Virus record (IMG/VR): IMGVR_UViG_3300046660_000488
Span: 124,001-188,000 of that record
Direction: 5' to 3' (one strand)
Length of the DNA stretch: 64,000 nucleotides
In this document: positions 1 to 64,000 of the stretch, piece after piece
Layout: every line of letters begins with the position of its first letter
How positions within the stretch are numbered: the first letter of the stretch is position 1
Notes under the pieces: model-generated
Seen by the model: the letters and a program-made list of their open reading frames with translations, nothing else
What the model was told of the DNA's origin: nothing
Databases searched by the model: none
Position numbers and translations under genes: made by a program

Positions 1-507
1 TATGCGTTCCGTGACGAATTGCTGGCGCGCACCGGCGCCCGCAGCCAGCGCATCCAGCAAGGCTACGTCGGTGAGCACATTCGCTTCCGGCTGTCCCAGA
101 CGGCGTCGTATCTGCGGACGTTCAACGCCTTCATGACCTTCAAGATGAAGGTCGGGGACGAACTGATCGAGATCGAGACCGACATGGCGCTCGCTGATTT
201 CCGCAAGCTCTGGGAGTCCGACAAGGTCGAGCGCAAGCTTATCAAGGAACGCATCTGCGTTCCGCACTACAACAACACGTGGGAAGTCGATTTCTTCATC
301 GAACCGGCCGACGTCGGCAATGGATTCGAGAAAATCTACATGGTCATGGCAGAGGTCGAACTGCCGCCCGGCAGGCTCCTGCCGTCAAGCGTGCCGAAAT
401 TCATCAACGACAACCTGATCTATTTGGTTGAGCCCAACGACCTGCGGTTCGTCAACGCCCGCCTCGGCACGCCGGACGAGGTCCGCGCACTGGTCGCCAG
501 CCTCTAG
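1..507 (+). CDS. CYTH-domain (triphosphate tunnel) protein, 5'-truncated by the window edge
   Basis: Frame open from base 1. CYTH-like pattern: RFRL..T.K, IEIE, KER, WEVDFF, AEVEL, RF.N..L. Confidence 0.7.
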   Translation, partial: YAFRDELLARTGARSQRIQQGYVGEHIRFRLSQTASYLRTFNAFMTFKMKVGDELIEIETDMALADFRKLWESDKVERKLIKERICVPHYNNTWEVDFFIEPADVGNGFEKIYMVMAEVELPPGRLLPSSVPKFINDNLIYLVEPNDLRFVNARLGTPDEVRALVASL

Positions 508-1802
508 CGTTTCTTGATCGGCGCGAAGCGCATGCGGCTGGTGGGGATCACCACGCTGGCGTTGAACTCGCCGATGAAATTGGCGGGCATGTCGCTGGCC
601 TGCCACGGGTCGCGGTCCCAGCCTTGGGATCGCGGCGATCCCTTCATTTCGTAATTGCCGACGTTGTCGCGGCGAATGTCGCCGTTGTAATACTCGCTGT
701 CGTGGTTGTCGTTCTCAGTTTCCAACTCGGCGGCGCGCGCATTGGCTTCGTCAGCCGTGTTGAACGTTTCCTTGTGCGTGACGTCGTCGGCGTACTCTTC
801 GCCGTTCCACTTCGCTCGATAGTAAGTCACCGTGTATTTCATCGGTGTGCGGAAGTAGATCACGCACGGAAACTTGTCTCCACCGGCCTTCAGCACGCGG
901 GCCGCGCGGTGGCGACCTTCGTGGCCCTTGACCTTCCCGGTCTCTTGAACCACCCGCAGGAACGGGATGTTGTAAGAGGACTTGTTGAAGTCTGGGTCCG
1001 TCCCCTTCTTGAAATCGTCGAGCGACACCTTGGCGTCGTCCAGCACGTCCTGATACTCGCGCTCGTTCGTCGTCGTCAGACGGATGAAGTCGGCCGGGTT
1101 CATGACGCAGATCATCGCGCCATACATGCTGCGCGCATGCTTCACGCCGCCCTTGTTCAGCGGTAGGCGGACGGTCTCTTCGTTCACCGCGTTGGCGGCC
1201 CGCTCCAGATCGTCCCGCGTGCCGCGCGCCATGACCTCGACCCGGTCGGCCGGGATCGCGTCCGTGATGGCCACCACGCCCATGCCCAAGGTGTGCTTGG
1301 CGCGCCAGCCGTCCTGATCGGTGTAGGCGATCTTGACCAGCACGTTGTTCGCGCCCGGCTCGGCGTAGTTCAGGTCAGGCTCTGCTGAGGCGTGGACGAT
1401 AGGACGGCCGCGAAAGACGCCGCTGGACGATCCGTTCGTGTACTCGGCGTCGGACATCACGCGATAGAGGTGCTTGGGCGGCTCGCCGTCCTGTGTGCGC
1501 GGCAGGACGCGGCCATCCTTGAAGGGACCTTCGATCAGGCCCTCGACCACCGGAGCCTTCTTGTTGGCGGGTTTGCCGTCATCGCCGTAGAAGGTCTGCT
1601 TGCCGGTCTTGTCCTTGTTCGGGGTGTCCTTGGCGCCGGTGGTGTGACCAAAGCCTGTCCACGTCGGCGGCAGGCCGTTGTCATCGACGGTGTTGCCGAA
1701 TTTGGAAGCCTGACGCTTCGTCTCGCCCGGCCCCACGTCGCAGGTGGAGTTGATGCCGGGGACCACGAGGCCAAGTTCAGAAAGGATTTCACGAGCGCGC
1801 AT
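504..1802 (-). CDS. Late multidomain protein (putative internal head protein): MRAREILSE leader, ART-like middle domain, ParB/Srx-like domain
   Basis: TAAATA 5 nt upstream of the ATG. HLYRVMS..HAS..IPADRVEV is ART-fold-like; GHEGRHRA..FPCVIY is ParB-like. Confidence 0.55.
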   Translation of the reverse strand: MRAREILSELGLVVPGINSTCDVGPGETKRQASKFGNTVDDNGLPPTWTGFGHTTGAKDTPNKDKTGKQTFYGDDGKPANKKAPVVEGLIEGPFKDGRVLPRTQDGEPPKHLYRVMSDAEYTNGSSSGVFRGRPIVHASAEPDLNYAEPGANNVLVKIAYTDQDGWRAKHTLGMGVVAITDAIPADRVEVMARGTRDDLERAANAVNEETVRLPLNKGGVKHARSMYGAMICVMNPADFIRLTTTNEREYQDVLDDAKVSLDDFKKGTDPDFNKSSYNIPFLRVVQETGKVKGHEGRHRAARVLKAGGDKFPCVIYFRTPMKYTVTYYRAKWNGEEYADDVTHKETFNTADEANARAAELETENDNHDSEYYNGDIRRDNVGNYEMKGSPRSQGWDRDPWQASDMPANFIGEFNASVVIPTSRMRFAPIKKR

Positions 1803-1807
1803 TGCTG

Positions 1808-1813
1808 TATTTA
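1808..1813 (-). promoter_or_regulatory. T4-type late promoter TAAATA, 5 nt before ATG
   Basis: Minus strand reads gaTAAATAcagcaATG. Confidence 0.75.
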
Positions 1814-1842
1814 TCGACCACAGTTTTCACAGATGCTACTGT
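1814..1842 (+). promoter_or_regulatory. Sigma70-type promoter giving a leaderless transcript
   Basis: TCGACC-N17-TACTGT-N6-ATG(1849). Confidence 0.5.
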
Positions 1843-1848
1843 TTCTTA

Positions 1849-2562
1849 ATGAAGATCGCAGTCATCACAGCATACTACAACGAGACGTTCGAACAACTGA
1901 TGAAGTGTCACGACAGCGTCGTGAAGCAAAGCGGAGACGTCACGCACTTCATGGTCTCGGACGGCAAGCCCCATCCCGATATTGATTACTGGAACGGCGT
2001 GGTCCACATCAAGATTCCGAACCACGGTGACTACGGTGATACGCCGCGCGGCGTTGGTTCTGCTTCAGCCGCAGCCCAAGGCTACGATGCGATCTGCTTC
2101 CTCGACGCCGACAACTGGTACGAGCCCGATCACATCGAGAACATGCTGTACGCGGTCGAGACGACCGGCGCTCAAGTCGTGACGATGGCGCGCCACATCT
2201 ACACCAAGGATTTCCGCCTGCTGGGCATGTGCCACGAATCTGACGGCCTCACGTTCAACGACACCAACTGCTACTTCATCACCCGTCCGGCCTTCCCGGC
2301 TTGCGCGGCGTGGATGTTCAAGGATCAGTCGGACGGCATCGTCGGAGACCGCCGGTTCTGGGAAGCGATCAAGACGGGCGGCTACTCGCGCGCTCACGTC
2401 GCCGCGCCGACGATCAACTACGTCTCGACGCTGGCGTTCCACTACCAGATGTTTGGCGAAACTCCGCCGGACGACTCGAAGGTGATCGTCAAGAAGACGT
2501 ATGACGAGCCGTTCACGATGGTCAGCTACGCCGAGTTCAAGAAGCTTTCCGGTCAGAGGTAG
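1849..2562 (+). CDS. GT-A (GT2-like) glycosyltransferase
   Basis: IAVITAYYNE N-terminus, VSDG, ICFLDADNW (DxD motif). Confidence 0.8.
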   Translation: MKIAVITAYYNETFEQLMKCHDSVVKQSGDVTHFMVSDGKPHPDIDYWNGVVHIKIPNHGDYGDTPRGVGSASAAAQGYDAICFLDADNWYEPDHIENMLYAVETTGAQVVTMARHIYTKDFRLLGMCHESDGLTFNDTNCYFITRPAFPACAAWMFKDQSDGIVGDRRFWEAIKTGGYSRAHVAAPTINYVSTLAFHYQMFGETPPDDSKVIVKKTYDEPFTMVSYAEFKKLSGQR

Positions 2563-3437
2563 ACGTTGTTGTCGCCTTTCAGGTAGGCGATGATGTCCTT
2601 GGCGCCGCGATAGACGCGCTTGTCGCTGTTGGTCCGGACCGTCAGGGAAATCCACGGGGCGGCCTGATAGCGGGCTGTGAACAGCAGGCGAGCGGCTTTC
2701 ATGGCGGCGGTGTCGTTCAGGGCGAACACGGTCGCCTCGTAATTCTCGCCGTTGGCGTGGACGGATACGGCCGCCCAGCCCTTCTGCTCAGCCACACCAA
2801 GGGCCTTAACGAGACTGGGGACACCGGCGACCCCGAACGTGTCCGGACTGGCCTTCAGGGCGTCGTGGTGGGTCTTGTTGATGTCGAAGGCCTTGAAGAC
2901 CTTGTCGTTGATGTTGACCCACGCCTTGTAGTCGCGCGCACGGCTCGCAGCGGCGCTCTTTGCCTGCTGGTACGTCGCGTCTGATTTACCGATCTGGTGC
3001 AGAAGGCGCGGCAGGCTGTTGATGAAGTCCCAGTCGTTGGCCGGGTTGCCGTTGAACGATTTGTGGTCGATGGCGTGAGGCTGGCCCAGCACCTTGCCGT
3101 CCATGGCGATCAGCAGCATTTTCTTGGCCGCGCCGGACATGAAGATGGCCTTGCTGTCAGGGTGCAGCAGGCTCATGGCCTTGGCCATTTCCTTGTAGAC
3201 CTTCGAATTCCCCCAGAGGTTCAGGTGAGACAGACGCTTGCCGTCGAACGCCCACAGGACGACGGGGAATTTCTGACCATCGCCGATCAGTTCGAAGATG
3301 GCCTTGCGGACGAAGTTCGGATCGCTGAAATCGTTTTTGTGGATGGTCGAATCCCCACCGGCGTAGTCCGCCCACTGCGGCTGCGTCGAGCGCTCGAACA
3401 GGGTTCGTGCAAGCGATTTCTGAATTCTTTTGGCCAT
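2553..3437 (-). CDS. Late protein, putative internal head protein
   Basis: TAAATA (3448-3443)-N5-ATG 3437 resets the start to MAKRIQKSLARTLFE; LFE motif near the N-terminus. Confidence 0.5.
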   Translation of the reverse strand: MAKRIQKSLARTLFERSTQPQWADYAGGDSTIHKNDFSDPNFVRKAIFELIGDGQKFPVVLWAFDGKRLSHLNLWGNSKVYKEMAKAMSLLHPDSKAIFMSGAAKKMLLIAMDGKVLGQPHAIDHKSFNGNPANDWDFINSLPRLLHQIGKSDATYQQAKSAAASRARDYKAWVNINDKVFKAFDINKTHHDALKASPDTFGVAGVPSLVKALGVAEQKGWAAVSVHANGENYEATVFALNDTAAMKAARLLFTARYQAAPWISLTVRTNSDKRVYRGAKDIIAYLKGDNNVYL

Positions 3438-3442
3438 AGGCA

Positions 3443-3448
3443 TATTTA
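3443..3448 (-). promoter_or_regulatory. T4-type late promoter TAAATA
   Basis: Minus strand reads ccTAAATAtgcctATG. Confidence 0.7.
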
Positions 3449-3621
3449 GGCAATTTCGTTTCCCAGTCCGAAAAACGAGCTTGCCACCCGGCCGGTGTTT
3501 CCCTATCCATGTCCACGACGCGCCCTTGCTCAGTCTCGGTTTCACCGATTTCACGAGACGACCCGGCCAGACAGGGTTGGGCCTATCTGGTTGATAGCAA
3601 GCGGCGCGTCTCCCTACCGAA

Positions 3622-3656
3622 TTTGGTTGACCAGAATTAACCCACCTGATTAGGTT
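3622..3656 (+). promoter_or_regulatory. Early sigma70-type promoter with TTTGG-TTGAC extended -35
   Basis: TTTGG-TTGACC-N18-TAGGTT-N5-ATG(3662). The same extended -35 recurs near 10050, 14300 and 53627. Confidence 0.6.
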
Positions 3657-3661
3657 GGGGC

Positions 3662-4177
3662 ATGATCTCCGTGACCCATTATTTCCTCGCCGTCACCGGC
3701 ATGTTCGCCCTCGGGTGCATCGTTGGCTACGTGATTTGCCAGTACCGGGCACAGCGGCAGATGGAAGAGTTGGCCAAGCATCACTGGAAGAACCGTGAGG
3801 CTCTTATCGGCGCGGTGACCATGGTCTCCGGCGACATCATCGACGCCATTGACGTCGTGAACACCGACCGCAATTTCGAGAACCTTCATCGCCGCCTGAT
3901 CAAGCTTGGCGAAGAGTACGGCGAAGCCTCGGAAGCCTACCTCGCCTCGACCAGCAGCCGCAGCTACAAGAAGCTGACCTACGCCGATCTGCGCGAGGAA
4001 TTGGCCGACACGGTCATCGTGGCCGTCGATCTGGCCCTGACGCGCACCCCGGACCAAATCGCCTCTGGCCTGACCACCAACCAAGCCAAGTCTGAATTCG
4101 CCAACATCATCGGCCGCAAGCTCCTGAAGTGGGTCGAAAATCGTCAACGCGGTCTGGTCATGACCGATGCGGAGTAG
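3662..4177 (+). CDS. MazG-like NTP pyrophosphatase with an N-terminal hydrophobic segment
   Basis: KLGEEYGEASEA and LREELADTVIVAVD (EExxE..ExxD) motifs; RKLLKW. Confidence 0.7.
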   Translation: MISVTHYFLAVTGMFALGCIVGYVICQYRAQRQMEELAKHHWKNREALIGAVTMVSGDIIDAIDVVNTDRNFENLHRRLIKLGEEYGEASEAYLASTSSRSYKKLTYADLREELADTVIVAVDLALTRTPDQIASGLTTNQAKSEFANIIGRKLLKWVENRQRGLVMTDAE

Positions 4178-4181
4178 CACC

Positions 4182-4460
4182 ATGAAATTCGCCAAGATCG
4201 CCCTCATTGTGGGCGCCGCCGTCTCTCTGTCCGCCTGCACGGTCGGCAAGGGCAAGGTTACCGACATGCTGGAGGCGGACGGCTACACGGACGTCAACGT
4301 CAAGGGCCACGCATGGTTCGGGTGTTCTGACGGCGACGACGCCACGCAAGCGTTCGAGGCCACCAAGAACGGCCACCGCGTCAAGGGCGTCGTCTGCGGC
4401 CACGTCGTGCCGTGGGGCAAGGCTCCGACGACCCGGATTCAGAGCGCCAAGAAGCTCTGA
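4182..4460 (+). CDS. Putative lipoprotein
   Basis: Signal peptide with lipobox LSAC. Confidence 0.6.
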   Translation: MKFAKIALIVGAAVSLSACTVGKGKVTDMLEADGYTDVNVKGHAWFGCSDGDDATQAFEATKNGHRVKGVVCGHVVPWGKAPTTRIQSAKKL

Positions 4461-4463
4461 CCG

Positions 4464-4826
4464 ATGAAGACCGTCGATTACCTCACGTTCTGTGATCTTC
4501 CGAACGGCACGATCTACCGTGAAGTGGAGGTCAACAAGGACGGTGGCCATGGCCTTCCGGGCGAACTTAGTGTTCGTTTCGACGTTTTGCGCGATGACGA
4601 TGGCTGGCCCCGAGACTTCGTCGAAGGTCGCATGATCGTCGAGTCCGGAGACAATCGCGCCCATTATGGCTGCGGCCGGTGGGGTCTGTTCGAATACGAC
4701 AATTTGTACATCGTCTACGACGAATTGGACATTAGGCACACGGTTCGGTTCCTGACCGATCCGATGGAGTTCTTCAATCTCTATGACCACAAGCAGCAAC
4801 GAATTCCCGAAGATAAAGATCGGTGA
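4464..4826 (+). CDS. Hypothetical protein
   Basis: Coupled ORF with coding-like codon usage. Confidence 0.6.
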   Translation: MKTVDYLTFCDLPNGTIYREVEVNKDGGHGLPGELSVRFDVLRDDDGWPRDFVEGRMIVESGDNRAHYGCGRWGLFEYDNLYIVYDELDIRHTVRFLTDPMEFFNLYDHKQQRIPEDKDR

Positions 4827-5463
4827 TCGGATCGAAGTCACGCTGCAACAGCCTTACGGCAATCCGCCGTGGACATTGTGGCATGGCTATCTCGTGGCCG
4901 AATTCAACATCTACGGCGACCGGTTAGACGCCCACGATCAAATGGTCATTCTGGGTGACACACAGGACGGCGGTGGTCAGCCGATCAGCTTCCGCCGGGA
5001 TCAGGTGTTCCCCGAATTTGGCTCCATCCGGCATCTGGGCTACACCGACAAGCTGGAGAAACGCTTCGAACGTCTGTGGCGTGAGCGCCACCGTCCTCGG
5101 AAATGGTGGAACCGGTTGTCCGCTCTCCGCGAGGAAGAGTTGGACTCGCAGATCGAGACGATCCAGATGTCCTTGGCGGCTTTCAGGCTGGCCCAAGACA
5201 TCGCCTACACGCTCAAGGGAAAACCCGCTCGCAGTGAAATAATCACGCGCGTCGGTGCTTACCTCAAGCCCGGCTCTCCAGTCAGTGTGCGTATTCCGGA
5301 GAGAAGCGGAGGTCCGATAACAGTCAATGGCAAGTTCGTTGCTGATTTCAGGGGCTGGCGTTTCTTCCAATTCGACCACGGTGGAACACATGCTTACCGC
5401 GTGCCAGACGTGCAGCCCATTCGAAAGAAAAGAAAGGTTGCAACCAAGGTGAACATCGCTTAA
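4783..5463 (+). CDS. Hypothetical protein
   Basis: 226-aa ORF within the operon. Confidence 0.55.
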   Translation: MTTSSNEFPKIKIGDRIEVTLQQPYGNPPWTLWHGYLVAEFNIYGDRLDAHDQMVILGDTQDGGGQPISFRRDQVFPEFGSIRHLGYTDKLEKRFERLWRERHRPRKWWNRLSALREEELDSQIETIQMSLAAFRLAQDIAYTLKGKPARSEIITRVGAYLKPGSPVSVRIPERSGGPITVNGKFVADFRGWRFFQFDHGGTHAYRVPDVQPIRKKRKVATKVNIA

Positions 5464-5494
5464 GGTGAAGTTGAACTTTGGATAGGAGATCGTC

Positions 5495-5599
5495 GTGAAG
5501 ACGTTCGGCGCTACGCAGCGACAAGGAAACGGAGCACCCCGTGCGATGGCCATTGAAGCCACTCGCACGTGCACGCTCCGACGCCTGCGCGCTCGCTGA
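5495..5599 (+). CDS. Possible 34-aa small protein
   Basis: TAGGAG SD followed by GTG; MKTFGATQ...LRAR. Confidence 0.3.
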   Translation: MKTFGATQRQGNGAPRAMAIEATRTCTLRRLRAR

Positions 5600-5634
5600 A
5601 CCCCACGACCATCACTATTCATAGGAGGCCCGGC

Positions 5635-6207
5635 GTGGCCAAAGAACCGAAAGCCGTGATCGAAGCAACCGATCCGGTCAAGTACATCCCCAACTTCATC
5701 AGCAACCCGGACGAAATCTTCGCCGCGTTGTGGGACAATCTGGACTGGGAGAGAAGGGAGAATACCCCGAGAAGGGAGTATTGGGCCAACTCTCTGGACA
5801 GAGCGTACTCGTACCCGTCCAAATTCGGGATGAAGACTTACTACCCGAGGCCGTCCGTGCCCGAGATCGACGCTGTCTCCGCAGCCTTGGAGTCCTATTT
5901 GGGCTTCAAGTATGAGGGCTGCTTCCTGAACGGCTACGAGAACGGCGCCGACACCTTGGGGCCGCACGCCGACGACGACCCCGGCATCGATCACAATTTC
6001 CCCATCGCCGTCGTGACGGTCGGCTGTAAGAGGGAAATCGAGTTCATGGAAATGGCCACCAAGAGGAAGGTCAGGGTCATGCTGGAGCCGGGTTCTCTGT
6101 TCCTGATGGAGCCGGGAATGCAGTCCACCCACTTGCACAAGATTCCTCCGGCTGGCTTCGTCGCCACCCCGAGGATCAGCCTGACCTTCAGGAAACTGAT
6201 CGCATGA
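5635..6207 (+). CDS. AlkB-like 2OG-Fe(II) oxygenase
   Basis: HxD (HADD), distal H (HKIP), RISLTFR; AGGAGG SD before the GTG. Confidence 0.85.
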   Translation: MAKEPKAVIEATDPVKYIPNFISNPDEIFAALWDNLDWERRENTPRREYWANSLDRAYSYPSKFGMKTYYPRPSVPEIDAVSAALESYLGFKYEGCFLNGYENGADTLGPHADDDPGIDHNFPIAVVTVGCKREIEFMEMATKRKVRVMLEPGSLFLMEPGMQSTHLHKIPPAGFVATPRISLTFRKLIA

Positions 6208-6482
6208 TCCACACGTTCTGGGCGGCCCGTTCCAAACAGGCCTATCGCAACCACCATGGTGGGCCGCCGGTGGATCGTCCGATCCAGTTCGCCTATGAAT
6301 TCGATGTGGGTTCTTACCTGACCCGCTCGAACGGGTTTCAGCCGGGCTTCGCAGAGGCCCGGCTGTTTCCAACCGCCGCGAAGGCCAAACAAAACGTCCG
6401 GTCCAGCAGCAGCGTCATCAAGGTCGATGACTTCGACGCATGGTTTGAGATCGTTCCAGTCGAAGTCAAGGAACCGGCATGA
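6204..6482 (+). CDS. Hypothetical protein
   Basis: ATGA overlap with the upstream stop. Confidence 0.6.
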   Translation: MIHTFWAARSKQAYRNHHGGPPVDRPIQFAYEFDVGSYLTRSNGFQPGFAEARLFPTAAKAKQNVRSSSSVIKVDDFDAWFEIVPVEVKEPA

Positions 6483-6868
6483 GCGTCCACCGCGTTGAGG
6501 TGACCAGCCATGGTCCGGAGCACCTTCAGAAGATTCTGGGCCTAATTCTGACGTCGCCGAGCCAGAAATTCGCCAACGTCCAAATCCCGCCGCATGAGTC
6601 CACCTTCTCCGCATGGCGGGTCAAGGATGGCGTGCTGTTCTTCGGGACGAGCTACGGATCGTCGGCCAAGGACGAGTGGACGAAATTCCCATGCTCGATG
6701 ACCGGCGCCATGGTCGTTCCGATCATCACCGCGTGGCTCGGCGACCAGAAATATCCTCCCCAGCCGCCGTTTGACGGCGACTCCGTCAAGGGATACCTGA
6801 TCAAGACGCGGGTCGGCTATGAGGGCGATTTCTCCGTCGAACCGGCGTGGGTCCATTACGGCAAGTAG
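6479..6868 (+). CDS. Hypothetical protein
   Basis: Coupled ORF. Confidence 0.6.
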   Translation: MSVHRVEVTSHGPEHLQKILGLILTSPSQKFANVQIPPHESTFSAWRVKDGVLFFGTSYGSSAKDEWTKFPCSMTGAMVVPIITAWLGDQKYPPQPPFDGDSVKGYLIKTRVGYEGDFSVEPAWVHYGK

Positions 6869-7582
6869 ATGTTCATCAGCCACATTCGCGCGAAGAACCT
6901 GAAGCCACACGCGGATTGCATCCGGAGCTTCAGTTTCGAAATGAATTTCCGCCATCCGGTGTCGATCATCCACGGCGCGAACGGCTCGGGCAAATCCACT
7001 TTCTTCCGGTTCTTGGCCATGCTGGTCGGGACCGACGAGGCCCACGAGAAGATCGTCCGGCAGATGACGGTGGAAGAGTTCGCGATCCGCGTGGAGGACG
7101 ACGAGCGCCTAACGTCGGCTTCCATGATCGGTCGCGGCATCGAGCGATACGCCATCGACGAGTTTCGAGCCAAGCTCCCGCGCCGCGCCACCTATGACGA
7201 TGGCCACGGCCAACAGTTCGTCAGCGAGTACCGGCCGCCGGAGCAGAACTCGCGCGGCATCCACAAGGCCATGCGTCTGTTCAAGAACATGCCGCACATC
7301 GAATACAAGCGCGGCAAGAGCATGTGCGTCGCTGGCCCGAGCAGCAGTCAGGTACGGCTCATCGGCGTCGGGTTGCTGCGCGCACCCAAGGACATCCCGA
7401 TGCTGCTCGACGACGTCGATACCGGCTATGGTGAGAACGTGGCCAAGCATTTCAACACCCTGATCGGCGACATCCCCGGCCAACAGGTGATCATGTCCTG
7501 CCGAAACTTCGACACGATGAGCGCCTACGTCACCACGACCTTGCAGCGCAACGAAATGCTATTCTCGTCCAATGAGTGGTGA
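6869..7582 (+). CDS. ABC/SMC-like P-loop ATPase with divergent motifs
   Basis: Walker A GANGSGKS; Walker B LLDDVD; the signature is PSSSQ rather than LSGGQ. Confidence 0.65.
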   Translation: MFISHIRAKNLKPHADCIRSFSFEMNFRHPVSIIHGANGSGKSTFFRFLAMLVGTDEAHEKIVRQMTVEEFAIRVEDDERLTSASMIGRGIERYAIDEFRAKLPRRATYDDGHGQQFVSEYRPPEQNSRGIHKAMRLFKNMPHIEYKRGKSMCVAGPSSSQVRLIGVGLLRAPKDIPMLLDDVDTGYGENVAKHFNTLIGDIPGQQVIMSCRNFDTMSAYVTTTLQRNEMLFSSNEW

Positions 7583-7922
7583 CGTCATCCGGGTCGATTG
7601 CCTGCGCGCCGAGCTTCGCGCGGCTGGAGCGCCCTATCTGGTGTTCCATGACCCCAATGGCCCACATGGCGCGAAGCAACCGTTCCTGTTCGAGTGCTGG
7701 GAGCCGTCACCCGAACCACACGTCTGGGCGCGCCTCTACTACAAGACGTTCGACGATATGAAATTCGTCGTGGACAATCACGTCACCGACTGGCGCGCGG
7801 CCGGAGCCAAACAGGTTTTGACCGAAGACAGCCGCTTCCTAGATTTCGTCTTCCCGCTCGCGGATAATCCAACCGAAAATTCGTTTGCGATCAGTGCCTT
7901 ACGAAAAACTCGATCTCGTTGA
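7572..7922 (+). CDS. Hypothetical protein
   Basis: Coupled ORF. Confidence 0.55.
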   Translation: MSGDVIRVDCLRAELRAAGAPYLVFHDPNGPHGAKQPFLFECWEPSPEPHVWARLYYKTFDDMKFVVDNHVTDWRAAGAKQVLTEDSRFLDFVFPLADNPTENSFAISALRKTRSR

Positions 7923-7933
7923 CTAAATAGTTG

Positions 7934-7963
7934 TTGACGGGATGCTCCTGTCAAACGTATAAA
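7934..7963 (+). promoter_or_regulatory. Sigma70 promoter for the tRNA region, with a TAAATA late promoter just upstream at 7924-7929
   Basis: TTGACG-N18-TATAAA. Confidence 0.7.
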
Positions 7964-7970
7964 GACAATT

Positions 7971-8215
7971 ATGACCAACGCACCGAACCACTTCCGCACC
8001 CTGACGACCGGCTTTGCCGGTTGCGGCGACGTGCGCGGTATCGGCGGCGGTCGCGGGGAACGAGAACGTTCCGCCGGGCCGCTCGGTCGTACTGGGGATA
8101 CTGTGGGACGCTAAGCGTCCCCGAAACTCTCCCTCCCGTTACGAACGCGAGAATGCCCGGCGACCAGAAAGTATCTTTCTGGCGGTGAGGCTGTATTTCC
8201 AAAGACAATCTGTAG
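7971..8215 (+). ncRNA. Structured leader or candidate ncRNA ahead of the tRNA cluster, containing a possible 47-aa leaderless ORF (7971-8114)
   Basis: Hairpins at 8007-8021, 8057-8072, 8105-8121 and 8164-8182, plus long-range pairing 8073-8079/8155-8161. Confidence 0.4.
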
Positions 8216-8216
8216 C

Positions 8217-8292
8217 GCGGGTGTAGCTCAATGGCTAGAGCGCTACCTTGCCGAGGTAGAGGTTGTGGGTTCGAGTCCCATCACCCGCTCCA
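8217..8292 (+). tRNA. tRNA-Gly(GCC)
   Basis: Acceptor GCGGGTG/CACCCGC, anticodon loop TTGCCGA, TTCGAG T-loop, U73, encoded CCA. Confidence 0.95.
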
Positions 8293-8325
8293 GATGTCTT
8301 AGGAACCAGTCTCCGCTACTTCCAC

Positions 8326-8400
8326 GGAGCATTCCTCTATCGGCTAAGAGACCCGGTTTTCACCCGGACAAGAGGGGTTCGATTCCCCTATGCTCTACCA
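8326..8400 (+). tRNA. tRNA-Glu(TTC)
   Basis: Acceptor GGAGCAT/ATGCTCT, loop TTTTCAC, TTCGAT T-loop, encoded CCA. Confidence 0.9.
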
Positions 8401-8402
8401 AT

Positions 8403-8477
8403 GTCTCGTTCGTATATCGGTTAGTATGCTGGACTTTCACTCCAGAGGGACGGGTTCGACTCCCGTACGAGACACCA
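8403..8477 (+). tRNA. tRNA-Glu(TTC)
   Basis: Acceptor GTCTCGT/ACGAGAC, loop CTTTCAC, encoded CCA. Confidence 0.93.
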
Positions 8478-8497
8478 AATAAAGTAAAGAAAGGTAG

Positions 8498-8528
8498 TTG
8501 ACACAGATTTCGAAGTAGAGTTTAAGAG
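8498..8528 (+). promoter_or_regulatory. Internal sigma70-type promoter in the tRNA cluster
   Basis: TTGACA, then 17-19 nt, then TTTAAG/TAAGAG in an A-rich spacer. Confidence 0.45.
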
Positions 8529-8551
8529 TAACCGAAGTATTCGACTTGCAC

Positions 8552-8626
8552 GGACCATTAGTCTATGGGTTAAGACGTTGCGTTCTCAGCGCGAAGTAAC
8601 GGGTTCGAGTCCCGTATGGTCTGCCA
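8552..8626 (+). tRNA. tRNA-Glu(CTC)
   Basis: Acceptor GGACCAT/ATGGTCT, loop TTCTCAG, encoded CCA. Confidence 0.9.
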
Positions 8627-8663
8627 AGTCTTGTATTTCACAGTATAGATGTTTCGTTGTGTT

Positions 8664-8738
8664 GGTTCTGTAGCTCAGTGGGAGAGCGTCCGGTTGTCAG
8701 CCGGAAGGTCGCGGGTTCGAAACCCGTCAGGACCGCCA
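8664..8738 (+). tRNA. tRNA-Asp(GTC)
   Basis: Acceptor GGTTCTG/CAGGACC, loop TTGTCAG, G73, encoded CCA. Confidence 0.95.
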
Positions 8739-8753
8739 TCACCAAACATCTAT

Positions 8754-8828
8754 GCGGCTGTAGCTCAGGGGTAGAGTACTGCACTGTCGATGCAGTTGTC
8801 GCGGGTTCAAATCCCGTCAGTCGCGCCA
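8754..8828 (+). tRNA. tRNA-Asp(GTC)
   Basis: Acceptor GCGGCTG/CAGTCGC, loop CTGTCGA, G73, encoded CCA. Confidence 0.93.
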
Positions 8829-8833
8829 TTTCC

Positions 8834-8854
8834 GGACCTGCTAAATACAGGTTC
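8834..8854 (+). promoter_or_regulatory. TAAATA late promoter in the loop of a hairpin between tRNA-Asp and tRNA-Gly
   Basis: GGACCTG-c-TAAATA-CAGGTTC. Confidence 0.55.
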
Positions 8855-8857
8855 AAT

Positions 8858-8932
8858 GCGGGTATAGCACAGTGGTAGTGCGTCAGCTTGCCAAGCTGAA
8901 GGTCGTCGGTTCGAACCCGACTACCCGCTCCA
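8858..8932 (+). tRNA. tRNA-Gly(GCC)
   Basis: Acceptor GCGGGTA/TACCCGC, loop TTGCCAA, U73, encoded CCA. Confidence 0.95.
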
Positions 8933-8950
8933 GTTTTCGCACTTCAGTGC

Positions 8951-9024
8951 GCGGGTATAGCATAGTGGTAATGCAGCAGCCTTCCAAGCTGAGTAGCGGG
9001 GTTCGATTCCCCGTACCCGCTCCA
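8951..9024 (+). tRNA. tRNA-Gly(TCC)
   Basis: Acceptor GCGGGTA/TACCCGC, loop CTTCCAA, U73, encoded CCA. Confidence 0.95.
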
Positions 9025-9025
9025 A

Positions 9026-9439
9026 TCACCGGAGAGGCAACCCACGGGCCTTCCGCCCATTGCCTTTGTTTCTGGCGCCAAACGTCGGCAACTGGCTCGC
9101 GCAGTTCGGGCACACCAATCTGAAATTGACCGGCATGTTGTTGGCGACATTTCCGTCGATGTGGTCGAGGATCAACGAGAGCGGCTTCCCGCGCCATTCA
9201 CTGGTGTTGCATTCCCGGCATAGATAGCCGTCGCGCTCGATGACATATGTTTTGATGGTAGATCGTTCAACCAATTGCCCTTCGGCAAACATTCGACGGC
9301 TAAGGTTGCGTTTCGCCAATCCAGAACAAGCATTCGAACAGAATTTTCCAGTCGAACTTCCGGGATAATATTCAAACTCTTGTTCGCATTCAACGCACTG
9401 TGCTTTAAGCCAGTGCGTTTTTCTTGTTGGGTTGGCCAT
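9026..9439 (-). CDS. HNH endonuclease family protein
   Basis: CxxC pairs, LDHIDG..NN...N, CPNC. AT-richer than its neighbours. Confidence 0.85.
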   Translation of the reverse strand: MANPTRKTHWLKAQCVECEQEFEYYPGSSTGKFCSNACSGLAKRNLSRRMFAEGQLVERSTIKTYVIERDGYLCRECNTSEWRGKPLSLILDHIDGNVANNMPVNFRLVCPNCASQLPTFGARNKGNGRKARGLPLR

Positions 9440-9493
9440 GCTTGCTATAGAAAGAGCTATAGTACATGGTACTAACTTGCGAAAATCCCGTCA

Positions 9494-9766
9494 CTATCCG
9501 TGATAGTTGATGACGGTGTTGCTGAGTTCGATCACGTCGAGCCGGATCGCCACAATGGCTTCTAAGGCCTCTCCGTTCATGACCCCATCCGAGGACGCCT
9601 GTGCTTCGGACAGGTCCATCGTGATCATGGTGACAGCGACGGCCAACCGCTCTTGGAGTTTCGCAGCCTTGCGGTCGGCGTCCGATCCGGGCAGGCCGGT
9701 GCGGATGAGCCCCAGCAGCGCCCGGAGGTTTTCGATAACTTCGGTGAGGTTTACTTTGTCGGCCAT
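9494..9766 (-). CDS. Hypothetical helical protein, paralog of 9770-10027
   Basis: N-terminal NLTEVIENLR; ends HG. Confidence 0.6.
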   Translation of the reverse strand: MADKVNLTEVIENLRALLGLIRTGLPGSDADRKAAKLQERLAVAVTMITMDLSEAQASSDGVMNGEALEAIVAIRLDVIELSNTVINYHG

Positions 9767-9769
9767 GGA

Positions 9770-10027
9770 TCATCCATGTCTCGCTTGGATTTCCCTGCCG
9801 AGCGCGGCAAGATCGCCCATCAATCCGTGCATGATCAGCAGGATGTCCGTATTGACCTGCTGGATCGTTTCAAGCCCTTCTGATTGATCAAGTTGGTACA
9901 TGCTTTCCACCACGTTCAACCGCGTCTCTATGGCGTCGGCTCGTGCGTGGAACTCTGGATCGTATTGCGGTTCGTTCGCTTTGGCGATCACGGTTCGCAG
10001 GGTTTTTATGGTCTCGGTGATGTTCAT
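9770..10027 (-). CDS. Hypothetical helical protein
   Basis: N-terminal NITETIKTLR; ends HG. Confidence 0.6.
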   Translation of the reverse strand: MNITETIKTLRTVIAKANEPQYDPEFHARADAIETRLNVVESMYQLDQSEGLETIQQVNTDILLIMHGLMGDLAALGREIQARHG

Positions 10028-10048
10028 GGCTCATCATACCGCACGATT

Positions 10049-10082
10049 TTTGGTTGACCAAATTTTAATGCGTCGGTAACCA
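10049..10082 (+). promoter_or_regulatory. Early promoter giving a leaderless transcript
   Basis: TTTGG-TTGACC-N17-TAACCA-N6-ATG(10089). Confidence 0.55.
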
Positions 10083-10088
10083 TGAGCT

Positions 10089-10376
10089 ATGTTCTTCCGC
10101 AAACGCAAACCGTGGGCGCCTCCGTCGCCTCTTCTCCACACCTACCGCGTCCTGCGGAACAGCCGGGTGTTCTTTGTCGAGCGCGATGAGTCGGCCGACA
10201 ACGAGGACGTGAAATGGGTCCGCCTGACGCGGTACGTCAATTACTACAACGAGTGCCGGGCGGTCGATTATTTCGACAACCTTGATCAGGTGCACTCGAT
10301 CATCGACCAGAATAACGACCACGCGCTGTTCCAGCAGCCGCCCACCGTCGTCACGACTTTCGAGAAGACCAAATGA
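10089..10376 (+). CDS. Hypothetical protein, paralog of the next gene
   Basis: RKRKP..PLLHTYRV..IDQNN.AL. Confidence 0.6.
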   Translation: MFFRKRKPWAPPSPLLHTYRVLRNSRVFFVERDESADNEDVKWVRLTRYVNYYNECRAVDYFDNLDQVHSIIDQNNDHALFQQPPTVVTTFEKTK

Positions 10377-10711
10377 AGCTGAACCTCAACTGGCTCCGCC
10401 GCAAGAAGAAGCAGCCGGACGTCACCCCGATGCTTCACGAGTACCGGATCATCGAAGTCGCCCACAAGACCTACAACGTCGCCCGACTGGAAGAGGACGG
10501 CACGTGGACCGGCGTTCCTTGGCAGTGGACCACCGTATACGGCGAGAAAAAGTCGGAGGCGAATTTCCCCGGCATCGGTTACGCCAAGCTCGCCATCGAC
10601 GAGGACAATCTAGCACTCATCAAAGAGCGGCAGATCGCTGAATACGAATCACAACTTCCGCGACTGGTCAAAACGGTCCCGAGAACTCCAAGGGTTGACG
10701 ACTGGCGCTGA
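10373..10711 (+). CDS. Hypothetical protein
   Basis: RRKKKQP..PMLHEYRI..IDEDNLAL. Confidence 0.6.
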   Translation: MKLNLNWLRRKKKQPDVTPMLHEYRIIEVAHKTYNVARLEEDGTWTGVPWQWTTVYGEKKSEANFPGIGYAKLAIDEDNLALIKERQIAEYESQLPRLVKTVPRTPRVDDWR

Positions 10712-10752
10712 ACTGTGCTATGGGCCGTATCTGGTCCAATGGTGGAGGCGAC

Positions 10753-11040
10753 ATGGCGGAGATCATCGACTTTGAAATCGCCAAGCGCCTGCATTATCTG
10801 CGGCACAAGTGTGGCATCTGGGTTCAAGTCACTACCGAAAAGCGCGGGCCGCGCAAAGGCGAGACCGCGTTCACCTGCATCGTTGGCGCGACCCACGAGG
10901 AAGCTTATGCTCGCTGGAAGCTGAACGGGGACGGCCCGCGCTGGGAGACCTACGACGGTGCCTTGAACCACGTGCTCTGGCATCGCCGGGACACGGCCCG
11001 CTCCATCGAGCACTACGAGCAGAAAGTGAGGATCGCCTGA
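10753..11040 (+). CDS. Hypothetical protein
   Basis: GGAGG SD before ATG 10753. Confidence 0.6.
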   Translation: MAEIIDFEIAKRLHYLRHKCGIWVQVTTEKRGPRKGETAFTCIVGATHEEAYARWKLNGDGPRWETYDGALNHVLWHRRDTARSIEHYEQKVRIA

Positions 11041-11285
11041 TGGTCGGTGGGAAAATCATCGAAGTCCGTCGCGACGACATCGGCCTGCGTCTGTGGTGCA
11101 TGGACGTCTTCGACGAATGCGCGATCTACGTCCAGCCGAACGCTGACGACGAGGACAACCCCAAGGCGGGTGACTCTCTATGGTGGCAGATGGACAAAGC
11201 TTACTGGACGCCCGCCTCCGGCTGGGTAAAAGATCACCCGATGCAGCGCATCGGCAACAGCTTTGAGGTCCGCCCGCCCCAATGA
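11040..11285 (+). CDS. Hypothetical protein
   Basis: TGATG coupling. Confidence 0.6.
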   Translation: MVGGKIIEVRRDDIGLRLWCMDVFDECAIYVQPNADDEDNPKAGDSLWWQMDKAYWTPASGWVKDHPMQRIGNSFEVRPPQ

Positions 11286-11752
11286 GCAAGATCAAGAAAA
11301 CCTTCAGCATCTACTCGCAGGCGTTCTACGCCAAGCCCGAGATCGAATATCTCGAAGGGCGCGAGGAAATCGTGGGCGGCGTTCACTGGAAGCTTCCGGG
11401 GCGGACCCTGTACCGTCGCGACTACGGCGACGTGAAGGGTCTGTTCCACGACGAGATCACCATCCACTACGACGATCACGGCGCGGGCCTCCATCTGGAG
11501 ATCGACGTGGTGTGGTTCGTCGATAAGGGCGAGAACGTGCCCACCCTTCTCAACCGGGAAGTCGTCCTCCAGCTTCCGGACAGCGACGCCAAGAGCCTTC
11601 TGCGTTCCCTGAACGTGATGGACAATTATTCGCCGCGCCAGCTTGCGGCCGAGTTGGTCACACTCGGTTTCTCGGACAAGACCCTCCGCAGGCTGGAAGA
11701 TCGTTACGAGGTCGAGGACGAGGACGAGGACGAAGATGCTGGTGAAAACTAA
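11282..11752 (+). CDS. Hypothetical protein with acidic C-terminus
   Basis: Coupled ORF ending EDEDEDEDAGEN. Confidence 0.6.
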   Translation: MSKIKKTFSIYSQAFYAKPEIEYLEGREEIVGGVHWKLPGRTLYRRDYGDVKGLFHDEITIHYDDHGAGLHLEIDVVWFVDKGENVPTLLNREVVLQLPDSDAKSLLRSLNVMDNYSPRQLAAELVTLGFSDKTLRRLEDRYEVEDEDEDEDAGEN

Positions 11753-12002
11753 GCGCCGCTACGTCGCCGCCAGCTACCCATGGTGGCTGTCCTCGTTCGT
11801 CCATTCGCTGCTGGTCGGCGGCCCCATCGGCTACGGGTTCCTCACTTTCCTGTGGTGGCTGGCGGGCTATGAGATCAACGTCCCGCTGGCCATCGTCATG
11901 CTCACGTCCGCGTTCCTTGGCGTCGTGATGACGGTCGCTCGCGCGCTCTACCGCAGGCGCCTGCAAGCGCTGCATCCCAACGATTTTCTAAGGTTCGTCT
12001 GA
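11736..12002 (+). CDS. Small membrane protein
   Basis: Two hydrophobic helices. Confidence 0.55.
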   Translation: MLVKTKRRYVAASYPWWLSSFVHSLLVGGPIGYGFLTFLWWLAGYEINVPLAIVMLTSAFLGVVMTVARALYRRRLQALHPNDFLRFV

Positions 12003-12361
12003 TGGGCTACAAGATCAAGTATTTCGGCTGGAACAACGAGGCCGGGCACGACAAGGTGTGGGGCTACGTCCTGTTCGACGGCGTGAAACTCTACAATTTC
12101 TGGGGGCCGCGCGGCAAGAAACTGGCGTTCCAAGAACACGAGTACGATGCGTCCCGGCCGTTCAGCGGCATGGCGCGGCAGTTGGAGACTCGTGCGGCGG
12201 CCAAGACCCGCAAGGGCTATCGCCAGATCGACTCCAAGGACATCGAGACGGAAATCCCCGGCTTCAAACTGGAATTCGAGAAGCAACTGACCATCGCCAA
12301 GATGTTCGAGCGCTTCCGATACCAAGAAGGCGACAACGGCGACGACTTCTGGAACAGTTAA
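12002..12361 (+). CDS. WGR-domain-like protein
   Basis: DKVWGY..NFWGPRG....K..KGY pattern. Confidence 0.6.
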   Translation: MGYKIKYFGWNNEAGHDKVWGYVLFDGVKLYNFWGPRGKKLAFQEHEYDASRPFSGMARQLETRAAAKTRKGYRQIDSKDIETEIPGFKLEFEKQLTIAKMFERFRYQEGDNGDDFWNS

Positions 12362-12400
12362 TTTGAAGCATTGCGGATGTTTAGCCAGCACGACGCTGGC

Positions 12401-12406
12401 TAAATA
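12401..12406 (+). promoter_or_regulatory. T4-type late promoter TAAATA, 5 nt before ATG
   Basis: TAAATAttgcaATG. Confidence 0.75.
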
Positions 12407-12411
12407 TTGCA

Positions 12412-13710
12412 ATGCGCGCAGAACAACTCTTCGAAGACATTTTCCTGACCGACCGGATGTCGGCGTTCGAGGCTATCCGCCAGCATCCGAACCTGTTCGT
12501 GCACTTTTCGTCGGGCATCACCCGCGATGGTCAGCGCTCCCCTAGCGCTCCGAAATTCGGCATCAATCCGAGCAAGACCCATGGCGACCCGCCGGGCATC
12601 TATTTCTACTACAATCGCTGGCTCCTGAAATCGGACGACGTGTCTGACGGCCAGTACGGCGTCCACGGCTCCGAATATTTCTGGGTGTGCAACATCACCA
12701 AGACGTCCAACTCGCTCAACATCGGAGCGATGAAGAAAGAGGACGCCATTCGCCTTGCCAAGCGCAACGGCTGGGAAGACGAATACTACGACTGCATCCG
12801 CAAGGGCAACGTTCTCACGTCATCGCAGACCGCGAAGGCTGCGAAGACCGTTGGAGGCCAGTTCTGGGGCATTATGGACTATCTGGTCAACGAGGCGAAG
12901 ACGCACTCGTGGCTGAAGCTCTTGCGCGGCGTTGACGCGATTTTCGATTCCGGCCTCGGCATCATCAACTACCAAGAACCGGCTCAAGTCATCGTCCTGA
13001 ACAAGGCGCTGATCAAGATCGTCACCTTCGGTACGAACCGCGACAAGCAGGGCAACGTCGTCGCTCGCACCGTCAAAGCGTTCTCGGACAAGATCGGCGG
13101 AAGGTTCAGCTTCAAGTACAAGAGAGCGATCATCGACTTCGAGATCGATGGCGCCCCGGTGCAATGGAGCTTTGACGATTACGGCCGCAAGTCCACGTCG
13201 CAGTTCAAGGAGGGTTTCTGGGTCACTGACACTGAACCTCGCAGCATGGCGTCACAAGACGCCAATTGGTTCGGCGAAGGCCTGATGAAGTCGTACGAGG
13301 CCCTGAAAAGATACGGCAAGCTTGAGAAGACTGGGACGGTCTCCGAGTGGAGTCCACAGTCGGCCGTCGAATTCTCTAAGCAGTTGTTCACCAAGGCGCT
13401 TCTCTACAACCGCACCAACGTCAAAGACGGCGTTCTGATCATCACCGGCGACAACACCGGCGTGCTGTCTTCGTACAACCGGATCGAAGTAAATCACGAC
13501 GGTTCCGTGATGTTCCTGATCGATTTTTACAAGCGTGGTGGCGTTGAGGTTTGCAAGGCAGAAGCCACGTTCCCGGCCAAGACTCCGCGCAGCCATATCG
13601 TCGCCGAGCTTCGCAAGCAGTTGATTTCCTCGGCGAACCAAGCGGTCGAAAAGAAAGAAGTGGTCAGCCTCGAAAAGCTGGCCGCCGTCACAGGGCTCAT
13701 TTTGTCCTGA
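12412..13710 (+). CDS. Late protein, putative internal head protein with an N-terminal ART-like domain
   Basis: MRAEQLFE leader; FVHFS..KFGINP..DPPGIYFY. Confidence 0.5.
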   Translation: MRAEQLFEDIFLTDRMSAFEAIRQHPNLFVHFSSGITRDGQRSPSAPKFGINPSKTHGDPPGIYFYYNRWLLKSDDVSDGQYGVHGSEYFWVCNITKTSNSLNIGAMKKEDAIRLAKRNGWEDEYYDCIRKGNVLTSSQTAKAAKTVGGQFWGIMDYLVNEAKTHSWLKLLRGVDAIFDSGLGIINYQEPAQVIVLNKALIKIVTFGTNRDKQGNVVARTVKAFSDKIGGRFSFKYKRAIIDFEIDGAPVQWSFDDYGRKSTSQFKEGFWVTDTEPRSMASQDANWFGEGLMKSYEALKRYGKLEKTGTVSEWSPQSAVEFSKQLFTKALLYNRTNVKDGVLIITGDNTGVLSSYNRIEVNHDGSVMFLIDFYKRGGVEVCKAEATFPAKTPRSHIVAELRKQLISSANQAVEKKEVVSLEKLAAVTGLILS

Positions 13711-13712
13711 AC

Positions 13713-13769
13713 TAAATATGGCTTTAAGCCATGAGCAATGGCTATAGTTAACTCATACTTTAGAGCCAT
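13713..13769 (+). promoter_or_regulatory. Late promoter followed by a leader with alternative hairpins
   Basis: TAAATA at 13713-13718; ATGGCT at 13718 and 13738; AGCCAT at 13727 and 13764. Confidence 0.6.
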
Positions 13770-13773
13770 TTTC

Positions 13774-14298
13774 ATGCGAGCCATTGAGATTTTCGAGCGT
13801 AGTAGCGCCACCAAAGGCGACTTCAAGACGCTGTATTGCAGCCGCAAGCTGCTGAACGGCAAAGAGATCGTCGAGTGGGCGAAGAGCCAAGGGCTCCCCA
13901 AGTGCTTGGACCCGGATAACATGCACGTCACCGTTGCTTACTCCAAGGAGAAAATCGACTGGTCTGAAATGACCGACAGTTTCGACAACGTCCGCAGCGA
14001 CGGCGGCAAACGCGAAATGGCGCTGTTCGGCCAGAACAAGGACGCGGTGGTCCTGAAATTCGAGTGCCCCGATCTGGACAGCCGCTGGCAGGAATTCAAG
14101 GACGATTTCGGCGCCTCGTGGGATTTCGACGGCTACAATCCCCACGTGACGATCTCCTATGACGGCCTGCCCAAGGGCATCGACATTGACGACATCGAGC
14201 CGTTCGAAGGCGTGCTGGAATTCGGTCCCGAGAAAATGGACATCGTCGATCTGAAGTGGCGCGGCAAGGTCAAGGAAACCAAGCTCGACACCGAATAA
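13774..14298 (+). CDS. acb1: 2H phosphodiesterase, T4 gp57B/Acb1-like anti-CBASS nuclease homolog
   Basis: Two HxT motifs (MHVTVAYS, PHVTISY). GASWDFDGYNPHVTISY resembles the recalled T4 57B segment GATHDFDDYTPHITLSY. Confidence 0.75.
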   Translation: MRAIEIFERSSATKGDFKTLYCSRKLLNGKEIVEWAKSQGLPKCLDPDNMHVTVAYSKEKIDWSEMTDSFDNVRSDGGKREMALFGQNKDAVVLKFECPDLDSRWQEFKDDFGASWDFDGYNPHVTISYDGLPKGIDIDDIEPFEGVLEFGPEKMDIVDLKWRGKVKETKLDTE

Positions 14299-14357
14299 TT
14301 TGGTTGACGAAAATTAGCGGCGCTGGCATGTAGGACGCTCAGTAGGAGTGTCCTATG
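14299..14357 (+). promoter_or_regulatory. Early promoter overlapped by an RBS-sequestering hairpin
   Basis: TTTGG-TTGACG at 14299-14309; stem TAGGACGCTC/GAGTGTCCTA (14331-14355) covers the SD and the A of the ATG. Confidence 0.55.
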
Positions 14358-14564
14358 TCCGGCGACGCCGAATCCGCAGAGATCAGCAACAGCAGCGTTC
14401 TGCGGGACGGCTTCTTCACCACGGTTCCTACGGAGCCGGTGATCAAGCGCGGCGGTCGCGGTTATGAACCCATGACTGAAGTCGAGAAGGTCGTAGGTGA
14501 TCTGATCGGCACGATTCTCGGCCTCGGCATCGTCGTGGCGTTCTGGTGGTTCTTTGTGCGATGA
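14355..14564 (+). CDS. Small membrane protein
   Basis: GGAG SD; C-terminal hydrophobic helix. Confidence 0.5.
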   Translation: MSGDAESAEISNSSVLRDGFFTTVPTEPVIKRGGRGYEPMTEVEKVVGDLIGTILGLGIVVAFWWFFVR

Positions 14565-15400
14565 CCAAGCCTGTCTGGATTCTCGAAACCAACGTGTTCG
14601 CCGAAGTCTGCTTTGACCGGATGGTCGAGCATCTGACGTCCAAGGACATCGAGCACCATTTCGTGCGGGTGATCCCGATGTCGAGTGCTGGCGGCGCGCC
14701 GCGCATCGACGGCAAGGTTCCGATCCTCGCCCCCAGCACGCCGGTTGTCGTCTACGGCTCCATCGGCACGCAGGTTCTGGCCCGCCAGCAAGGCTGGACG
14801 CCGGGCGTGTGGACCGACAACGAGAATTTCAACTACGAGACCTACCGGGACAAGCTGGGCGACCTGCTGCTGAACCACGACATGGTTCGCATGCCGCTGA
14901 GCGAGGTGAAAGCCTATCTCGACGCCTCGGGTATGGACACCGTGTTCATGAAGCCCAATCTCGACACCAAGGAATTCGCCGGGCAGGTCATCACCGTGGC
15001 CGCGTTCGACGAATGGTTGGCCGGGATGATCGACACCGGCTACCTGAACAAGGACAGCGATTTCGACGTGGTCGTCTCGCGCCCCAAGGAATTGGGCGTG
15101 GAGTGGCGCGCGGTCGTGGTCAACGGCAAGGTCTCGTCGTGCAGCATCTATCGCCAGTGGCAGAGCGTGCGGCCCGAGCGCCACATCCTGCCGGAGGTCG
15201 AAGACCTGATCATGCAGGCCCACGCCAAGTTCGCTCCGGCCGACGTCTACGTGATCGATATCGCACAGGAATACTCGGTCGTGAACGGCGTTCGCGATTA
15301 TGTGTTCAAGGTGATCGAATATAACACCTTCAACTCAGCCGGTCTGTACGACTGCGACGTCGCGGCCATCATCGACGACATCAACGCTTTCGTGAGTTAG
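14561..15400 (+). CDS. ATP-grasp domain protein (R2K/DUF4343-like)
   Basis: FMKP...KEF.G, EWR.VVVNG, YVIDIA, KVIEYN.FNSAG.Y. Confidence 0.75.
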   Translation: MTKPVWILETNVFAEVCFDRMVEHLTSKDIEHHFVRVIPMSSAGGAPRIDGKVPILAPSTPVVVYGSIGTQVLARQQGWTPGVWTDNENFNYETYRDKLGDLLLNHDMVRMPLSEVKAYLDASGMDTVFMKPNLDTKEFAGQVITVAAFDEWLAGMIDTGYLNKDSDFDVVVSRPKELGVEWRAVVVNGKVSSCSIYRQWQSVRPERHILPEVEDLIMQAHAKFAPADVYVIDIAQEYSVVNGVRDYVFKVIEYNTFNSAGLYDCDVAAIIDDINAFVS

Positions 15401-15402
15401 AC

Positions 15403-15813
15403 ATGGCTAAGGACGCAAGAGCTTGGGTTCCGAAGACGATTCCGGCGACTGGCCGGAACCTTCTCATCCGCCTGACCAAGCTGTTCGTCCCCAAGTCTCG
15501 CTTGGTCTGGGTCCGCGACGCATGGGACAACAAGTGGCTGTGCGTCGCCTTCCCGTCAGCCTATGACGAATTCGGCCTGCCGCTGTTCAGCGCGTACCGT
15601 TACTGGCCGTTCTACCTCCGCATGACCCTGAATTCTGACGGAAGCGTCAGCACAGGGCGCGATGACAATTACATCTATCACTGGATCGAAGCGGCGCCCG
15701 CCGCGCAGACGGTGATGATGCTGAAGAATTACGACACCTACGCCAGTTTCGTGCGCGATGAGTCGCAAGACCCGCCGGTCTATATCGGCGGCGGTGGCGT
15801 CACCACGATTTAA
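15403..15813 (+). CDS. Hypothetical protein
   Basis: 136-aa ORF in the operon. Confidence 0.55.
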   Translation: MAKDARAWVPKTIPATGRNLLIRLTKLFVPKSRLVWVRDAWDNKWLCVAFPSAYDEFGLPLFSAYRYWPFYLRMTLNSDGSVSTGRDDNYIYHWIEAAPAAQTVMMLKNYDTYASFVRDESQDPPVYIGGGGVTTI

Positions 15814-16069
15814 GGCAGAGCTACCGGCAAATTTTCGTTTACCACATTCGATACGAGGTCACATTTTCTTCACCCAACACTGGTTGGCGGTGAATTCTAC
15901 CTCATTCTCGGGCATATTCTTGCCCATGCTACGTTTTTTGGCAGGTCTGGTAGAATTTGTCGCACTAAAAACTGGTCCGAGAGGGTGATTTTATATTGCC
16001 AAGGGTAACGTGGTTACCGCATTATGAAGATGTAGCATCGTGTTCATTTGATGCGCGGAGGCATATTCG

Positions 16070-18019
16070 ATGTCATTGTCACTATTCGATACTTTCAAGG
16101 AAAAGTACGCCAAGTCGAAGGTCGAGGTCATGCCGTTGGGCGACTACCTCGAACTCTGCAAGACTGAGCCGATGGCGTATGCCACCGCGCCCGAGCGTAT
16201 GATCGCCGCAATTGGCGAACCCCAACTGGTGGACACCGCGAGCGATCCGCGCCTGTCCCGCGTGTTCCTGAACCGCACCGTCAAGGTCTACCCGGCCTTC
16301 AAGGATTTCTACGGCACGGAAGCTGTCGTGGAACGGATCGTCTCGTACTTCCGGCAAGCGGCCCAAGGGCTGGAAGAGCGCAAGCAGGTTCTGTACCTTC
16401 TCGGCCCGGTCGGCGGCGGCAAGTCGTCCATCGCCGAGCGTCTGAAGCAACTGATGGAAGCCAACCCCATCTACGTGCTGGCTGTCGATGGTCCGGACGG
16501 CAAGCCGGAACTCAGCCCGGTGTTCGAGACCCCACTGGGCCTCTTCCCGGCCGAGCACTACGCCTCGACGATGGCCGAGCAATACGGCATCAACAAGCGC
16601 TACCTGAACACCATCATGAGCCCGTGGGCGTCCAAGCGCTTGCGTGAATTCGAAGGCGACATCACCCAGTTCAAGGTGGCCAAGGTCTGGCCGTCGCGTC
16701 TGGAACAAATCGCCATCTGCAAGACCGAACCCGGCGACGAGAACAACCAAGACATTTCCTGCCTCGTGGGCAAGACCGACATCCGCAAGCTGGAGTTCTT
16801 CAGCCAGAACGATCCGGACGCCTACGCCTTCTCCGGCGCTCTGAACCGGGGCAACCAAGGCATCATGGAATTCGTCGAAATGTTCAAGGCGCCGATCAAG
16901 GTGCTGCACCCGCTGCTGACGGCCACGCAAGAAGGCAACTACGTCGGCACGGAAGCGATCTCGGCGATCCCGTTCAACGGCACGATCCTCGCGCACTCCA
17001 ACGAGAGTGAGTGGCAGTCGTTCCGCAACAACAAGAACAACGAAGCCTTCCTCGACCGCATCTGCGTGATCAAGGTCCCCTACTGCCTGCGCGACACCGA
17101 AGAGAGCAACATCTACCAGAAGATGCTCAACGGCTCGACGCTGTCGGAAGCCCCGCTGGCTCCGGAAACCCTCTCGCTGCTGTCGCGCTTCAGCGTGCTC
17201 AGCCGCCTGAAGGACCACCCCAACTCGACCCTGTGGTCGAAGATGCGGGTCTATGACGGCGCCAACATGAAGGAGACCGATCCGCGCTCCAAGTCGGTGC
17301 AGGAATACCGCGACGACGCTGGCGTGGACGAAGGCATGAACGGTATCTCGACTCGCTTCGCGTTCAAGATTCTGTCGAACGCCTTCAACTACGACACCGA
17401 AGAAATCGGCGCCGACCCGGTCCTGCTGATGATGGTGCTGGAGGAAGCGATCCGCCGTGAACAATTCCCGGCCGAGATCGAGAAGAAATACCTCGGGTTC
17501 CTGAAGGACGATCTGGTTCGCTCCTACGCCGAATTCGTCGGTAGTGAAATCCAGACGGCCTACCTCGAAGCCTACGACGAGTACGGTCAGAACCTGTTCG
17601 ACCGCTACATCGAGTACGCCGACCACTGGCTGCAAGAGATCGACTACAAGGACCCCGACACCGGCAACCTGTTCAACCGTGCGGTCCTGAACAACGAACT
17701 CGAAAAGATCGAGAAGGCGGCGGGAATCGGCAACCCGAAGGACTTCCGCCACGAGACGGTCAATTTCGTCCTGCGTCAGCGGGCTCGTGGCAACTCGGTG
17801 ACGTGGACCAGCTACGAGAAACTGAAGCGGGTCATCGAGAAGAAGATGTTCTCGTCGGTCGAAGAGCTTCTTCCGGTCATCAGCTTCGGCTCGAAGCAGG
17901 ACAAGGACACGGAACGCAAGCACAAGGACTTCGTCGAGCGGATGGAGAAGAAGGGCTACACGGCCCGCCAGACCCGCCGCATCGTCGAGTGGTACATGCG
18001 GACCCGCAAGTCGGGCTAA
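16070..18019 (+). CDS. prkA: PrkA/YeaG family AAA+ ATPase / serine kinase
   Basis: Walker A GPVGGGKS; EPGDENNQDIS; EFVEMFKAPIKVLHPLLTATQEG; full length. Confidence 0.97.
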   Translation: MSLSLFDTFKEKYAKSKVEVMPLGDYLELCKTEPMAYATAPERMIAAIGEPQLVDTASDPRLSRVFLNRTVKVYPAFKDFYGTEAVVERIVSYFRQAAQGLEERKQVLYLLGPVGGGKSSIAERLKQLMEANPIYVLAVDGPDGKPELSPVFETPLGLFPAEHYASTMAEQYGINKRYLNTIMSPWASKRLREFEGDITQFKVAKVWPSRLEQIAICKTEPGDENNQDISCLVGKTDIRKLEFFSQNDPDAYAFSGALNRGNQGIMEFVEMFKAPIKVLHPLLTATQEGNYVGTEAISAIPFNGTILAHSNESEWQSFRNNKNNEAFLDRICVIKVPYCLRDTEESNIYQKMLNGSTLSEAPLAPETLSLLSRFSVLSRLKDHPNSTLWSKMRVYDGANMKETDPRSKSVQEYRDDAGVDEGMNGISTRFAFKILSNAFNYDTEEIGADPVLLMMVLEEAIRREQFPAEIEKKYLGFLKDDLVRSYAEFVGSEIQTAYLEAYDEYGQNLFDRYIEYADHWLQEIDYKDPDTGNLFNRAVLNNELEKIEKAAGIGNPKDFRHETVNFVLRQRARGNSVTWTSYEKLKRVIEKKMFSSVEELLPVISFGSKQDKDTERKHKDFVERMEKKGYTARQTRRIVEWYMRTRKSG

Positions 18020-18097
18020 GCACTGACGGAGAGGCGTCTATTTTGGCGCCTCTCCACCACCGCCACGATTGCTTTAGTACCATTTCTGAGTAGGCAT

Positions 18098-19432
18098 ATG
18101 ACTGGCTGCATCATTATCGACCGTCGCAAGAACCCCAAGGACAAGAGTCTGTCCAACCGCCAGCGGTTTTTCGAGCGGGCCAAGAAGGCTGTGCGCGAAG
18201 CCGCCAAGCGGACTCTGGCTGGCCGTTCGCTGTCGGACACGGGTGATGCGATCATCAATATCCCGACCGAAGGCTTGGGCGAGCCCCATTTCCATCACGA
18301 CAACAACGTCGGCGAATACGACATCGTCCTGCCCGGCAATCGGCAGTTCATCGTCGGCGACAAGATCAAGAAGCAACAGGACGGCGAAGGCGGCGGCCGT
18401 GGTAGCGGCGGCAATGGCGAAGGCGGTGAGGACGATTTCCAATTCGCCCTGACGCACGAAGAATTCCTCGACGTCATTTTCGACGATCTCGAACTGCCGG
18501 ACCTGATCAAGAAGACCGAACGCAACGCCGTGGCGTTCGCGCCCAAGCGCGCGGGTCACACCAACGTCGGCATGCCCTCCAACCTGAACGTCGAGAAGAC
18601 GGCTATCGCAGGCATCGCCCGACGCTTGGCTCTGCGGGCGCCCAAGAAGCGCCAAATCCGCGAGCTTGAGGACGAATATCGCGAAGTTCTGGCCAAGTTC
18701 CACGACGCTCAGGACTCCGGCCTCATCTACGCCCTGACCACGCGACTGAACGAGATCATCACCGAAGTCGTGGCGCTGGAACGCAAGATGGCGGCGGTCG
18801 GCTTCCTCGACGACGTGGACCTTCGCTACAACAACTTCGTCCAGCAGCCCAAGCCGATCACTCAGGCCGTGATGTTCTGCATCATGGACGTGTCGTTCTC
18901 GATGGGCGAGCGCGAGAAGATCATCGCCAAGAAATTCTTCATCCTGATGAACCTCTTCCTGAAGCGTCGGTACGAGAACATCGACGTGGTCTTCGTTCGC
19001 CACCACAGCGAAGCCATCGAATGCGACGAGGAAACGTTCTTCACGAGCCGTGAAGGCGGCGGAACGGTCGTGTCGTCCGGCTATCGCAAGATGATCGACA
19101 TCATGAAGGATCGCTACGCCTCGGATGACTGGAACATCTACATGGCCCAAGCATCGGATGGCGACAACTACGATGGCGACAACGGCGAGGTCACCCGCTA
19201 CCTGAGCGAGGAAATCCTGCCGGTGATCCAACACTTCACCTACATCGAAATCGTCGATGAGTGGCGTAAGCAATTCTTCGGCGACCCGTCCGGCGGCTAC
19301 AGGTCCAACCTGTGGCAAACCATCGACGCGATTGCCAGCCAGTTCGAAAACGTCTCGGCCGCCATGCTCGAAGACGAAAGCGAAGTGATCCGCGTGTTCC
19401 GCAACCTCTTCAAGTCAGAGAAATCCCAGTGA
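18098..19432 (+). CDS. yeaH: YeaH/YhbH family vWA-domain protein
   Basis: IIDRR.N...KS..NRQRF, VLPGN, MIDAS-like MDVSFSM, GGT, ASDGDN. Confidence 0.95.
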   Translation: MTGCIIIDRRKNPKDKSLSNRQRFFERAKKAVREAAKRTLAGRSLSDTGDAIINIPTEGLGEPHFHHDNNVGEYDIVLPGNRQFIVGDKIKKQQDGEGGGRGSGGNGEGGEDDFQFALTHEEFLDVIFDDLELPDLIKKTERNAVAFAPKRAGHTNVGMPSNLNVEKTAIAGIARRLALRAPKKRQIRELEDEYREVLAKFHDAQDSGLIYALTTRLNEIITEVVALERKMAAVGFLDDVDLRYNNFVQQPKPITQAVMFCIMDVSFSMGEREKIIAKKFFILMNLFLKRRYENIDVVFVRHHSEAIECDEETFFTSREGGGTVVSSGYRKMIDIMKDRYASDDWNIYMAQASDGDNYDGDNGEVTRYLSEEILPVIQHFTYIEIVDEWRKQFFGDPSGGYRSNLWQTIDAIASQFENVSAAMLEDESEVIRVFRNLFKSEKSQ

Positions 19433-20898
19433 CCACGCTTCCCCTCTGGACAGATTCTGAATGGTCGTTCGAGCGCATCCGTCGCGTCTATGACGAGTGC
19501 GAAAAGATCGGCATCGGTGAGCTTGGTCTGGACATCTACCAGAACCAGTTCGAGATCATTTCGTCCGAGCAGATGATCGACCGCTACACCAGCGTCGGCA
19601 TGCCGCTCTACTATAACCATTGGTCGTTCGGTAAGCAGTTCTCGCGCGAGTGGGACAGCTACAAGGCTGGCAAGTCGGGTCTCGCGTACGAGTTGGTCAT
19701 CAACAGCAACCCCTGCATCAATTACTTGATGGAGGACAACACGATGACGACCCAAGCTCTCGTCATCGCGCACGCTGCTTTCGGCCACAACCATTTCTTC
19801 AAGAACAACTACATGTTCAAGACGTGGACTGACGCCGACGCCATCGTCGATTACCTCGTGTTTGCCCGCGATTACGTGGCCGAGTGCGAAGATCGTCACG
19901 GCCGCCAAGCGGTAGAAACTTTCCTCGACAGTTGCCATGCTCTGCAAGAGTACGGCGTGAACCGCTACGTGCGGCCGTCCAAGCTGTCCCTGAAGGATGA
20001 GCGCAAGAAAGCCGCCGAGCGCGAGGCGTACCTGCAAACGCGGGTGGACGAACTGTACCGGATCATCCCCGACAAAACGGCCACCAAGGAGAAGGAAAAG
20101 TTCCCGAAGCAGCCGGAAGAGAACCTTCTGTATTTCTTCGAGAAGAATTCACCGAAGCTGGAGCCGTGGCAACGTGAGTTGATCCGCATCGTTCGCAAGA
20201 CTTCGCAGTATTTCTACCCGCAAGGTCAGACGAAAATCGCCAACGAAGGCTTCGCGACGTGGACACACTACACGATCATGAACCGTCTGCACGACAAGGG
20301 CCTGACGACTGACGGCGCGCACCTCGAATTCCTGAAGCTGCATGCTGGCGTCATCTTCCAGCCGGACTATGACGACAAGTATTTCTCTCTGCCGCTGAAC
20401 CCCTACAAGCTGGGTTTCGAAATCCTGCGGGACATCGAACGCATCTGCAAGGAGCCCACGGACGAGGATCGCCACTGGTTCCCCGACATCGTCGGCGAAG
20501 ACCCGGTCGAGGTGATCAAGGACGCCGTCGCCAATTACCGCGACGAAAGCCTGATCCGCCAGTTCCTGTCACCCAAGGTGATCCGCGATTTCCGGTTCTT
20601 CCAACTGAAGGACAACCGGGAATCTGACCACTATCTGGTCGAGACGATCCAGAACGAAAAGGGCGTGCTGGATATTCGCGACAAGCTGGCCCAGCAATCC
20701 GAACGCGACACGCGCCTGCCGAACATCGAGATCGAGGAATGCGATCTGGAGAACCGACGCCTGTACCTTCGCTACTCGCCCAACGGCACGAAGGAATTGA
20801 GCGACGCCACCGAAATGATGCGGCACGTCCGCCGCCTGTGGGGCTACAGCGTCTACCTCCGCGACACCAAGGGCAAGCTTCTGGGACTGGTTCAATGA
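19429..20898 (+). CDS. ycgB: SpoVR/YcgB family protein
   Basis: GMPLYYNHWSFGK, AYELVINSNPC, HAAFGHNHFFKNN, NEGFATWTH; GTG start overlapping the yeaH stop. Confidence 0.95.
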   Translation: MTTLPLWTDSEWSFERIRRVYDECEKIGIGELGLDIYQNQFEIISSEQMIDRYTSVGMPLYYNHWSFGKQFSREWDSYKAGKSGLAYELVINSNPCINYLMEDNTMTTQALVIAHAAFGHNHFFKNNYMFKTWTDADAIVDYLVFARDYVAECEDRHGRQAVETFLDSCHALQEYGVNRYVRPSKLSLKDERKKAAEREAYLQTRVDELYRIIPDKTATKEKEKFPKQPEENLLYFFEKNSPKLEPWQRELIRIVRKTSQYFYPQGQTKIANEGFATWTHYTIMNRLHDKGLTTDGAHLEFLKLHAGVIFQPDYDDKYFSLPLNPYKLGFEILRDIERICKEPTDEDRHWFPDIVGEDPVEVIKDAVANYRDESLIRQFLSPKVIRDFRFFQLKDNRESDHYLVETIQNEKGVLDIRDKLAQQSERDTRLPNIEIEECDLENRRLYLRYSPNGTKELSDATEMMRHVRRLWGYSVYLRDTKGKLLGLVQ

Positions 20899-21203
20899 CG
20901 AGCATGGTGCAATTCGAGGTCGTTCAACGCCTGACATCGGAAGGCTGGGGCGACCCATCCGCCGCGACGGTTGATTCCGAAATAGGTGGTCCGGTTTACC
21001 TGACGCGGTGGGGTGATCTCGTCCGCGTTCAGGCAGACGGGTCGGTCGAGGTCGCTTACTGGGGGCGAGCCGCATTTCCCGAAGAGCTAAGCGCGATCAC
21101 CAAGCGCCTGTCCGAACGATGGTCTTTCGCCCCGGCCGAAATTCCAGCGGCTGATCCTCCGGAGGCGGACGGTCCCACCTGTGGGCTTGATGGTTGCCCA
21201 TGA
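20895..21203 (+). CDS. Hypothetical protein
   Basis: ATGA overlap. Confidence 0.5.
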   Translation: MTSMVQFEVVQRLTSEGWGDPSAATVDSEIGGPVYLTRWGDLVRVQADGSVEVAYWGRAAFPEELSAITKRLSERWSFAPAEIPAADPPEADGPTCGLDGCP

Positions 21204-21283
21204 ACGAAGACCACTGGGTGTTCTGGGTGATCATCATCATCCTGTTGATGAAGGGGGTTTGGGACTACGAGGACGAAGAATAA
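21200..21283 (+). CDS. 27-aa membrane peptide
   Basis: MNEDHWVFWVIIIILLMKGVWDYEDEE; ATGA overlap. Confidence 0.4.
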   Translation: MNEDHWVFWVIIIILLMKGVWDYEDEE

Positions 21284-21373
21284 CGTTCTCGCAAACGAAA
21301 TTTTGGTTGCATTCTGCGACCAAGGTTGTATTATTTGCGTTCTGAGTTTTCGATTGGGATACGAGTTCATTTC

Positions 21374-21658
21374 ATGACCACATTCTCCACCCCGGAACGC
21401 CAGTGCTCGACCACGCTGGAACGAGCGTCCTTCAACCTGAAGGCCGCCATCGATTTCCTGCTGCGTCGCACCACCGGTCTGGCGTCCCAGATGGACCCTG
21501 ATCGCGCCCTGAAGGAAATCGAGACGGCCCAAGCCCGCCTCGACGAACTGCGCGACATCGTCATCGCCGCCTACAACACCAAGCACGGCATCGTCCCCAA
21601 GGCCAAGCGCGTGGCCAAGCCGCGCATCGTCGCCAACGACGTGGTCCGCGCGGCTTGA
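21374..21658 (+). CDS. Hypothetical protein with an ssrA-like C-terminus
   Basis: Upstream promoter TTGCAT-N16-TATTAT; ends ANDVVRAA. Confidence 0.6.
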   Translation: MTTFSTPERQCSTTLERASFNLKAAIDFLLRRTTGLASQMDPDRALKEIETAQARLDELRDIVIAAYNTKHGIVPKAKRVAKPRIVANDVVRAA

Positions 21659-22182
21659 TGCGGACAGTCGCTCTCCTGATATTGGCTCTGACGGTCGCCG
21701 CGTGTGGCGACCAACGAACCGATGATGACGTTGATCTGGGCGGTGGACCCGCGATCCAGATCAATGTCCAGAAGGAAGAGCCCCACCCGGTCGATACGAC
21801 CCGGTACGACATTCTGGACCTGTCCCAGACCGTCTCCACGCCCGTGGAGAATATGCCCCAACCGGTTGACGAGAAGCCCACCGTGGCGGAAAATCATCCG
21901 GTTGTGGTTTCCCAAAAACCCCGCCCTATCGAGAGCTACGGCGCCGCGTCGCTGAAGACTCTGGGGATCACCCGCAGCGACATCGAAATTCAACCGAAGG
22001 CTCGGCCGGTGAGCACCGCCGCCCAACCTTCCGGCGATCTTTATGCCGATGGATACCGCTATGCGCGCGATTTGGGGACGTTAGACACTCGCTATTGTCG
22101 AGAGCGACCCAAATCCTTCATTGCAGGCTGTATGGAATACATGCTAGGGATGAATTCACAGTTGGAGTTGGCGACTCGATGA
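21658..22182 (+). CDS. Putative lipoprotein
   Basis: Signal peptide with lipobox VAAC. Confidence 0.6.
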   Translation: MRTVALLILALTVAACGDQRTDDDVDLGGGPAIQINVQKEEPHPVDTTRYDILDLSQTVSTPVENMPQPVDEKPTVAENHPVVVSQKPRPIESYGAASLKTLGITRSDIEIQPKARPVSTAAQPSGDLYADGYRYARDLGTLDTRYCRERPKSFIAGCMEYMLGMNSQLELATR

Positions 22183-22603
22183 GCGACTACAAGACCATCG
22201 TAGCGGACCTTGAAGCTAAGGCGAAAGCCGAAGGCGCCGAGTACTCGGCCGCGAATGACCGTTACATGGCCGCCGTGAAATTGCAGGCGAACGCCAAGGA
22301 CGCGACGCAAGCGGCCTACAAGGCGATGATCAAGGTCATCGAAAGCGAAGACATGTTTCTGGCTGAAGGCCTGAAATTCGCCGCCGCTCACGAGCACCAA
22401 GAGACCTGCGGATTGCTGGTCACCAAGTTGCTTGGTGAACGAAACGACATCGCAAAGTCCCACACCGCACTCAAGACCCTGCACGACCTGACGATCATGC
22501 GTCGGTTCGCCGCCTCGCTGCTGGCGGCCGGTCTGGACCCGGCGCTGATGCTGACCGGCGTCGAGACGTTCTCGGAACGCGACCCCTATGGGACCAAAGC
22601 GAA

Positions 22604-22607
<4 letters not shown>
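22179..22607 (+). CDS. Hypothetical coiled-coil protein
   Basis: Ala/Lys-rich helical sequence; coupled. Confidence 0.6.
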
Positions 22608-23955
<1,348 letters not shown>

Positions 23956-23971
<16 letters not shown>

Positions 23972-24324
23972 ACTACGTCCCCGACGCGGTGACGATCACG
24001 AGCGTGCATTGGATGATGTACAATGCTTGTTTCGACCTGACTGACGCTCAGATCATCGACCTGTTCCAAAAGTCGGGCAAGCTGCGGGCCATCGTGGCTG
24101 AGGATTACTCGGACCTCACGGAGCCAACGACGTGGGACACCGATCAGATGGAGCAGATGCTTCAGGAATTCGCGGTCCACATCCTCGACCTTCCCGGCTG
24201 GCCGAACAACGGCGAGCGGGCCAGAGCCACGGAATCGGCCTGCATCTTCGACCAGACCATGCGCGACAGAATCGCGGATGGCACGGTCATCGACGAAGGC
24301 TGGTTGGAGCATGCCGATGATTGA
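23956..24324 (+). CDS. Hypothetical protein
   Basis: Overlapping ORF with GTG start. Confidence 0.55.
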
Positions 24325-24613
24325 GATCGTTCCCGAAGGCATCCGGCCTGAATTCGCGAAGATCGAGGACGTCCAGTTGGTCGTCACCACCTTCGGCGGC
24401 AAGACTCCCACGACGCTTGGTATCCGCGTCACGTTCTCTCGGGAAGACCCCGAAGACGAACCCATCGTTCGCGACTATGAACTGTTCCAACCGAACCTGT
24501 TCATGGACGCGCGCTTCCTTCACCCGATTCCGGATTCCGTCGAAGACTACCGGTATCGTGAAGTCACCATTCTCTGGAATGGCGACAAAATCCTACGTAT
24601 CAAGGGGTCCTAA
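24317..24613 (+). CDS. Hypothetical protein
   Basis: GGAG SD; coupled. Confidence 0.55.
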   Translation: MIEIVPEGIRPEFAKIEDVQLVVTTFGGKTPTTLGIRVTFSREDPEDEPIVRDYELFQPNLFMDARFLHPIPDSVEDYRYREVTILWNGDKILRIKGS

Positions 24614-24614
24614 C

Positions 24615-25016
24615 ATGGCTGAGAAGAACACTCCCAATCCAGTTGACGTCCACGTCGGCGCGCGCGTCCGCTACATGCGGAAGGCTCTGGGCATGTCCCA
24701 GACCGAACTGGCCGACGCGCTGGGCCTGACGTTCCAGCAAGTCCAGAAGTACGAACTGGGCACGAACCGCGTCAGCGCTTCGAAGCTGTACGAGATCGCC
24801 AAGAAGATGAAGGTCACCATCGGCTTCTTCTTCGAAGGCCTCGAAGCGACGCAGGGCGACAACAACGACGCCGCCGTCAAGATCGACCGGAACCTGAACG
24901 AAGCCATGGCCGTCATGATCGACGTCCCGTCGTTGATGTCCCTGTCGAAGCTGTCGCGTCCCAAGCTCGTCATCGTCGGCAATCTTGTCGAGTCGATGAT
25001 CGGCGAAGCCGCTTAA
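24615..25016 (+). CDS. XRE/Cro-C1 helix-turn-helix regulator, alphaproteobacterial type
   Basis: PNPVDVHVGARVR..R..LGMSQ..LA..LGLTFQQVQKYE.G.NRVSAS.L. Confidence 0.92.
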   Translation: MAEKNTPNPVDVHVGARVRYMRKALGMSQTELADALGLTFQQVQKYELGTNRVSASKLYEIAKKMKVTIGFFFEGLEATQGDNNDAAVKIDRNLNEAMAVMIDVPSLMSLSKLSRPKLVIVGNLVESMIGEAA

Positions 25017-26038
25017 GCTGCTCCAGCCTGCGCGCGAAGTTTCTCGTTGATCTTCGCGCGCATGGCACGATCCCATTCGGGCACGCGGTCGTACTGGTGC
25101 ACGATGGGATAGAGTTCGTCGTCCTCTGCGGACGCGAACACCTCTCCATCCCGCAGGACGGGCTCAGGGCACAACAGGTTCGGCCGGAAGGCGTCGATCT
25201 TGTTGGGGTCCGCAGTCGTGCCCGCTTGGCAGACGACGCCGTCGTCGTGGCGCCCGAACCGGGTGATGCTCGACCATGCGGCCATGTCGAGCAGGATGTT
25301 GTAGCCGCTCTGGTCGGCCACGCCGTATCCCGACGACTTGGCGATCATGCCAACGCTCAGACACATGTCGGCCACGGTCTGGGCCGATCCCAGCAAGACG
25401 CCGACATTGTAGATTTCCTTGTCCATGACGCGGTCGGCGAGCGATGGGTAACCCGCCTTCACGTTGTCGCATCCCCACGGCTCGTCGCGGTAGCTCAGAC
25501 CTTCGGCCGCCGCGTATAGCTGGTACTCTCCCTCGCCGTCGTCCAGCCAGCGCTCCAGCGCCAGCGACGGGTTGGACTGGAAGGCCACATCGCGGATGTC
25601 GGTGACGATGGCGAACCGCAGGCTATGGGGGTTCTCGTCGTCGCTCAGCCCGTCGATGTGGTTGATGATTTCGTGGAAATCATAGAAGCGCGCATTGAAG
25701 ATCGACTGCGGCATCGGCTTGACGAAGAGCATGAAGCCCAGCGCGTTCAGTCGCTTGATGACGTCGAGGTTGTTCTTCGTGGCTGGCGGCAGATCGTTGT
25801 CTACCTGCGGGAGACCTCCTGTGTCGCGGATGCTCGCGGCCAACAGGCTGTCGTAGATGATGACGGCTTTCTTGCCCTCGAAACCGGAGGTCACTAGGCT
25901 CAGCGCCCAGACTTCGATCTTGGACCAGTCGTAGCCACCGGCTGCTGCGAGAACAAGATCGTTCTTGCGCTCGATGACGTTCATTTCTTCAAGGATCGCG
26001 CCAAATTTGACGATCACGTCTTCTTCACTGGGCATCAA
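25013..26038 (-). CDS. Putative GT-A glycosyltransferase
   Basis: YDWSKIEVW..SL..SGFEG, RF, VTDIRDVAFQSNP, NVGVLLG, DQ..YN. Confidence 0.65.
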   Translation of the reverse strand: MMPSEEDVIVKFGAILEEMNVIERKNDLVLAAAGGYDWSKIEVWALSLVTSGFEGKKAVIIYDSLLAASIRDTGGLPQVDNDLPPATKNNLDVIKRLNALGFMLFVKPMPQSIFNARFYDFHEIINHIDGLSDDENPHSLRFAIVTDIRDVAFQSNPSLALERWLDDGEGEYQLYAAAEGLSYRDEPWGCDNVKAGYPSLADRVMDKEIYNVGVLLGSAQTVADMCLSVGMIAKSSGYGVADQSGYNILLDMAAWSSITRFGRHDDGVVCQAGTTADPNKIDAFRPNLLCPEPVLRDGEVFASAEDDELYPIVHQYDRVPEWDRAMRAKINEKLRAQAGAA

Positions 26039-26065
26039 ATATGGTCCAAAAATGAATTAAGTAAC

Positions 26066-26295
26066 GCAAGTGGAGGAAGACTAAGACGACAACGAAATGC
26101 GAAGCACGAACCTCGAAATACGAAGAACGACATGCCTTGAGCCCGGTAACGAAGAACGATAGTCTCCCGAAGGAAACAGGGGGTTGTTTGCCGGGTAACG
26201 AGGCTGGTGCTTTTACGGAGTCATGCGCTCGTAAGCGAATGACAATGCCTTAATCTATCCTCCACTCACGCCGCCCGTCCGAAGACAGGCGTGTC
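26066..26295 (-). ncRNA. Candidate structured ncRNA of about 230 nt
   Basis: Closing stem 26069-26085/26249-26266, nested stems, two cUUCGg tetraloops and G-U pairs only on the minus strand; no ORF. Confidence 0.65.
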
Positions 26296-26304
26296 CTCGC
26301 TCCC

Positions 26305-26895
26305 CTAGAGCAGCGAGTATTTCTCCACCAAGGCCGCGACGAACGCCGGGATGACAATCCGGGTCGAGCCGTTGATGATTTCGATCTGGTCGGCGATGGC
26401 CACTTTCTGGCGCCGAATGTCGTTCAGCGACTTGGCGGTGGCCTCGGCCGTCGCTTCGTCCACCAGTGCGACCGACAGAGACTCCGGCGCGCGGCTGTAG
26501 CGATCCGTCGCGGGCTGCGAGGCGCGCTTTTCAGCGGCCTCCAGTTGGCGGACGATGATCTTCACGTCCTGCGCGGTGACGTCCTTGCCAATCGTGCCGT
26601 AGATGGTCTCCATCTTGCGGAGCGATTCGGACTGACGCAGCAGGTCCGGAATACCGGCGCGCTCGTTGGCCTCGCCACGGGCGTTGTGCAGGGTGTTGAT
26701 GGCCTCGACCAGCGCAAGCTTTTCAGTCTGCGACTCGATCATCTTGGCTTGCGCGTCGGCCAGCGCAGCCTTCACGGACGCTTCGTCCTTGTCGTCGTAG
26801 ATCGACAGGGTGGCGCTGGTGGTGATCTGAACTTCGGCGGCCTTCCGCTCAAGAAGCTTCTCGATCTGGTACGCCTTGCGAAGGGTCACTTCCAT
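26305..26895 (-). CDS. Coiled-coil hypothetical protein
   Basis: MEVTLRKAY start; long amphipathic helices. Confidence 0.7.
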   Translation of the reverse strand: MEVTLRKAYQIEKLLERKAAEVQITTSATLSIYDDKDEASVKAALADAQAKMIESQTEKLALVEAINTLHNARGEANERAGIPDLLRQSESLRKMETIYGTIGKDVTAQDVKIIVRQLEAAEKRASQPATDRYSRAPESLSVALVDEATAEATAKSLNDIRRQKVAIADQIEIINGSTRIVIPAFVAALVEKYSLL

Positions 26896-26984
26896 TTTCG
26901 TTCTCGTTTCTCTGATTTCACCCAACCTACCACCCCCGCCCGCGCATCGCAATATTCTCGTGCACGATAAGTGGGGTGTTTATG

Positions 26985-27021
26985 CCTCCGTAAATACTTT
27001 TAGACCCACTATTATCGGAGG
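26985..27021 (+). promoter_or_regulatory. Late promoter with an upstream anti-SD
   Basis: CCTCCG (26985-90)-TAAATA (26991-96) ... CGGAGG (27016-21). Confidence 0.7.
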
Positions 27022-27028
27022 AACACTA

Positions 27029-27511
27029 ATGGGCCAGAAATCATACAAGGGTGGAACGGACGTCCCGTTCAAAGCCAATGACTTCAAAGTATACTTTTCC
27101 GTCAAGCAAGGAAGCCGTGTCACAAGAAATGTCATGGATGCCAAGATGGACTTTCTACACCGGAAACTCTACCTGACTATCCGCCAACCGATGTCCGAAA
27201 CCTTCTTCTTCGACTTGATGGAATCTATTCGGATGTCTGCCCCGACCGTCGTTATGGTCGATGCGAACGGAGCACCTGTGCTCGGCTATGAACTGGCCGA
27301 AGCTCGGGTTTCGCACCACACCATGACGTTGGACTATTCGGACAACGACTGGCTGGTGCACATCCTACATTACGACTTCGAGAACATCGTCGTCACGGAT
27401 GGCAAACCTCTCTCGCAGGGTGACATGGAACTGACTGAAGGCTACCTGTCACCGCAACAAGCTTGTGAAGCGGTTATGGCTGCTCAGGCTAATCAGGCTC
27501 AAGCCAGTTGA
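27029..27511 (+). CDS. Late protein, tail-tube (gp19/gp54)-like
   Basis: Late promoter; P.LGY.L..A......LDYSDND..V..L.YDF resembles a tube-protein C-terminus. Confidence 0.45.
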   Translation: MGQKSYKGGTDVPFKANDFKVYFSVKQGSRVTRNVMDAKMDFLHRKLYLTIRQPMSETFFFDLMESIRMSAPTVVMVDANGAPVLGYELAEARVSHHTMTLDYSDNDWLVHILHYDFENIVVTDGKPLSQGDMELTEGYLSPQQACEAVMAAQANQAQAS

Positions 27512-27752
27512 TGTAATTATAGGCGTCGTTCTTGTATGCTTTCCAGCAGAAGAACGGCGCCACCCATACCAGCATCAGAACCCACGTGTGCGGATCATGT
27601 CGATGCTCGGGATAGAATACGAACATGGCGGTGGCGAAACCGGCCATCAGCATGAACATCCACGACATCGAGCCGTAGAAAAACAGGTACTTGCGCGCCG
27701 CCGCTGCATACCGGCAGTCGCGCTCGTAGACGTCGTAGAGACTGTTACCCAT
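27489..27752 (-). CDS. Small membrane protein
   Basis: Two transmembrane-like segments. Confidence 0.6.
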   Translation of the reverse strand: MGNSLYDVYERDCRYAAAARKYLFFYGSMSWMFMLMAGFATAMFVFYPEHRHDPHTWVLMLVWVAPFFCWKAYKNDAYNYINWLEPD

Positions 27753-28056
27753 CGAGTGCTCCTGACAACCTGATCAAGGTCAGTTCCGAAATGAAGCGCT
27801 GGCGATCACCGCGAACTTGCGGCCGACCCTCGCGGTCATAGAACACAAACCAGTCCGGAGACAGAACGCTGTACCCGGTGGAGTGTCCATCGAGATTTTC
27901 GGAGTACCAGTGATCCAAGTCGATCTCACACACCGTGGCCCGGACGTGCTCGGTTGTCCCCACGTATTGCTCCGTCGTCGTGTATCCACGGCCGACCTCA
28001 CCCATGTGATCCACCAACCGCCGGACCATCGTCATTTCGTCGCGACGGATGAACAT
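27745..28056 (-). CDS. Hypothetical protein
   Basis: Coupled ORF; start uncertain. Confidence 0.55.
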   Translation of the reverse strand: MFIRRDEMTMVRRLVDHMGEVGRGYTTTEQYVGTTEHVRATVCEIDLDHWYSENLDGHSTGYSVLSPDWFVFYDREGRPQVRGDRQRFISELTLIRLSGALDG

Positions 28057-28119
28057 CGCGCACGTTGATCACCATCGAAAAATCTTGTCAATTGGTTTAC
28101 GACTTGATACGATTCCAGC

Positions 28120-28857
28120 ATGCGGATTATCTCGCCCTTCCAAGATTATTACGACGGCGTCCAGCAGCACGGCTACGACGACCGGTCGTTGGTCTATGAT
28201 CGTCGCACCGTCGAGCACCAGATCGAGCGCGGCCACAAGCACAAGCCCAAGCCGCCTTTCCTCGGCGACGACGTCCTGCCGCCGTTCCACTGGGAGCGGC
28301 CGAACATCGAGTACGTGCGCGCTAATTCGCGCGGCTGGCGCGACGCGCCCAGTCGGGCCATGCTCTATTTCTGTGGCAAGGCCTACCCGTTCTGGATCGC
28401 GATGGACCACCGTCGCTACAACGACTATCCGCGCGTCGAGAGCAAGAAGGTTTATTCGTTCGAAGCCGAGTTCAACGACTTGGTGCAGGACAAGGCCTCG
28501 TCTTGGTGGTGGGACGACCGCTTCAAAATCTCGCAGGCCAAGCATGTGGACTGGCTGGCCAAGCACACCGGGATCGAGATCGACCCGGCCATCCACTTCA
28601 AGTACAAGTCGCCGATCCTGCTCTACCTCGAAAGCGAGAATGAGCCGGTGCTGATCGTCAATCCCTGCCTGAAGGATTACGCGATCCAGAAGGTGATCGA
28701 CCCCTACAGCGCGTTCCAAGAGATCGACATGTTCCTTGGCGGCGTTCTGGGTTCCATCGAAAAAGACGGCCCACCCATGACCGACGTGCAGAAGGTGTCT
28801 TCGCACGGCATGGACCCCAAGTGGAGCTTCCGCAAGAAATCGGAGTCGAAAAAGTGA
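28120..28857 (+). CDS. Phage hypothetical protein
   Basis: Leaderless promoter TTGTCA-N17-TACGAT-N6-ATG; MRIIS.F.DYYD...DPY.AFQEI.MFLG...HG.D.K.SFRK. Confidence 0.7.
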   Translation: MRIISPFQDYYDGVQQHGYDDRSLVYDRRTVEHQIERGHKHKPKPPFLGDDVLPPFHWERPNIEYVRANSRGWRDAPSRAMLYFCGKAYPFWIAMDHRRYNDYPRVESKKVYSFEAEFNDLVQDKASSWWWDDRFKISQAKHVDWLAKHTGIEIDPAIHFKYKSPILLYLESENEPVLIVNPCLKDYAIQKVIDPYSAFQEIDMFLGGVLGSIEKDGPPMTDVQKVSSHGMDPKWSFRKKSESKK

Positions 28858-29243
28858 GCCAAGCTGTCGCCTACTATGCCTTCGGCATCAACCTGAATGT
28901 CGGGGTGTTCGACGACGAGCGCTTCGAGCCCATCGTCGCCTATCTGGCCAACAACTGCTTTCTGGAGAAGCGCTACAGCGGCAACGGCTACGACGCCCGC
29001 TGGCTCGGCATCGAACTGAAGTCCTTCGACGAAGCCAACGATTTCCCGGTCACCAACCTGACCTTCCAGCGCTCGGCGCTGGGCGAGCAGGTTGCCGATT
29101 TCATGACCAAGCGCCGGGTGGCGCTTGAGTACATTCAGAACGAGTTTTCGGATGGGTTCGCACCGGCCGAAGACGTGGCCGAGTTCGTGCAGATCGTCGA
29201 GGGCATGGAGCCCTCGTTCTTCATCACTTGGGGTTCGTCTTGA
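28854..29243 (+). CDS. Hypothetical protein
   Basis: GTGA overlap. Confidence 0.6.
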   Translation: MSQAVAYYAFGINLNVGVFDDERFEPIVAYLANNCFLEKRYSGNGYDARWLGIELKSFDEANDFPVTNLTFQRSALGEQVADFMTKRRVALEYIQNEFSDGFAPAEDVAEFVQIVEGMEPSFFITWGSS

Positions 29244-29397
29244 ACCATCCGCCGCACGCCGCGCAGTTCTGTTGACGGCCGCCCTCCGGGGCGTCCTCTT
29301 CCCAATAGATGGCGTGCTTGCCGAAACGGCACAGGATAACGCGCTGGAACCACAGGTGGTTGATCGGCTCGCAGGGGATTTCGGTCGGTTCAGCCAT
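29224..29397 (-). CDS. 57-aa Cys/His protein absent from the ORF track
   Basis: TAAATA (29408-29403)-N5-ATG; MAEPTEIPCEPINHLWFQRVILCRFGKHAIYWEEDAPEGGRQQNCAACGGWFKTNPK. Confidence 0.6.
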   Translation of the reverse strand: MAEPTEIPCEPINHLWFQRVILCRFGKHAIYWEEDAPEGGRQQNCAACGGWFKTNPK

Positions 29398-29412
29398 GAC
29401 AGTATTTAGACC

Positions 29413-29853
29413 TCAGCCCCAGAACATCTTCACGAGGGTCATGTCGTAGCGAAAACGGTCCTCGTCGCCATCGACGCGATACGACGTCCAGTATTTCTGC
29501 TCGGCGAGAAATCGACCGTCGTTGGACACCATCGACCAGCTTCGGTCGAACCCGTGGAACGTCAATCTCTTGAGCAAAACGTGCGATTCTCTCGACGGGT
29601 TCGTATACGTTCGACCGCCGTCAGGCTCGCTCGATATGCTTTTACGCCATGCCAACCGACTTATGCGTTTCTTCTTGAAAGGCGTGCGATTTGACTCATT
29701 ACGCAGGATGATCTTGAAGCTGGCACGCTCGATAACGCGCTCTTCAAAAGCATAAGCATCGGCTGTGCAGGTCAGCAATTTCTGTTCACTTTCGCGATAG
29801 CCTTGGGCCAAACTCTCGATGAGGTCTTTGCTGATTTCAACCCGGTGACCCAT
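29413..29853 (-). CDS. Hypothetical protein
   Basis: Start MGHRV; C-terminal DEDRFRYDMTLVKMFWG. Confidence 0.55.
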   Translation of the reverse strand: MGHRVEISKDLIESLAQGYRESEQKLLTCTADAYAFEERVIERASFKIILRNESNRTPFKKKRISRLAWRKSISSEPDGGRTYTNPSRESHVLLKRLTFHGFDRSWSMVSNDGRFLAEQKYWTSYRVDGDEDRFRYDMTLVKMFWG

Positions 29854-30193
29854 GGAACTCGCCGTATTTCTGGTAAACCAGACGGTACATCGAATTCCAC
29901 ATGATGACCAGCATTTCCTGCGTGTTGTCATTGGCCATCAGGCGCTTGCGGGCGATCTCCCGCTCGGCGAACGGCATTTCGATCATGTGCTCGCTGATGA
30001 AAGTCGCCATGGTCTCGCGGTCCATGACCTCGCCGAGAATGTCCTTGTCGATCTGCGGGTTGCTCTTCGACATTTCTTCGGGGATGCCGAGCAGATTCCG
30101 CAGTTCATCCTCCCGCACCACCAGCACGTTAAGCTGATGGTTCAGGATGGCCATGTGCTTTGCAGCCTTCTCGGCAGTCCAGATTTTGTCCAT
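29837..30193 (-). CDS. Late hypothetical protein
   Basis: Full TATAAATA (30206-30199)-N5-ATG resets the start to MDKIW. Confidence 0.65.
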   Translation of the reverse strand: MDKIWTAEKAAKHMAILNHQLNVLVVREDELRNLLGIPEEMSKSNPQIDKDILGEVMDRETMATFISEHMIEMPFAEREIARKRLMANDNTQEMLVIMWNSMYRLVYQKYGEFHGSPG

Positions 30194-30198
30194 GGCAG

Positions 30199-30206
30199 TA
30201 TTTATA
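30199..30206 (-). promoter_or_regulatory. Perfect T4 late consensus TATAAATA
   Basis: Minus strand reads TATAAATActgccATG. Confidence 0.8.
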
Positions 30207-30228
30207 GCCCGCTTTATTATAGCCCGTC

Positions 30229-30420
30229 TTAAGTCGAGTGCGTGATGACGTTCTCGTTGCACTTCGGGCAGACGATGAAGTAGTAAGTATCCGTGCCGCC
30301 ACCGTAGTCAGTCTTGGTGTACGATTTCTCTTCGCTCTTGGTGTACTCCATGATGGAAGCACACTTGCGACAGGTAGCACGGTGAACATGCTTCGGGTCA
30401 GTGCCGACTATTTGCACCAC
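30229..30420 (-). CDS. Zn-ribbon small protein
   Basis: CRKC...CPKC. Confidence 0.7.
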   Translation of the reverse strand: MVQIVGTDPKHVHRATCRKCASIMEYTKSEEKSYTKTDYGGGTDTYYFIVCPKCNENVITHST

Positions 30421-30653
30421 GGGAACACCTCGACTTTCGTGTCATTGGTTTCTTGGATACCGATGTAGATGTTCTCGTAGAACACGTGGTCGATCCCGTT
30501 GTCGTTCATCCGCTTCTGGAATTCACGCAGGTGTTTCTCAGCAGAGGCGCGCGACAGGTTTCCAACGCCGATATAGAAAACGCGCGTAGCTCGCGGTCCG
30601 ATGACCTTGACGGTCCCGTCCTCACCGACCACGACGCTAGATGCCTTGCTCAT
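30408..30653 (-). CDS. Hypothetical protein
   Basis: GGAG SD-like element; VFYIGVGNLSRASAEKHL. Confidence 0.55.
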   Translation of the reverse strand: MSKASSVVVGEDGTVKVIGPRATRVFYIGVGNLSRASAEKHLREFQKRMNDNGIDHVFYENIYIGIQETNDTKVEVFPWCK

Positions 30654-30713
30654 CGAATGCCCTTTCTCCAAGGGTCATTGTCGCCCAGCCGCAGAATTTA
30701 GGTCAACTTTCGT

Positions 30714-30983
30714 TTACCATTCCCGCAGTTTCATCGTCAGGAACTGGGCGAGTTCTTTGACCGTCTCTTCCGTGAACGGCTCGTAGTCGTCGAGGCTCAT
30801 GGTCCCCAAGCCGTAGGACGATTTGCAGCGCGTCAGGTTGTAGGAATATGACCCTTCCGGCGCGTTCACGCCGAAGTAATCGCTCAGCCAGTCGGCGATG
30901 TCGTCGGTGTCGAACCGCAGAGCGGCTGTCACCTTGTGAAGCTCTGGCTGACCGTCGAAGGAGTCCGGAGCGTCTGTCATCAC
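30714..30983 (-). CDS. Hypothetical protein
   Basis: Coupled to the deaminase gene. Confidence 0.6.
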   Translation of the reverse strand: MMTDAPDSFDGQPELHKVTAALRFDTDDIADWLSDYFGVNAPEGSYSYNLTRCKSSYGLGTMSLDDYEPFTEETVKELAQFLTMKLREW

Positions 30984-31513
30984 ATGATCCTGTCGAGAAT
31001 GCGATCCACTGCCCGGCGCCAGAACGGCTTGCCGCGCTTCAGGGGATGGTCGATGCGGGCCGGGGTCTCACCGGCCACGAAACGGACGCGGACCTTGGCC
31101 TCGCGCAGCATCTTCTGGGTGACCTTGAACTCGTCGGAGTAGGTGATGTCGTCCCAGTTGGGCTCGACCGTCACGACCTCACAGATGCCCGCCTGAATGA
31201 TGCCGCGAGCACAATGCGCGCACGGGTACATGGACTGGTAGATGCGACAGCCCAGCGTCGAGTTGCCGGAGGCCGCCGCGTTGAACAGAGCGTTGCGCTC
31301 GGCATGCTCCGACCACAGGTACTTGTCCGGCCGATCATGGCGTTCGTCTATGTCGTCGCGGATGTTGCGGGGGAAACCGTTCCAGCCCATCGACACCGCG
31401 ACGTTGCGCGCGTCCACGATTACCGCGCCGACGTGTCGGCTCCGGTCCTTGCTCCATGACGCGACCAGTCGCGACATAGACATCCAACGATCATCCCACC
31501 CACGCTTGCTCAT
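30980..31513 (-). CDS. dCMP deaminase family protein
   Basis: SKDRS.HVGAVIV, GWNG.PR, HAERNA, PCAHC; TAAATA at 31544-31539. Confidence 0.92.
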   Translation of the reverse strand: MSKRGWDDRWMSMSRLVASWSKDRSRHVGAVIVDARNVAVSMGWNGFPRNIRDDIDERHDRPDKYLWSEHAERNALFNAAASGNSTLGCRIYQSMYPCAHCARGIIQAGICEVVTVEPNWDDITYSDEFKVTQKMLREAKVRVRFVAGETPARIDHPLKRGKPFWRRAVDRILDRIM

Positions 31514-31560
31514 AAACTGCCTACAGAACGCTTTTCAGTATTTAGGTGGGTGGGACAGGA

Positions 31561-31902
31561 TCAGGGTAGTTCGTCGTCTTCGCGCCGCGCCCGCTTGAAA
31601 AACTGTTGGCGAATGCGTTTCTGTTGCGCTAACCGCTCTTTGGATTGCGCTTTGTTGTAGAGTTCGTCGTTGTTGGTGGCCACCGTGATAATCGTTCGTT
31701 GGTGCGGACAGTAACAAATCCGCATTTCACTTTCGCCGATATTGACTGTGGTCCAAACTGAAGTTCGTGTGTTTTTGTAGAAGAAATCCCGTGCTTGAAA
31801 TGTCTTAAACTGTTCTTCGATTTTGCTCAGAACGTCCGGCGTCAGTTCAAATCCAAACCTCTCGACCGCACGTTCTTTGGCATGCTTGCTTGCCTTGAAC
31901 AT
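31561..31902 (-). CDS. Hypothetical protein
   Basis: SKHAKER..ERFG; preceded by an inverted repeat at 31911-31944. Confidence 0.55.
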   Translation of the reverse strand: MFKASKHAKERAVERFGFELTPDVLSKIEEQFKTFQARDFFYKNTRTSVWTTVNIGESEMRICYCPHQRTIITVATNNDELYNKAQSKERLAQQKRIRQQFFKRARREDDELP

Positions 31903-31977
31903 GGCACTCTCAATAGTAGACGCCCAATGGGGCATCTACTATTGTGCACAGCGTGCAAATTCAGGTCGATATTTTCG

Positions 31978-32448
31978 TCAGTATCCAGTCATGAAATGAT
32001 GGAACTTGATTTCTTCTGGCTTGAATTTGAACGGCATTTCTTCATCGTATTCTTTGAACATGCTTTCCAGCGTGCCGAAGAGAGCCTGAATGCCGCGCAC
32101 GAGATCGTCGTACGGCGGGACTTTTTCAGCCTCGGCGTCGTCGTAGATGTGCATGGACGATCCCCACCCAAAGAACCATCGGTTCTTCCCGGCGTTTGGG
32201 TCCATGTTGGTCGCCATCCACGAACCCTCAACTTGGTTCTCAAGCTCGTGCAGATAGTCGTCCAAGCCTCCCATGTCGCGGTCATTGACGATGGTGTCTT
32301 TGACCGCCTTGCCGCATTTGGGGCAGAACGGCACGCCGATCCGCTCCGGATGCTCGCAGCTATGCTCGATGCGCTCCGTCACCGGATAATGTTCGTCGAA
32401 ATCGATAACGACGCCGATCCCGGCGTTCGAGTACCACGAGGTTCCCAT
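31978..32448 (-). CDS. Zn-ribbon protein, paralog of 32992-33462
   Basis: AGIGVVI...SCEHPERIGVPFCPKCGK. Confidence 0.65.
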   Translation of the reverse strand: MGTSWYSNAGIGVVIDFDEHYPVTERIEHSCEHPERIGVPFCPKCGKAVKDTIVNDRDMGGLDDYLHELENQVEGSWMATNMDPNAGKNRWFFGWGSSMHIYDDAEAEKVPPYDDLVRGIQALFGTLESMFKEYDEEMPFKFKPEEIKFHHFMTGY

Positions 32449-32449
32449 A

Positions 32450-32992
32450 TCAAGCAGCCTTCTTCCACGGCGGGTCGAACATGTAGGTTTCGAGCCTCGC
32501 GCCGCGCGGTTTCCAAATGTTGAGCTTCGGATGGCCGAGCAGGCGATCCGCGAGCAAATCGAAATCAGCCTTCTGCATGTCGAAGCGGAAGACGTTGTTG
32601 TGGTAAATTTCCCAGCGATAGTGCTCAAGGATGGCGATGTCCAAGTTGATGGACACCAGATAGTCTTCGAACCGTGTGAGCGGCCCGCAGATGCCTTCTT
32701 CGTGTTCGTTGAGCGGGTATGAGATCGTCACGACCTCTTCGTCAATGATCTCGGCGTCGGTGTCCCATTCGCACACCGGCACGATCTTGTGTCGGCGACG
32801 GACAAGGTCGCGGTCGAAGACCAACAAAGCGCCGCCGTGGCGCCAGCCGGTCTGCTTGGCGAAGAACGTCGAGGTGTTGGCGCTCCGCGACGTCGAGAAA
32901 TACGGAGCGCCGTGGTTGTTGTTCACCTGCCCGGCGAGCATCATCATCAACACGCGGTCGATGGATGTTCCATGGAACAGGGGCGTGAACAT
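32450..32992 (-). CDS. Putative ADP-ribosyltransferase-fold protein
   Basis: LFHGT, FSTSRS, LVFDRD, EHEE.I. Confidence 0.5.
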   Translation of the reverse strand: MFTPLFHGTSIDRVLMMMLAGQVNNNHGAPYFSTSRSANTSTFFAKQTGWRHGGALLVFDRDLVRRRHKIVPVCEWDTDAEIIDEEVVTISYPLNEHEEGICGPLTRFEDYLVSINLDIAILEHYRWEIYHNNVFRFDMQKADFDLLADRLLGHPKLNIWKPRGARLETYMFDPPWKKAA

Positions 32993-33462
32993 CAGCAGGA
33001 GACGTGCAGGCCGACGACGAAACCCACGTCGGTTTCCGGATCGAAAATCTGCTCGATGGTGTCTTCAGGCAGGTTCATCTTGGCGATGGCCTTCGTCAGG
33101 TCAGCGTGAATCGTCACCTTGAGTTCATCGAGAGTGGGCACTTCGCTGATCGGAATCACCTCGTACTCACCGTTGTCCGATCTCATCGACTCATAGTAGC
33201 CGATGAAAAACCCGGTCTGTTCCTCGCCCTCGTATAGGTCGCTGGTGCTGAGGCTGGTCAGGCCTTCCAAGGTTTCAAGGAAGGCCTTGGGCTTAACCGC
33301 TGGCTTGTCCTTGGTCTCGACCTTCTTGCCGCACTCAGGGCAGAATTTCAAACCAAGGCGTTCCGGGTGTTTGCACGACGGTTTCTCGACCGTGCCGAAG
33401 TCGATCTCACCCGCGCGGATGACGATGCCGATCCCGGCGAAGGCGGTGTAGCTGCAACTCAT
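32992..33462 (-). CDS. Zn-ribbon protein
   Basis: AGIGIVI...SCKHPERLGLKFCPECGK. Confidence 0.65.
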   Translation of the reverse strand: MSCSYTAFAGIGIVIRAGEIDFGTVEKPSCKHPERLGLKFCPECGKKVETKDKPAVKPKAFLETLEGLTSLSTSDLYEGEEQTGFFIGYYESMRSDNGEYEVIPISEVPTLDELKVTIHADLTKAIAKMNLPEDTIEQIFDPETDVGFVVGLHVSC

Positions 33463-33474
33463 GGCGACGCTCGC

Positions 33475-34686
33475 TTACTGGAATTCCGTGCCGCCCTTGC
33501 GGCCACCATAGTCTGGGCTCACCCACTTCACGATCTTGCGGCCGTGGCGGATGTGGCGGTTGTTACCGCCGTCGAGCCCGGTGATCACCACGCCCTCGCG
33601 GATGTGCTTGCCGCTGAAGCTGTCCTTGCCGTCGCGCACGGCGCGCAGGGCGTCCGCGTCGAACGGACCCTCGTAGAGCTTGGGAACGACGTCCATGCCC
33701 CATTGCTCGGCCAGCATGGCGACCGTCTCATAGGGAAGCCAGAGGCCGTTGGTCGTCTCACCGACGAACACGTCGAACAGGGCGATGCCGACGTCCTTCT
33801 TGTTGCGGCCGTACTTCAGGTCTTGGGCGCCGTAAATCTCGGCGAAGGCGCGCACCGGCAGGCCCGCGCAGATCGCCATGCTGAAGGCGGCGATGTTCGG
33901 CTCGAATTGCTTCAGGATGCTGTTCAGGGCGCGGGTGTAGACGTTGTCGTTCGGCTCGCCGTCGTCTTTCGTCTTCTTGAAACTCATGCCCTTCCCGGCC
34001 ATCAACTTCGACGAAATGTAGACGCTCTTGGTCACGCCGAAACAGTGCTCGTGGTTCAGGCCGGGCACGTAGCCGATCTGGACGTTGAAGCCGTGAATTT
34101 TCTCCGTGCCGATGACGGGCTCACCCGGCTCGAACATGTCGGTCTGGTCTTGGATACTGTCGAAATCGTAGCGCAGCGAAACGCCGAACGAGTTGAAGAC
34201 CGACCCTTGGTTCTCGGGTGGTATCTCCGGCTCGTACTTGGTGATGCCGAGCTTGGCGGCGACGTCCGTGCCCACGGTCACGTAGTAGCTGTGGCCTTCG
34301 CCTTCCAGCGGGAATTCGTACTCGGGGTTCCCCTCCAACTCCCAGAGCAACGTGGGGTCGGCGTCTTCCGGAATCGGGACCGGGATCAGCGGCAGGACGA
34401 TGCCTTGAGAGTAGATGCCGCGCAGCCGGAGGGGATGGACGCGATTGCCTTGCGGCCCGGCCAGCCTGCCCATGTTGGTTTCACGGTTCCAGAAATTGTG
34501 GCGGACCAGAATCCAGTCCGGAACGATGGCGCCTTCGGGGACGTAGATGATCGCGTCGCCGGGCTTGTACTGGTTGCGGCCGACCACGCATTCATAGCCG
34601 CCGACCTTGGCGACCGACAGGACGTCGCCGGTGGGGTGATCGTAGACTTCGTCGATCTTGCGGACTTTGACAGCGAAGGTGGACAT
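33475..34686 (-). CDS. RNA ligase, DRB0094/Rnl5-like, with an N-terminal OB-like domain
   Basis: Motif I TEKIHG, EIYG, FDV, EGVV, KWVS.DY. Confidence 0.88.
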   Translation of the reverse strand: MSTFAVKVRKIDEVYDHPTGDVLSVAKVGGYECVVGRNQYKPGDAIIYVPEGAIVPDWILVRHNFWNRETNMGRLAGPQGNRVHPLRLRGIYSQGIVLPLIPVPIPEDADPTLLWELEGNPEYEFPLEGEGHSYYVTVGTDVAAKLGITKYEPEIPPENQGSVFNSFGVSLRYDFDSIQDQTDMFEPGEPVIGTEKIHGFNVQIGYVPGLNHEHCFGVTKSVYISSKLMAGKGMSFKKTKDDGEPNDNVYTRALNSILKQFEPNIAAFSMAICAGLPVRAFAEIYGAQDLKYGRNKKDVGIALFDVFVGETTNGLWLPYETVAMLAEQWGMDVVPKLYEGPFDADALRAVRDGKDSFSGKHIREGVVITGLDGGNNRHIRHGRKIVKWVSPDYGGRKGGTEFQ

Positions 34687-34691
34687 GCGAT

Positions 34692-34745
34692 CCTGACCAA
34701 TGGTTTCTCGTAAACGAGATTAGCCGGTCAGGGCCGCATCGTCAA
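34692..34745 (-). promoter_or_regulatory. Sigma70 promoter inside an RBS-sequestering hairpin
   Basis: TTGACG (34745-40)-N17-TAATCT (34722-17); stem CCTGACC/GGTCAGG plus TCTCG/CGAGA. Confidence 0.7.
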
Positions 34746-35009
34746 TCCGGCTCGGGCGTTCATGAAGGCGTCGAAGCGGTACTGCAAGCACTTGCTCTCG
34801 TAGCTGATGTAGAGGATCAGAACGTCAGCGTCGTATTTGCCGCCCACACGATGCAGCTTGTCGTACTGGTCGATCACCGTTTGGATGAACGTCCGAAAGT
34901 CTTCCTCAAACATCGTCGGGAATTGGAACATTTCCAACCCTCGGTTCACCGATCCCGCCCAGTACTCAAGCGATTCGATGACCTTGTTCAAATATAGACG
35001 CCAGTGCAT
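34728..35009 (-). CDS. Hypothetical protein
   Basis: 93-aa ORF coupled to adk. Confidence 0.55.
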   Translation of the reverse strand: MHWRLYLNKVIESLEYWAGSVNRGLEMFQFPTMFEEDFRTFIQTVIDQYDKLHRVGGKYDADVLILYISYESKCLQYRFDAFMNARAGLTMRP

Positions 35010-35011
35010 GG

Positions 35012-35584
35012 CTACGCTTTCTTGAGTGCCGCCACGATCTTTGCGTGAACGTCTTTGATGGCGGCCATGCCATCGACCTTAATTTCTCGAACGCCAGTGT
35101 TGCCGTAGTAATCGAGTACCGGTGCGGTCTTCTCGAAATAGGTGGCCATGCGCTTGGCGAAGGTCTCGGGGTTGTCGTCGGCGCGACCGTCCGTCTTGAA
35201 ACGGTCGGTGATGCGCTGGAGCAGGACGTCCTGATCGACGCTCAATTCGACGACGGCGTCGATCTTGCAACCACCGCCGCAGGAAACGGTCAGCAGTTCG
35301 TCGAGCGCGAACGCTTGCGCGCAGTTGCGCGGGAATCCGTCGAAGATGATGTTCTTGCCATCATGGCGGATCAACTGTTCGTCGATCAGCTTCAGGACCA
35401 GTTCGTCCGAAGCAAAGATGCCGTTGTCGATCAGGCTCTTGATGTGTCGGCCGCGCTCGGAGTCTTCCGTTGCTGCGGCTCTGAGCATGTCACCCGTGGA
35501 GAGTTGAACCCAACCCTGCTCGACGAGTAACTTAGACTGCGTGCCTTTACCCGAACCGGGCGGGCCGAAGATTACGATTTGCAT
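35012..35584 (-). CDS. adk: Adenylate kinase (short, lidless type)
   Basis: GPPGSGKGTQ, STGDMLR, FDGFPR, GRADDN. Confidence 0.96.
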   Translation of the reverse strand: MQIVIFGPPGSGKGTQSKLLVEQGWVQLSTGDMLRAAATEDSERGRHIKSLIDNGIFASDELVLKLIDEQLIRHDGKNIIFDGFPRNCAQAFALDELLTVSCGGGCKIDAVVELSVDQDVLLQRITDRFKTDGRADDNPETFAKRMATYFEKTAPVLDYYGNTGVREIKVDGMAAIKDVHAKIVAALKKA

Positions 35585-35588
35585 GGGA

Positions 35589-35647
35589 CAGAGGATTTCC
35601 AGAGCGACTGTAGGATCAGTCTACAGTAGTCCGGAAATCCTCTGCAA
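35589..35647 (-). promoter_or_regulatory. 56-bp inverted repeat overlapping the adk promoter
   Basis: CAGAGGATTTCC/GGAAATCCTCTG (12 bp) plus ACTGTAG/CTACAGT (7 bp); TTGCAG-N18-TAGACT. Confidence 0.65.
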
Positions 35648-35652
35648 TATTG

Positions 35653-35865
35653 TCAGCCGACGATTTCGCCTGCCAGCTTGCGGGAGATCGCGCTGGCCAC
35701 GTGACGCGGCTTGACAGCGACCCGGCCGAGCGGGTCGGCGTCGTCGTACTGCGTCAGGATGGAGTTGTCGAACGAGCCCACACCCTTCACCTTCGTGGCG
35801 GTGCGACCGACAACGTATTCATACGTGCGATCTCCGACTTCGATGGTGCGATAGTGTCCAGCCAT
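35653..35865 (-). CDS. Hypothetical protein
   Basis: AGAGGA SD before MAGHY. Confidence 0.55.
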   Translation of the reverse strand: MAGHYRTIEVGDRTYEYVVGRTATKVKGVGSFDNSILTQYDDADPLGRVAVKPRHVASAISRKLAGEIVG

Positions 35866-35940
35866 GTTCTTCCTCTCATCATCGGCGTAATTGCCTGAGA
35901 CGAGCTTGTGGATTATTTTCAAGCTCGTCAACCAGATTCT

Positions 35941-37098
35941 TCACCATCCGCCGTTCTGACGAGTTCCGTTCGTCGCGCGAGCACGTTGGTGTTCATCCTC
36001 GCCCGGCTGCACGCCTTCCACGTCGTGGAACACGTAATTGTACTTTTCATAGCGGTAGCCATGCTTGGGGATCAGCGTCGCCAGCGTCTGGAAGTCGGCC
36101 TTGAACGCCTTGGCCTCGGGTAGCGTGTCAAACAGCGCGCAGACGCCGAACCCGCCACCATTGATGTAGCGCACCGTACCGGGCTTGGTGAAGCTCGTGA
36201 CGTCAACGTCTTCGCGCAGGATGCGAACACGGTTTGGCATCTTCGGATAGCAGGCGTAGGTGTCGCCTTCCTCGGCTTCGATCTCCATGCCCTCGTCCTC
36301 GTCGTCTCCGTTTTGGAGACGGACGAACACGAATTGCTTCTTGCTGATTTCATCGGTGACGCGGGCGTTGACGATGAAGCTTTCGGCGCCGCTGTTGGCA
36401 TCTTGCCAACGCTTGCTGTTCCAATGGCTCCAGCCAAGGCCGTCCTCCGACAGGACCAGCTTGAAGGGCGGCTCACGACTGAATTCGCGCTCTTCGTAGG
36501 TGCGAATGTAGAATTGGCCGATGTACAGGTATTCAATCGTGCTGGTCCCCAGATTGACGACGTCGCCGGGGATCGGTGTTTTGCGTTCAACGACCGGCTT
36601 GATGTGAAGCTGGTAGGACTGGTGGTTCTCTCGGGTCAGCCAGTTGACGGCGCCCTTGCGGCCCCAAATGTAGCGGCCGACGAACTTGCCATTGCTGACC
36701 TCGCCGCGCAGCAGGATGTCCAGCAGGTTTTCGGCGCTGATCTGAAGCTGGAAACCGCGCGGGTCAGTGATCTGGAACCACTTGTTGTTGGTGCGGTAGC
36801 GGCTCTCGACCGTATCGACCAAGAACCCCTCTTGCAGGACGTTGTCGATGACCACGGGCGTCTTCCGGCCGATAACTCGGGAGACGCGCTCGCTCTTCCC
36901 GGTCTCCTTGTTCGTCACCCAATCCCACGTCTTGCCGTCGCCGCACCAGCCATCGACAGAGTCCTTGCGTTTCTCGAACGCCTTGTCCGTGCCGTAAGGC
37001 GTGGCGAAGGCCAGCGGCGGATCTTCGTGGCTCCATTCAGCGAGCTTTTCGGTCCCGACGTACAGTTTCTCGGGAAAATTGAGGATGTCTTCAGACAT
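35941..37098 (-). CDS. Phage hypothetical protein
   Basis: 385 aa; DPRGFQLQIS..NL..IL...NG...G.YIW. Confidence 0.7.
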   Translation of the reverse strand: MSEDILNFPEKLYVGTEKLAEWSHEDPPLAFATPYGTDKAFEKRKDSVDGWCGDGKTWDWVTNKETGKSERVSRVIGRKTPVVIDNVLQEGFLVDTVESRYRTNNKWFQITDPRGFQLQISAENLLDILLRGEVSNGKFVGRYIWGRKGAVNWLTRENHQSYQLHIKPVVERKTPIPGDVVNLGTSTIEYLYIGQFYIRTYEEREFSREPPFKLVLSEDGLGWSHWNSKRWQDANSGAESFIVNARVTDEISKKQFVFVRLQNGDDEDEGMEIEAEEGDTYACYPKMPNRVRILREDVDVTSFTKPGTVRYINGGGFGVCALFDTLPEAKAFKADFQTLATLIPKHGYRYEKYNYVFHDVEGVQPGEDEHQRARATNGTRQNGGW

Positions 37099-37189
37099 AA
37101 TCGGAGGTCCAGATCGGGAGCGAAAATCTGGTAAACCATATCTGAACCTGCTGAGTTATGTCCAGAGCCGATTTTTCGGAGGCCCTTGA

Positions 37190-37195
37190 TAAATA
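37190..37195 (+). promoter_or_regulatory. T4-type late promoter
   Basis: gaTAAATAc, then a leader with a GGAG SD. Confidence 0.7.
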
Positions 37196-37225
37196 CGGGA
37201 TATTCTCAGTTGGAGATCAACCACT

Positions 37226-37585
37226 ATGCACCCTATTTCGAAAATCAATTTCGGTGACGACGCCGGTAAGATCGCAGTCCAGTTCTACAAGGGCAGTTCG
37301 GTTGTTGAAGGCTACGTCCTGAAGCAAACCGGCACGAAGTCCTTCAAGGTCACGGACGACGGCGTCACCGTCTACAAGGCCAAGCTGATCGCTGACGGCA
37401 CGCCGAGCGCCGCTGGCGAAATGACGATCAACGTCTATCCGTTCGTCGGCAGTGCCGTCTCGAACGTCGCGCAGCACGCTGTGTCGATCTCGATGAACCA
37501 CGTCCGTACGGCCGAAGGCAACAAGTACATCTGGTCGCTGACGAACCCGACCTCGGTTGGCTACGCGAAGATCGACACGGTCTAA
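37226..37585 (+). CDS. Late (putative virion) protein, paralog of the next gene
   Basis: Late promoter; DAGKIAV.F..G..VVEGY..KQ.GT. Confidence 0.6.
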   Translation: MHPISKINFGDDAGKIAVQFYKGSSVVEGYVLKQTGTKSFKVTDDGVTVYKAKLIADGTPSAAGEMTINVYPFVGSAVSNVAQHAVSISMNHVRTAEGNKYIWSLTNPTSVGYAKIDTV

Positions 37586-37586
37586 G

Positions 37587-37961
37587 ATGCTCCCGATCTC
37601 CGGTGACAATATGGGTAGCGATGCCGGACGCATCGCTATCCTTTTCCACAACGGAGTTGAAGTGGTAGACGGGTTCCTGATCGCGCAGATCGGAACCCGT
37701 CGCTACCTCGTCAGCGATGGCGCTGGCGAATTCAAGGTGATTTTGGCCAAGACTGTCGAGGCCGCAACCAACCTTCAGCCGGGATACGCCACCATCCTGT
37801 GCTACCCCAATATCGACGGAACGATCTCCACGATCCCCGAGCACATCAAGACTATCACCATGTTCACCTGCAACACGGTTGAAGGTCATCGCTATGGCTG
37901 GCGCTTCGACCGCGCTGATCAGCCGGGCGAGTGCAACATCGCCCGCATTCCGGCGGCTTAG
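37587..37961 (+). CDS. Late (putative virion) protein
   Basis: DAGRIAI.F..G..VVDGF..AQ.GT. Confidence 0.6.
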   Translation: MLPISGDNMGSDAGRIAILFHNGVEVVDGFLIAQIGTRRYLVSDGAGEFKVILAKTVEAATNLQPGYATILCYPNIDGTISTIPEHIKTITMFTCNTVEGHRYGWRFDRADQPGECNIARIPAA

Positions 37962-38569
37962 ATCGACCCACCCACCAAGACTGCACCCACGCAATCGAAC
38001 CGGTAGACCGACAGGTCTCCCGCCGTCGTGCTGTATTCGTTGCGCTTGATGACGAAGATGTTGGTGTCGAACGTCGGCACACCCGCACCCACGGCCTTGG
38101 TGATCAGCGTGAACTGCTGGCCAGTCTTCATGCCGGTCGGTGCCGGAATGGCGACATCGCCATCAACTTCCAGATATCCGATCTCGTAGTAAGCGTCCCA
38201 GACGGCCGCGCCGCCGCTCTGCGTCAGGGCGGTGAACTGTCGGGTCAGCGGGGTCCAGCCTTCAGCATAGCCCTCCAGCACGCCTGTGGCCTCGTTGTAG
38301 CGGATGGAGCCGTTGCGCGGCACATCGCTGGCCACGGTGACCCAAAGGCCGTCCACGGTGATCTCTACGCTTCCTGTCGTGGTGTTGAACCTGATTTGGC
38401 CCGGCTGTGCACCAAAGCGGCGCTGCTCTTCAGTTCCCTGCGGAAGGAACAAGGAGTCAGTCGCTCGCGACAAGTCGATCTCAGATTCCGTCGCCCAACT
38501 CTGCGAGGGATCGCGCAACAATGCTTTGGTGCGACGCTTGGTGAAAAGAATGTCCAGTGGGAAAACCAT
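37958..38569 (-). CDS. Late structural protein (tail fibre/baseplate-type repeats)
   Basis: TAAATA (38580-75)-N5-ATG; LP.GT..QR...GQIRFNTTT and GSIRYNEAT repeats. Confidence 0.6.
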   Translation of the reverse strand: MVFPLDILFTKRRTKALLRDPSQSWATESEIDLSRATDSLFLPQGTEEQRRFGAQPGQIRFNTTTGSVEITVDGLWVTVASDVPRNGSIRYNEATGVLEGYAEGWTPLTRQFTALTQSGGAAVWDAYYEIGYLEVDGDVAIPAPTGMKTGQQFTLITKAVGAGVPTFDTNIFVIKRNEYSTTAGDLSVYRFDCVGAVLVGGSI

Positions 38570-38636
38570 GGACTTATTTATTGCCGGTAATTAACCACGT
38601 ATTGTACAAGTAGAGTCATAGGAGACATTCATTTCT

Positions 38637-39557
38637 ATGGCCAAGAAACCCAAATCCATTCCCGACATCAAGATCACTGCACCTGCGGTGGCTCCGGTTC
38701 CGCAAGTTGCCGAGACCACTGAAGCGTCGGTTGTGCTTCCCCAGAAGCCGCACATCTGCATCGCCACGCCCTGCTACGGCAGTCAGGTGTTCCAGAACTA
38801 CTTCCTGAGCGTCATCAGCCTGATCATGACGGTCACCCACCGTCGCGACATCGACATTTCGTTCATCGTTCGTGGCGGCGACTCGCTGATCACGCGCTCG
38901 CGAAATTCGATCACGGCCGAATTCCTCGCCAGCCCGCAGTACACCCACCTGCTGTGGATCGACGCCGACATCGGCTTCCGCCCCGAGGCGATTTATCGCC
39001 TGATCGCGGCGAACAAGGACATCGCGGCGGGCATCTACCCGCTGAAAGCTCTGCAATTCCCCGAGCAAATCCCCGCGATGTCGCGTGACGAACTGATCTT
39101 CCGTCACACCGGCTACCCCTTCAACCCGACCGGCAACACCTTCCGCGTCGAGAACGGCTTCGTGCCGGTGAAGGACGCGCCGACCGGCCTGATGCTGATC
39201 AAGCGTGAAGTCTTCACGAAGATGATCGAGAGCTATCCGGAACTGAAGTACAAGCCCGACCACCAAGTCGGCTTGGAAGCCATCGCCGAGAAAATCAACG
39301 ACTACTACTACAACTTCTTCGACACCTTCATCGACGAAGAAGGTCGCTACCTCTCCGAAGACTACGCATTCTGCCGTCTGTGGCAGAAAGTCGGCGGCGA
39401 AGTCTACGCCGACGCCAACTCCAAGCTGACGCACACCGGCCTGTACCAGTATCAAGGCGATTTCGCCAAGATGCTGAAGTACAAGTACACCGAAACGCCG
39501 GACGCTGTTCCGACGACGGTGGCGCCGCCCGCTGAAGCCCCTCCGGCCAGCGAGTAA
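38637..39557 (+). CDS. GT-A glycosyltransferase
   Basis: IATPCYG, SLITRSRN, LLWIDADI (DxD), GLMLIKR, LSEDYAFC. Confidence 0.8.
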   Translation: MAKKPKSIPDIKITAPAVAPVPQVAETTEASVVLPQKPHICIATPCYGSQVFQNYFLSVISLIMTVTHRRDIDISFIVRGGDSLITRSRNSITAEFLASPQYTHLLWIDADIGFRPEAIYRLIAANKDIAAGIYPLKALQFPEQIPAMSRDELIFRHTGYPFNPTGNTFRVENGFVPVKDAPTGLMLIKREVFTKMIESYPELKYKPDHQVGLEAIAEKINDYYYNFFDTFIDEEGRYLSEDYAFCRLWQKVGGEVYADANSKLTHTGLYQYQGDFAKMLKYKYTETPDAVPTTVAPPAEAPPASE

Positions 39558-39562
39558 GCATC

Positions 39563-39871
39563 ATGGGGATCGAGCTTGCGGGCGGCGGCCCGGTAACGGA
39601 AGATCACCGGGACATTGACCCGGTGACTGGTCAGCAGAAGGGCTACATCGTCCTGACCGCTGACGAGCGCACCAAAGGCTTCGTGCGACCGCTTCGGCGG
39701 TCGTACACCCACACGGTGTGCGGCGAGCAGACGACGATGGCTCAGTCCATCGCCGAGACGTTCGCAACGGACCCGGAATTCTATTCGGGGACGTTCTGCT
39801 CCAAGTGCCTGACCCACCGGCCACTGGCCGAGTTCAAGTGGCACGGCACGGACGAAACGGTCGGTAGCTAA
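39563..39871 (+). CDS. Hypothetical Zn-binding protein
   Basis: HTVC...FCSKC. Confidence 0.6.
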   Translation: MGIELAGGGPVTEDHRDIDPVTGQQKGYIVLTADERTKGFVRPLRRSYTHTVCGEQTTMAQSIAETFATDPEFYSGTFCSKCLTHRPLAEFKWHGTDETVGS

Positions 39872-39880
39872 CCGGCGATA

Positions 39881-39905
39881 GGGCGGCCTTCGGGTCGCCC
39901 TTTTT
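39881..39905 (+). terminator. Rho-independent terminator
   Basis: GGGCGGCC-TTCG-GGTCGCCC followed by TTTTT. Confidence 0.9.
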
Positions 39906-39962
39906 CGTTGACGAGACGATAATCAACCCGTATCGGTTAGGCTCCACCAGTAAGGACTACCG

Positions 39963-41822
39963 ATGACCAAGCTCTCGTCGAAATATCGCTCTGTCACCTG
40001 CGGAGCCCTGACCAGCGCAAATGTGTCCGAGACACACACGCTGTCGGGCTGGGTGCACAACGTGCGAGATCACGGCGGTCTGGCCTTCATCGACCTGCGC
40101 GACAATTACGGTATCACGCAACTGGTGCTGAACCCGACCGAATTCCCCGAGATCGCCCACATCCGCAAGGAAAGCGTCATCCGGGTTATCGGTGAGGTCG
40201 TTCCGCGTCTGGCTGGCACGACGAACGCCAAGCTCTCCACCGGCGGGATCGAACTGAAGGTCGCGCACGCCATGGTGCTGTCGGAAGCCGTTGAGCTTCC
40301 CGTGCCCGTTTTCGGCGAGCCTGACTACCCCGAAGAGCTTCGCCTGAAGCATCGCTATCTCGACCTTCGCCGCGAAGGGCTGCACAAGCGCATCCAGCTT
40401 CGCTCGGACGTGGTCAACTTCCTGCGCGAGCGGATGCTGGGCGAAGGCTTCAAGGAATTCCACACGCCCATCCTGACGGCGTCGTCGCCGGAAGGTGCGC
40501 GCGATTTCCTCGTGCCCGCCCGCCTGCACCCCGGAAAATTCTACGCCCTGCCGCAAGCCCCTCAGCAATTCAAGCAATTGCTGATGGTCGCCGGGTTCGA
40601 CCGATATTTCCAGATCGCGCCGTGTTTCCGCGACGAAGCTGGCCGGGCCGACCGGTCGCCGGGCGAATTCTACCAACTCGACATCGAAATGAGCTTCGTC
40701 GATCAGGAAGACATCTTCCGGATGATCGAGCCGATCCTGTTCGACACGTTCGCCAAATTCCGACCGCAGCGAGACGTCTCGCCCGACAGCGGCTTCCTGC
40801 CCGGCACGGTTGCGGACAAGCTCAACATTTCGTCCTACCCGTTCAAGCGCATCCCCTATCGGGAGAGCATCCAGAAATACGGCACGGACAAGCCCGACCT
40901 GCGGAACCCGCTGGAAATGCAGGACGTGTCGAACGTGTTCAAGGGCGGCGGCTTCGGCATCTTCGCCTCAATCCTCGACGCCGATCCCGACAACCGCATC
41001 TGGGCGCTCCCCGCCTATGGCGGCGGCGCCAACTCGTTCACGCGAGGCATGGACTCGTGGGCCAAGGAACAGGGCCTGCCGGGCATGGCCTACATCGCGT
41101 GGAAACCCGAAAGCACCGACAACGATCTCGAAATCTCCTTCACCACCGCCACCGGCCCCGTCGCCAAGGCGCTAGGTAACGACGGCGCGGACAGGCTGCG
41201 CGACCGGTTCATGATGGCCGGAGGCGACGCCCTGTTTTTCTTCGCTGGCAAGCCGGACGATTTCTACAAGATCGCGGGCGCGGCGCGCACGAAGCTGGGC
41301 GAAGACCTCGGGCTGATCGACAAGAACCGGTTCGAATTCTGCTGGATCGTGGACTTCCCCATGTACGAGTTGAACGACGAGGGGAAGATCGACTTCAGCC
41401 ACAACCCGTTCTCGATGCCGCAAGGCGAAATGGATGCGCTGATCGGCCAAGACCCGCTCGACATCCTCGCCTACCAATACGACATCGTCGTCAACGGCAT
41501 CGAACTGTGCTCGGGCGGCATCCGGAACCACAAGCCGGAGATCATGCTGAAGGCCTTCGAGATCGCGGGCTACGGCCCGGAAGTCGTCGAAGAGAAATTC
41601 GGCGGGATGTTCAACGCCTTCAAGTACGGCGCTCCGCCGCACGGTGGCCTCGCACCCGGCATCGACCGCATGGTCATGCTGCTGGCTGGCGTGGACACCA
41701 TCCGCGACGTCATCGCTTTCCCGCTCAACCAGCAGGGCCAAGACCTGATGATGGGCGCGCCGTCCGAGATCACCGACAAGCAATGGAAAGAGTCCGGTAT
41801 CCGCCCGGCGCTGAAGGTCTGA
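39963..41822 (+). CDS. aspS: Aspartyl-tRNA synthetase, probably non-discriminating Asp/Asn type
   Basis: [34 protein letters not shown], motif 2 FRDE, motif 3 [14 protein letters not shown]. Confidence 0.97.
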
Positions 41823-41827
41823 CGCCC

Positions 41828-41983
41828 GTGAAACTGCTCGCCAATTTCGCGTTGAGCTTTGGCGTCGGCTGGTGCATCGCCGGGATCGTCAAAGCCGTGC
41901 GTGATGAAAATCTGTCGGACCGCCAGAAATACGCGATCTGGTTGGTCGTGTTCCTTGGCATCCTCGGCGTCCTCTGGCTCTAA
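41828..41983 (+). CDS. Small membrane protein
   Basis: Two hydrophobic helices. Confidence 0.5.
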   Translation: MKLLANFALSFGVGWCIAGIVKAVRDENLSDRQKYAIWLVVFLGILGVLWL

Positions 41984-41993
41984 CGGATCATCC

Positions 41994-42365
41994 ATGCCGC
42001 ATCTTCGCACCCTGCACGTCGAATACTCCGAAGGCGTGGTCTTCGACGATCTGAAGACCCTGAACATGCTGCTCGAAGCCAACACGGACATCCGTGGCCT
42101 GTTCGACTTCATGCGAGACCCCGGCCCGGTGTTCCATGGCTTCCTGAAGGTCACGGACGGCGCGGTCACGATCACCTCGAACGAGGAAGGCATGTTCTCC
42201 GGCTATCGCAACTGGGCGAACGTCTGGGGGTGCTTCACCGAAGACGCGGCCGAGTTGATCGCCAAGCACATGACCGAAGGCCGTCTTGTCTTCCGCCGTC
42301 GCGACGAAGACCCCGGCGTGCCGGACAAGGTCTTCATCATCCAACCCGGAACCGTCAACCACTGA
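41994..42365 (+). CDS. Hypothetical protein
   Basis: Coding-like codon usage. Confidence 0.6.
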   Translation: MPHLRTLHVEYSEGVVFDDLKTLNMLLEANTDIRGLFDFMRDPGPVFHGFLKVTDGAVTITSNEEGMFSGYRNWANVWGCFTEDAAELIAKHMTEGRLVFRRRDEDPGVPDKVFIIQPGTVNH

Positions 42366-42374
42366 GGCGCCACC

Positions 42375-42566
42375 ATGGCCAACGACCTGAGCTTCGAAGA
42401 CTGGTGCGCTGAACTCGACCGGATCGCGAAGGCGGATGGCATCGAGAAGAGCTACACCGAACAATGCGGCGCTGAGAGCTTCCGTGACAGCTTCGACGGC
42501 GGCATGACCCCGCAGGAAGCGTGGGATGAGGAAATCTACGCGGCCCAAGCCTGCGGCTGTTTCTGA
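42375..42566 (+). CDS. Hypothetical protein
   Basis: GAGG SD; GMTPQEAWDEE. Confidence 0.6.
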   Translation: MANDLSFEDWCAELDRIAKADGIEKSYTEQCGAESFRDSFDGGMTPQEAWDEEIYAAQACGCF

Positions 42567-42940
42567 TGCCTCGGATCGCTACTCCAAAGGCGATCAAAGC
42601 CGCCCGCAAGCGTCCGGAAAAGCTGCGCGCCAAGCCGTACACGCGGTCCGAGATTTTCGACATCGACCTGTACGTCAACGAGACCACCGGCGGGAACACG
42701 CTGAAAAATCAGCACCTGATGCGTCTCATTCACGCACAGACACTGAACGCTAAATATCCGCGTGCCCTATTTGAAGACGACGAAGACACCCCGAAAGAGA
42801 TCGAGGCGGATGACGTCGCGCTTTCCTATCATATCTGTGATAGCTACGATAATCCGGGCGTTTATTGCGCGTATGACGACGTCGTCGATCCCTCCAACGA
42901 TTTCTGCTGTTACTGCGGTCAGCCGGACGAGCGAAAATAG
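42566..42940 (+). CDS. Hypothetical protein with Cys-rich C-terminus
   Basis: TGATG coupling; FCCYCGQP. Confidence 0.55.
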   Translation: MPRIATPKAIKAARKRPEKLRAKPYTRSEIFDIDLYVNETTGGNTLKNQHLMRLIHAQTLNAKYPRALFEDDEDTPKEIEADDVALSYHICDSYDNPGVYCAYDDVVDPSNDFCCYCGQPDERK

Positions 42941-42944
42941 TCCG

Positions 42945-43241
42945 ATGGTTGCCTTGCATCAGGCAATCTATGCTTCACTGAGCCATGGTCGCGTGTTGTC
43001 GGCACAGGATGTTGACGACCGCGTCCGCCCGGCTATCGTTGACCTCTGGTTCGACGGCCGGATGCCGTTCAAGATGGGCAAGGAATGGGTCGTCGGCGCG
43101 ATTGTCCGACACGAACACTTCGGCCAAACGAACATTGAGGTGATCGTTGTCGGGCCGGGTAAGCCACAGTTCAAGGACCACTATGTCAAATCCTACTGGC
43201 GAGAATGGCGTTCAACCGGGCCTTGGCTTGGACGAAAATGA
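42945..43241 (+). CDS. Hypothetical protein
   Basis: ATG 5 nt after the upstream stop. Confidence 0.45.
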   Translation: MVALHQAIYASLSHGRVLSAQDVDDRVRPAIVDLWFDGRMPFKMGKEWVVGAIVRHEHFGQTNIEVIVVGPGKPQFKDHYVKSYWREWRSTGPWLGRK

Positions 43242-43383
43242 CATCGTCTATCGGCTCCGCAAGCGGGCCGAGATCAGGCGGCAGATTCCCGGCCGCAAGG
43301 CGGTCGAGGAAGGCAAGCCGGATCGCATGGCCGACCTACTCGATGAGGCGGCGGACGAAATCGCGAGACTGCGTGGCCAATGA
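43183..43383 (+). CDS. Hypothetical protein
   Basis: AAGGA SD; DIVYRLRKRAEIRRQI...LL.EAADEI.RLR. Confidence 0.6.
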   Translation: MSNPTGENGVQPGLGLDENDIVYRLRKRAEIRRQIPGRKAVEEGKPDRMADLLDEAADEIARLRGQ

Positions 43384-43820
43384 CCAAACCTCTGACGTAC
43401 CCACAACAGCACATCTTGGACTTGATATTGGACGGTGGTCCATACCGGCTCTTTGAGATCGAGAGCGAACTGAGGCTCAACCCCGGTTTTCGAACCGTTG
43501 TCCGCAACCTGATCGCCAAAGGGCGGCTCAGGTACAATGGCGATCAACTCGAAGCCATCGTCTGGCACGAGCGCCCCGACGAGTATTTGAACTGGGTTCA
43601 CATCAATGGCTGTCAGATGACAGCAACGTTTGACGGTGAATTCTACCGCATCTTCAATTTCAAGTACGACACGCCAGAGAATGGCAAACGCGCTCTGCGT
43701 GACCTGTCTCGTATCTGGGGCGTGACCGTATTCACGCACCATTACCCAGATGACGACAAGGAATTCTGGGATAGCATGCTGGCCAAATACTACGTCTACA
43801 TGCCCATCCCACCTAAATAA
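43380..43820 (+). CDS. Hypothetical protein
   Basis: ATGA overlap. Confidence 0.5.
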   Translation: MTKPLTYPQQHILDLILDGGPYRLFEIESELRLNPGFRTVVRNLIAKGRLRYNGDQLEAIVWHERPDEYLNWVHINGCQMTATFDGEFYRIFNFKYDTPENGKRALRDLSRIWGVTVFTHHYPDDDKEFWDSMLAKYYVYMPIPPK

Positions 43821-43825
43821 GGTGG

Positions 43826-44365
43826 ATGTTTACTTTCCGAATTGAAGGCGCGTTCGACGCCGAACAACTGCTCGACAAGCACAAGTGGCCGACCCGCACC
43901 GTGACGGTCATCCAGCGTGGCGCCGACTGGTACTCGCGTGGCCCCAGCCACCTCGTGGTTCCGATGAGCGACGTTGGTTCACCGCTGGCCAGCAAGGACG
44001 CTCCGACCGAAGCGCACATGCACGCGATCTTCGATCACTGCGAGGGTCTGACGGACGATGACCGGGTGCTGGTCAACTGCTGGCTCGGCCAGAGCCGGTC
44101 GAGCGCCACGATGCTGGGCATCCTGATCCTGTACGGCATGGAGCCGCAGGAAGCGCTGGACGCGGTCATCGAGCAACGGCCTGTCGCCATGCCGAACCTG
44201 TTGATCTGCAAGCACATCGACAGCATCTTCGGCCTCGGCACGGAGACCTACGACGTCACGGCCGACTATGTCGGCAAGGAACTGCGAAAGGTCGGTCTTG
44301 CCCCTGACAAGCCGACCACCGCCGCTGTCGCTCAGATGAACGACATCATGAAGCTGTTCAAGTAA
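43826..44365 (+). CDS. Protein tyrosine phosphatase-like (CX5R) protein
   Basis: VLVNCWLGQSRSSA...RP.A.PN. Confidence 0.8.
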   Translation: MFTFRIEGAFDAEQLLDKHKWPTRTVTVIQRGADWYSRGPSHLVVPMSDVGSPLASKDAPTEAHMHAIFDHCEGLTDDDRVLVNCWLGQSRSSATMLGILILYGMEPQEALDAVIEQRPVAMPNLLICKHIDSIFGLGTETYDVTADYVGKELRKVGLAPDKPTTAAVAQMNDIMKLFK

Positions 44366-44708
44366 AGTTGGCGGAAACCCGCTCGCCATTCACGTCGTAG
44401 TAGAGAGTGCGCGGCTGGCTGTTTTGGCCACCTTGAACCGAATTCAGTGCGACCAGCTTGATGTAGCTCTCGGCCTCGGTTTGCGTCATGAACGTCGCGA
44501 AGAGCGCTCCACCTTCTGGGATATGGGCCATGCCTGTCTGTTTGTTGGAAGCATATTCGTACAGTGGCATGCGGTAATAGTTGCGTGCGATACCGCCGAA
44601 CAGACGCTTGGTTTCATGGAGCTTGAAGCACGAGTACCAGATCACGTCCTGCTCATCGCGGGTTTCGACGATCTTGTACTTTGGATAGTTGACGGTGCGA
44701 AGCGGCAT
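44358..44708 (-). CDS. Hypothetical protein
   Basis: 116-aa ORF. Confidence 0.5.
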   Translation of the reverse strand: MPLRTVNYPKYKIVETRDEQDVIWYSCFKLHETKRLFGGIARNYYRMPLYEYASNKQTGMAHIPEGGALFATFMTQTEAESYIKLVALNSVQGGQNSQPRTLYYDVNGERVSANFT

Positions 44709-44773
44709 GCCAGTCGAGTTTCCCTGAATTTGACACGATAATGCACGCTCGGCAAGCAAAGTCAAGGATCAAA

Positions 44774-44809
44774 TAAATACTGCCACAATTCGTTAAGGAG
44801 ACAGTGGCA
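44774..44809 (+). promoter_or_regulatory. Late promoter with a start-codon-sequestering hairpin (T4 gene e-like)
   Basis: TAAATA at 44774-79; TGCCAC/GTGGCA(tg) stem enclosing AAGGAG. Confidence 0.7.
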
Positions 44810-45447
44810 TGGACGTGCTCGCAATTCAGAAGAAGCTCAAGGCCGCCGGTTACGATCCCGGCACACAGGACGGTGACCTTGGTCCGAAGACCTTCACCGC
44901 CATCGTCAACTACACGGTCCGCAAAGACCTCGGAGCACTGAGCGTCCTGCTCGGCCGCGCCTTGGCCGCCGACCTGCGGAAATACGACATCACCACCGGC
45001 GCCCGTATCTCGCACTTCCTCGCGCAAGCCGCGCACGAGACCGGCGGGTTCAAGCGCTTCAACGAAATGGGCTCGGGCAAAGACCTGAACCACGACGGCT
45101 TCGACGACTACCTTCAGAAGTACGACTTCCGCAAGGACTTGGGCAACACCGGTGTCGGCTTCGGCCCGCGCTTCAAGGGCCGTGGCATCTTCCAACTGAC
45201 CGGCTTCTTCAATTACGTCACCTACGGCAAGCGCATCGGCATCGACTTGGCCAAGACGCCGGAGAAGGCCGCCGAGCCGGACATCGCCGTCCTGATCGCC
45301 TGCTTGTTCTGGACTGACAAGAAGATGAACCCGCTGGCCGACGCTGGCAACATCCGCGAGATCACCCGTCGCATCAACGGCGGCGCCAACGGTCTGGCCG
45401 AACGTCAGGAATACTTCAACCGCATCAGCGGCTTGCTGGGAGCCTAA
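44809..45447 (+). CDS. Endolysin: PG-binding domain plus GH19 catalytic domain
   Basis: IQKKL..AGYDPG..DG.LGPKT; HFLAQAAHETGGF..E; FKGRG.FQLTG..NY; TRRINGG.NGL..R. Confidence 0.92.
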   Translation: MDVLAIQKKLKAAGYDPGTQDGDLGPKTFTAIVNYTVRKDLGALSVLLGRALAADLRKYDITTGARISHFLAQAAHETGGFKRFNEMGSGKDLNHDGFDDYLQKYDFRKDLGNTGVGFGPRFKGRGIFQLTGFFNYVTYGKRIGIDLAKTPEKAAEPDIAVLIACLFWTDKKMNPLADAGNIREITRRINGGANGLAERQEYFNRISGLLGA

Positions 45448-45448
45448 G

Positions 45449-46801
45449 ATGATTCGAGGCATGGATTACTTCTACGACGCCCAAATCTATCGGTTCTTGG
45501 AGCAGATCGTTCGCGCCTATTCCGGTTTCAAATACATGACCGGATCGCGCGCGGGCCTGCCTCCCGTCGAGCAAGTCGTCCCTGTTCGGATGGCCCCCAC
45601 CGACCGACTGGTTGCTTCGATCATGAAGAACCTGTCGGACAACACCCTGTTCGCGGCGCCACTGATTGCGGTGTACATCACCGGCGTCAGCGGTCGCCGC
45701 GACGACCTCCAGAACCCGGCCCACGTGGACACTCGTCAAGTCGTCGAGCGCGCCATCGACCCGGTCTCCGGAGAGTATGAGCACGGTCGCGGCAAGTCCT
45801 ACACGGTCAAGCGCCTGATGGCCCTGCCGATGACGATGACCGTCAACGTGGACGTCTGGACGACGAACCTGAACCAGAAGCTTCAGCTTCTGGAGCAGAT
45901 CACCATCGCCACCTACCCGGACTTCGACATCCAGAACTCGAACAACGCGCTCGACTGGACGGCCCTGACCCGCGTGCAGGTTCGCGACGACATCACGTTC
46001 ACCTCGCGCGCCATCCCGATTGGAACGGCCGACGAGATCGACATCATGACGTTCACGCTGGACATCCCGTTCTGGCTGTCGCCGCCCGCGATCATCACGC
46101 AACAGATGCTCATCGAGCAAATCGTCACCGACGTCTCGGAAGAGAAACCCACACCGGGCATCGTCACCGATTCCGGACACTACGGCGATCCGATGTGGCA
46201 ACAGGTCACGACGCCGGGCAACTACCGGGTCAACGTCTCCGGCAACGAGATCACCCTGATCAATGACGCTGGCGAGCCCTTCGACGACCAAGGCTACCCC
46301 AACTCGTGGGAGCGCCTGATCAACCAGTACGGCGTGCTCCGTCCGGCGGAAAGCAAGCTGATCCTGAAGAACGAGATCGAAGAGCCGCTTGGCATCGTCG
46401 GAACGCTTCAACCCGATCCGACGCGACCGAACGTCCTGTTCTGGCAGATCGACCCCGACACGCTCCCGGTCAACACCTTGCAGCCGATTGACGGCGTCGT
46501 CGATCCGCACAAGTCGTTCCCCGGTGGTGGATTGCCCCAACCCGTCCCCGGCCAGCGCTATCTGATCGTCAGCGACATCGGAACCAGTCAGGTCTGGGGT
46601 GTGCTGAACGCCAAGTATGGCGACATCATCGAATACTCCACGCTGGGCTGGAACGTGGCGTTCAACGCCGCTCTGAACACCAGTTCCACGCAATACGTGC
46701 TCAACCTCGCGAAGGGCGCGCAGATGAAATGGACCGGTGAAGACTGGACTATGGCCATTGACGGCGAGTATCCACCGGGACTGTGGCGTCTAAACTTGTA
46801 A
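45449..46801 (+). CDS. Tail sheath stabilizer/completion protein (T4 gp15-like)
   Basis: YFYD.QI.RF..Q, VPVR.A..DR, P......VDVWT.N..QKLQLLEQI, IDI.T.T. Confidence 0.75.
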   Translation: MIRGMDYFYDAQIYRFLEQIVRAYSGFKYMTGSRAGLPPVEQVVPVRMAPTDRLVASIMKNLSDNTLFAAPLIAVYITGVSGRRDDLQNPAHVDTRQVVERAIDPVSGEYEHGRGKSYTVKRLMALPMTMTVNVDVWTTNLNQKLQLLEQITIATYPDFDIQNSNNALDWTALTRVQVRDDITFTSRAIPIGTADEIDIMTFTLDIPFWLSPPAIITQQMLIEQIVTDVSEEKPTPGIVTDSGHYGDPMWQQVTTPGNYRVNVSGNEITLINDAGEPFDDQGYPNSWERLINQYGVLRPAESKLILKNEIEEPLGIVGTLQPDPTRPNVLFWQIDPDTLPVNTLQPIDGVVDPHKSFPGGGLPQPVPGQRYLIVSDIGTSQVWGVLNAKYGDIIEYSTLGWNVAFNAALNTSSTQYVLNLAKGAQMKWTGEDWTMAIDGEYPPGLWRLNL

Positions 46802-46808
46802 TCTGTGC

Positions 46809-46863
46809 TTGACACAAGCATAGGGTAGTGTACTGTGCGGCTTCCTACAACGCAGGAGGCCGC
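46809..46863 (+). promoter_or_regulatory. Sigma70 promoter with an SD-sequestering hairpin
   Basis: TTGACA-N16-TACTGT; stem GCGGCTTCCT/AGGAGGCCGC (46837-46863). Confidence 0.7.
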
Positions 46864-46865
46864 GC

Positions 46866-47234
46866 ATGACTCATTTCGTTCTCGTTCCCATGGAAGTCGT
46901 CGAGGACCGTGGCGACAACTACACTCGCGTGTGGGTTCCCGGCCTGACTTCGGCGGGTATCGGCGGCGACATGCGGACCAGCGATCTGGAGCAGTATCAG
47001 GGCGCGACGACCTACACCGAGAACGAATTCACCCAAGCCTGCGAACAGGTTCTGGGCATCGAAGTCGCTCAAGTCATGCTCAAGGGCACGGTCGGCGGCA
47101 AGGTCACCACCATGAACATGGCGATCAACCAAGCGTTCGTGCACGGCTGCACCGACGCCAAGGCCATCGCCGTCCTGCGCTCCATCGCCAAGGGCCTGAA
47201 CGATCTCGGCTATCTGGCCTTCCGTCAGGACTGA
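46866..47234 (+). CDS. Hypothetical protein
   Basis: AGGAGG SD. Confidence 0.65.
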   Translation: MTHFVLVPMEVVEDRGDNYTRVWVPGLTSAGIGGDMRTSDLEQYQGATTYTENEFTQACEQVLGIEVAQVMLKGTVGGKVTTMNMAINQAFVHGCTDAKAIAVLRSIAKGLNDLGYLAFRQD

Positions 47235-47239
47235 TCAGC

Positions 47240-47677
47240 ATGGAACCCCTCTACACCAAGCGCGAATTCGTCGATGCGATGAAGGCGGTCCTCGGCGACA
47301 GCTTCAAGATCAGCACGCAGGAAACCGTCCGCAACCTGACGATCCCGCTCGAAGCGGCCGTCCTGCGTGCGTTCACCTACGGCTCCGACGTCAAGGTCGC
47401 CGACATCCTGCGCTGGGCCTATAAATCCACGCTGGAGAACCAGACGATCAAATTCAAGGAAGCCATCGTGCTGACCATGGAGCAGCGCTCCAAGCTGGCC
47501 GACATGATCGACGCCCGGCGCGGAGTGAGCGTCAGCGGCCATCACCGCGATGATGCTCGGGACCATCGGGTTCTGGCTCACCACGGCTTCCTGACCATCT
47601 TCACCTACGCCAACGGCGACCACTACGAAGTGACGGACGCCGGTCACCAATTCCACGATGCTAATCCGTTCGACTAG
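47240..47677 (+). CDS. Hypothetical protein
   Basis: Coding-like codon usage. Confidence 0.6.
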   Translation: MEPLYTKREFVDAMKAVLGDSFKISTQETVRNLTIPLEAAVLRAFTYGSDVKVADILRWAYKSTLENQTIKFKEAIVLTMEQRSKLADMIDARRGVSVSGHHRDDARDHRVLAHHGFLTIFTYANGDHYEVTDAGHQFHDANPFD

Positions 47678-47685
47678 GAGGGACC

Positions 47686-48456
47686 ATGTTCGCAATCATC
47701 ACCTCGCGCCTCCGCGCCACACTGACCTACCTCCTGTTCGTCGGCTGTTTCGCTGGCGGCACGGCCGCGCTCCTGTCGTGGATGCTCTCGGCCAACGGCA
47801 CACCAGCGACGGACCCACGATCCATCACGGGTCTGGCCATCATCATCGGCTCCGTGGTCGGCTCCCATGCGTGGGCCGTCTGTGGGTCCATCCGCGAGGC
47901 CCCGCCGCTCCCGAAGGCGCTGCGCGTGTTCGCCAAGATCGTGACCCATTTCCAGTCGGCCATCAGCGTCATGACCATCTGCGCGCTGCTGTTCGTCTAC
48001 GGGCCGCCGATCTCGCAGATCACGCTGTGGGTGTCCGCCATCGTGTCGGGCTGGATGACCGCTGTCGCCTTCCCGATCCGGCGTCATCGCATCGCCTTCA
48101 CCAAATTCGCGGCCGAGCGCCAGAAGATCGCCGTTGAACTGAAGACGGCCATCGAAGACGTCCTGACGCGACCGGTGGCCGGGTACACACCCGAAGGCAT
48201 CGGCCACATCTACGCCCCTTTCTACGCGCCCATCGCAGCGATAGCTACGGTCGGCTATCTGCCGGAATGGGAGCGCCGGGTTTGGCGCGGAGCGATGATC
48301 CAGACCGAACGCCTCGTCCCGAACCTGTCGCACGAAGTCCCGGCTCTGAAGCTGATCATGGAGACCTGCGAACGGTTCACGTCGCTGGACATGAAATCGA
48401 CGGAGAACGACAAGCTCATGCTCGAAAGCTGCATCGAGCGCCTGAAGGTGGCCTGA
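47686..48456 (+). CDS. Multi-pass membrane protein
   Basis: AGGAGG SD; four hydrophobic segments. Confidence 0.65.
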   Translation: MFAIITSRLRATLTYLLFVGCFAGGTAALLSWMLSANGTPATDPRSITGLAIIIGSVVGSHAWAVCGSIREAPPLPKALRVFAKIVTHFQSAISVMTICALLFVYGPPISQITLWVSAIVSGWMTAVAFPIRRHRIAFTKFAAERQKIAVELKTAIEDVLTRPVAGYTPEGIGHIYAPFYAPIAAIATVGYLPEWERRVWRGAMIQTERLVPNLSHEVPALKLIMETCERFTSLDMKSTENDKLMLESCIERLKVA

Positions 48457-48479
48457 TCACCTCGAAAGATATGGACTAC

Positions 48480-48525
48480 AAAAGCCGTGGTGGGCGATGC
48501 TTAGGCATCATCCCCACGGCTTTTT
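48480..48525 (+). terminator. Terminator-like hairpin abutting the next start codon
   Basis: AAAGCCGTGG/CCACGGCTTT plus GATGC/GCATC; flanked by A- and T-runs. Confidence 0.6.
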
Positions 48526-48526
48526 C

Positions 48527-49075
48527 ATGTCCACGTTCTACTGCGTTCGCAACACCCAGACTGGCGCCTACCTGATCCACTCCATCGGCTATACGACGCG
48601 GTGGGCCAAGGCTGGGCACGTCCATGGCTACACGACCGCCCTCGAAGCGGCCAAGATGCAGCGGGCCTACAACTGGGCGCGCCGCAACGTCGCCAACGAG
48701 AAACCGATCTACGGTGACAGCGAACTGGTCGTGCTCAACGCCGACGAGGCAGAAGATCATCAGGCCAAACGTCTGGCGGACATGCTCACCAAGATGATCG
48801 ACGGGGTCGCCTACGATCTGGTCAACGAAATCCTGATGAAGGGCAACCCGAAAGAGGTTCGCTACGTCCTGTCATTCGAGACCGATGAAGAGCCTGACCT
48901 GAAGAATGTCGGCGGCGTCAAGATCATCACCAAGAAAACCGACATGCCCAAATACAGCACGAAGAAATTCGCGCTTGGCGTCGCCTCCGAAAAAGACATG
49001 GTCTACCTGCGATTGAGTTTCGACGGTCTGGTTGGCGCGTGGGACATCATCGAATTCAAGAAAGTATCGTCATGA
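48527..49075 (+). CDS. Hypothetical protein of a paralogous family
   Basis: FYCVRNTQTGAY N-terminus; SEKDMVYLRL C-terminus. Confidence 0.6.
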   Translation: MSTFYCVRNTQTGAYLIHSIGYTTRWAKAGHVHGYTTALEAAKMQRAYNWARRNVANEKPIYGDSELVVLNADEAEDHQAKRLADMLTKMIDGVAYDLVNEILMKGNPKEVRYVLSFETDEEPDLKNVGGVKIITKKTDMPKYSTKKFALGVASEKDMVYLRLSFDGLVGAWDIIEFKKVSS

Positions 49076-50046
49076 GCAAACACGTCATCGTCACCGGCGG
49101 AGCCGGATACATCGGCTCTCACGTGTGTCTGAAGTTGAAGGAAGCCGGGTACAAACCGGTCGCGTTCGACAACCTGTACAACGGCCAAAAATCGGCGGTG
49201 AAATGGGGACCGTTCCGCGACGGCGACGTGCGAAATTACGAGTCGATCAAGTCGGCCATCAGCAAGTATGAGCCCGTGGCGGTAGTGCACATGGCTGGCC
49301 GGATCGAGGTTGGCGACTCCGTCCGTAACCCGGCCAATTACTACCACACCAACGTCGGTGGGACGGCCAACGTTCTGAAAGCCTGCGTGATGAACAACGT
49401 CCCGATGGTGTTTTCTTCCACCTGCGCGACATTCGGCTTCCCTATGGCCGTCCTCGACGAGACCCATCGCCAGCAGCCGCTGAACCCGTACGGCGACAGC
49501 AAGATGCTGGCCGAGCGGATGATGCTGGGGACCATGGAGAACAGCAAATGGCAGGGTATCATTCTGCGCTATTTCAACGCTGCTGGCGCCGATCCTGAAG
49601 GCCGCATCGGCGAAGACCACACGCCGGAGACGCACCTGATCCCGCTGCTCCTGCAAGCGGCCATCGACGGCACCCCGTTCGATGTCTACGGCACGAATTG
49701 GCGAACCGACGACGGAACCTGCGTGCGCGATTACGTCCACGTGATGGACCTCGCAGACGCCCACGTCGCGGCCGTGAAAAAGCTGGAAGGCGCGACTGAC
49801 GTGCTGGAGTTCGTCGATTACAATCTCGGCACGGGCAAAGGCTATTCAGTGTTCGAGGTGATCGCCACCGTCGAGCGGATCACCGGCAAGGAAATCAACT
49901 GGGTGGCGGCCGACCGGCGGCCGGGCGACGCCGATGCTCTGGTCGCCGATCCGTCGCGCGCGCGGCGCGGGCTCCACTGGGAAGCACAGTACGACCTCGA
50001 CGATATGGTCAAGCATGCCTATGCGTGGTTGACAAGCAAGTCGTAA
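49072..50046 (+). CDS. galE: UDP-glucose 4-epimerase
   Basis: VTGGAGYIGSH, NPYGDSK (YxxxK), LRYFNAAGA, RDYVHV.DLA.AH, RRPGD. Confidence 0.95.
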   Translation: MSKHVIVTGGAGYIGSHVCLKLKEAGYKPVAFDNLYNGQKSAVKWGPFRDGDVRNYESIKSAISKYEPVAVVHMAGRIEVGDSVRNPANYYHTNVGGTANVLKACVMNNVPMVFSSTCATFGFPMAVLDETHRQQPLNPYGDSKMLAERMMLGTMENSKWQGIILRYFNAAGADPEGRIGEDHTPETHLIPLLLQAAIDGTPFDVYGTNWRTDDGTCVRDYVHVMDLADAHVAAVKKLEGATDVLEFVDYNLGTGKGYSVFEVIATVERITGKEINWVAADRRPGDADALVADPSRARRGLHWEAQYDLDDMVKHAYAWLTSKS

Positions 50047-50057
50047 ACCAGTATAGA
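50029..50057 (+). promoter_or_regulatory. Sigma70 promoter within the 3' end of galE driving the ncRNA
   Basis: (TGG)TTGACA-N17-TATAGA. Confidence 0.75.
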
Positions 50058-50063
50058 CGCAAT

Positions 50064-50344
50064 TGGAATGTGACGTGGCATGGCACCCGCAAGGGGATCG
50101 CGACAGTCTTGGGGTTCAAGTCCCCTTCACGTCATGGGGCGACGGTCCCAGCATTTCAGCAAGGCCGGTCGGTTTGGATGATCGCAAAGTCCGGGCCGCC
50201 CGTGGACTCCCTTGTTGGTACGAAACAGGTGCGCTTGGCAGTGCATCGTTGATCAGGACAGCCATCCTGACATAGCGCGTACGAGCTTGGATCAGTTATG
50301 CGGGCACAGGCAGTGTAGGTGGCCGCTCTCTTCGGAGGGCGGCC
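50064..50344 (+). ncRNA. Candidate ncRNA of about 280 nt with a 5' tRNA-like domain
   Basis: Own promoter; acceptor-like stem 50072-78/50127-33; T-arm GGGG-TTCAAGT-CCCC; further hairpins; terminal 10-bp cUUCGg hairpin; no credible ORF. Confidence 0.65.
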
Positions 50345-50353
50345 ATCATCGTT

Positions 50354-50668
50354 TTAGAACAGGATCACCGGGACCGTGGCGATCCCCAGTTCCTTGGCCG
50401 CGTTCGCGCGGTGGCGACCATCTTCCTTGCCATTGGCGTAGATGATCAGCGGATCGAGCGTCCGCCCGCTCTGGATGTGGTTCTTCAGGTCGTCGATATT
50501 GTCGCGCGAGACGTCGTCGATTTCGAGCGGCCGAACCTTGCTGAGGTATTCGTCCGGGGTCATGGACACCATCCTCCCACCGTTCTGCTGATAGTTGGCC
50601 TCGCCGTACCACTCATCGCGAGGGGCCAGCGGATAGGAACGGGCTTCGGTCAATTCGTGAAAGCGCAT
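50354..50668 (-). CDS. Late ParB/Srx-like small protein, putative internal head protein
   Basis: TAAATA (50678-73)-N4-ATG; MRFHELTE leader; DPLII...EDGRHRA..A..LG...VPV. Confidence 0.7.
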   Translation of the reverse strand: MRFHELTEARSYPLAPRDEWYGEANYQQNGGRMVSMTPDEYLSKVRPLEIDDVSRDNIDDLKNHIQSGRTLDPLIIYANGKEDGRHRANAAKELGIATVPVILF

Positions 50669-50712
50669 GCGGTATTTATTGACGCCGATTGACTGGTAAA
50701 CTAAATTAACGT

Positions 50713-50871
50713 ATGGAAACTGCTCGGATCGATTGGAAGTGGGCGCGGCGAGAATTCGTCAACACGCTCCGTCTCTATTTTCTTCCGGTCACGTTCCTGT
50801 GGACCTTGATCACCAAGGGCCGCGAACCGGCCGTGGCACATGTCACGGCTATCCTTGAATCAAACCTCTAA
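50713..50871 (+). CDS. 52-aa small protein absent from the ORF track
   Basis: TTGACG-N17-TAAATT-N5-ATG; METARIDWKWARREFVNTLRLYFLPVTFLW. Confidence 0.55.
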   Translation: METARIDWKWARREFVNTLRLYFLPVTFLWTLITKGREPAVAHVTAILESNL

Positions 50872-50901
50872 TTATACGGGTGTAAAGCAAATGTTGGACG
50901 T

Positions 50902-52425
50902 ACGCAGCTAACGAAGACCTTCGACCATCGCTCCGAAGAGTCTTCCATCTATAACACATGGGAACAGGAAGGAGCTTTCGCGCCACGCGGAAATGGTCCT
51001 GCCTACTTCCTTCCGATGCCACCGCCGAACATCACCGGCATCCTGCACATGGGTCACGCCCTCTTCGCGACATTGCAGGACATTTCGACCCGATACCACC
51101 GGATGGCAGGCGATTGCACGCTCTGGCTCCCCGGCACGGATCACGCGGGTCTGGCGACGAACACCAAGATCACGGCGCTTATGCTGGAAGACGGGCTGAA
51201 CCCCGACGATCCGGAAGAATTCGACCTGTTCGCCGACATCTACAAGAAGAGCCTCCGCAACACGATCAGCGGCCAACTCCGTTCCTGCGGCGCCAGCGCC
51301 GACTGGAGCCGTGAGACGTTCACGCTGGACGAAGGGTACTCCCGCGCCGTTCTGACGGCCATGGAGCGCTGTGAGGCCGCTGGAATGCTCTATGGGCAGG
51401 ATGGGCAGTGGTGGCTCAACATGAAGCCTCTGGCTGACCGTCTGCTGGCCGAACTCGATGAAGGAAACATCGAGATCATCCCGGCCGGGCAGGAAGGCAC
51501 GCTCCGCAACTTCATCGAGAAAATCGAGCCGTGGTGCATCAGCCGCCAGATCAGGTGGGGCCACAAGCTCCCGATCTGGATCAGGGGCAATGCGCGCATG
51601 ATCTCGGCGGAATCGCCGGGCGGCGGCTGGAAGCAGGAAGACGGTTGCCTCGACACGTGGTTCTCGTCGGCCCTCTGGCCGTTCGCCACGCTGGGCTGGC
51701 CGGACGACACCGAGGACATGCGTCGGTTCTATCCGGCCGCGATGATCGAGACGGCTGACGACATCCTGTTCTTCTGGTGTGCTCGCATGCTGATGATGGG
51801 CCTTCTGCTCACCGATCAATTGCCGTTCAAGACGATCTTCCTGCACGGGCTGATCCGCGACAAGCACGGCAAGAAGATGAGCAAATCGGAAGGCAATGGC
51901 ATCGACCCGCTGGAGATCATCGACCGCTACGGCTGCGACAGCATGCGCTTTGCGCTGGCTGAATCCGCCACGCCCGGTCAGGACATGCGGATGTGGGACG
52001 ACAAATTCCAAGCCGGAAAGGCCCTGCGGACGAAGCTGTGGAACGCGGCGCGCTATGCGCTGAGCCACTACGACCGCATGGGACGGCCAGAGATCGAAGC
52101 TCTGGCCAACCTCAACCGCATGGACGACTTCCATTTCGTCAAGCGGACGCAGGAAGCCTCTGAGACCATCCAGATGGCCTACCGCGACCTTCGATACCAT
52201 GAGGCTGCACACGAGCTTCGTCGATACATTTTCGACGATCTGTGCGGCACGTTCATCGAAGCCACGAAGAGCCGTCTCTACGACGACAACGATCCGAAGG
52301 CCCTCAACACCTTGATGTGGGCTCTGGACATGACTTGCCGGATGGCTCACCCGATCATGCCGTTCGTCACCGAACGCATCCGGGCGACGTTCTCCGACAA
52401 GCCTTTGATTACTGACACTTTCTAA
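50902..52425 (+). CDS. valS: Minimal valyl-tRNA synthetase lacking the editing domain; start codon non-canonical or frameshifted
   Basis: KTFD..E..IY..WE..G.F, PPPNITG.LHMGHA, PGTDHAGLAT, WCISRQ..WGH, DTWFSSALWP, KMSKS.GN. Confidence 0.9.
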   Translation, partial: TQLTKTFDHRSEESSIYNTWEQEGAFAPRGNGPAYFLPMPPPNITGILHMGHALFATLQDISTRYHRMAGDCTLWLPGTDHAGLATNTKITALMLEDGLNPDDPEEFDLFADIYKKSLRNTISGQLRSCGASADWSRETFTLDEGYSRAVLTAMERCEAAGMLYGQDGQWWLNMKPLADRLLAELDEGNIEIIPAGQEGTLRNFIEKIEPWCISRQIRWGHKLPIWIRGNARMISAESPGGGWKQEDGCLDTWFSSALWPFATLGWPDDTEDMRRFYPAAMIETADDILFFWCARMLMMGLLLTDQLPFKTIFLHGLIRDKHGKKMSKSEGNGIDPLEIIDRYGCDSMRFALAESATPGQDMRMWDDKFQAGKALRTKLWNAARYALSHYDRMGRPEIEALANLNRMDDFHFVKRTQEASETIQMAYRDLRYHEAAHELRRYIFDDLCGTFIEATKSRLYDDNDPKALNTLMWALDMTCRMAHPIMPFVTERIRATFSDKPLITDTF

Positions 52426-52456
52426 ATACTTCGGGCCACGGTTTAGGTCGTGGCCC
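52423..52456 (+). promoter_or_regulatory. Late promoter overlapping the valS stop, followed by a GC hairpin
   Basis: TAAATA at 52423-28; GGGCCACG/CGTGGCCC at 52433-56. Confidence 0.55.
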
Positions 52457-52481
52457 ACCATACTCAAACCATTTGAAGTCC

Positions 52482-53354
52482 ATGACCGTATTCAACAAAG
52501 TTGCGACCGAAATATTCGGTGAGCTTCCTCCGCAAAAGATGCGTCAGGTTGCTTCAGAAATCGAGCAATACTATTTCAGCAAGTACAAAGGTCCAACTGA
52601 GGTCCCCACTCGTTTTAGGGATTTCTTGCCGTATTGCAAAATCCACGCGCAGCCGTCGTACAAGCTGGCCTCCATCAGGCCTCACCAGTATCAGAACGAC
52701 TTGGCGAATAATCTGTCAGGCGTGGCCAATGGTCACCACCATGTGCTGATCAATAGCTCGCGGCAGATGGGCACGACGACGATGCTCATGCTGTTCCAAC
52801 TGTGGTCCGCGCTTCGCACGCCGCTGTCGGACATCCATTTCGCGACGTGGAACCTGAACAGCGCCCACGAAGGCCTCGACCGCATTCGTACGGTTCTGCC
52901 GCACTTGCCGCTCACGTTCGGTGAGGTCGCCTCGATGACGAAATCGGAACTCAAGTTCACCAACGGCTCGCGAATTTCCGGCGCCGCGATAGGCTCGAAC
53001 CACATTGCCGGAAAGCGGTTCTCCACCATCGTCATCGACAACGCCTCGATGGTGGGAATTCACGCTTCTCGGAAGCAAACCCTCGACGACATTTTGCACC
53101 AAGCGGCCGTCTACAACACGCGGGTCGTCATCGCGTCTCAGCCCGGCTATGTCGGCGAGTTCTTCCACAAACTGTGGGCCGATCCGGAAACCGACATCGG
53201 CGGCAAGAGCCGGTTGCAATTTGCCAAGGTCGTCCTGAACTGGCGATCCAACCCGCTGCAAAATACGGGCTGGGCCGCAAGCCATCGGGCGAACCTGCCG
53301 ACGAGCCAGTACCGTCAGGAATTCGAGAACGAGTTCATCTACAAAACAGCTTGA
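52482..53354 (+). CDS. Degenerate large-terminase (gp17) ATPase-domain paralog
   Basis: YQ motif, SRQMGTTT, F.NGS.I, IVIDN, ASQP, YRQEFENEF; no nuclease domain. Confidence 0.75.
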   Translation: MTVFNKVATEIFGELPPQKMRQVASEIEQYYFSKYKGPTEVPTRFRDFLPYCKIHAQPSYKLASIRPHQYQNDLANNLSGVANGHHHVLINSSRQMGTTTMLMLFQLWSALRTPLSDIHFATWNLNSAHEGLDRIRTVLPHLPLTFGEVASMTKSELKFTNGSRISGAAIGSNHIAGKRFSTIVIDNASMVGIHASRKQTLDDILHQAAVYNTRVVIASQPGYVGEFFHKLWADPETDIGGKSRLQFAKVVLNWRSNPLQNTGWAASHRANLPTSQYRQEFENEFIYKTA

Positions 53355-53610
53355 ACAGGGTGATGTCCCGGTCGCTGTGGACGATGTAGCGCCGGTGCGG
53401 GATGCTGCGGCGAAGCACGACGTCAGCCCGTTGGACCTTGCCCTTGGCGTTGTCCACCAGCCACTGGTAATAGGGCATCGCCACTTCGCTGATGGTCACG
53501 AAATCCACCCCGACCGGGAAATCGACGAACCACGGCTGGTTCTTTCCGCCGTGTCGGTCGATCACGAATGGCGAGGATTCGCATGACATACCATCAACGA
53601 ACGGACCCAT
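53335..53610 (-). CDS. Hypothetical protein
   Basis: C-terminal SDRDITLFKLF family motif. Confidence 0.55.
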   Translation of the reverse strand: MGPFVDGMSCESSPFVIDRHGGKNQPWFVDFPVGVDFVTISEVAMPYYQWLVDNAKGKVQRADVVLRRSIPHRRYIVHSDRDITLFKLFCR

Positions 53611-53626
53611 CGCACACTCGACCCAA

Positions 53627-53679
53627 TTTGGTTGACCAGATTACCCGATCCTCTATAATCTCGGCGTCAAGGAGACGCC
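53627..53679 (+). promoter_or_regulatory. Early promoter with an SD-covering hairpin
   Basis: TTTGG-TTGACC-N16-TATAAT; GGCGTC/GACGCC stem (53663-79). Confidence 0.7.
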
Positions 53680-54024
53680 ATGAAAATCGAGTCGATGGGG
53701 GACATCCCTGACAGGGCCTGCCAATACGTCCCGATGACGAACGCCGAGGTGGCCGAAGCCGGTAAGGCGATCTTCCAACACCGTTGGCTACCAAGCTGGC
53801 TGGTGAAAGAAACCGACCTGCTGCACGCGATTTTCCGCCCCCTGATGTTCCTGTCGGCGCTCCAGCGCCGTGAAATGGTCATCGACGGCGTCGTCGATGT
53901 CATCGGCACGTTCCGCAGCCTCACCGGCCACACGGTCAACGGCTTCCCGATCTTCGACGAAATCCGCATGGTCAACGCCGCCGACAAGCAGCGCGTCACC
54001 GAATGGATGTCGCTCCATTGCTGA
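53680..54024 (+). CDS. Hypothetical protein
   Basis: AAGGAG SD. Confidence 0.65.
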   Translation: MKIESMGDIPDRACQYVPMTNAEVAEAGKAIFQHRWLPSWLVKETDLLHAIFRPLMFLSALQRREMVIDGVVDVIGTFRSLTGHTVNGFPIFDEIRMVNAADKQRVTEWMSLHC

Positions 54025-54143
54025 CGTGGGCGCGCGTTCTCTTGATGCTGTTCGTCTGCCTGTCGCCGTTCTTGCTGGCGGTGGCTCTCTGGGCGATCTT
54101 TGGCGCTGACAAACTATCCAAGTGGCTGGGGCTGAAACGATGA
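54018..54143 (+). CDS. 41-aa membrane peptide
   Basis: TTG start; LLMLFVCLSPFLLAVALWAIFG. Confidence 0.4.
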   Translation: MLTWARVLLMLFVCLSPFLLAVALWAIFGADKLSKWLGLKR

Positions 54144-54409
54144 CGACCAAGATGGCCACGACCGCCGAGTTCGCCATGTTCACCTCGCCGGTCTACTGGA
54201 TCAAGGTGTCGGCGACGGCGCCTCAAACCGAAGAGCAGACCTATGATCTGTGCAAGCGCTGGATCGAGTCCCGCTGCGGCGCCAGCATCTGCTACTTCGA
54301 CGACATCGAGAAGACGTTCTATTTCGGAAGCGAAGGCGACCGGATGATCTTCCGCATGTGGCTGGCCGACAATCCGACGTTCGAAGAATGGGACGCGGAG
54401 CTTAGCTGA
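54140..54409 (+). CDS. Hypothetical protein
   Basis: FYFGSEGDRMIFRM motif. Confidence 0.6.
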   Translation: MTTKMATTAEFAMFTSPVYWIKVSATAPQTEEQTYDLCKRWIESRCGASICYFDDIEKTFYFGSEGDRMIFRMWLADNPTFEEWDAELS

Positions 54410-55008
54410 TGTCCAAGTCGTTCTTCTACAAAATCCAAGACCCGACGACCGGCCTGTACTGGGGCGGCTACAAGACGATGTGCGGCGCGAAAGTCGGCAC
54501 ACGCTTCGTCGGCATGAACGAGGTCCAATTCGTCTACGACTGGATGGAGCGACACCACGGCGGATGCCCCGCGCACTGGGAAGTGGTCTACGTCGAGATA
54601 GAAGAGCACGAGCGCCAGAGGTTGTCCGGCGACAATCTCAAGATCATCACCAGCACCAACGCCGTGAGCAAAATCCTCACCAATGCCGGGTTCCGCCGCA
54701 CGTTAGATGCTGGCATCCATTTCAAGAAACTACGGGCGAATGGTGAGCTTCACGACTGGCTGGTCATGGCCGAGCTTACCGAAGAACTGGAATATGCCCG
54801 GTCGAAACCGAAGCGCGTCAAGTTTTTCGAAGCACTGAACATCCCGTCCGAGCACTATCGTCTTGAAAGTCCGCGCGTGGTCGTGTTCAACAACCATTCG
54901 GCCGCGACGATGGCCAAGTTGGGTGATGCGGCTGGCGCGATGATCGAGATCGAATACCTCTGCAAGAGACTCGCCAGCGTGATCAACGTCGCGGTGGAAT
55001 CAGTCTGA
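54409..55008 (+). CDS. Hypothetical protein of a paralogous family
   Basis: FYKIQDPTTGLYW N-terminus. Confidence 0.6.
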   Translation: MSKSFFYKIQDPTTGLYWGGYKTMCGAKVGTRFVGMNEVQFVYDWMERHHGGCPAHWEVVYVEIEEHERQRLSGDNLKIITSTNAVSKILTNAGFRRTLDAGIHFKKLRANGELHDWLVMAELTEELEYARSKPKRVKFFEALNIPSEHYRLESPRVVVFNNHSAATMAKLGDAAGAMIEIEYLCKRLASVINVAVESV

Positions 55009-55598
55009 TGCCCGACGTCGTCACCGTTGAAGAGTACAGCCTGCTGGACGAGGCGACCGGCAACTGTCTGCGCGTGTCAAGCTTCAAGCACTCGTTCGAC
55101 AAGACCGGCACGACGTGGAAAACACGTGCCGCCGCCATGCGGACTCTGATGAATTACACAGCCCGCCGGGCGCGTGTCGATAACCCGCATCTGCCCCAGA
55201 CGCTGAAGCTGAAGAAGCGCGTGTTCACGGTCGAAGATTGTGGCTATGAGGAAGGGTTCGACCATTCCTACATCCAAGCCGTCGTCCGTACACTGGACCA
55301 ATGCGACACGCGACCGATGAAGCAAACCAAGGAACAGTTTCCCACTGAACTTGAACGCATCCTCGAAGCCATCATCACCTTCGTCCGGAAAGACAAATAC
55401 TACCACTACTGCATCGAGGCCAAGCTTCGGGCAGAAATTCCAACGATCAAAGTGCGCGGCATGCACGTCTATGACGCCGGTCTTGCTCGCGTTTATTTCA
55501 TCACCCGCGAGGAAGACTTCATCATCATGCGGATGGCGCTCGCTGGTGAAATCATCCGCTACTATGACTTCAAGGCAGAGCGGGCGGTCATCCTGTGA
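55008..55598 (+). CDS. Hypothetical protein of a paralogous family
   Basis: YSLLDEATGNC; REEDFIIMRMAL. Confidence 0.6.
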   Translation: MPDVVTVEEYSLLDEATGNCLRVSSFKHSFDKTGTTWKTRAAAMRTLMNYTARRARVDNPHLPQTLKLKKRVFTVEDCGYEEGFDHSYIQAVVRTLDQCDTRPMKQTKEQFPTELERILEAIITFVRKDKYYHYCIEAKLRAEIPTIKVRGMHVYDAGLARVYFITREEDFIIMRMALAGEIIRYYDFKAERAVIL

Positions 55599-56188
55599 TC
55601 GAGGTTCGCTGGAGGATCATCGACCCAATATCCGGCAGGTTCTGGTCCGGCGAACGGACGTCCACGACGCAGATGGACTTCAACCGCTGCGTCAAACGCT
55701 ACCTGAGCCGGGACGGTGTGATCTACAAGACCGAGGCCCATGCCACCCACGCCTACCGCCAGTACGCGGCGCTGAAACTGGTCAGCATGCCGTTCTTGCC
55801 GGACGTCCAGATCATCGAAGAACACCTCCCGGTCGAGATCGCCAAGGCGTTCGTTCCGGATATCGACATCAACACCGACCTCCATTTTCAGGAACAGGTC
55901 TTCAAGGTCCGGTTTCCAGAAGGCGGCGCGGAGGATAACCGCGACGTCCTCGCCATCGCCCGCACGGTACGTGGGCGAGAGGACCGCGAGCGGTTCCAAT
56001 TCATCGTGAAGCGAGGGTGGAAGGACGAATTCCCTGTCAACCAGATCGGCGAGCACATCGTCGTCTCAAACTCGAAGGGTGGCCGCACCATCGCCATTAC
56101 TTCCGAAGCCGATCTGTTCTTCCTGCGTTGCTCGTTAGAAGAATGTAAAGCATACGACAGAATCACCGGTCGCAAAGTACTGCCTTGA
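55595..56188 (+). CDS. Hypothetical protein of a paralogous family
   Basis: WRIIDPISGRFW; SEADLFFLRCSL. Confidence 0.6.
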   Translation: MIEVRWRIIDPISGRFWSGERTSTTQMDFNRCVKRYLSRDGVIYKTEAHATHAYRQYAALKLVSMPFLPDVQIIEEHLPVEIAKAFVPDIDINTDLHFQEQVFKVRFPEGGAEDNRDVLAIARTVRGREDRERFQFIVKRGWKDEFPVNQIGEHIVVSNSKGGRTIAITSEADLFFLRCSLEECKAYDRITGRKVLP

Positions 56189-56247
56189 CATCTGAAGTTT
56201 AGAGGGATAGTGTGCGCGCTCAGATCACTAAAGAGGAGTCCAAGCGA

Positions 56248-56409
56248 ATGCTGTTTGACGAAACCCTCGGGTCGCCGGAGCAACGGCTGGCCAACTGGCT
56301 CAAGAGCCTCGGCGACGCCGACCTCGTTGCGGCGAGCAAGAATTTCTCGCCGGGCGACATGCTGCTCGACATCCAAGGCGAAATGCGGCGGCGCGCCGTC
56401 CCCGCCTAA
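56248..56409 (+). CDS. Small hypothetical protein
   Basis: TTGACA-N17-TAGTGT promoter; GAGGAG SD. Confidence 0.5.
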   Translation: MLFDETLGSPEQRLANWLKSLGDADLVAASKNFSPGDMLLDIQGEMRRRAVPA

Positions 56410-56448
56410 TCTTATTGACGTTGGGATTTTCGTTTACTAAAAGTGGGC

Positions 56449-56946
56449 ATGGCTCGCGTAAACGAAAATCCCATCGTCCTGCCCCATTGGGCCGTCCTCG
56501 CCGCACCGGTGCTGGACATCTTCCTCTACACCATCGGCCGACCGCAGCGGATCGAAGTCCAGCAAAAGGGCGACGAACTCCGCATGTACTGCGTGGTGAG
56601 CAAGGAAGCTCTTACCAAAATGAACGGCAGTCGTGGGAAGTTTGGTTCGCAATGCGGCCATGCCTACCTGCATGCCTACTGGGACGCCGAGCGGCGTAAC
56701 CCGATCACTGCCCTGCGCTATCGCTACAGCGGCGCGGCGGCTAAGATCACGATGGTCGAAGAGACCACCGCTGGACTCATCGAGCTAAACCAACTCGCTG
56801 AAACTGATCCGGACTTGGGCGCCAGCCTGACAACGGACGCTGGCCGCACGACGTTCAAAGAGCCGACCGTCACGACACTTGGCCTTGGCCCAACCACCAA
56901 GGCCGATGCGGACTGGCTGCTCAACGGCAACTCGATGCTCACCTGA
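56449..56946 (+). CDS. pth2: Peptidyl-tRNA hydrolase, Pth2 family, with an N-terminal extension
   Basis: M..SRGKFGSQCGHA, KI, DAGRT...PTVT.LGLGP; leaderless promoter TTGACG-N17-TAAAAG-N5-ATG. Confidence 0.85.
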   Translation: MARVNENPIVLPHWAVLAAPVLDIFLYTIGRPQRIEVQQKGDELRMYCVVSKEALTKMNGSRGKFGSQCGHAYLHAYWDAERRNPITALRYRYSGAAAKITMVEETTAGLIELNQLAETDPDLGASLTTDAGRTTFKEPTVTTLGLGPTTKADADWLLNGNSMLT

Positions 56947-57269
56947 TGGACTGGCGCTCGCTCCGAGACGATCCCTACGACTGGCGGCCGTTCAAGGACG
57001 CGCCCAAGGACGGAAGCCGGATCATGGCGGGGGCCATCTTCCCAGAGGATGGTTTCAGTGTTCGCACGCCCTTCAGCGTAATCGTCCACTGGGGTTGCTC
57101 GACCCACGGCCTCCTATCCTATCGAAGTGGTGGGGTTTGCCGGTCTAAGCCAGTCGAGTCTTGCAAGTTAGGCTGGCTCGGAGAAATGGGCGAAGAGTGG
57201 ACGCCGCGCTTTGTTTGCTGGACAGACGCACCAGAACCGCCAGCCGAATTCTTCGCTTTGGAGTCTTGA
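56946..57269 (+). CDS. Hypothetical protein
   Basis: WRP..DAPKDGSRI...W...P.PP pattern. Confidence 0.55.
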   Translation: MDWRSLRDDPYDWRPFKDAPKDGSRIMAGAIFPEDGFSVRTPFSVIVHWGCSTHGLLSYRSGGVCRSKPVESCKLGWLGEMGEEWTPRFVCWTDAPEPPAEFFALES

Positions 57270-57300
57270 TTTCGTCAACCAAATAGTGTAGGTTGAAATC

Positions 57301-58761
57301 ATGACCAAAACCGTCGTCACACGCTTCGCCCCGTCGCCGACCGGCTACCTCCACATCGGAGGGGCACGCACGGCACTGTTCAACTACCTCTATGCCAAGC
57401 ATATGGGTGGCCAATTCGTGCTTCGGATCGAAGACACGGATCGCGAACGCTCGACGCCGGAATCCGTGCAGGCGATCTTCGACGGCCTGAAATGGCTGGG
57501 CATCCCGCACGACGGCGACGTCGTCTTCCAATCGGCGCGCGAGGCTCGCCACGTTGAGGCGGTGCAATACCTGCTCGACAAGGGCCGGGCCTATCGCTGC
57601 TACCTGACCAAGGACGAGCTTGAGGCCATGCGGGTCAAGGGCAAGGCCTTCCGCTCGCCGCACCGCGATGAGCCGGGCTGGGAGCCGCCGACCGATGACC
57701 GTCCGTTCGTTGTTCGTTTCAAGGGGCCGACCATCGGCCGCACGAACATCAACGACATGGTCAAGGGGAGCGAGGCCGCTGGCGTCTGGTTCGACAACTC
57801 GACGTTCGATGACCTGATCCTGCTGCGTTCAGACGGATCGCCGACCTACAACCTCGCGGTGGTGGTCGATGACCACGACATGGGTGTCACCCACGTGATC
57901 CGGGGCGACGACCATCTGAACAACGCTGGCCGTCAGACTCTGCTGTACGAAGCACTGGACTGGGAAATCCCGGTCTTCGGCCACGTGCCGCTGATCCTGA
58001 ACCCGGAAGGCAAGCCGCTGTCCAAGCGCAACGGCGACGCCGCCGTCTCCGACTATGCGGCTCTCGGCTACCTGCCGGAGGGCATGCGTAACTACCTCAC
58101 CCGTCTGGGCTGGGGTCACGGTGACGACGAAATCTTCTCGGACGCTCAGGCCATCGAGTGGTTCGACGTCGCCGATGTGGTGACTTCGCCCGCCCGCTTC
58201 GACTTCAAGAAGCTGGACGCAGTGAACCAACACTACATCAACGCGATGGATGACGTCACCCTGTCCAACATGGTGATCGACATCCTGAATTCGCGTCGCG
58301 ACGAGCCGTTGAACACCACCGCCGCCCATGCCGTGATGCGCGTTGTGCCCCTCATCAAGATGGGCACGCCGACCGTGGTGGCTCTGGCCAACGCGGCGGA
58401 TTTCGCGACGGTCCTCGACCAACCCCTGACCGACAAGGTCGCGGCGATGTTGGAGGACGACGTGGTCAAGCATCGCCTGTCGGTGCTGACCTCGGAGATC
58501 ATGCTGGCGCCGTGGAACGTTGATTCTCTGAACGAAGCCATCCGTGGCTACGTTCACGTCAACGATCTGAAGATGAAGGATGTCGGCCCGCTGCTGCGCG
58601 GTGTGCTGACCGGCCTTGATCGGGCACCGGACCTTGGCATCTGCCTTGTGGCCATCGGCCGTGAGCGTTCGCTGGCCCGTCTCAACGACGTGGTCAACCG
58701 CCTCACGTTCCCGCCGGTCAACAAGATGGATTCGCATCCAGCGGTTGACGGCCAAAACTAA
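57301..58761 (+). CDS. gltX: Glutamyl-tRNA synthetase
   Basis: VVTRFAPSPTGYLHIGGARTAL, LRIEDTD, PTYNLAVVVDD, VIRGDDH, LSKR; leaderless promoter TTGATT-N17-TAGGTT-N6-ATG. Confidence 0.97.
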   Translation: MTKTVVTRFAPSPTGYLHIGGARTALFNYLYAKHMGGQFVLRIEDTDRERSTPESVQAIFDGLKWLGIPHDGDVVFQSAREARHVEAVQYLLDKGRAYRCYLTKDELEAMRVKGKAFRSPHRDEPGWEPPTDDRPFVVRFKGPTIGRTNINDMVKGSEAAGVWFDNSTFDDLILLRSDGSPTYNLAVVVDDHDMGVTHVIRGDDHLNNAGRQTLLYEALDWEIPVFGHVPLILNPEGKPLSKRNGDAAVSDYAALGYLPEGMRNYLTRLGWGHGDDEIFSDAQAIEWFDVADVVTSPARFDFKKLDAVNQHYINAMDDVTLSNMVIDILNSRRDEPLNTTAAHAVMRVVPLIKMGTPTVVALANAADFATVLDQPLTDKVAAMLEDDVVKHRLSVLTSEIMLAPWNVDSLNEAIRGYVHVNDLKMKDVGPLLRGVLTGLDRAPDLGICLVAIGRERSLARLNDVVNRLTFPPVNKMDSHPAVDGQN

Positions 58762-58843
58762 ATCTGGCAAACCAAATAGGTCGGCCGGACCCTGATGGAC
58801 AACCCGGTCGGAACTGACCGGGTGGTTGGGGTTTAATGTTGAG

Positions 58844-58883
58844 CGGAGGCCTGTCACCCCAGTGGGACAGGCCTCCGTTTCTC
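58844..58883 (+). terminator. Terminator between convergent genes, with a second hairpin at 58802-58823
   Basis: CGGAGGCCTGTC/GACAGGCCTCCG followed by TTTCTC. Confidence 0.8.
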
Positions 58884-58884
58884 G

Positions 58885-59466
58885 TTAGTGTCGCTGGATA
58901 CGGAACAGTCCGCGATCATCAGACCCACGCATCCCCTGAGCCGCCATATCCTCAGCATCCGGGCAGAACGTGTACGGCACGTTGCCATTCCCCGCGCCAC
59001 GCTTCTGGCGGAGCGCGTCCTTGTACGTCAGGCGGCTGACATGGCCGGAGACGTGCACGTTGGTCTTCAGGTAGGGGTCGATGTTCGGCGAGAAGATCGT
59101 GTCGAACCATACGCCGCCGTCATCGGGGAAGAACACCAGATAGCCGGTGGCGATCTCCAGCATGTGGCGCTCGCCGCCCTGCAACTGCATGAACCGCGTC
59201 TCGCCGGTGTACGTCGCCATCGTGCCTTCGACGTCCTTGACCACGACATCGGCGATGTTCTTGGTGATCCGTGCCCGGACGTTTTCGAAACTCGTCTGCG
59301 TGGCGCCTTGCTTCTTCAGCATGGCGATGTGGTCTCGAACCCACTTGGGGAATCGCAGGGCTTCGATGTCGGAGGCCGTGAAGTCCATCGGGTTGGCGAG
59401 GATCGTGCCCAACACCGGTCGTTTCTTGACCTCGTACGCCAACAGGACGTTGGTGTCGCGCATCAT
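58885..59466 (-). CDS. Hypothetical protein coupled to the neck gene
   Basis: TGATG coupling. Confidence 0.6.
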   Translation of the reverse strand: MMRDTNVLLAYEVKKRPVLGTILANPMDFTASDIEALRFPKWVRDHIAMLKKQGATQTSFENVRARITKNIADVVVKDVEGTMATYTGETRFMQLQGGERHMLEIATGYLVFFPDDGGVWFDTIFSPNIDPYLKTNVHVSGHVSRLTYKDALRQKRGAGNGNVPYTFCPDAEDMAAQGMRGSDDRGLFRIQRH

Positions 59467-60560
59467 CAGAAATCGACCCCCGGCTTGCGCTTGGTGACCG
59501 CCTTGGACAGGGCTTGCTTCTGTTTCTCGACGTCACCGTTCTTGAACGTGGTGTCCTTGGTGTTGTTGAGGAAGTCCCACAGCAGACGGTGAGCCGAAGT
59601 CCACTCCTGCTCTTGGTAATTGATCTCCTGCATCTGCCAGCCCTTGTCGATGCGGCGGAAGAGGACGCTGGGCGAATAGTCGGTCCGCAGGTAGTAGTCG
59701 CCAATGTCGGCGCTTTGCGGGAAGCTGGTTCCAGCGCCCAAGGTCTCGTAGCCGTTGGGCGGCACGCCGTCGCCAGCCCAGACGAACGGGTACTCGTCGC
59801 CAAGCTCGGAGCCCGGACGAATCCAGAAATGCTGGGTCTCGAAATTGCGATGCAGGAAATTGGCCTTGGCGCTCTCGATGATCGCCTCGTTGATCCCCAG
59901 ATCGGTTCCGATGGTGGTCATGATGTCGCCAATGCTTCCCTGATCCAGACCGAACGGATCGGTGGCCTGCTTGTCGAGGATGTCTTGGAATTCCTGCGAG
60001 GCGGTCATCGGCTTGGCCTTGATCCGCCAGATGTGGGCGAACCACGTGGACGAGTAACCGTCCGTCGCCTTGTGGGCGTCGGTGATCACATAGAACTTGT
60101 TGATGGCCGGGCGCTCTTCCCAGACCGTGGGGCCGGGGATGCTGTCGTCGCGAAGGTGGGGAAGCTCGATGACGTCGCCTTCGATCAGTCGGCGGCCGAG
60201 CATCGAGAGCATGTCGTTCAGGTGGAACTCGATCATCACCGTGTCGTCCTGAATGAACATGGCGTACTGGCTCATGCTCCCTTCGAGGTCGCCGACGTTG
60301 TACGTGCCGCGAAGCTCGTAGACCGTGTCGGAATATTTGCGGTCGCGGTTCTCCAGCAGCAACGGGTCTTGGATGCTGGTGATCCCACCGTTGGCCACGG
60401 CCGCGTTGGCGATCCCGTTGGCCGTCTGGTCGTAGACACCCTCGTAGAGGTGGCAGTAGACCGCTGTCCCCGAGATATCCATGTGCTCGGAGATCAGGTT
60501 ATCGATGAATTTGTAATCGAGGTCTTTGAGACCACTATTCCACATTGAGAGGCGCGCCAT
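59466..60560 (-). CDS. Neck protein (T4 gp14-like)
   Basis: TAAATA (60571-66)-N5-ATG; DY.FID..I.E...I.G, IQD.LLLENRDRKY, LGR.LIEGDVIELPHL, W..HIWR.K..P...SQE..DIL. Confidence 0.75.
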   Translation of the reverse strand: MARLSMWNSGLKDLDYKFIDNLISEHMDISGTAVYCHLYEGVYDQTANGIANAAVANGGITSIQDPLLLENRDRKYSDTVYELRGTYNVGDLEGSMSQYAMFIQDDTVMIEFHLNDMLSMLGRRLIEGDVIELPHLRDDSIPGPTVWEERPAINKFYVITDAHKATDGYSSTWFAHIWRIKAKPMTASQEFQDILDKQATDPFGLDQGSIGDIMTTIGTDLGINEAIIESAKANFLHRNFETQHFWIRPGSELGDEYPFVWAGDGVPPNGYETLGAGTSFPQSADIGDYYLRTDYSPSVLFRRIDKGWQMQEINYQEQEWTSAHRLLWDFLNNTKDTTFKNGDVEKQKQALSKAVTKRKPGVDF

Positions 60561-60568
60561 GCCTCTAT

Positions 60569-61087
60569 TTAGGTGGCCAGCATCCCATTAAACGGACTTC
60601 CCGTCAGGTCGATGATGATGTCCGGTCGTGGCGTCAGCCCGGTGCTGCGGCCGGTGTTCCAGTCGCGCACGATCTCATGAACGCTGGAGCACCACTGGCC
60701 ATCGGCTTGGACCGCGTTGGTGAAGACAATCTCCACCCGGTCAGCCCGCTTGTCCACGGCCAGAACACCGTCTTCGGTAGGTCTGGCGACCCATCCCTCA
60801 CCAGTCCAGCAGTAGTGGCAGACGCCCCATTGCTTGAACATGACGCGCATGGTGTCACAAAATCGGTCTCTGGATACAGCGTCAGGGAAATCGGTGAACA
60901 GTTGGAAAGTGTCGCCATTCCGACATACGACGAACAGCATAGGTCTCATCTGAGCCTGAACTTCGCAGGTGCTGAAGAAACCTTGGTGCATCTTGACGAC
61001 AGTGTCGTGCAAGGCGCGGTAATCCTTCATATCGTTAGGTATAGGCTTCACTGGCCCTATCCCAATATGGGAGAATTTCCGTTCCAT
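60569..61087 (-). CDS. Hypothetical protein
   Basis: AT-richer ORF; EGW...RVEIV. Confidence 0.5.
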   Translation of the reverse strand: MERKFSHIGIGPVKPIPNDMKDYRALHDTVVKMHQGFFSTCEVQAQMRPMLFVVCRNGDTFQLFTDFPDAVSRDRFCDTMRVMFKQWGVCHYCWTGEGWVARPTEDGVLAVDKRADRVEIVFTNAVQADGQWCSSVHEIVRDWNTGRSTGLTPRPDIIIDLTGSPFNGMLAT

Positions 61088-61211
61088 CGACAGTCATCCA
61101 AAATCATTAACTGTCATTTACCCCGAAAAGTTGTGGTGGTCAACCCGGTAAATTGTCACACGAAGCGTTCGAACACACATTTTGTCTTGCCAACCTTTCA
61201 TAGTTAACGCT

Positions 61212-61255
61212 GGATATTTCAACCCCTCTAAATATCCGGTGTAAACAAGAGGGTT
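61212..61255 (+). promoter_or_regulatory. Late promoter with an upstream anti-SD, inside an inverted repeat
   Basis: GGATATTT/AAATATCC; AACCCCTC (61221-28)-TAAATA (61229-34) ... GAGGGTT (61249-55). Confidence 0.6.
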
Positions 61256-61259
61256 CACC

Positions 61260-61976
61260 ATGACCAACATCGTCATTCTAACCGGAGCGGGCATTAGCGC
61301 CGAATCCGGCATCCAAACGTTCCGCGACAGCAATGGCCTGTGGAACAATCACCGCGTCGAGGACGTCGCCACGCCGGAGGGTTTCAAGAACAACCCGCGC
61401 CTCGTGAACGATTTCTACAACGTCCGCCGGGCGGAACTTAAGACGGTCGAGCCCAACGACGGTCACCGGGCGCTGGCGAAGCTGGAAGAGGCGTGGAAGG
61501 ACATCGGCGGCTTCCTGCTGATCACCCAGAACGTGGATGACCTGCACGAGCGCGCCGGATCGAAGAACATCGCTCACATGCACGGCGAGCTTCGCGGCAT
61601 CCGTTGCACCGGCGAGGACTGCCGCAACCACGGCTACACCGACGACAACATCGGCATCGACACCCTGTGCGAAGACTGCGGCTCACCCATGCGGCCCGAC
61701 GTCGTCTGGTTTGGCGAGTTCCCCAAGTACCTGTCCCAGATCGACCGGGTGCTCGACAACACCGACATCCTGATCGTGATCGGAACGTCCGGGCAGGTCA
61801 TGCCCGCCAGCCTGTTCCCGACCGCAGTGCGACACATGAACCCCAAGGCCAACATCATCGAGGTCAACCCCGACCCGACGCGGGCGGCGGCGTTCAACTA
61901 CATCGTGGAAGGCGCTGCGGCGGTGGTTCTACCCGTGCTGGTGGACAACCTAATCGAACAGTGCAAGCCACGCTAA
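61260..61976 (+). CDS. cobB: Sirtuin, CobB/Sir2 NAD-dependent deacylase
   Basis: GAGISAESGIQTFR, TQNVDDLHERAG, HMHG, Zn-binding Cys residues, RPDVVWFGE, IGTSG.V.PA. Confidence 0.95.
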   Translation: MTNIVILTGAGISAESGIQTFRDSNGLWNNHRVEDVATPEGFKNNPRLVNDFYNVRRAELKTVEPNDGHRALAKLEEAWKDIGGFLLITQNVDDLHERAGSKNIAHMHGELRGIRCTGEDCRNHGYTDDNIGIDTLCEDCGSPMRPDVVWFGEFPKYLSQIDRVLDNTDILIVIGTSGQVMPASLFPTAVRHMNPKANIIEVNPDPTRAAAFNYIVEGAAAVVLPVLVDNLIEQCKPR

Positions 61977-62003
61977 ATATTGGAAACAACGAGGTTTCCA
62001 ATG
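61974..62003 (+). promoter_or_regulatory. Late promoter with a hairpin covering the SD and ATG
   Basis: TAAATA at 61974-79; TTGGAAAC/GTTTCCAA(tg). Confidence 0.75.
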
Positions 62004-62762
62004 GTCGCCCAGACTCCCCGCGATTTGATGATCAAAGACATTCGCATCGCACTTGGCGGCACGATTGTCCGCGTCGAACTTGAACGCGAAGAATACGATT
62101 ACTGCATCAACGTAGCGTTGGATCGCTACCGCCTGCGGTCCGGTAACGCCGTCGAGGAAAGCTTCACGTTCCTCGACGTTCAGCCGGACACGTCCTTCTA
62201 CAAACTGCCTGAAGAGATTCAGGAAGTGCGTGAGGTCTATCGTCGTATCAACGGCAACAGCGGCGGCGCCACCATCGACCCGTTCTCGCTGGCCATGACG
62301 CAGAACATCTACATGATCCAGAACCCCGGCGGACTCGGCGGCGGCGGCTCGGGCCAACTGGCGACCTACGATTTCGCCATGCAGTATCAGAAGCTGGTCG
62401 GCCGCATGTTTGGCCGAGACCTGACCTTCACGTGGAATGCCTCGACGAAGATGATCAACTTCCACCGCCAGTTCAACGCGGTCGAGCAGGTCGGCCTGCA
62501 CGTCTACAACGCCAAGCCGGAAAGCATCCTGCTGGTCGATGTCTACGCCAAGCCGTGGCTGCGTTCCTACGCCATCGCTCAGGCCAAGTACCTTCTGGGT
62601 CAGGCCCGTAGCAAGTTCGGTAGCTTCGCTGGTCCGCAAGGCGGCATCACCCTGAACGGCGACGCCCTGAAGTCCGAGGCTCAAGCCGAAATGGACAAGC
62701 TGGAAGAAGAGGTCAAGAACCTGATCGACCAGAACATGGGCTACGGCTTCACCATCGGATAA
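62001..62762 (+). CDS. Neck protein (T4 gp13-like)
   Basis: I...LGG..V.VEL..E.Y, Y.LP.E...V, W...Y..A..K..LGQAR.KF....GPQGG..LNG..LK.EA. Confidence 0.82.
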   Translation: MVAQTPRDLMIKDIRIALGGTIVRVELEREEYDYCINVALDRYRLRSGNAVEESFTFLDVQPDTSFYKLPEEIQEVREVYRRINGNSGGATIDPFSLAMTQNIYMIQNPGGLGGGGSGQLATYDFAMQYQKLVGRMFGRDLTFTWNASTKMINFHRQFNAVEQVGLHVYNAKPESILLVDVYAKPWLRSYAIAQAKYLLGQARSKFGSFAGPQGGITLNGDALKSEAQAEMDKLEEEVKNLIDQNMGYGFTIG

Positions 62763-62764
62763 TA

Positions 62765-62804
62765 TTGTTGTCCATGCTCCGGTACTGTTATGCTGGAGCA
62801 TGGA
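62765..62804 (+). promoter_or_regulatory. Sigma70-like promoter inside a perfect 10-bp hairpin covering the ATG
   Basis: TCCATGCTCC/GGAGCATGGA; TATGCT-N5-ATG. Confidence 0.65.
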
Positions 62805-63546
62805 CGACAAACATCACCAACTCAAAAAAGACCTCGCAATGCTGGAAGCCATCGACCGCCAATCGTGGTCGCCGGGTCAGCACGCCAAGGACATCGCCCG
62901 GCGGGCTGGTGAGGCGTTCCATGGGAGTCTCGCGGCGCTCGGGGCCACGACCAACCGCCGGACGCTGGACACAGGCTTCCAGCACGAAGAAGACCTGTTT
63001 CGTCCGGAGAACATCGACCACGTCGTCTACAGCGTCGTCCGGAACATCGAAGGCGAGTTGAGCGCAGGGATCAGCAACTACCTGCAACGCCTGCCAGCCA
63101 AGACCGTCTACGACTGCACCACCACCATGGGCATGGACAAATTCGTCGATGATCTCACGGTGATTCTCGCTGGCGCGCCCGGCGGGACCGTCGCGCTGAT
63201 CAGCAATGACGTCTACAACGTGGTGCGGACCGCGCGGAAAACGAAATTCGTTTACGAGCCCATGCAGACGGACCAAGTCATCGCCAAGGTCGGGACCATC
63301 CTGAACCGGGGCATTTTCCTCGACCTCAACGCCAAGCGCAACACGCCCGCGTACATCTGCTATCCGGGCTGGATCATGGCGCCGCCAAGAGACCATCTGG
63401 TCGAGTACACCGGCTTGAAGCAATTTGGTCTCGTCGGCCCGGCATGCCACACCTTCGACACCAATTACGCGCCGTCGTTCCACCTCAGCCGCATCACACC
63501 GCTGGGCGTCGAGTTCGATTCACCGAGCGACATCCCGTTCGCCTAA
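62800..63546 (+). CDS. Truncated, degenerate major-capsid-protein (gp23)-like paralog
   Basis: GAPGGTVALISNDVYNVV and KVGTILNRGIFLDLNAKRNTPAYICYPG resemble the recalled gp23 segments GRGEGNFIIASRNVVNVL and FAGVLGGKYRVYIDQYAKQDYFTVGYKG. Confidence 0.45.
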   Translation: MDDKHHQLKKDLAMLEAIDRQSWSPGQHAKDIARRAGEAFHGSLAALGATTNRRTLDTGFQHEEDLFRPENIDHVVYSVVRNIEGELSAGISNYLQRLPAKTVYDCTTTMGMDKFVDDLTVILAGAPGGTVALISNDVYNVVRTARKTKFVYEPMQTDQVIAKVGTILNRGIFLDLNAKRNTPAYICYPGWIMAPPRDHLVEYTGLKQFGLVGPACHTFDTNYAPSFHLSRITPLGVEFDSPSDIPFA

Positions 63547-64000
63547 GCGGCCTTTTCCTTGGCCAGCGAGACGAACATGCGGGCCATGATCCACAGCGTC
63601 TCGTTCTCTTCGATGGTCAGGATGTGGCCGTGTCCACGGCGTTCGTCCTCGTGGATCGACCAGTTGACGCCATGCAGCAATTGCTCAAGGCCCTCAATCT
63701 CCCAATCGTCTATGCGATAGGCGGCGAGGCGCTTGGGGAACCCGTCCAGCAGGGCGCGTAGCTCGTCGAACCGCTTTGGTGTCCGAACGTAGAAACAGCG
63801 CTCGTGCATGTCGCGGTAGGCTGGATCGTCGGCCACACGGAAATCCTTGGGGTACTGGGCGGCGAAGGCTTCGACCGCCTCGATCTCTTTGTGCCCAAGG
63901 CCGTAGATGGCCACGCCGATCCAGTGTAGGTCGTAGAGCCGCATTTCGGCCAGCCAGCGGGGGCCGTCGTTGTAATTAGGGCGTCCGGTCGTCCAATAGG
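63543..64000 (-). CDS. Hypothetical protein, 5'-truncated by the window edge
   Basis: The frame stays open from ATG 63944 to the window end. Confidence 0.55.
   Translation of the reverse strand, partial: YWTTGRPNYNDGPRWLAEMRLYDLHWIGVAIYGLGHKEIEAVEAFAAQYPKDFRVADDPAYRDMHERCFYVRTPKRFDELRALLDGFPKRLAAYRIDDWEIEGLEQLLHGVNWSIHEDERRGHGHILTIEENETLWIMARMFVSLAKEKAA

Follow-up and report, generated by a model that had tools for sequence, protein, structure and literature searches.

A start-less valyl-tRNA synthetase gene behind a conserved overlapping leader suggests a change of reading frame in giant phages

A shortened valyl-tRNA synthetase (ValRS) gene of a giant phage has no usable start codon of its own, and a tiny upstream reading frame with a proper start overlaps it one base out of register. 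This layout is shared by 34 distinct related loci with 36-83% protein identity. Based on these comparisons, we favor, with moderate confidence, a programmed -1 change of reading frame inside the leader that may sense Val-tRNA supply. The main rival, which we consider unlikely, is restart after leader termination at the codon overlapping the leader stop. All of the evidence is comparative, and no RNA run holds the locus. Searches of PMC and bioRxiv, including the 2016 recoding review, the huge-phage paper and the jumbo-phage survey, found no report of frameshifting or a leader ORF at a phage or cellular valS.

The valS locus and its missing start codon

The DNA analyzed here (the window) is a stretch of 64,000 nucleotides, bases 124,001 to 188,000 of the 578,292-bp virus record IMGVR_UViG_3300046660_000488, which has direct terminal repeats, 59% G+C and 69 tRNA genes and comes from a rhizosphere metagenome. 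It encodes a T4 gp15-like tail protein, a GluRS and a CysRS in addition to the ValRS homologue. The features of the locus are given in Table 1, with positions counted from the first letter of the window.

Table 1. Features of the valS locus (window coordinates)
Position	Strand	Feature	Observations
50679..50707	+	Promoter-like site TTGACG-17-TAAATT upstream of the small ORF and the valS leader	Consensus scan only; one site found against 0.9 expected in shuffles, which is weak
50713..50871	+	52-codon upstream ORF; its TAA (50869-50871) is the in-frame stop closing the ValRS frame on the 5' side	A similar small ORF precedes valS in locus L015; the stretch is replaced by 39 other bases in a relative from sequencing run X2; no family hit
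50878..50882	+	Weak Shine-Dalgarno-like GGGTG, 8 nt before the leader ATG	Most relatives have GGAGGA here; ACGGGTGTAAAGCA is identical in four loci (the window, L017, L022, L085)
50891..50911	+	Leader ORF ATG TTG GAC GTA CGC AGC TAA (MLDVRS*)	+1 frame relative to ValRS, so that a -1 (or +2) move is needed; a homologous leader is present in all 34 distinct loci
50893..50902	+	Conserved decamer GTTGGACGTA; GTT (Val, ValRS frame) at 50893-95, GAC (proposed slipping P-site codon) at 50897-99, GTA (Val, leader frame) at 50900-02	Positions 1, 2, 6, 8 and 9 invariant in 31/31 loci; positions 4-5 GG or AA only; three loci added later fit as well
50909..50911	+	Leader stop TAA, overlapping the ValRS-frame Leu codon CTA (50908-50910)	Stops in the 34 loci: TAA 18, TGA 10, TAG 6; overlapped codon: CTA 21, CTG 7, TTA 3, ATG 2, TTG 1
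50913..50945	+	Local hairpin GAAGACCTTCG...CGAAG-A-GTCTTC	Begins 10 nt after the decamer; comparable hairpins in about half of the relatives, in different registers
50893..52425	+	ValRS-frame coding region, 510 codons plus stop; class I valyl-tRNA synthetase without the CP1 editing domain and the C-terminal coiled coil	Pfam tRNA-synt_1 5.9e-92 and Anticodon_1 3e-18; NCBIfam valS 533 bits, below the 704-bit equivalog cut-off; 1GAX alignment: query 6 to about 165 matches chain 3 to about 165, query about 165-501 matches chain about 350-695
51016..51018	+	First in-frame ATG (MPPPN...), the start chosen by gene callers	Would remove 41 conserved residues and cut the strand that leads into the HIGH motif
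51046..51057	+	HIGH signature (HMGH)	
51874..51888	+	KMSKS signature	

The initial annotation had stated that the ValRS homology extends upstream of the first in-frame ATG without an ATG, GTG, TTG or CTG, that only ACG (50902, 50911) is available there, and that a 6-codon ORF opening at 50891 would enter the ValRS frame by a -1 shift. This observation was confirmed, and every coordinate holds. The ValRS frame is open from 50872, and with genetic code table 11 none of the four start codons occurs from 50872 to 51015. One codon had been omitted: an in-frame ATC (a minor table-11 start) lies at 50947, inside the conserved 'SIY', and is not kept as ATH in relatives. The homologous segment LTKTFDH starts at 50908, 36 codons before 51016, and aligns with residues 3-9 of Thermus thermophilus ValRS (1GAX). 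A 48-codon stretch without the four start codons is not rare on its own (roughly 4% by our estimate), and it is the conservation described below that makes it more than chance.

The enzyme is identified as a ValRS by its HIGH and KMSKS signatures, by the valS models as top NCBIfam hits, and by 1GAX as the top solved structure (5e-107). The CP1 editing domain is missing, as 1GAX residues about 190-340 have no counterpart and the profile match jumps from about 165 to about 350. The Anticodon_1 domain is present, whereas the region after 1GAX residue 695, including the coiled coil, is absent.

An indel error in sequencing or assembly, one of the four options offered by the initial annotation, was examined in assembled contigs and relatives and is rejected. 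A contig from the source sample at depth 175 shows no difference across 50300-51702, and no inserted or deleted letters are reported between 50694 and 51463 in any of the four runs. Two further low-depth related contigs, from the same and another run, cover the site without gaps, and there is no homopolymer at the site. The same frame break occurs in 33 other loci from independent studies, including a finished genome of a cultured phage. Nothing beyond the frame break itself speaks for an error.

A layout shared among related phages

A word search found more than 100 clusters of short ValRS (about 410-580 aa), mostly on contigs of 0.2-1.3 Mb. Of 112 cluster representatives, 82 were called from an internal Met, twelve were called from a GTG giving M/V-G-R/S, and only a handful of distant ones have a plain in-frame ATG. 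We read 34 distinct loci at the DNA level (labeled L with a number), from IMG/VR, JGI metagenomes, Logan, NCBI and GenBank, and all carry the same overlapping leader. Two of these are tied to cultured material. Stenotrophomonas phage RAS14 (OP752703.1) is a finished genome of a cultured jumbo phage; its relative CM1 gives the same protein match. A 581,572-bp contig in the assembly of Sphingomonas sp. 3-13AW was the only short-type hit among 185,579 species genomes. Cellular full-length ValRS (about 40% identity; Anaerolineae, Saccharibacteria, Halobacteroidaceae) have ordinary starts.

The shared anatomy consists of a Shine-Dalgarno (SD) site, GGAGGA in most loci and GGGTG in the window's subclade, followed 4-9 nt further on by an ATG, then 0 or 2 codons, the decamer G-T-[TGC]-(GG/AA)-A-[CA]-G-T-[ACT], and finally 0-6 codons and a stop. 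ValRS is always in the -1 frame. In 26 of 34 loci, there is no ATG, GTG or TTG in the ValRS frame within the conserved N-terminal region. The decamer is the most conserved element of the 5' region, more so than the F-D-H codons downstream. The leader frame reads [L/W/S]-[D/E/N]-V and the ValRS frame reads V-[G/K]-[R/S], so that each frame holds an invariant Val codon and the two are 7 nt apart. The whole block of 28-30 nt from SD to decamer is nearly invariant within each of three versions, even between AT-rich and GC-rich phages, so the constraint is on the RNA and not only on coding.

A leader-frame stop can only overlap xTR codons, and part of the overlap pattern is thus forced. However, the leader stop is always made at the first ValRS-frame xTR codon that is followed by a base completing a stop, and the rare CTA, rather than CTC or CTT, is used in 21 loci. 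This argues for selection for early termination of unshifted ribosomes.

These comparisons bear on starts within the ValRS frame. The ACG start proposed by the initial annotation is not supported, as the codon at 50911 is ACA, ACC, ACT, AGC, GAC or GGC in relatives and the codon at 50902 is AAG, AAT, CAG or CGC. Direct initiation at the first decamer codon (GTT 50893), with the leader acting only as a competing or regulatory upstream ORF, finds some support. Five loci have GTG there, and gene callers use it; in the short-leader class this codon lies 9-11 nt from the SD; and the GT[TGC] codon varies only at its third base. Nevertheless, 29 of 34 loci have GTT or GTC, which are not known start codons, and in the long-leader class the codon lies 12-15 nt from the SD behind a perfect ATG at the proper spacing. 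We regard direct non-canonical initiation as very unlikely.

A true start at ATG 51016, or a decaying gene with an upstream remnant, is more improbable still. It rests on 51016 being the first canonical start and on the internal Met starts chosen by gene callers. Against this, the 36-41 codons upstream are conserved at the protein level across the family and match the ValRS N-terminus in 1GAX, the frame stays open in every locus, and the rest of the gene is intact in more than 100 clusters. Many of the called starts (MGHA...) would even remove the residues just before HIGH and its first His.

A proposed frame change inside the leader versus restart at its stop

The interpretation given in the initial annotation was partly supported. 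Of its four options, programmed frameshifting and reinitiation remain viable, and frameshifting is favored. Its suggestion that the arrangement limits an error-prone enzyme remains conjecture, although the underlying fact, the missing CP1 editing domain, is confirmed.

In the favored model, ribosomes would start at the leader ATG, which carries the SD site, and would have to move to the -1 frame inside the decamer before the leader stop. The shifted ribosomes would make a ValRS with a short leader-derived N-terminus, while those that do not shift would end after six codons. A -1 change of frame inside the leader fits all 34 loci, and three observations place it at the decamer. First, the spacing from ATG to decamer is fixed at 0 or 2 codons while that from decamer to stop varies from 0 to 6 codons, which points to the decamer, not the stop, as the active site. 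Second, the base before the D/E/N codon always matches that codon's first base (G-GAC, G-GAA or A-AAC; 34/34), and a P-site tRNA could therefore re-pair at -1. Third, the next leader-frame codon is always Val, and a hairpin begins 6-10 nt after the decamer in the window and in about half of the relatives.

The absence of an indel, the conserved layout, the lack of canonical starts and the codon patterns are shown by this analysis, whereas the slip itself, the trans-frame protein and any response to Val-tRNA are inferred from sequence. The most likely step is that peptidyl-tRNA(Asp) sits on GAC with the Val codon GUA waiting in the A site and slips back one base onto GGA. The A site would then read CGU, and translation would continue with ACG CAG CUA ACG AAG... 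(R-T-Q-L-T-K-T-F-D-H). As the waiting codon is a Val codon in every relative, the yield would rise when charged tRNA(Val) is scarce, in a sense-codon analogue of RF2 autoregulation. Frameshifting at 'hungry' codons and laboratory retrograde realignment have both been described (PMC5009743).

Several features do not sit easily with this model. There is no canonical X_XXY_YYZ heptamer, the sequence being G_TTG_GAC in the window or G_TTA_AAC in relatives, of which only the A-AAC / G-GAx part fits. Re-pairing from GAC to GGA needs a G:U pair in the middle position and a wobble mismatch. The conservation of the block from SD to decamer goes beyond what any model needs, and the one-base slip does not explain the invariant G1 and T2 of the decamer. 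A variant that we cannot exclude is that peptidyl-tRNA(Val) on GUA re-pairs 7 nt upstream on the second invariant Val codon (GUU, GUG or GUC). This would explain G1 and T2 but would leave the GG/AA pattern unexplained. The observed codon pairs are all readable by a single tRNA(Val), as GTG occurs only with GTA and GTC downstream occurs only with GTT, although the numbers are too small to test this.

In the rival model of termination-reinitiation, ribosomes would terminate at TAA 50909 and restart, without leaving the mRNA, at the overlapping CTA, giving a ValRS that begins at L/M-T-K-T-F-D-H. The ValRS frame has no SD site of its own, the leader stop always overlaps an NTR codon, and in the window that codon aligns with Leu3 of T. 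thermophilus ValRS, within a few residues of a natural ValRS N-terminus. In RAS14 and L109 the codon is ATG (GT-ATGA-C), the classic coupling arrangement, and GenBank annotates the RAS14 ATG as the start. Restart fits RAS14 and L109, L108 (TTG) and perhaps the seven CTG loci. However, the codon is CTA or TTA in 24 of 34 loci, including the window, and these pair with the initiator anticodon only at the middle base. The phage's one initiator-like tRNA has anticodon CAU, and its Leu-anticodon tRNAs show no initiator hallmarks. ATG is rare (2/34) although it would be the best restart codon, and restart does not explain the invariant decamer or its Val codon.

Two further routes were considered and rejected. 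A forward hop from GAC to the downstream GAC/GAT would skip the conserved LTKTF, and L021 has GAA. A shift at the stop with P-site re-pairing fails because the last sense codons (AGC, AAC, ATC, GCC and others) cannot re-pair at -1.

Comparison with described systems

The prfB (release factor 2) +1 frameshift likewise has a short 5' reading frame with a proper start, a main body in another frame, an early stop for unshifted ribosomes and a shift-site codon read by the gene's own product or pathway (UGA by RF2; here a Val codon read by Val-tRNA made by ValRS). At valS the direction is -1, the waiting codon is a sense codon rather than the stop, there is no internal SD 3 nt before the site (the SD lies 13-19 nt upstream), the shift would lie at codon 3-5 rather than codon 26, and the autoregulation is inferred. 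The dnaX, IS-element and phage tail-chaperone sites share the -1 direction and a context allowing first-position re-pairing. A canonical -1 site has a conserved stimulatory structure 5-9 nt downstream; at valS a hairpin starts 6-10 nt downstream in the window and about half of the relatives, without a consensus across the family. The described sites differ in having a true slippery heptamer, and in that the shift here would be obligatory for the only useful product rather than setting a ratio of two products. The two overlapping frames are conserved in 34 of 34 loci.

Translational coupling through overlapping stop and start codons (ATGA, TAATG) resembles the overlap of the leader stop with the first conserved ValRS codon, which is a canonical start only in RAS14, L109 and L108. 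As in T4 gene 60 bypassing and the retrograde realignment derived from it in the laboratory (PMC5009743), two codons for the same tRNA (Val) in different frames could serve as take-off and landing sites, and a stop follows the take-off codon directly in 4 loci. However, the landing site would lie 7 nt upstream rather than 50 nt downstream, the peptide is too short to act as a nascent-chain signal, no take-off stem-loop was found, and we know of no natural backward case. Cognate-codon leader peptides of amino-acid and aaRS operons (pheST, ilv attenuators) and T-box leaders also place a short leader with an invariant cognate codon before an aaRS gene. Here there is one Val codon rather than a run, no terminator/antiterminator structures are present, and the output would be a frame change rather than transcription readthrough. 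No relevant Rfam match, including T-box or leader families, was found at E<=1 over 50000-51300.

Recoding and leader-coupled expression are established phenomena; what is new is their apparent use at a valS gene, and the locus may hide a new mechanism. Tentatively, ValRS synthesis in these phages could be gated by a sense-codon sensor, in which a Val codon waits in the A site of a 4-12-codon leader and the synthetase is made only when scarce Val-tRNA(Val) lets the peptidyl-tRNA slip to -1 or re-pair 7 nt upstream. To our knowledge, this would be the first aminoacyl-tRNA synthetase autoregulated by frameshifting on its own cognate codon, and in the -7 form also the first natural backward re-pairing event. 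Such feedback on tRNA charging would explain how huge phages dose an editing-deficient, potentially error-prone synthetase. The site is compact (about 30 nt), deeply conserved and without the usual slippery heptamer, and, acting within the first five codons, it could reveal a frame-change mechanism not covered by current rules. For annotation, most members of a large phage ValRS family are wrongly annotated in public databases, the 82 truncated representatives including the RefSeq protein of the Sphingomonas contig. As RAS14 and its relative CM1 are cultured Stenotrophomonas phages, the question is accessible at the bench.

RNA structure, specificity and tRNAs

No downstream RNA structure was supported family-wide. 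RNAalifold on two alignments gave no pairs, and the window fold has z = -0.81. A fixed-register hairpin test was weak, with 62% of cells paired and a control slid by one column covarying as well.

The motif with this architecture was found only at valS in a pattern scan of IMG/VR. The 103 pattern hits are about the number expected by chance, and the recurrent non-valS hits lie inside longer ORFs with no Pfam match in their -1 frames. Within the phage genome, 7 motif hits were found against about 5 expected, and the look-alike at window position 7942 is followed by only a 54-codon low-complexity frame. A genome-wide list of long ORFs without start codons was uninformative at 59% GC. For the CysRS, GluRS and IleRS genes of the same phage, family homology starts where an ordinary start would lie. 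Among the tRNA genes, an odd tRNA-like gene with a 6-nt anticodon loop ('GA') does not fit the site.

The ValRS encoded by the phage lacks the CP1 editing domain and the C-terminal coiled coil. This short form is a large, almost exclusively phage-borne family, with more than 100 clusters but only one hit among 185,579 species genomes, on a 581-kb contig of a Sphingomonas isolate assembly. RefSeq calls the protein of this contig (locus L110) from an internal Met (MYEKWEADG...), while GenBank calls valS of phage RAS14 (locus L190) from the ATG that overlaps the leader stop. Neither record annotates the leader ORF.

Features surrounding the valS leader and tRNA genes of the phage, and two related valS loci in other records (G000:C1 positions are in the whole phage record, outside the window)
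Location	Strand	Feature
window 7942-7962		Look-alike of the leader
window 8217-9024		tRNA gene array
window 49039-50046		Epimerase gene
window 50318-50347		Terminator-like hairpin
window 50713-50871		52-codon ORF
window 50893-52425		Short-form ValRS
window 52488-53354		ORF matching terminase large subunit
G000:C1:109999-110155	-	Two adjacent tRNA genes, anticodon CUA
G000:C1:457430-457499	-	tRNA-like gene, anticodon loop of 6 nt
G000:C1:516336-516412	+	Initiator-like tRNA(CAU)
NZ_JASNVZ010000001.1 532767-535406		L110, valS locus of the Sphingomonas contig
OP752703.1		L190, valS locus of RAS14

The array in the window holds 8 tRNA genes (Gly, Glu x3, Asp x2, Gly x2), and the whole phage has 69 tRNAs covering all amino acids, with five tRNA-Val genes (CAC, GAC x3, UAC). 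Just upstream of this array, a sequence resembling the leader (ATG CTC CTG TCA AAC GTA TAA) was found behind two TTGAC motifs. Its -1 frame is open for only 54 low-complexity codons, suggesting that the resemblance is probably due to chance. The two tRNA genes with anticodon CUA are of the amber-suppressor type and were labelled 'Pyl' by ARAGORN. They hint that TAG may be read through in part of this phage's programme, and six relatives use TAG as the leader stop. The phage-encoded initiator-like tRNA(CAU) carries a C1xA72 mismatch. The tRNA-like gene has an 8-bp acceptor stem and a two-base 'anticodon' (GA). It may be a false positive, and we saw no fit to the valS leader.

The small ORF lies directly upstream of the leader, in the same frame as ValRS. 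A similar ORF precedes valS in L015, one of the related loci. The stretch 50717-50886 is replaced by 39 other bases in a relative from run X2. The ORF just after valS matches terminase large-subunit PHROGs (best 8.5e-11). As it is only 288 aa, it may be one part of a split terminase or a stand-alone ATPase module. Between the epimerase gene and the valS unit lies a strong terminator-like hairpin of 13 pairs, 9 of them G-C, followed by a T-rich tail.

Follow-up and report, generated by a model that had tools for sequence, protein, structure and literature searches.

Analysis of a 64-kb stretch (hereafter the window; IMG/VR record IMGVR_UViG_3300046660_000488) of a 578-kb phage genome confirmed a half-size valyl-tRNA synthetase (ValRS) homologue of about 510 aa, which keeps the catalytic and anticodon-reading core but has lost its CP1 proofreading domain and its C-terminal coiled coil. 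The gene has no normal start codon and appears to be entered by a frameshift from a tiny leader gene that contains one rare valine codon. The original prediction, that a ValRS of about 505 aa lacks CP1 and the coiled coil while HMGH and KMSKS are intact, held up as an observation. Its interpretation, an editing-free synthetase that tolerates or causes Thr-for-Val mistranslation, relies on trans-editing or has a non-translational role, was only partly supported: the structural claim is stronger than proposed, but the functional consequences remain inferences, the predicted start at 50902 is wrong, and the unusual way the gene appears to be expressed was missed.

Architecture and predicted structure of the compact ValRS

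Translation of positions 50842-52430 (+ strand) showed one open frame from 50872 to the stop at 52423-52425, in which CEAAGMLY runs through GQDG directly into QWWLNM, followed by WCISRQ, and which ends 21 residues after HPIMPFVTE. The frame encodes MPPPNITGILHMGH (51016-51057), which comprises the Val-pocket prolines and Asn plus the HIGH motif (HMGH, 51046-51057), as well as GTDHAG (51133-51150), DTWFSS (51652-51669) and the KMSKS loop (51874-51888). Against Thermus thermophilus ValRS (1GAX, 862 aa), the protein matched only residues 3 to about 165 and about 352 to 695, ending at the position of 1GAX residue ~700. In comparison with 50 full-length ValRS, about 186 residues, the whole CP1 domain with both zinc knuckles, are missing between Y167 and Q172, and about 170 residues, the stem-contact domain and coiled coil, are missing after the C-terminus. 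The site of the CP1 deletion is marked by a YGQDG turn (51391-51405) that joins the two beta-strands (166-169 and 172-175 of the model) which in full-length ValRS lead into and out of CP1. Pfam searches found tRNA-synt_1 (5.9e-92) and a truncated Anticodon_1 (3.3e-18; profile positions 3-95 of 148) at 52132-52398, where the anticodon-binding helical bundle lies and after which the protein ends 9 residues later, but no Val_tRNA-synt_C. The NCBIfam valS models NF004349 and TIGR00422 scored 533.3 and 488.1 bits, below their curated cut-offs of 704 and 612.1.

The AlphaFold2 model (pLDDT 93.4, pTM 0.92) had 1GAX as its best Foldseek hit, with a TM-score of 0.92 over the query, and its helices 369-498 superpose on the anticodon bundle of that structure. 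The fourth hit was the LeuRS of Mycoplasma mobile (3ZIU; PMC3643597), a class Ia enzyme that naturally lacks CP1 while keeping the synthetic core; it differs in amino-acid specificity and is the sole LeuRS of a reduced cellular genome, whereas the phage ValRS is an accessory copy acting beside the host's editing-proficient enzyme and additionally lacks its C-terminal tRNA-binding module. Methionyl-tRNA synthetase, which is similar in size and domain order (a Rossmann fold with a short connective peptide, then a helical anticodon bundle), was also a high hit, with TM-scores of about 0.75-0.80 in both directions, but sequence identity is only about 20%, the pocket residues are those of ValRS, and the NCBIfam valS scores far exceed metG.

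A ValRS family of huge phages, under purifying selection

The gene is not broken. It belongs to a deep family of more than 100 protein clusters of 410-580 aa, many on phage contigs of 240-650 kb, and the cultured jumbo phages RAS14 and CM1 carry the same junction at 32% identity. In the phylogeny all full-length ValRS lie behind one branch (SH-aLRT 100). A megablast of positions 48-56 kb against 50,697 phage records found no match, indicating that the phage has no close cultured relative. Among genome representatives only one compact copy was found, on a 581-kb contig of a Sphingomonas isolate assembly, and a scan of metagenome contigs with the family alignment, in which one search pattern was generic, returned almost only ordinary bacterial ValRS and a single compact locus. 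The dN/dS ratio of the whole gene is 0.12-0.18. Sixty-seven positions are at least 90% conserved and identical in 119 compact and 86 full-length ValRS, including P43-P45, N46, H52, G54, H55, D83, W256, I291, W295, S330 and K331, which map to T. thermophilus P41-N44, H50, H53, D81, W456, I491, W495 and KMSKS. The residues that line the valine/adenylate pocket (T. thermophilus P41, P42, N44, D81, W456, I491 and W495) are all aligned and identical in the phage protein.

A search for a separate CP1 gene, which had been named beforehand as a check, was negative. Profile HMMs of the missing CP1 and C-terminal segments found nothing in the six-frame ORFs of the window or in the flanks of the compact loci searched (E>0.7), and a motif scan of IMG/VR found ValRS-type CP1 on 17 viral contigs, none of which carries a compact ValRS. 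No conserved partner gene sits next to the compact ValRS. The window also encodes CysRS, AspRS and GluRS, which are full size and have ordinary starts, together with eight tRNAs, a PTH2 peptidyl-tRNA hydrolase and an RNA ligase.

We therefore favor, with moderate confidence, the explanation that this is a minimal ValRS belonging to a family specific to huge (about 0.25-0.65 Mb) phages, which most likely charges tRNA-Val with valine during infection as one part of the phage's own translation-support set, and which would do so without any cis hydrolysis of Thr-tRNA-Val. In this view the enzyme keeps the Rossmann fold with every residue lining the Val-AMP pocket, the KMSKS loop and the helical bundle that reads A35/C36, while CP1 was excised cleanly and replaced by a four-residue beta-turn. 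The domain architecture, the conserved residues, purifying selection, the phage-restricted distribution and the absence of a CP1 homologue nearby are demonstrated by our analysis, as is the sequence pattern of the leader described below; catalytic activity, including valylation of tRNA-Val, lower fidelity, tolerance of that lower fidelity during a short infection, and the mechanism of expression are inferred from these data. Charging could be weakened by loss of the coiled coil, which in the T. thermophilus ValRS-tRNA complex contacts the tRNA elbow and G20. G20 and G45 are minor identity elements (PMC9976931).

It is also possible, but on present evidence unlikely, that the protein is active while fidelity is preserved by other means, through trans-editing of released Thr-tRNA-Val by the host's full-length ValRS or an unrecognized phage factor, or through a synthetic site that rejects Thr better than ordinary ValRS. 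The host ValRS is present during infection, and family-specific substitutions lie next to catalytic motifs: F58 follows HMGH, where full-length enzymes have a polar residue, E286 and C296 flank the D290/I291/W295 pocket strand, and L87 and F207 also differ. The PTH2-type hydrolase lies 4 kb downstream and is syntenic at one related locus (L003), but PTH2 is not known to edit aminoacyl-tRNA. The pocket residues themselves are unchanged, and no CP1, YbaK, AlaX or DTD-type domain was found among about 50 window ORFs scanned.

A non-canonical role, for example as a tRNA-Val or mRNA binding regulator, as a producer of Ap4A or aminoacyl-adenylate, or as an enzyme that valylates something other than tRNA, seems less probable still. 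Trimmed aaRS paralogues with new roles, such as YadB/Glu-Q-RS, provide precedents (PMC9437257), two tRNA-contacting modules have been lost, and no phage tRNA-Val was found beside any compact ValRS or in the window, which covers only 64 kb of the 578 kb. However, the anticodon-binding bundle and its conserved residues (E456, K459, H486, P487 and P490) are retained together with every adenylate-site and KMSKS residue, a pattern that favors a working aminoacylation enzyme, and the leader codons described below fit a link to tRNA charging.

A leader ORF and a proposed frameshift

The predicted start at 50902 is ACG, which is not a start codon. Homology to ValRS N-termini begins at GTT 50893, giving 510 codons, and there is no in-frame ATG, GTG or TTG between the upstream stop (50869-50871) and ATG 51016, from which gene callers report a protein of 469 aa. 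The 42 codons upstream of 51016 are under purifying selection (dN/dS 0.11-0.25), even between pairs that both lack a start codon, and so they are translated. Decay of an ancestral GTG start to GTT, with either no product or only a truncated product from 51016, is very unlikely: although four close relatives (L004, L005, L014 and L015) have GTG at this position, GTT occurs in 13 of 19 widely divergent loci, and a start at 51016 would delete the first Rossmann strand.

In all 19 compact-ValRS loci examined, a leader ORF of 6-10 codons, led by a Shine-Dalgarno sequence and in the +1 frame relative to ValRS, overlaps the true N-terminus and follows the pattern M(xx)x[D/E/N]V(x0-4)-stop. In the window this leader is ATG TTG GAC GTA CGC AGC TAA (50891-50911; MLDVRS), preceded by a Shine-Dalgarno-like GGGTG (50878-50882) 8 nt upstream of its ATG, where relatives have GGAG or GGAGG at the same spacing. 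The Val codon adjoins a -1 slip context that co-varies without exception, being G-GAC or G-GAA in 15 loci and A-AAC in 4. The site is built from rare codons (GTA 1.7%, CTA 1.8%, GGA 7.8%, CGT 13.8%), GTA being the rarest Val codon of this genome, at 1.7% of Val codons. Three phage IleRS genes carry the same leader with ATT (Ile) at the sensor position (MTALEIRR, MTTLEIRR and MTTLEITSRG); a scan of viral contigs with one IleRS (locus L111) found no relative, and relatives were obtained instead from the protein database. The CysRS, AspRS and GluRS genes of the window have no similar leader. A scan of viral contigs for the leader motif without the slip site gave mostly chance RBS matches, whereas a stricter pattern returned only ValRS leaders plus one unexplained locus.

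We propose that ribosomes start at ATG 50891 and enter the ValRS frame by a -1 slip of peptidyl-tRNA-Asp at G-GAC-GTA (50896-50902), where the P-site GAC can re-pair on GGA when the A-site GUA is slow to be read, after which the A site would read CGT of the ValRS frame. ValRS would then be made when Val-tRNA-Val is short. The shift is inferred from sequence alone. There is no classical X XXY YYZ heptamer, only single P-site re-pairing being possible; the Shine-Dalgarno sequence lies 14 nt (type i leaders) or 20 nt (type ii) 5' of the P-site codon, and the window has a hairpin at 50913-50947, but no family-wide downstream structure was supported by consensus folding. A frameshift at the leader's stop codon, RF2-like +1 or -1, was rejected, as a +1 shift leads to the wrong frame and the codons before the stop (AGC, AAC, CGC, ATC, GTC) cannot re-pair at -1, and near-cognate starts (ACG 50902, AAG, CTG) were rejected because none is conserved across loci.

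Other routes into the ValRS frame are doubtful but have some support. These are non-AUG initiation on a main-frame cognate codon (GUU, GUG or GUC; AUU in IleRS), a 7-nt backward hop of peptidyl-tRNA from the leader's Val or Ile codon to the matching main-frame codon, and termination-reinitiation after the leader. A second cognate codon just 5' of GGA/AAA in the main frame is conserved in all 19 ValRS loci (GTN) and all three IleRS loci (ATT), which the simple slip model does not explain, although that base is the wobble position of a variable leader codon; at locus L275 the leader residue changes from Leu to Ser while the main-frame Val is kept. Four loci have an in-frame GTG that could serve as a start, and in RAS14 an in-frame ATG overlaps the leader stop, which would fit reinitiation. 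Yet GUU and GUC are double mismatches to the initiator anticodon and in type ii leaders lie 16 nt from the Shine-Dalgarno sequence, hopping would need charged Val-tRNA, so that it would not sense shortage, and does not explain the N-NAx context, and most loci offer no start codon for reinitiation.

Implications for translational control and fidelity

The proposed arrangement resembles the autoregulatory frameshift of prfB (RF2), in which a slow-to-decode codon in a short ORF1 reports the activity of the gene's own product and ribosomes that shift make the functional protein (PMC5009743), and the use of cognate codons in a leader recalls attenuation and the T-box specifier. It differs from RF2 in that the direction is -1, not +1, and the sensor is a sense codon, GTA in ValRS leaders and ATT in IleRS leaders, not a stop. 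No T-box or terminator/antiterminator structure is present: Rfam gave no match at E<=1 in 50300-51200, and no consensus fold was found. The Atkins 2016 review states that no natural example of hungry-codon frameshifting producing a functional trans-frame protein is known. It is possible, though we offer this only tentatively, that huge phages control their ValRS and IleRS genes in this way, with the stalled ribosome slipping -1 on N-NAx and translating the synthetase only when Val-tRNA-Val or Ile-tRNA-Ile is scarce. This would be the first natural case of its kind, a sense-codon counterpart of RF2 autoregulation controlling an enzyme that has itself dispensed with proofreading. If confirmed, it would add a new class of translational feedback on tRNA charging, and would explain why most of these genes are mis-annotated with truncated N-termini in public databases, 90 of 118 family clusters having been called from an internal Met.

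Editing by CP1 is treated as a near-universal safeguard of ValRS against misincorporation of Thr and alpha-aminobutyrate. The compact enzymes (about 430-520 aa) could be useful scaffolds for engineering, and as a large family, maintained by natural selection, that has removed this safeguard, they give a ready-made system for asking how much fidelity a replicating entity really needs, whether host editing covers for the phage, and what the minimal tRNA-Val recognition apparatus is.

Architecture of the compact ValRS and its family

The plus-strand frame is open from 50872 to a TAA stop at 52423-52425, and its translation contains PMPPPNITGILHMGH, GTDHAG, DTWFSS, DILFFW and KMSKS. The sequence runs from CEAAGMLY through GQDG directly into QWWLNM and ends 21 residues after HPIMPFVTE. 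Pfam identified tRNA-synt_1 (5.9e-92) and a partial Anticodon_1 domain (profile positions 3-95 of 148), and the NCBIfam valS models were by far the best hits, although they matched in two stretches and stayed below their curated cut-offs (533 against 704 bits and 488 against 612). Among solved structures the best match was T. thermophilus ValRS (1GAX), of which the query covers residues 3 to about 165 and about 352 to 695 of 862. A MAFFT alignment with 50 full-length ValRS placed one gap of about 186 residues between Y167 and Q172, which is the whole CP1, including the CxxC knuckles on both sides, and a second gap of about 170 residues after the C-terminus. The original prediction of a half-size ValRS lacking CP1 and the C-terminal coiled coil is thus confirmed as an observation, including its reading of the junction, and only its start coordinate, an ACG codon at 50902, is arbitrary.

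The window comes from a 578,292-bp viral contig (IMGVR_UViG_3300046660_000488), but the gene it encodes is not an isolated case. The protein database holds more than 100 clusters, at the 90% identity level, of 410-580-aa ValRS homologues with the same architecture, many of them on contigs of 240-650 kb, and full-length ValRS appear only from about 41% identity downward. The cultured Stenotrophomonas jumbo phages RAS14 and CM1 (319 kb) encode a 449-aa "valyl-tRNA synthetase" with the same junction (AGKIY-KKDG-SYFLTL) and the same C-terminal end, at 32% identity. In a phylogeny of 49 compact and 43 full-length sequences, all full-length ValRS sit behind one branch (SH-aLRT 100, length 0.58), the single exception among the compact rows being a contig-end fragment; since the tree is unrooted, one origin of the compact form is consistent with it but not proven. 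Among 185,579 species-representative genomes, 23 loci encode the exact PMPPPNITG motif, of which nineteen are ordinary bacterial ValRS with normal starts and three are chance matches with no long ORF. Only one is compact, and it lies on a 581,572-bp contig of the Sphingomonas sp. 3-13AW assembly (NZ_JASNVZ010000001.1; locus L269), which is about the size of the window's phage genome and is probably a huge phage or phage-plasmid carried by the isolate. This points to a phage-borne family and hints at alphaproteobacterial hosts.

Pairwise dN/dS between the window gene and seven relatives was 0.12-0.18, and a joint alignment of 119 compact and 86 full-length sequences contained 67 positions that are at least 90% conserved and identical in both groups. 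These include the Val pocket and adenylate site (P43-P45, N46, H52, G54, H55, D83, W256, I291, W295, S330 and K331) and residues of the anticodon domain (E456, K459, H486, P487 and P490); only four positions are conserved differently in the two groups. An AlphaFold2 model built on 29 family members is confident (pLDDT 93.4, pTM 0.92) and shows two short antiparallel strands (166-169 and 172-175) joined by the GQDG turn where CP1 would emerge. The top Foldseek hit to this model was 1GAX (TM 0.92 normalised to the query, 0.55 to the target), and high hits also included the naturally CP1-less M. mobile LeuRS (3ZIU) and several MetRS (TM 0.75-0.80).

Search for a separate editing domain, and genomic context

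The original prediction named a separate CP1 gene as something to look for, and none was found in the sequences searched. HMMs built from the missing CP1 and C-terminal segments of full-length ValRS returned nothing (best E 0.79) in the six-frame ORFs of the window or of the flanks of the compact loci searched. A scan of IMG/VR with a CP1 alignment (motifs [VL]K[VI]TP[AG]HD and EPx[LVI][ST]xQW[FY]) found 17 viral loci, none on the window's contig or on any contig that carries a compact ValRS, although this contig-wide test depends on motifs and the ORF searches covered only 64 kb of the 578-kb contig. Some very large viral contigs carry ValRS with CP1 retained, including IMG/VR contigs of 0.71-1.15 Mb (loci L239, L243 and L244) and the GVMAG loci L240, L241 and L245, indicating that loss of CP1 is not a general property of virus-encoded ValRS. 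No neighbour gene is conserved across divergent compact loci. In the window the immediate neighbours of ValRS are a 293-aa protein (52473-53354) with a weak match to the terminase large-subunit ATPase region (phrog_2, 8.8e-11) and a 104-aa ParB-like fragment (50354-50668, minus strand) with a DGRHR motif (phrog_26377, 2.3e-5). About 50 window ORFs scanned with Pfam contain no YbaK, AlaX or DTD-type editing domain, and the only tRNA esterase among them is an archaeal/eukaryotic-type PTH2 peptidyl-tRNA hydrolase (56443-56946; 3.9e-14). This gene lies between ValRS and GluRS and is syntenic in another compact-ValRS locus (L003); it is possible, though speculative, that it recycles peptidyl-tRNA dropped from short leader ORFs.

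The window is a translation-rich part of a huge phage. A cluster of eight tRNA genes at 8217-9024 (Gly-GCC x2, Gly-UCC, Glu-UUC x2, Glu-CUC and Asp-GUC x2) matches the phage's own GluRS and AspRS, while no tRNA-Val is in the window. CysRS (22604-23971), a bacterial-type AspRS (39963-41822) and GluRS (57301-58761) have lengths typical of bacterial enzymes and ordinary ATG starts, with no leader ORF, indicating that the trimming is specific to ValRS. In another phage (loci L110/L111) the compact ValRS is followed by an IleRS that still matches the ileS model in one stretch through CP1. The window also encodes anti-CBASS Acb1 (13738-14298; 8.7e-37), an RNA ligase with a PHA02142 OB fold (33475-34686, minus strand), adenylate kinase (35012-35584, minus strand), a Sir2-family protein (61260-61976), a T4 gp15-like tail protein, an endolysin-like gene, and a trio of PrkA serine kinase, DUF444 (YeaH-like) and SpoVR (YcgB-like) genes (16070-20898), which is a bacterial starvation or stress module.

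Predicted function

The intact synthetic site, the KMSKS loop and the anticodon bundle, together with strong purifying selection, argue for a working ValRS. The major valine identity elements (A35, C36 and A73) are read by parts that are kept, and G20 and G45 are minor identity elements (PMC9976931). In the T. thermophilus ValRS-tRNA complex, the coiled coil that is lost here contacts G20 and the tRNA elbow. Without CP1 there can be no cis post-transfer editing, and it follows from established ValRS enzymology that Thr-tRNA-Val would be released unless it is removed in trans; the phage might tolerate this, exploit it, or rely on the host enzyme. The original interpretation, an editing-free synthetase that tolerates or causes Thr-for-Val mistranslation, relies on trans-editing or has a non-translational role, is supported in part. 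Domain loss, residue conservation and purifying selection are read directly from the sequences, but valylation activity and reduced fidelity are inferred. We found no paper describing a CP1-less ValRS, and the huge-phage survey reports aaRS genes but not this architecture (PMC7162821).

Leader ORF and a proposed route into the ValRS frame

Beyond the original prediction, the compact genes present a start-codon problem. In the ValRS frame there is no ATG, GTG or TTG between the stop at 50869-50871 and the ATG at 51016, yet the 42 codons before 51016 align with ValRS N-termini (LTKTFDH..IY..WE..G.F) and have dN/dS of 0.11-0.25, even between pairs that both lack a start codon. The problem is general, as 90 of 118 family clusters were gene-called from an internal Met, 43 of them at PMPPPN and 34 at HMGH.

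All 19 compact loci inspected share a leader mini-ORF that overlaps the start of the ValRS gene (window 50878-50911; also L003-L005, L009, L010, L012-L015, L029, L109-L113, L269, L275, L276 and L001), and most of these genes have no canonical start codon in the ValRS frame. A Shine-Dalgarno sequence (GGAGG, or GGGTG in the window) lies 5-9 nt (8 nt in the window) upstream of an ATG in the +1 frame (50891 in the window), from which runs a 6-10-codon ORF of the form M(xx)x[D/E/N]V(x0-4)stop. Examples, each followed by a stop codon, are MLDVRS in the window, MTTLDVSN in L012, MTTLEV in L013, MSPLNV in RAS14 and MSPSNVRRCG in L275. The Val codon is GTA in 15 loci and GTC in 4, although GTA is only 1.7% of Val codons in this genome. 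The overlapping codons of the main frame are always GGA or AAA, then CGT or AGT, and in most loci CTA or CTG, a Leu codon that provides the leader's stop. These are rare codons (GGA 7.8%, CGT 13.8%, CTA 1.8%), which shows that the constraint comes from the leader frame. The codon before the Val codon is preceded by a base identical to its own first base, as G-GAC (14 loci), G-GAA (1) or A-AAC (4), and the G-to-A changes occur together, so that the P-site tRNA could re-pair one base back on GGA or AAA.

An independent test of this idea came from phage IleRS genes of an 845-851-aa clade. The IleRS next to the compact ValRS in L110/L111 (L111 7455-7500, and the same in L110) and two relatives at 76% and 57% identity (L271, about 1425-1455, and L272, about 1425-1460) have the same Shine-Dalgarno sequence, spacer and leader, but carry ATT (Ile) where the ValRS leaders have GTN (Val), giving MTALEIRR, MTTLEIRR and MTTLEITSRG before the stop. 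They also have a G-GAA context, an IleRS frame at -1, and no canonical start before the conserved IleRS N-terminus (K[DE]TLFLP[RE]T.VPM). More distant phage IleRS (L273 and L274) and bacterial ValRS have ordinary starts. The same Shine-Dalgarno-spacer-ATGAC leader also occurs with an Ala codon (MTMQEARS, then stop) at 164-203 of L174, a locus of a 455-kb viral contig (IMGVR_UViG_3300015214_000024), inside a cluster of 10 tRNA genes that includes three tRNA-Ala genes; the -1 frame ORF downstream is only 107 aa and has no recognised function. L273 has a similar leader without a Shine-Dalgarno sequence (MTYQEAKVALT, then stop) upstream of its IleRS.

The simplest model is that ribosomes start at the leader ATG and, if the cognate aminoacyl-tRNA is plentiful, read the sensor codon and terminate a few codons later. 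If it is scarce, the ribosome would pause and the peptidyl-tRNA would slip -1, the A site would then show an Arg (ValRS) or Asn (IleRS) codon, and the synthetase would be made. Such a mechanism, which is inferred from the sequence pattern, would mirror RF2 autoregulation, and the 2016 recoding review states that no natural example of hungry-codon frameshifting yielding a functional trans-frame protein is known (PMC5009743). Several features weigh against the model or are not explained by it. There is no X XXY YYZ heptamer, no conserved downstream structure and no Rfam element; four loci have an in-frame GTG, and RAS14 has an ATG overlapping the leader stop. A second cognate codon in the main frame, immediately 5' of the slip codon and 7 nt upstream of the leader's sensor codon (50893-50895 in the window), is conserved as GTT, GTG or GTC in all 19 ValRS loci and as ATT in all 3 IleRS loci. 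It overlaps a variable leader codon and is kept even when the overlapping leader residue changes, and it could mark an E-site effect, a backward hop between matching codons, or non-AUG initiation.

The compact enzyme is a natural, selected, phage-wide variant of ValRS without its proofreading and C-terminal tRNA-binding modules, and to judge from its sequence it is probably active and probably error-prone. The way the gene is entered is at least as interesting as its architecture.

What the first reader, a model, noticed from the sequence alone, without database searches (positions are those of the whole stretch)
52482..53354. Catalytically dead terminase ATPase domain: a candidate decoy
Seen: a gp17-like N-domain with every catalytic motif altered (Walker A GKT to GTT, Walker B DE to DN, motif III T-T-P to SQP) and no nuclease domain, yet an intact ORF behind a TAAATA. 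Known: large terminase is the trigger sensed by several Avs/STAND defences. Inference: a decoy that binds sensors without activating them, or a packaging regulator.
Basis: partly seen in the sequence, partly recalled or inferred. Interest (0 to 1): 0.65.

Follow-up and report, generated by a model that had tools for sequence, protein, structure and literature searches.

The report
Catalytically dead terminase ATPase-domain paralog
A 578-kb soil phage carries, besides its normal DNA-packaging enzyme, a shortened copy of that enzyme's motor domain that has lost the ATP-burning residues and the DNA-cutting half; it belongs to a family I could not find described, seen in several very large phages, and its role (packaging modulator or immune decoy) is still open.

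Summary
Window 52482-53354 (+) is an intact 290-aa ORF that folds like the T4 gp17 ATPase domain (AF2 pLDDT 93.6; Foldseek 2o0j E 1.6e-15). The Walker A Lys is Thr, the catalytic Glu is Asn, motif III is ASQP, and the ORF stops at the hinge before the nuclease domain.

The genome is a complete 578-kb phage. Its real, intact TerL (531 aa, GKTT/DE/TSTP plus nuclease) lies 258 kb away, so this is neither the terminase nor half of a split one.

It is not an orphan. An exhaustive HMM search found about 70 clusters of 215-320-aa proteins with the same architecture. Of 67 aligned, 58 lack both a P-loop Lys and the catalytic Glu. Members sit on 469-578-kb phage genomes, including cultured Sinorhizobium phage Phosso, where the gene is annotated 'terminase small subunit'.

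The family is patchy among close relatives, fast-evolving and without a conserved neighbour. All ten members checked lie behind a TAAATA, a likely T4-type late promoter that also precedes TerL.

It is most likely a non-catalytic TerL mimic that acts by binding. The decoy idea is untested, and published data show that a terminase ATPase domain alone activates Avs2 and Upx.

The parts
52422..52429 (+). CTAAATAC, a TAAATA-type promoter-like motif (probable T4-type late promoter). It overlaps the TAA stop of the upstream ValRS-like gene and lies 59 nt before the ATG.
   Evidence: The motif is enriched about 2-fold, lies mostly in intergenic DNA and is oriented towards starts. The same CTAAATACTT lies about 62 nt before the real TerL. 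All 9 other family members checked have TAAATA 36-81 nt upstream. The genome encodes a gp55-like late sigma factor.
52433..52456 (+). 9-bp GC-rich hairpin (GGGCCACGG / TCGTGGCCC, 6-nt loop) between the TAAATA and the ATG. It may be a 5'-UTR stem-loop of this gene or the 3' end structure of the upstream gene. No T-run follows it.
   Evidence: RNA fold -19.5 kcal/mol, z -2.0 against shuffles. The consensus scan does not call it an intrinsic terminator.
52482..53354 (+). CDS of 290 aa (P0001): a TerL N-terminal ATPase-domain paralog without a nuclease domain.
52689..52694 (+). Tyr70-Gln71, the adenine-binding 'YQ' motif, retained.
   Evidence: Aligned to gp17 YQ. Gln is present in 62 of 67 family members.
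52758..52781 (+). Degenerate Walker A, SRQMGTTT (residues 93-100). Arg94, Gln95, Gly97 and Thr99 are kept. The canonical Lys is Thr98, and there is no relocated Lys.
53007..53009 (+). Ala176, at the position of the trans-acting Arg finger ('RG', 11 residues before the catalytic site).
   Evidence: R or K in 48 of 67 family members, Ala in P0001. Assignment rests on spacing to P74-26 R139/E150 (title; PMC6379665) and is an inference.
53028..53042 (+). Degenerate Walker B, IVIDN (residues 183-187). Asp186 is kept. The catalytic Glu is Asn187.
53130..53144 (+). Motif III region, IASQP (residues 217-221), in place of TSTP/TTTP.

Best explanation
Shown:
- The gene encodes a folded, nuclease-less paralog of the ATPase domain of the phage's own T4-type large terminase.
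- It has no P-loop lysine (canonical or relocated), no catalytic glutamate and, in this copy, no trans arginine finger.
- It is a divergent member of a family of such proteins carried by some 469-578-kb phages. Each of the four genomes that could be searched whole (G000, G005, G006, Phosso) also has a complete TerL elsewhere.

Inferred:
- By analogy with gp17 and lambda gpA mutants it should neither hydrolyse ATP nor cut DNA.
- It is transcribed late, from the same TAAATA-type promoter class as TerL and the head genes.
- It therefore most likely works stoichiometrically, as a TerL look-alike that occupies a site normally contacted by the TerL ATPase domain.

My leading version, about 0.35 on its own, is a non-essential modulator of the packaging machine that binds the portal, the TerL ring or TerL's nuclease domain. 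Such a protein could time or limit motor assembly, or poison a competitor's motor. The immune-sensor version is listed as a rival. Which partner it binds is not resolved.
For: Identity and fold.

Real TerL is intact elsewhere, and there are only two TerL-N-like ORFs and no free nuclease in the genome.

Family:
- 705 hits in the exhaustive HMM search. The best are 250-310-aa proteins aligned end to end.
- Of 67 aligned members, 58 lack both Lys and Glu.
- Bona fide TerLs in the same search keep either GK[ST] or the relocated K-x-R-Q Lys, and keep Glu in 52 of 53.
- The family stays conserved at R94 (99%), Q95 (96%), G97 (100%), NGS (94-99%) and Q71 (93%). This shows constraint on the pocket architecture despite the loss of catalysis.

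Purifying selection in other members:
- P0003 against Phosso P0153: pN 0.34 against a saturated pS of 0.75.
- P0004: one synonymous difference in 873 nt while the flanks differ by 0.5-0.8%.

Late co-expression.

Accessory nature:
- Present in G000, G005, G006, Phosso and the 522-kb and 576-kb contigs.
- Absent at E<=0.01 from complete or near-complete relatives G002, G003, G004, G007 and G009.

The catalytic Glu and Walker A residues are required in TerLs: all changes of lambda E179 are lethal, with motif table (PMC6379665); gp17 E256 is the catalytic glutamate (PMC5737356).
Against: - No binding partner was shown. The TerL + P0001 complex prediction gave no verdict.
- No RNA or proteome data exist for this phage.
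- There is no conserved neighbouring gene to suggest a partner.
- Absence from the closest relatives argues against any core packaging role.
- P0001 itself departs from several residues that are 80-94% conserved in the family (G61K, G226E, H257N, R260Q, G273P). It scores near the bottom of the family (210 bits against 197-366). This copy may therefore be under relaxed constraint.
- Near-invariance of the P-loop Arg/Gln/Gly and the adenine Gln could mean a ligand is still bound, so 'inert' is not proven.
Confidence: 0.55

Rival explanations
1. Immune decoy or sponge. The dead ATPase domain binds TerL-sensing host receptors (Avs1-3, Upx) without triggering them, or titrates them, and so protects the real TerL made at the same time.
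For: - TerL's ATPase domain is the surface read by Avs2, Avs3 and Upx (PMC13601566). The model also resembles the Avs3-bound PhiV-1 terminase, 8dgc_E, E 1.6e-8.
- The gene has a patchy, non-syntenic, fast-evolving accessory profile. P0001 is 21% identical to the Phosso homolog, while MCP is 77.5% and TerL 57.5% identical.
- It is co-expressed with TerL from the same promoter type.
- EcAvs2 activation uses an ATP held in the terminase site that contacts a 'bridging' ATP, and mutating the bridging contacts weakens defence. A mimic that cannot hold ATP-Mg might bind without completing that interface. This step is inference.
- The authors of PMC13601566 themselves suggest TerL-like non-terminase activators may be anti-defence proteins.
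Against: [quoted passage not shown]
- Walker B/nuclease Asp-to-Ala mutants still activate Upx in most cases.
- T4 vs.8, a stand-alone TerL-like ATPase, is toxic with EcAvs2.
- My searches of the held library found no natural decoy for an Avs sensor.
- Strong conservation of interior P-loop residues is not obviously needed for surface mimicry.
- Nothing was tested here.
Confidence: 0.2
2. A relic: a TerL duplicate that lost function and is drifting. The ORF is still open only by chance.
For: - P0001 has lost every catalytic residue plus the Arg finger, and departs from several near-invariant family positions.
- It has no relative closer than 31% identity among about 15 billion proteins, so selection on this lineage cannot be measured.
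- The gene is dispensable in close relatives.
Against: - The ORF is a full-length 290 aa and ends at the same domain boundary as the family.
- Its GC3 of 0.74 is typical of the genome's genes.
- It keeps 26 of 34 strongly conserved columns.
- It gives a confident fold and keeps the promoter motif.
- The same architecture persists in about 70 clusters that are under 50% identical, with purifying selection where it can be measured.
Confidence: 0.1
3. Still an enzyme: an ATPase or nucleotide-binding switch with a non-canonical site. The Walker A Arg would replace Lys, and another residue would act as the base.
For: - The adenine Gln, P-loop Arg/Gln/Gly, Walker A Thr/Ser and Walker B Asp are highly conserved in the family.
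- Some genuine TerLs lack the canonical Lys.
Against: - Those TerLs carry a relocated Lys (LK[SA]RQ) and keep Asp-Glu. The short family has neither in 58 of 67 members.
- All substitutions of the catalytic Glu are lethal in lambda TerL (PMC6379665).
Confidence: 0.08
4. Small-terminase substitute, as the Phosso homolog is annotated: it recognises the packaging site and recruits TerL.
For: - The Phosso CDS XYS97501.1 is labelled 'terminase small subunit'.
- No T4 gp16-type TerS (PF11053) was found in this genome.
- The gene is expressed late.
Against: - There is no similarity to any TerS family in Pfam, PHROGs or NCBIfam. All hits are to TerL.
- The fold is the TerL ATPase domain, not a TerS ring.
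- It is absent from complete close relatives, which must still package DNA.
Confidence: 0.04
5. Half of a split, functional terminase.
For: It covers exactly the N-terminal domain.
Against: - A complete 531-aa TerL with all motifs and the nuclease domain is present.
- No stand-alone nuclease domain exists in the genome.
- The catalytic residues are missing.
Confidence: 0.01

Closest known systems
T4 gp17 N-terminal ATPase domain (PDB 2o0h/2o0j/3cpe), and this phage's own TerL (G000:C1:435275-436870)
   Same: It has the same fold across the whole N-domain, subdomains I and II (Foldseek E 1.6e-15, 276 columns). It shares the YQ adenine motif, Walker A Arg-Gln-x-Gly, Walker B Asp, the NGS strand and the EFxxEF end of the domain.
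   Different: It has no Walker A Lys, no catalytic Glu, an altered motif III, no trans Arg finger and no C-terminal RNase H-like nuclease domain. It is 26% identical to its own TerL and lies 258 kb away from it.
T4 vs.8 (NP_049732, phrog_1488), a stand-alone TerL-ATPase-like protein reported to activate EcAvs2 (PMC13601566)
   Same: It is a separate phage gene that encodes only a terminase-ATPase-like domain, sits beside a normal TerL, and has unknown function. It is restricted to certain phage lineages.
   Different: vs.8 keeps Walker A GKS and Walker B DE, is shorter (219 aa) and is an early-region gene. The two are not the same family: hhalign against the family profile gives probability 0.4%, and the family does not hit phrog_1488.
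Sinorhizobium phage Phosso CDS XYS97501.1 (PV764938.1:249808-250653), annotated 'terminase small subunit'
   Same: It is a family member. It is 281 aa and collinear end to end with P0001 (E 1e-10). Its motifs are degenerate (GRSMGITM, FADN, TGTP). TAAATA lies 36 nt upstream. A full TerL sits elsewhere in a 469-kb genome.
   Different: It is only 21% identical, lies in another genomic neighbourhood (two genes from the MCP) and belongs to another branch of the family. The TerS annotation is not supported by any family search.
TerLs with a 'deviant' Walker A (lambda gpA type, KSARVGYS)
   Same: They also lack the Lys at the canonical GK[ST] position while keeping the P-loop Arg (PMC6379665 Table 1).
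   Different: They carry a relocated Lys two residues before the Arg, keep Asp-Glu and the nuclease domain, and are active terminases. P0001 and 58 of 67 family members have neither a Lys nor the Glu.

Membership tests
Large terminase TerL, T4 gp17 type (Terminase_6N + Terminase_6C) | ASCE ATPase fold of the N-terminal domain | tested here: met
   AF2 pLDDT 93.6. Foldseek 2o0j E 1.6e-15, TMq 0.72. phrog_2 E 8.6e-11.
Large terminase TerL, T4 gp17 type (Terminase_6N + Terminase_6C) | Walker A lysine, canonical GK[ST] or relocated K-x-R-Q | tested here: not met
   The motif is SRQMGTTT preceded by LINS, with no Lys at either site.
Large terminase TerL, T4 gp17 type (Terminase_6N + Terminase_6C) | Catalytic glutamate after the Walker B Asp | tested here: not met
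   IVIDN: Asn187 stands in place of Glu.
Large terminase TerL, T4 gp17 type (Terminase_6N + Terminase_6C) | C-terminal RNase H-like nuclease domain | tested here: not met
   The ORF stops at the domain hinge. There is no nuclease-like ORF nearby or elsewhere in the genome apart from the real TerL.
Large terminase TerL, T4 gp17 type (Terminase_6N + Terminase_6C) | Pfam Terminase_6N above the gathering score | tested here: not met
   P0001 has no Pfam hit even at E<=10. Family members P0004, P0005, P0006, P0010, P0038 and P0008 (weak) carry precomputed PF03237 hits.
Short nuclease-less TerL-N paralogs of huge phages (alignment A2, defined here) | 215-320 aa, collinear with the whole TerL N-domain, ending at EFxxEF | tested here: met
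   The top hits align 8-287 of P0001 to 18-288 of a 290-aa protein. The family HMM built without P0001 gives 210 bits.
Short nuclease-less TerL-N paralogs of huge phages (alignment A2, defined here) | No P-loop Lys and no catalytic Glu, with Arg-Gln-x-Gly, the adenine Gln and NGS kept | tested here: met
   58 of 67 members lack both, and P0001 is one of them. R94, Q95, G97, Q71 and N161-G162-S163 are present.
Short nuclease-less TerL-N paralogs of huge phages (alignment A2, defined here) | Encoded on a very large phage genome that also has a complete TerL | tested here: met
   G000 is 578 kb with TerL at 435275-436870. The same holds in G005, G006 and Phosso. Members also lie on 522-kb and 576-kb contigs.
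Short nuclease-less TerL-N paralogs of huge phages (alignment A2, defined here) | TAAATA motif 36-81 nt upstream of the start | tested here: met
   9 of 9 other members have it, and P0001 has it at -59.
Short nuclease-less TerL-N paralogs of huge phages (alignment A2, defined here) | Single evolutionary origin (one clade) | tested here: inconclusive
   FastTree gives a clade of 69-75 with SH 0.83. The IQ-TREE quick tree needs 13 changes. The AU test does not reject monophyly of the 68 dead short proteins, p 0.207.
T4 vs.8-like stand-alone terminase-like ATPases (phrog_1488) | Sequence/profile membership and intact Walker A/B | tested here: not met
   hhalign of A2 against vs.8 gives probability 0.4%. 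There is no phrog_1488 hit. vs.8 has GKS and DE.
Small terminase (TerS) | Match to a TerS family or fold | tested here: not met
   Only TerL families are hit in PHROGs, and nothing is hit in Pfam or NCBIfam. The fold is the TerL ATPase domain.
Phage anti-defence decoy of TerL sensors (Avs1-3, Upx) | Binds the sensor without activating it and lowers defence | not testable with these tools
   This needs co-expression toxicity and plaque assays. The literature shows ATPase domains activate Avs2 and Upx.

The most novel reading that the evidence does not exclude
The late-expressed, catalytically dead TerL ATPase-domain paralogs of phages larger than 450 kb are natural 'pseudo-terminases' evolved as molecular mimics of the phage's most widely sensed protein. 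They would bind TerL-sensing immune receptors (Avs1-3, Upx) but, unable to hold ATP-Mg, fail to complete the activating interface, and so shield the real terminase. That would be the first phage decoy of a pattern-recognition STAND sensor. A second novel reading is a dominant-negative motor subunit used against co-infecting phages.
Probability: 0.2. Interest if true: 0.85.

Novelty: new variant of a known kind. Interest (0 to 1): 0.55.

Why it matters
The large terminase is the most conserved protein of tailed phages and a main target of bacterial pattern-recognition immunity. A recurrent paralog that keeps the fold but has shed both activities points to a second, non-enzymatic use of the terminase ATPase fold.

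If it modulates the packaging motor, it would be a new regulatory layer specific to the largest known phages. If it acts on Avs or Upx sensors, it would be a new class of counter-defence.

There are practical consequences. Such genes are mis-annotated: 'terminase small subunit' in Phosso, 'three terminases' in AP-J-162. They can also confuse TerL-based phylogenies and marker counts of huge phages. A cultured host-phage pair, Sinorhizobium meliloti and Phosso, carries a family member, so the question can be tested directly.

Tried and rejected
- **Close relatives of P0001.** Megablast of 10 kb against cultured phages gave no match. The word-index protein search and the pattern scan of viral contigs found only the protein itself and one distant hit. 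No relative above 31% identity exists, so dN/dS for P0001 itself cannot be computed.
- **Complex prediction TerL + P0001.** Score 0.00, no verdict. This is evidence neither for nor against binding.
- **Expression.** The only full holder is a rhizosphere metagenome that may be the source sample. No RNA run holds the stretch. Read laying was not used, because contigs alone could show neither transcripts nor rare variants.
- **T4 vs.8 as the same family.** Rejected.
- **TerS.** No PF11053 match in the genome. This is a negative that proves little.
- **Conserved neighbour or operon partner.** Eight other contexts were inspected (six with enough flanking genes to judge) and nothing recurs. The gene is often a lone gene opposed to its neighbours.
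- **ORF directly downstream of family member P0038.** It is not a nuclease domain.
- **Synteny with Phosso.** The MCP and Rad50-like genes are conserved, but the short paralogs sit in different places.
- **Monophyly of the family.** Not resolved.
- **dN/dS for P0003 against P0153.** dS is saturated, so only pN well below pS can be stated.
- **Literature.** Searches for terminase paralogs, decoys or pseudo-terminases found no description of this family.
- **Three same-sized tandem ORFs downstream (54409-56188).** No BLASTP similarity to each other.
Full report
**1. Where the window lies**

The window is bases 124001-188000 of a 578,292-bp virus record with direct terminal repeats, rated 100% complete. 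GC content is about 59%. The only run that holds the stretch in full is a rhizosphere metagenome.

The major capsid protein of this genome is 77.5% identical to that of the cultured 469-kb Sinorhizobium phage Phosso, and the TerL is 57.5% identical. This is therefore a soil 'huge phage' related to rhizobial phages.

**2. The observation**

The ORF runs from ATG 52482 to the stop ending at 53354 and encodes 290 aa, P0001. Pfam gives nothing. Other searches place it firmly with large terminases:
- PHROGs hits only large-terminase families, phrog_2 at E 8.6e-11.
- A PDB sequence search finds T4 gp17, E 3e-5, aligning residues 51-244 to gp17 149-332.
- An AlphaFold2 model built on the family alignment is confident, pLDDT 93.6 and pTM 0.88.
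- Its best structural matches are the gp17 ATPase domain (2o0j, E 1.6e-15, TMq 0.72, 276 columns), then the P74-26, T7, D6E, Sf6 and HK97 terminases.

- SRQLGKTT becomes SRQMGTTT.
- IDE becomes IDN.
- TTTP becomes ASQP.

Two further losses are visible. There is no lambda-type relocated lysine before the P-loop Arg. The residue 11 positions upstream of the catalytic site, where P74-26 has its R139 finger and most relatives have Arg or Lys, is Ala.

Not everything is altered. The adenine Gln, the Walker A Arg (T4 R162, the 'arginine toggle' of PMC6379665), Gly, Thr and the Walker B Asp remain.

The protein ends right after the EFxxEF motif that closes the N-domain in TerL, so the nuclease domain is cleanly absent.

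**3. The real terminase**

A profile search of the whole genome finds one strong TerL at G000:C1:435275-436870, 258 kb from the candidate. It is 531 aa with ARQMGKTT, LYLDE, TSTP and a full C-terminal domain.

A six-frame search with the family profile finds only these two TerL-N-like ORFs. TBLASTN with the TerL C-domain finds no second nuclease. The candidate is 26% identical to the TerL N-domain. It is thus an old paralog, not the terminase and not half of a split one.

**4. It is a family**

The word-index search found no relatives. The exhaustive HMM search of 1.84 billion cluster representatives gave 705 hits. The best are not terminases but proteins of 250-310 aa aligned end to end at about 30% identity, for example P0004 (290 aa, E 2.6e-24).

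I aligned 67 of them as alignment A2. The counts are:
- None has the canonical Lys, and six have a Lys at or next to the relocated site.
- The catalytic Glu position is Asn 29, Asp 17, Ser 6, Gln 5, Thr 2, Gly 1 and Glu 7.
- 58 of 67 lack both a Lys and the Glu.

The full-length TerLs recovered by the same search behave differently. They keep Glu in 52 of 53. They have either GK[ST] or the relocated Lys in LK[SA]RQxG[ILV]ST. This matches the lambda KSARVGYS type tabulated in PMC6379665. Loss of the canonical Lys alone would therefore not prove inactivity. Loss of both possible lysines and the glutamate does make hydrolysis very unlikely, because all changes of the lambda catalytic Glu are lethal.

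The family remains strongly conserved elsewhere: R94 99%, Q95 96%, G97 100%, N-G-S 94-99%, Q71 93%, and a W..HP.RD..W...G...F..EFEC.F tail.

Its profile scores this phage's own TerL (309 bits) higher than P0001 (210 bits). The family therefore derives from the TerL lineage of this phage group, and P0001 is one of its more divergent members. P0001 keeps 26 of 34 strongly conserved columns, against a median of 30.

Tree analyses cluster the dead short proteins strongly but do not settle a single origin. FastTree gives a clade with SH 0.83. The IQ-TREE quick tree needs 13 changes. The AU test does not reject monophyly, p 0.21.

**5. Who carries it**

Every member whose contig is long enough to judge sits on a very large phage genome:
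- G000 (578 kb).
- A 576-kb sediment contig (P0010).
- A 522-kb contig (P0004, seen in 125 index blocks).
- G005 (500 kb, a 349-aa member).
- G006 (480 kb, P0003).
- Cultured phage Phosso (469 kb, P0153).

In Phosso the gene is annotated 'terminase small subunit', which no family search supports.

In G000, G005, G006 and Phosso a complete TerL is present as well. Yet the profile finds no member in several relatives at E<=0.01. These are the complete or near-complete G002, G003, G004, G007 and G009, and the incomplete G001, G008 and G010. Several of these have TerLs closer to G000 (62-75% identity) than G005 or G006 do.

P0001 and the Phosso protein are 21% identical and not syntenic, while the MCPs are 77.5% identical. 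No neighbouring gene recurs in the eight other contexts inspected, only six of which carry enough flanking genes to judge. The gene is often a lone unit opposed to its neighbours.

This is the profile of an accessory, fast-evolving gene, not of a core packaging component.

**6. Is it decaying?**

For P0001 itself no relative is close enough for dN/dS. Indirect evidence speaks against decay:
- The ORF is full length with the family's exact boundaries.
- Its codon-position GC matches that of TerL.
- It gives a confident fold.
- Its promoter-like motif is retained.

Elsewhere in the family, selection is visible. P0003 against P0153 (50% identity) gives pN 0.34 against a saturated pS of 0.75. Three environmental copies of P0004 differ by a single synonymous site, while their flanks differ by 0.5-0.8%.

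P0001 does depart from several near-invariant family residues (G61K, G226E, H257N, R260Q) and has lost the Arg finger that 48 of 67 members keep. Relaxed constraint in this particular lineage therefore cannot be excluded.

**7. Regulation**

The genome has 180 copies against about 86 expected. 128 touch the 13% of the genome that my crude gene calls leave intergenic. 59% lie within 100 nt upstream of a same-strand start, against 21% for its reverse complement and 14-51% for other AT-rich hexamers. The consensus is cTAAATAc.

The same CTAAATACTT precedes the real TerL by about 62 nt and the candidate by 59 nt. An ATAAATA precedes the Rad50-like/MCP pair. All nine other family members checked, from different phages, have TAAATA 36-81 nt upstream.

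The genome encodes a gp55-like late sigma factor at G000:C1:301326-302186 (phrog_12791, E 1.7e-80). The T4 late promoter is TATAAATA (established knowledge). The motif is therefore very probably a late promoter and the family a set of late genes co-expressed with TerL. This is inference, because no transcript data exist.

A stable 9-bp hairpin lies between the motif and the ATG.

**8. What it does**

The shown facts are the fold, the loss of catalytic and nuclease functions, a separate intact TerL, family-level conservation, patchy distribution and a late-type promoter. They support a protein that acts by binding as a TerL look-alike.

Two partner classes are plausible. The first is the packaging machine itself: the portal, the TerL ring, or TerL's own C-domain. 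Pseudo-ATPase paralogs of ring motors commonly serve as regulatory subunits. Most family members keep the trans Arg finger, the P-loop architecture and the conserved tail of the N-domain that TerL shares, which a surface decoy would not obviously need.

The second is host TerL sensors. PMC13601566 shows the following:
- EcAvs2 and Upx recognise the ATPase domain alone.
- Walker B Asp-to-Ala mutants still activate Upx in most cases.
- T4 vs.8, a stand-alone TerL-like ATPase with intact motifs, activates EcAvs2.
- EcAvs2 uses the terminase-bound ATP to hold a bridging ATP.

These data cut both ways. A look-alike is readily bound by such sensors, but binding normally activates them. A mimic unable to hold ATP might bind unproductively, which is speculation.

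I put about 0.35 on a packaging-side role, about 0.2 on an immune decoy, about 0.1 on a relic, and the rest on other roles. The one complex prediction I could run (TerL + P0001) gave no verdict.

**9. Comparison and novelty**

It works like a pseudoenzyme copy of TerL's motor domain. It is not a TerL, because three defining features were tested and not met. It is not a TerS, and it is not a vs.8 homolog.

I found no description of this family in the held literature. The AP-J-162 paper merely lists 'three terminases'.

I rate it a new variant of a known kind: a catalytically dead, nuclease-less TerL-N family of huge phages. This gene is a divergent member of it.

Noticed in passing
whole genome; in the window e.g. 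1802-1813(-), 12401-12412, 38569-38580(-), 50668-50678(-), 60560-60571(-): TAAATA very often sits only 10-12 nt before the ATG (TAAATAcagcaATG, TAAATAccgcATG). The distance histogram has two peaks, 10-20 nt (39 genes) and 30-40 nt (28 genes). If TAAATA is a T4-type late -10 element, many late mRNAs would be leaderless or nearly so.
   Followed up: partly
window 51016-52425 (+): A valyl-tRNA-synthetase-like gene of only 469 aa lies directly upstream of the candidate. It has the HIGH and KMSKS motifs and the anticodon-binding domain. It matches valS models in two stretches (the best covering about positions 352-702) and stays below their cut-offs (505 bits against 704). It appears to lack the CP1 editing domain.
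   Followed up: partly
window 57301-58761 (+): A full-length bacterial-type glutamyl-tRNA synthetase (TIGR00464, 458 bits, above cut-off). Together with the ValRS-like gene it makes a cluster of translation genes around the candidate.
   Followed up: no
window 45449-46801 (+) and 49069-50046 (+): A T4 gp15-like tail sheath stabiliser (PF16724, E 3e-7) and an NAD-dependent sugar epimerase (PF01370, E 2e-47). Family member P0004 also lies next to sugar-nucleotide and glycosyltransferase genes.
   Followed up: no
G000:C1:301326-302186 (outside the window; L134:327-1187): A gp55-like late sigma factor (phrog_12791, E 1.7e-80; phrog_234, E 1.2e-20).
   Followed up: partly
L001:282-761 and 659-1246 (G000:C1:434191-435155), just upstream of the real TerL: Two small ORFs (159 and 195 aa) share a C-terminal motif with each other (...PETFEP...KYA.I.A). 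The second also matches the C-terminal 31 residues of the Phosso major capsid protein (61% identity). No recognisable TerS lies upstream of TerL.
   Followed up: no
proteins P0130, P0139, P0140 (hits): Several full-length TerLs recovered by the search carry large insertions exactly inside the Walker A motif, between G-K and T-T. They end in ...HN and look like inteins.
   Followed up: no
window 53335-53610 (-): A 91-aa ORF with a good coding signature (GC3 0.78) converges on the candidate and overlaps its last 20 nt. A strong sigma-70-like site (TTGACC-16-TATAAT) lies at 53632-53659 (+).
   Followed up: no
PV764938.1 (Sinorhizobium phage Phosso) 249808-250653; AP-J-162 paper PMC11242549: The Phosso family member is annotated 'terminase small subunit'. 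The related jumbo phage AP-J-162 is reported to have 'three terminases'. These are probably mis-annotations of this paralog family.
   Followed up: partly
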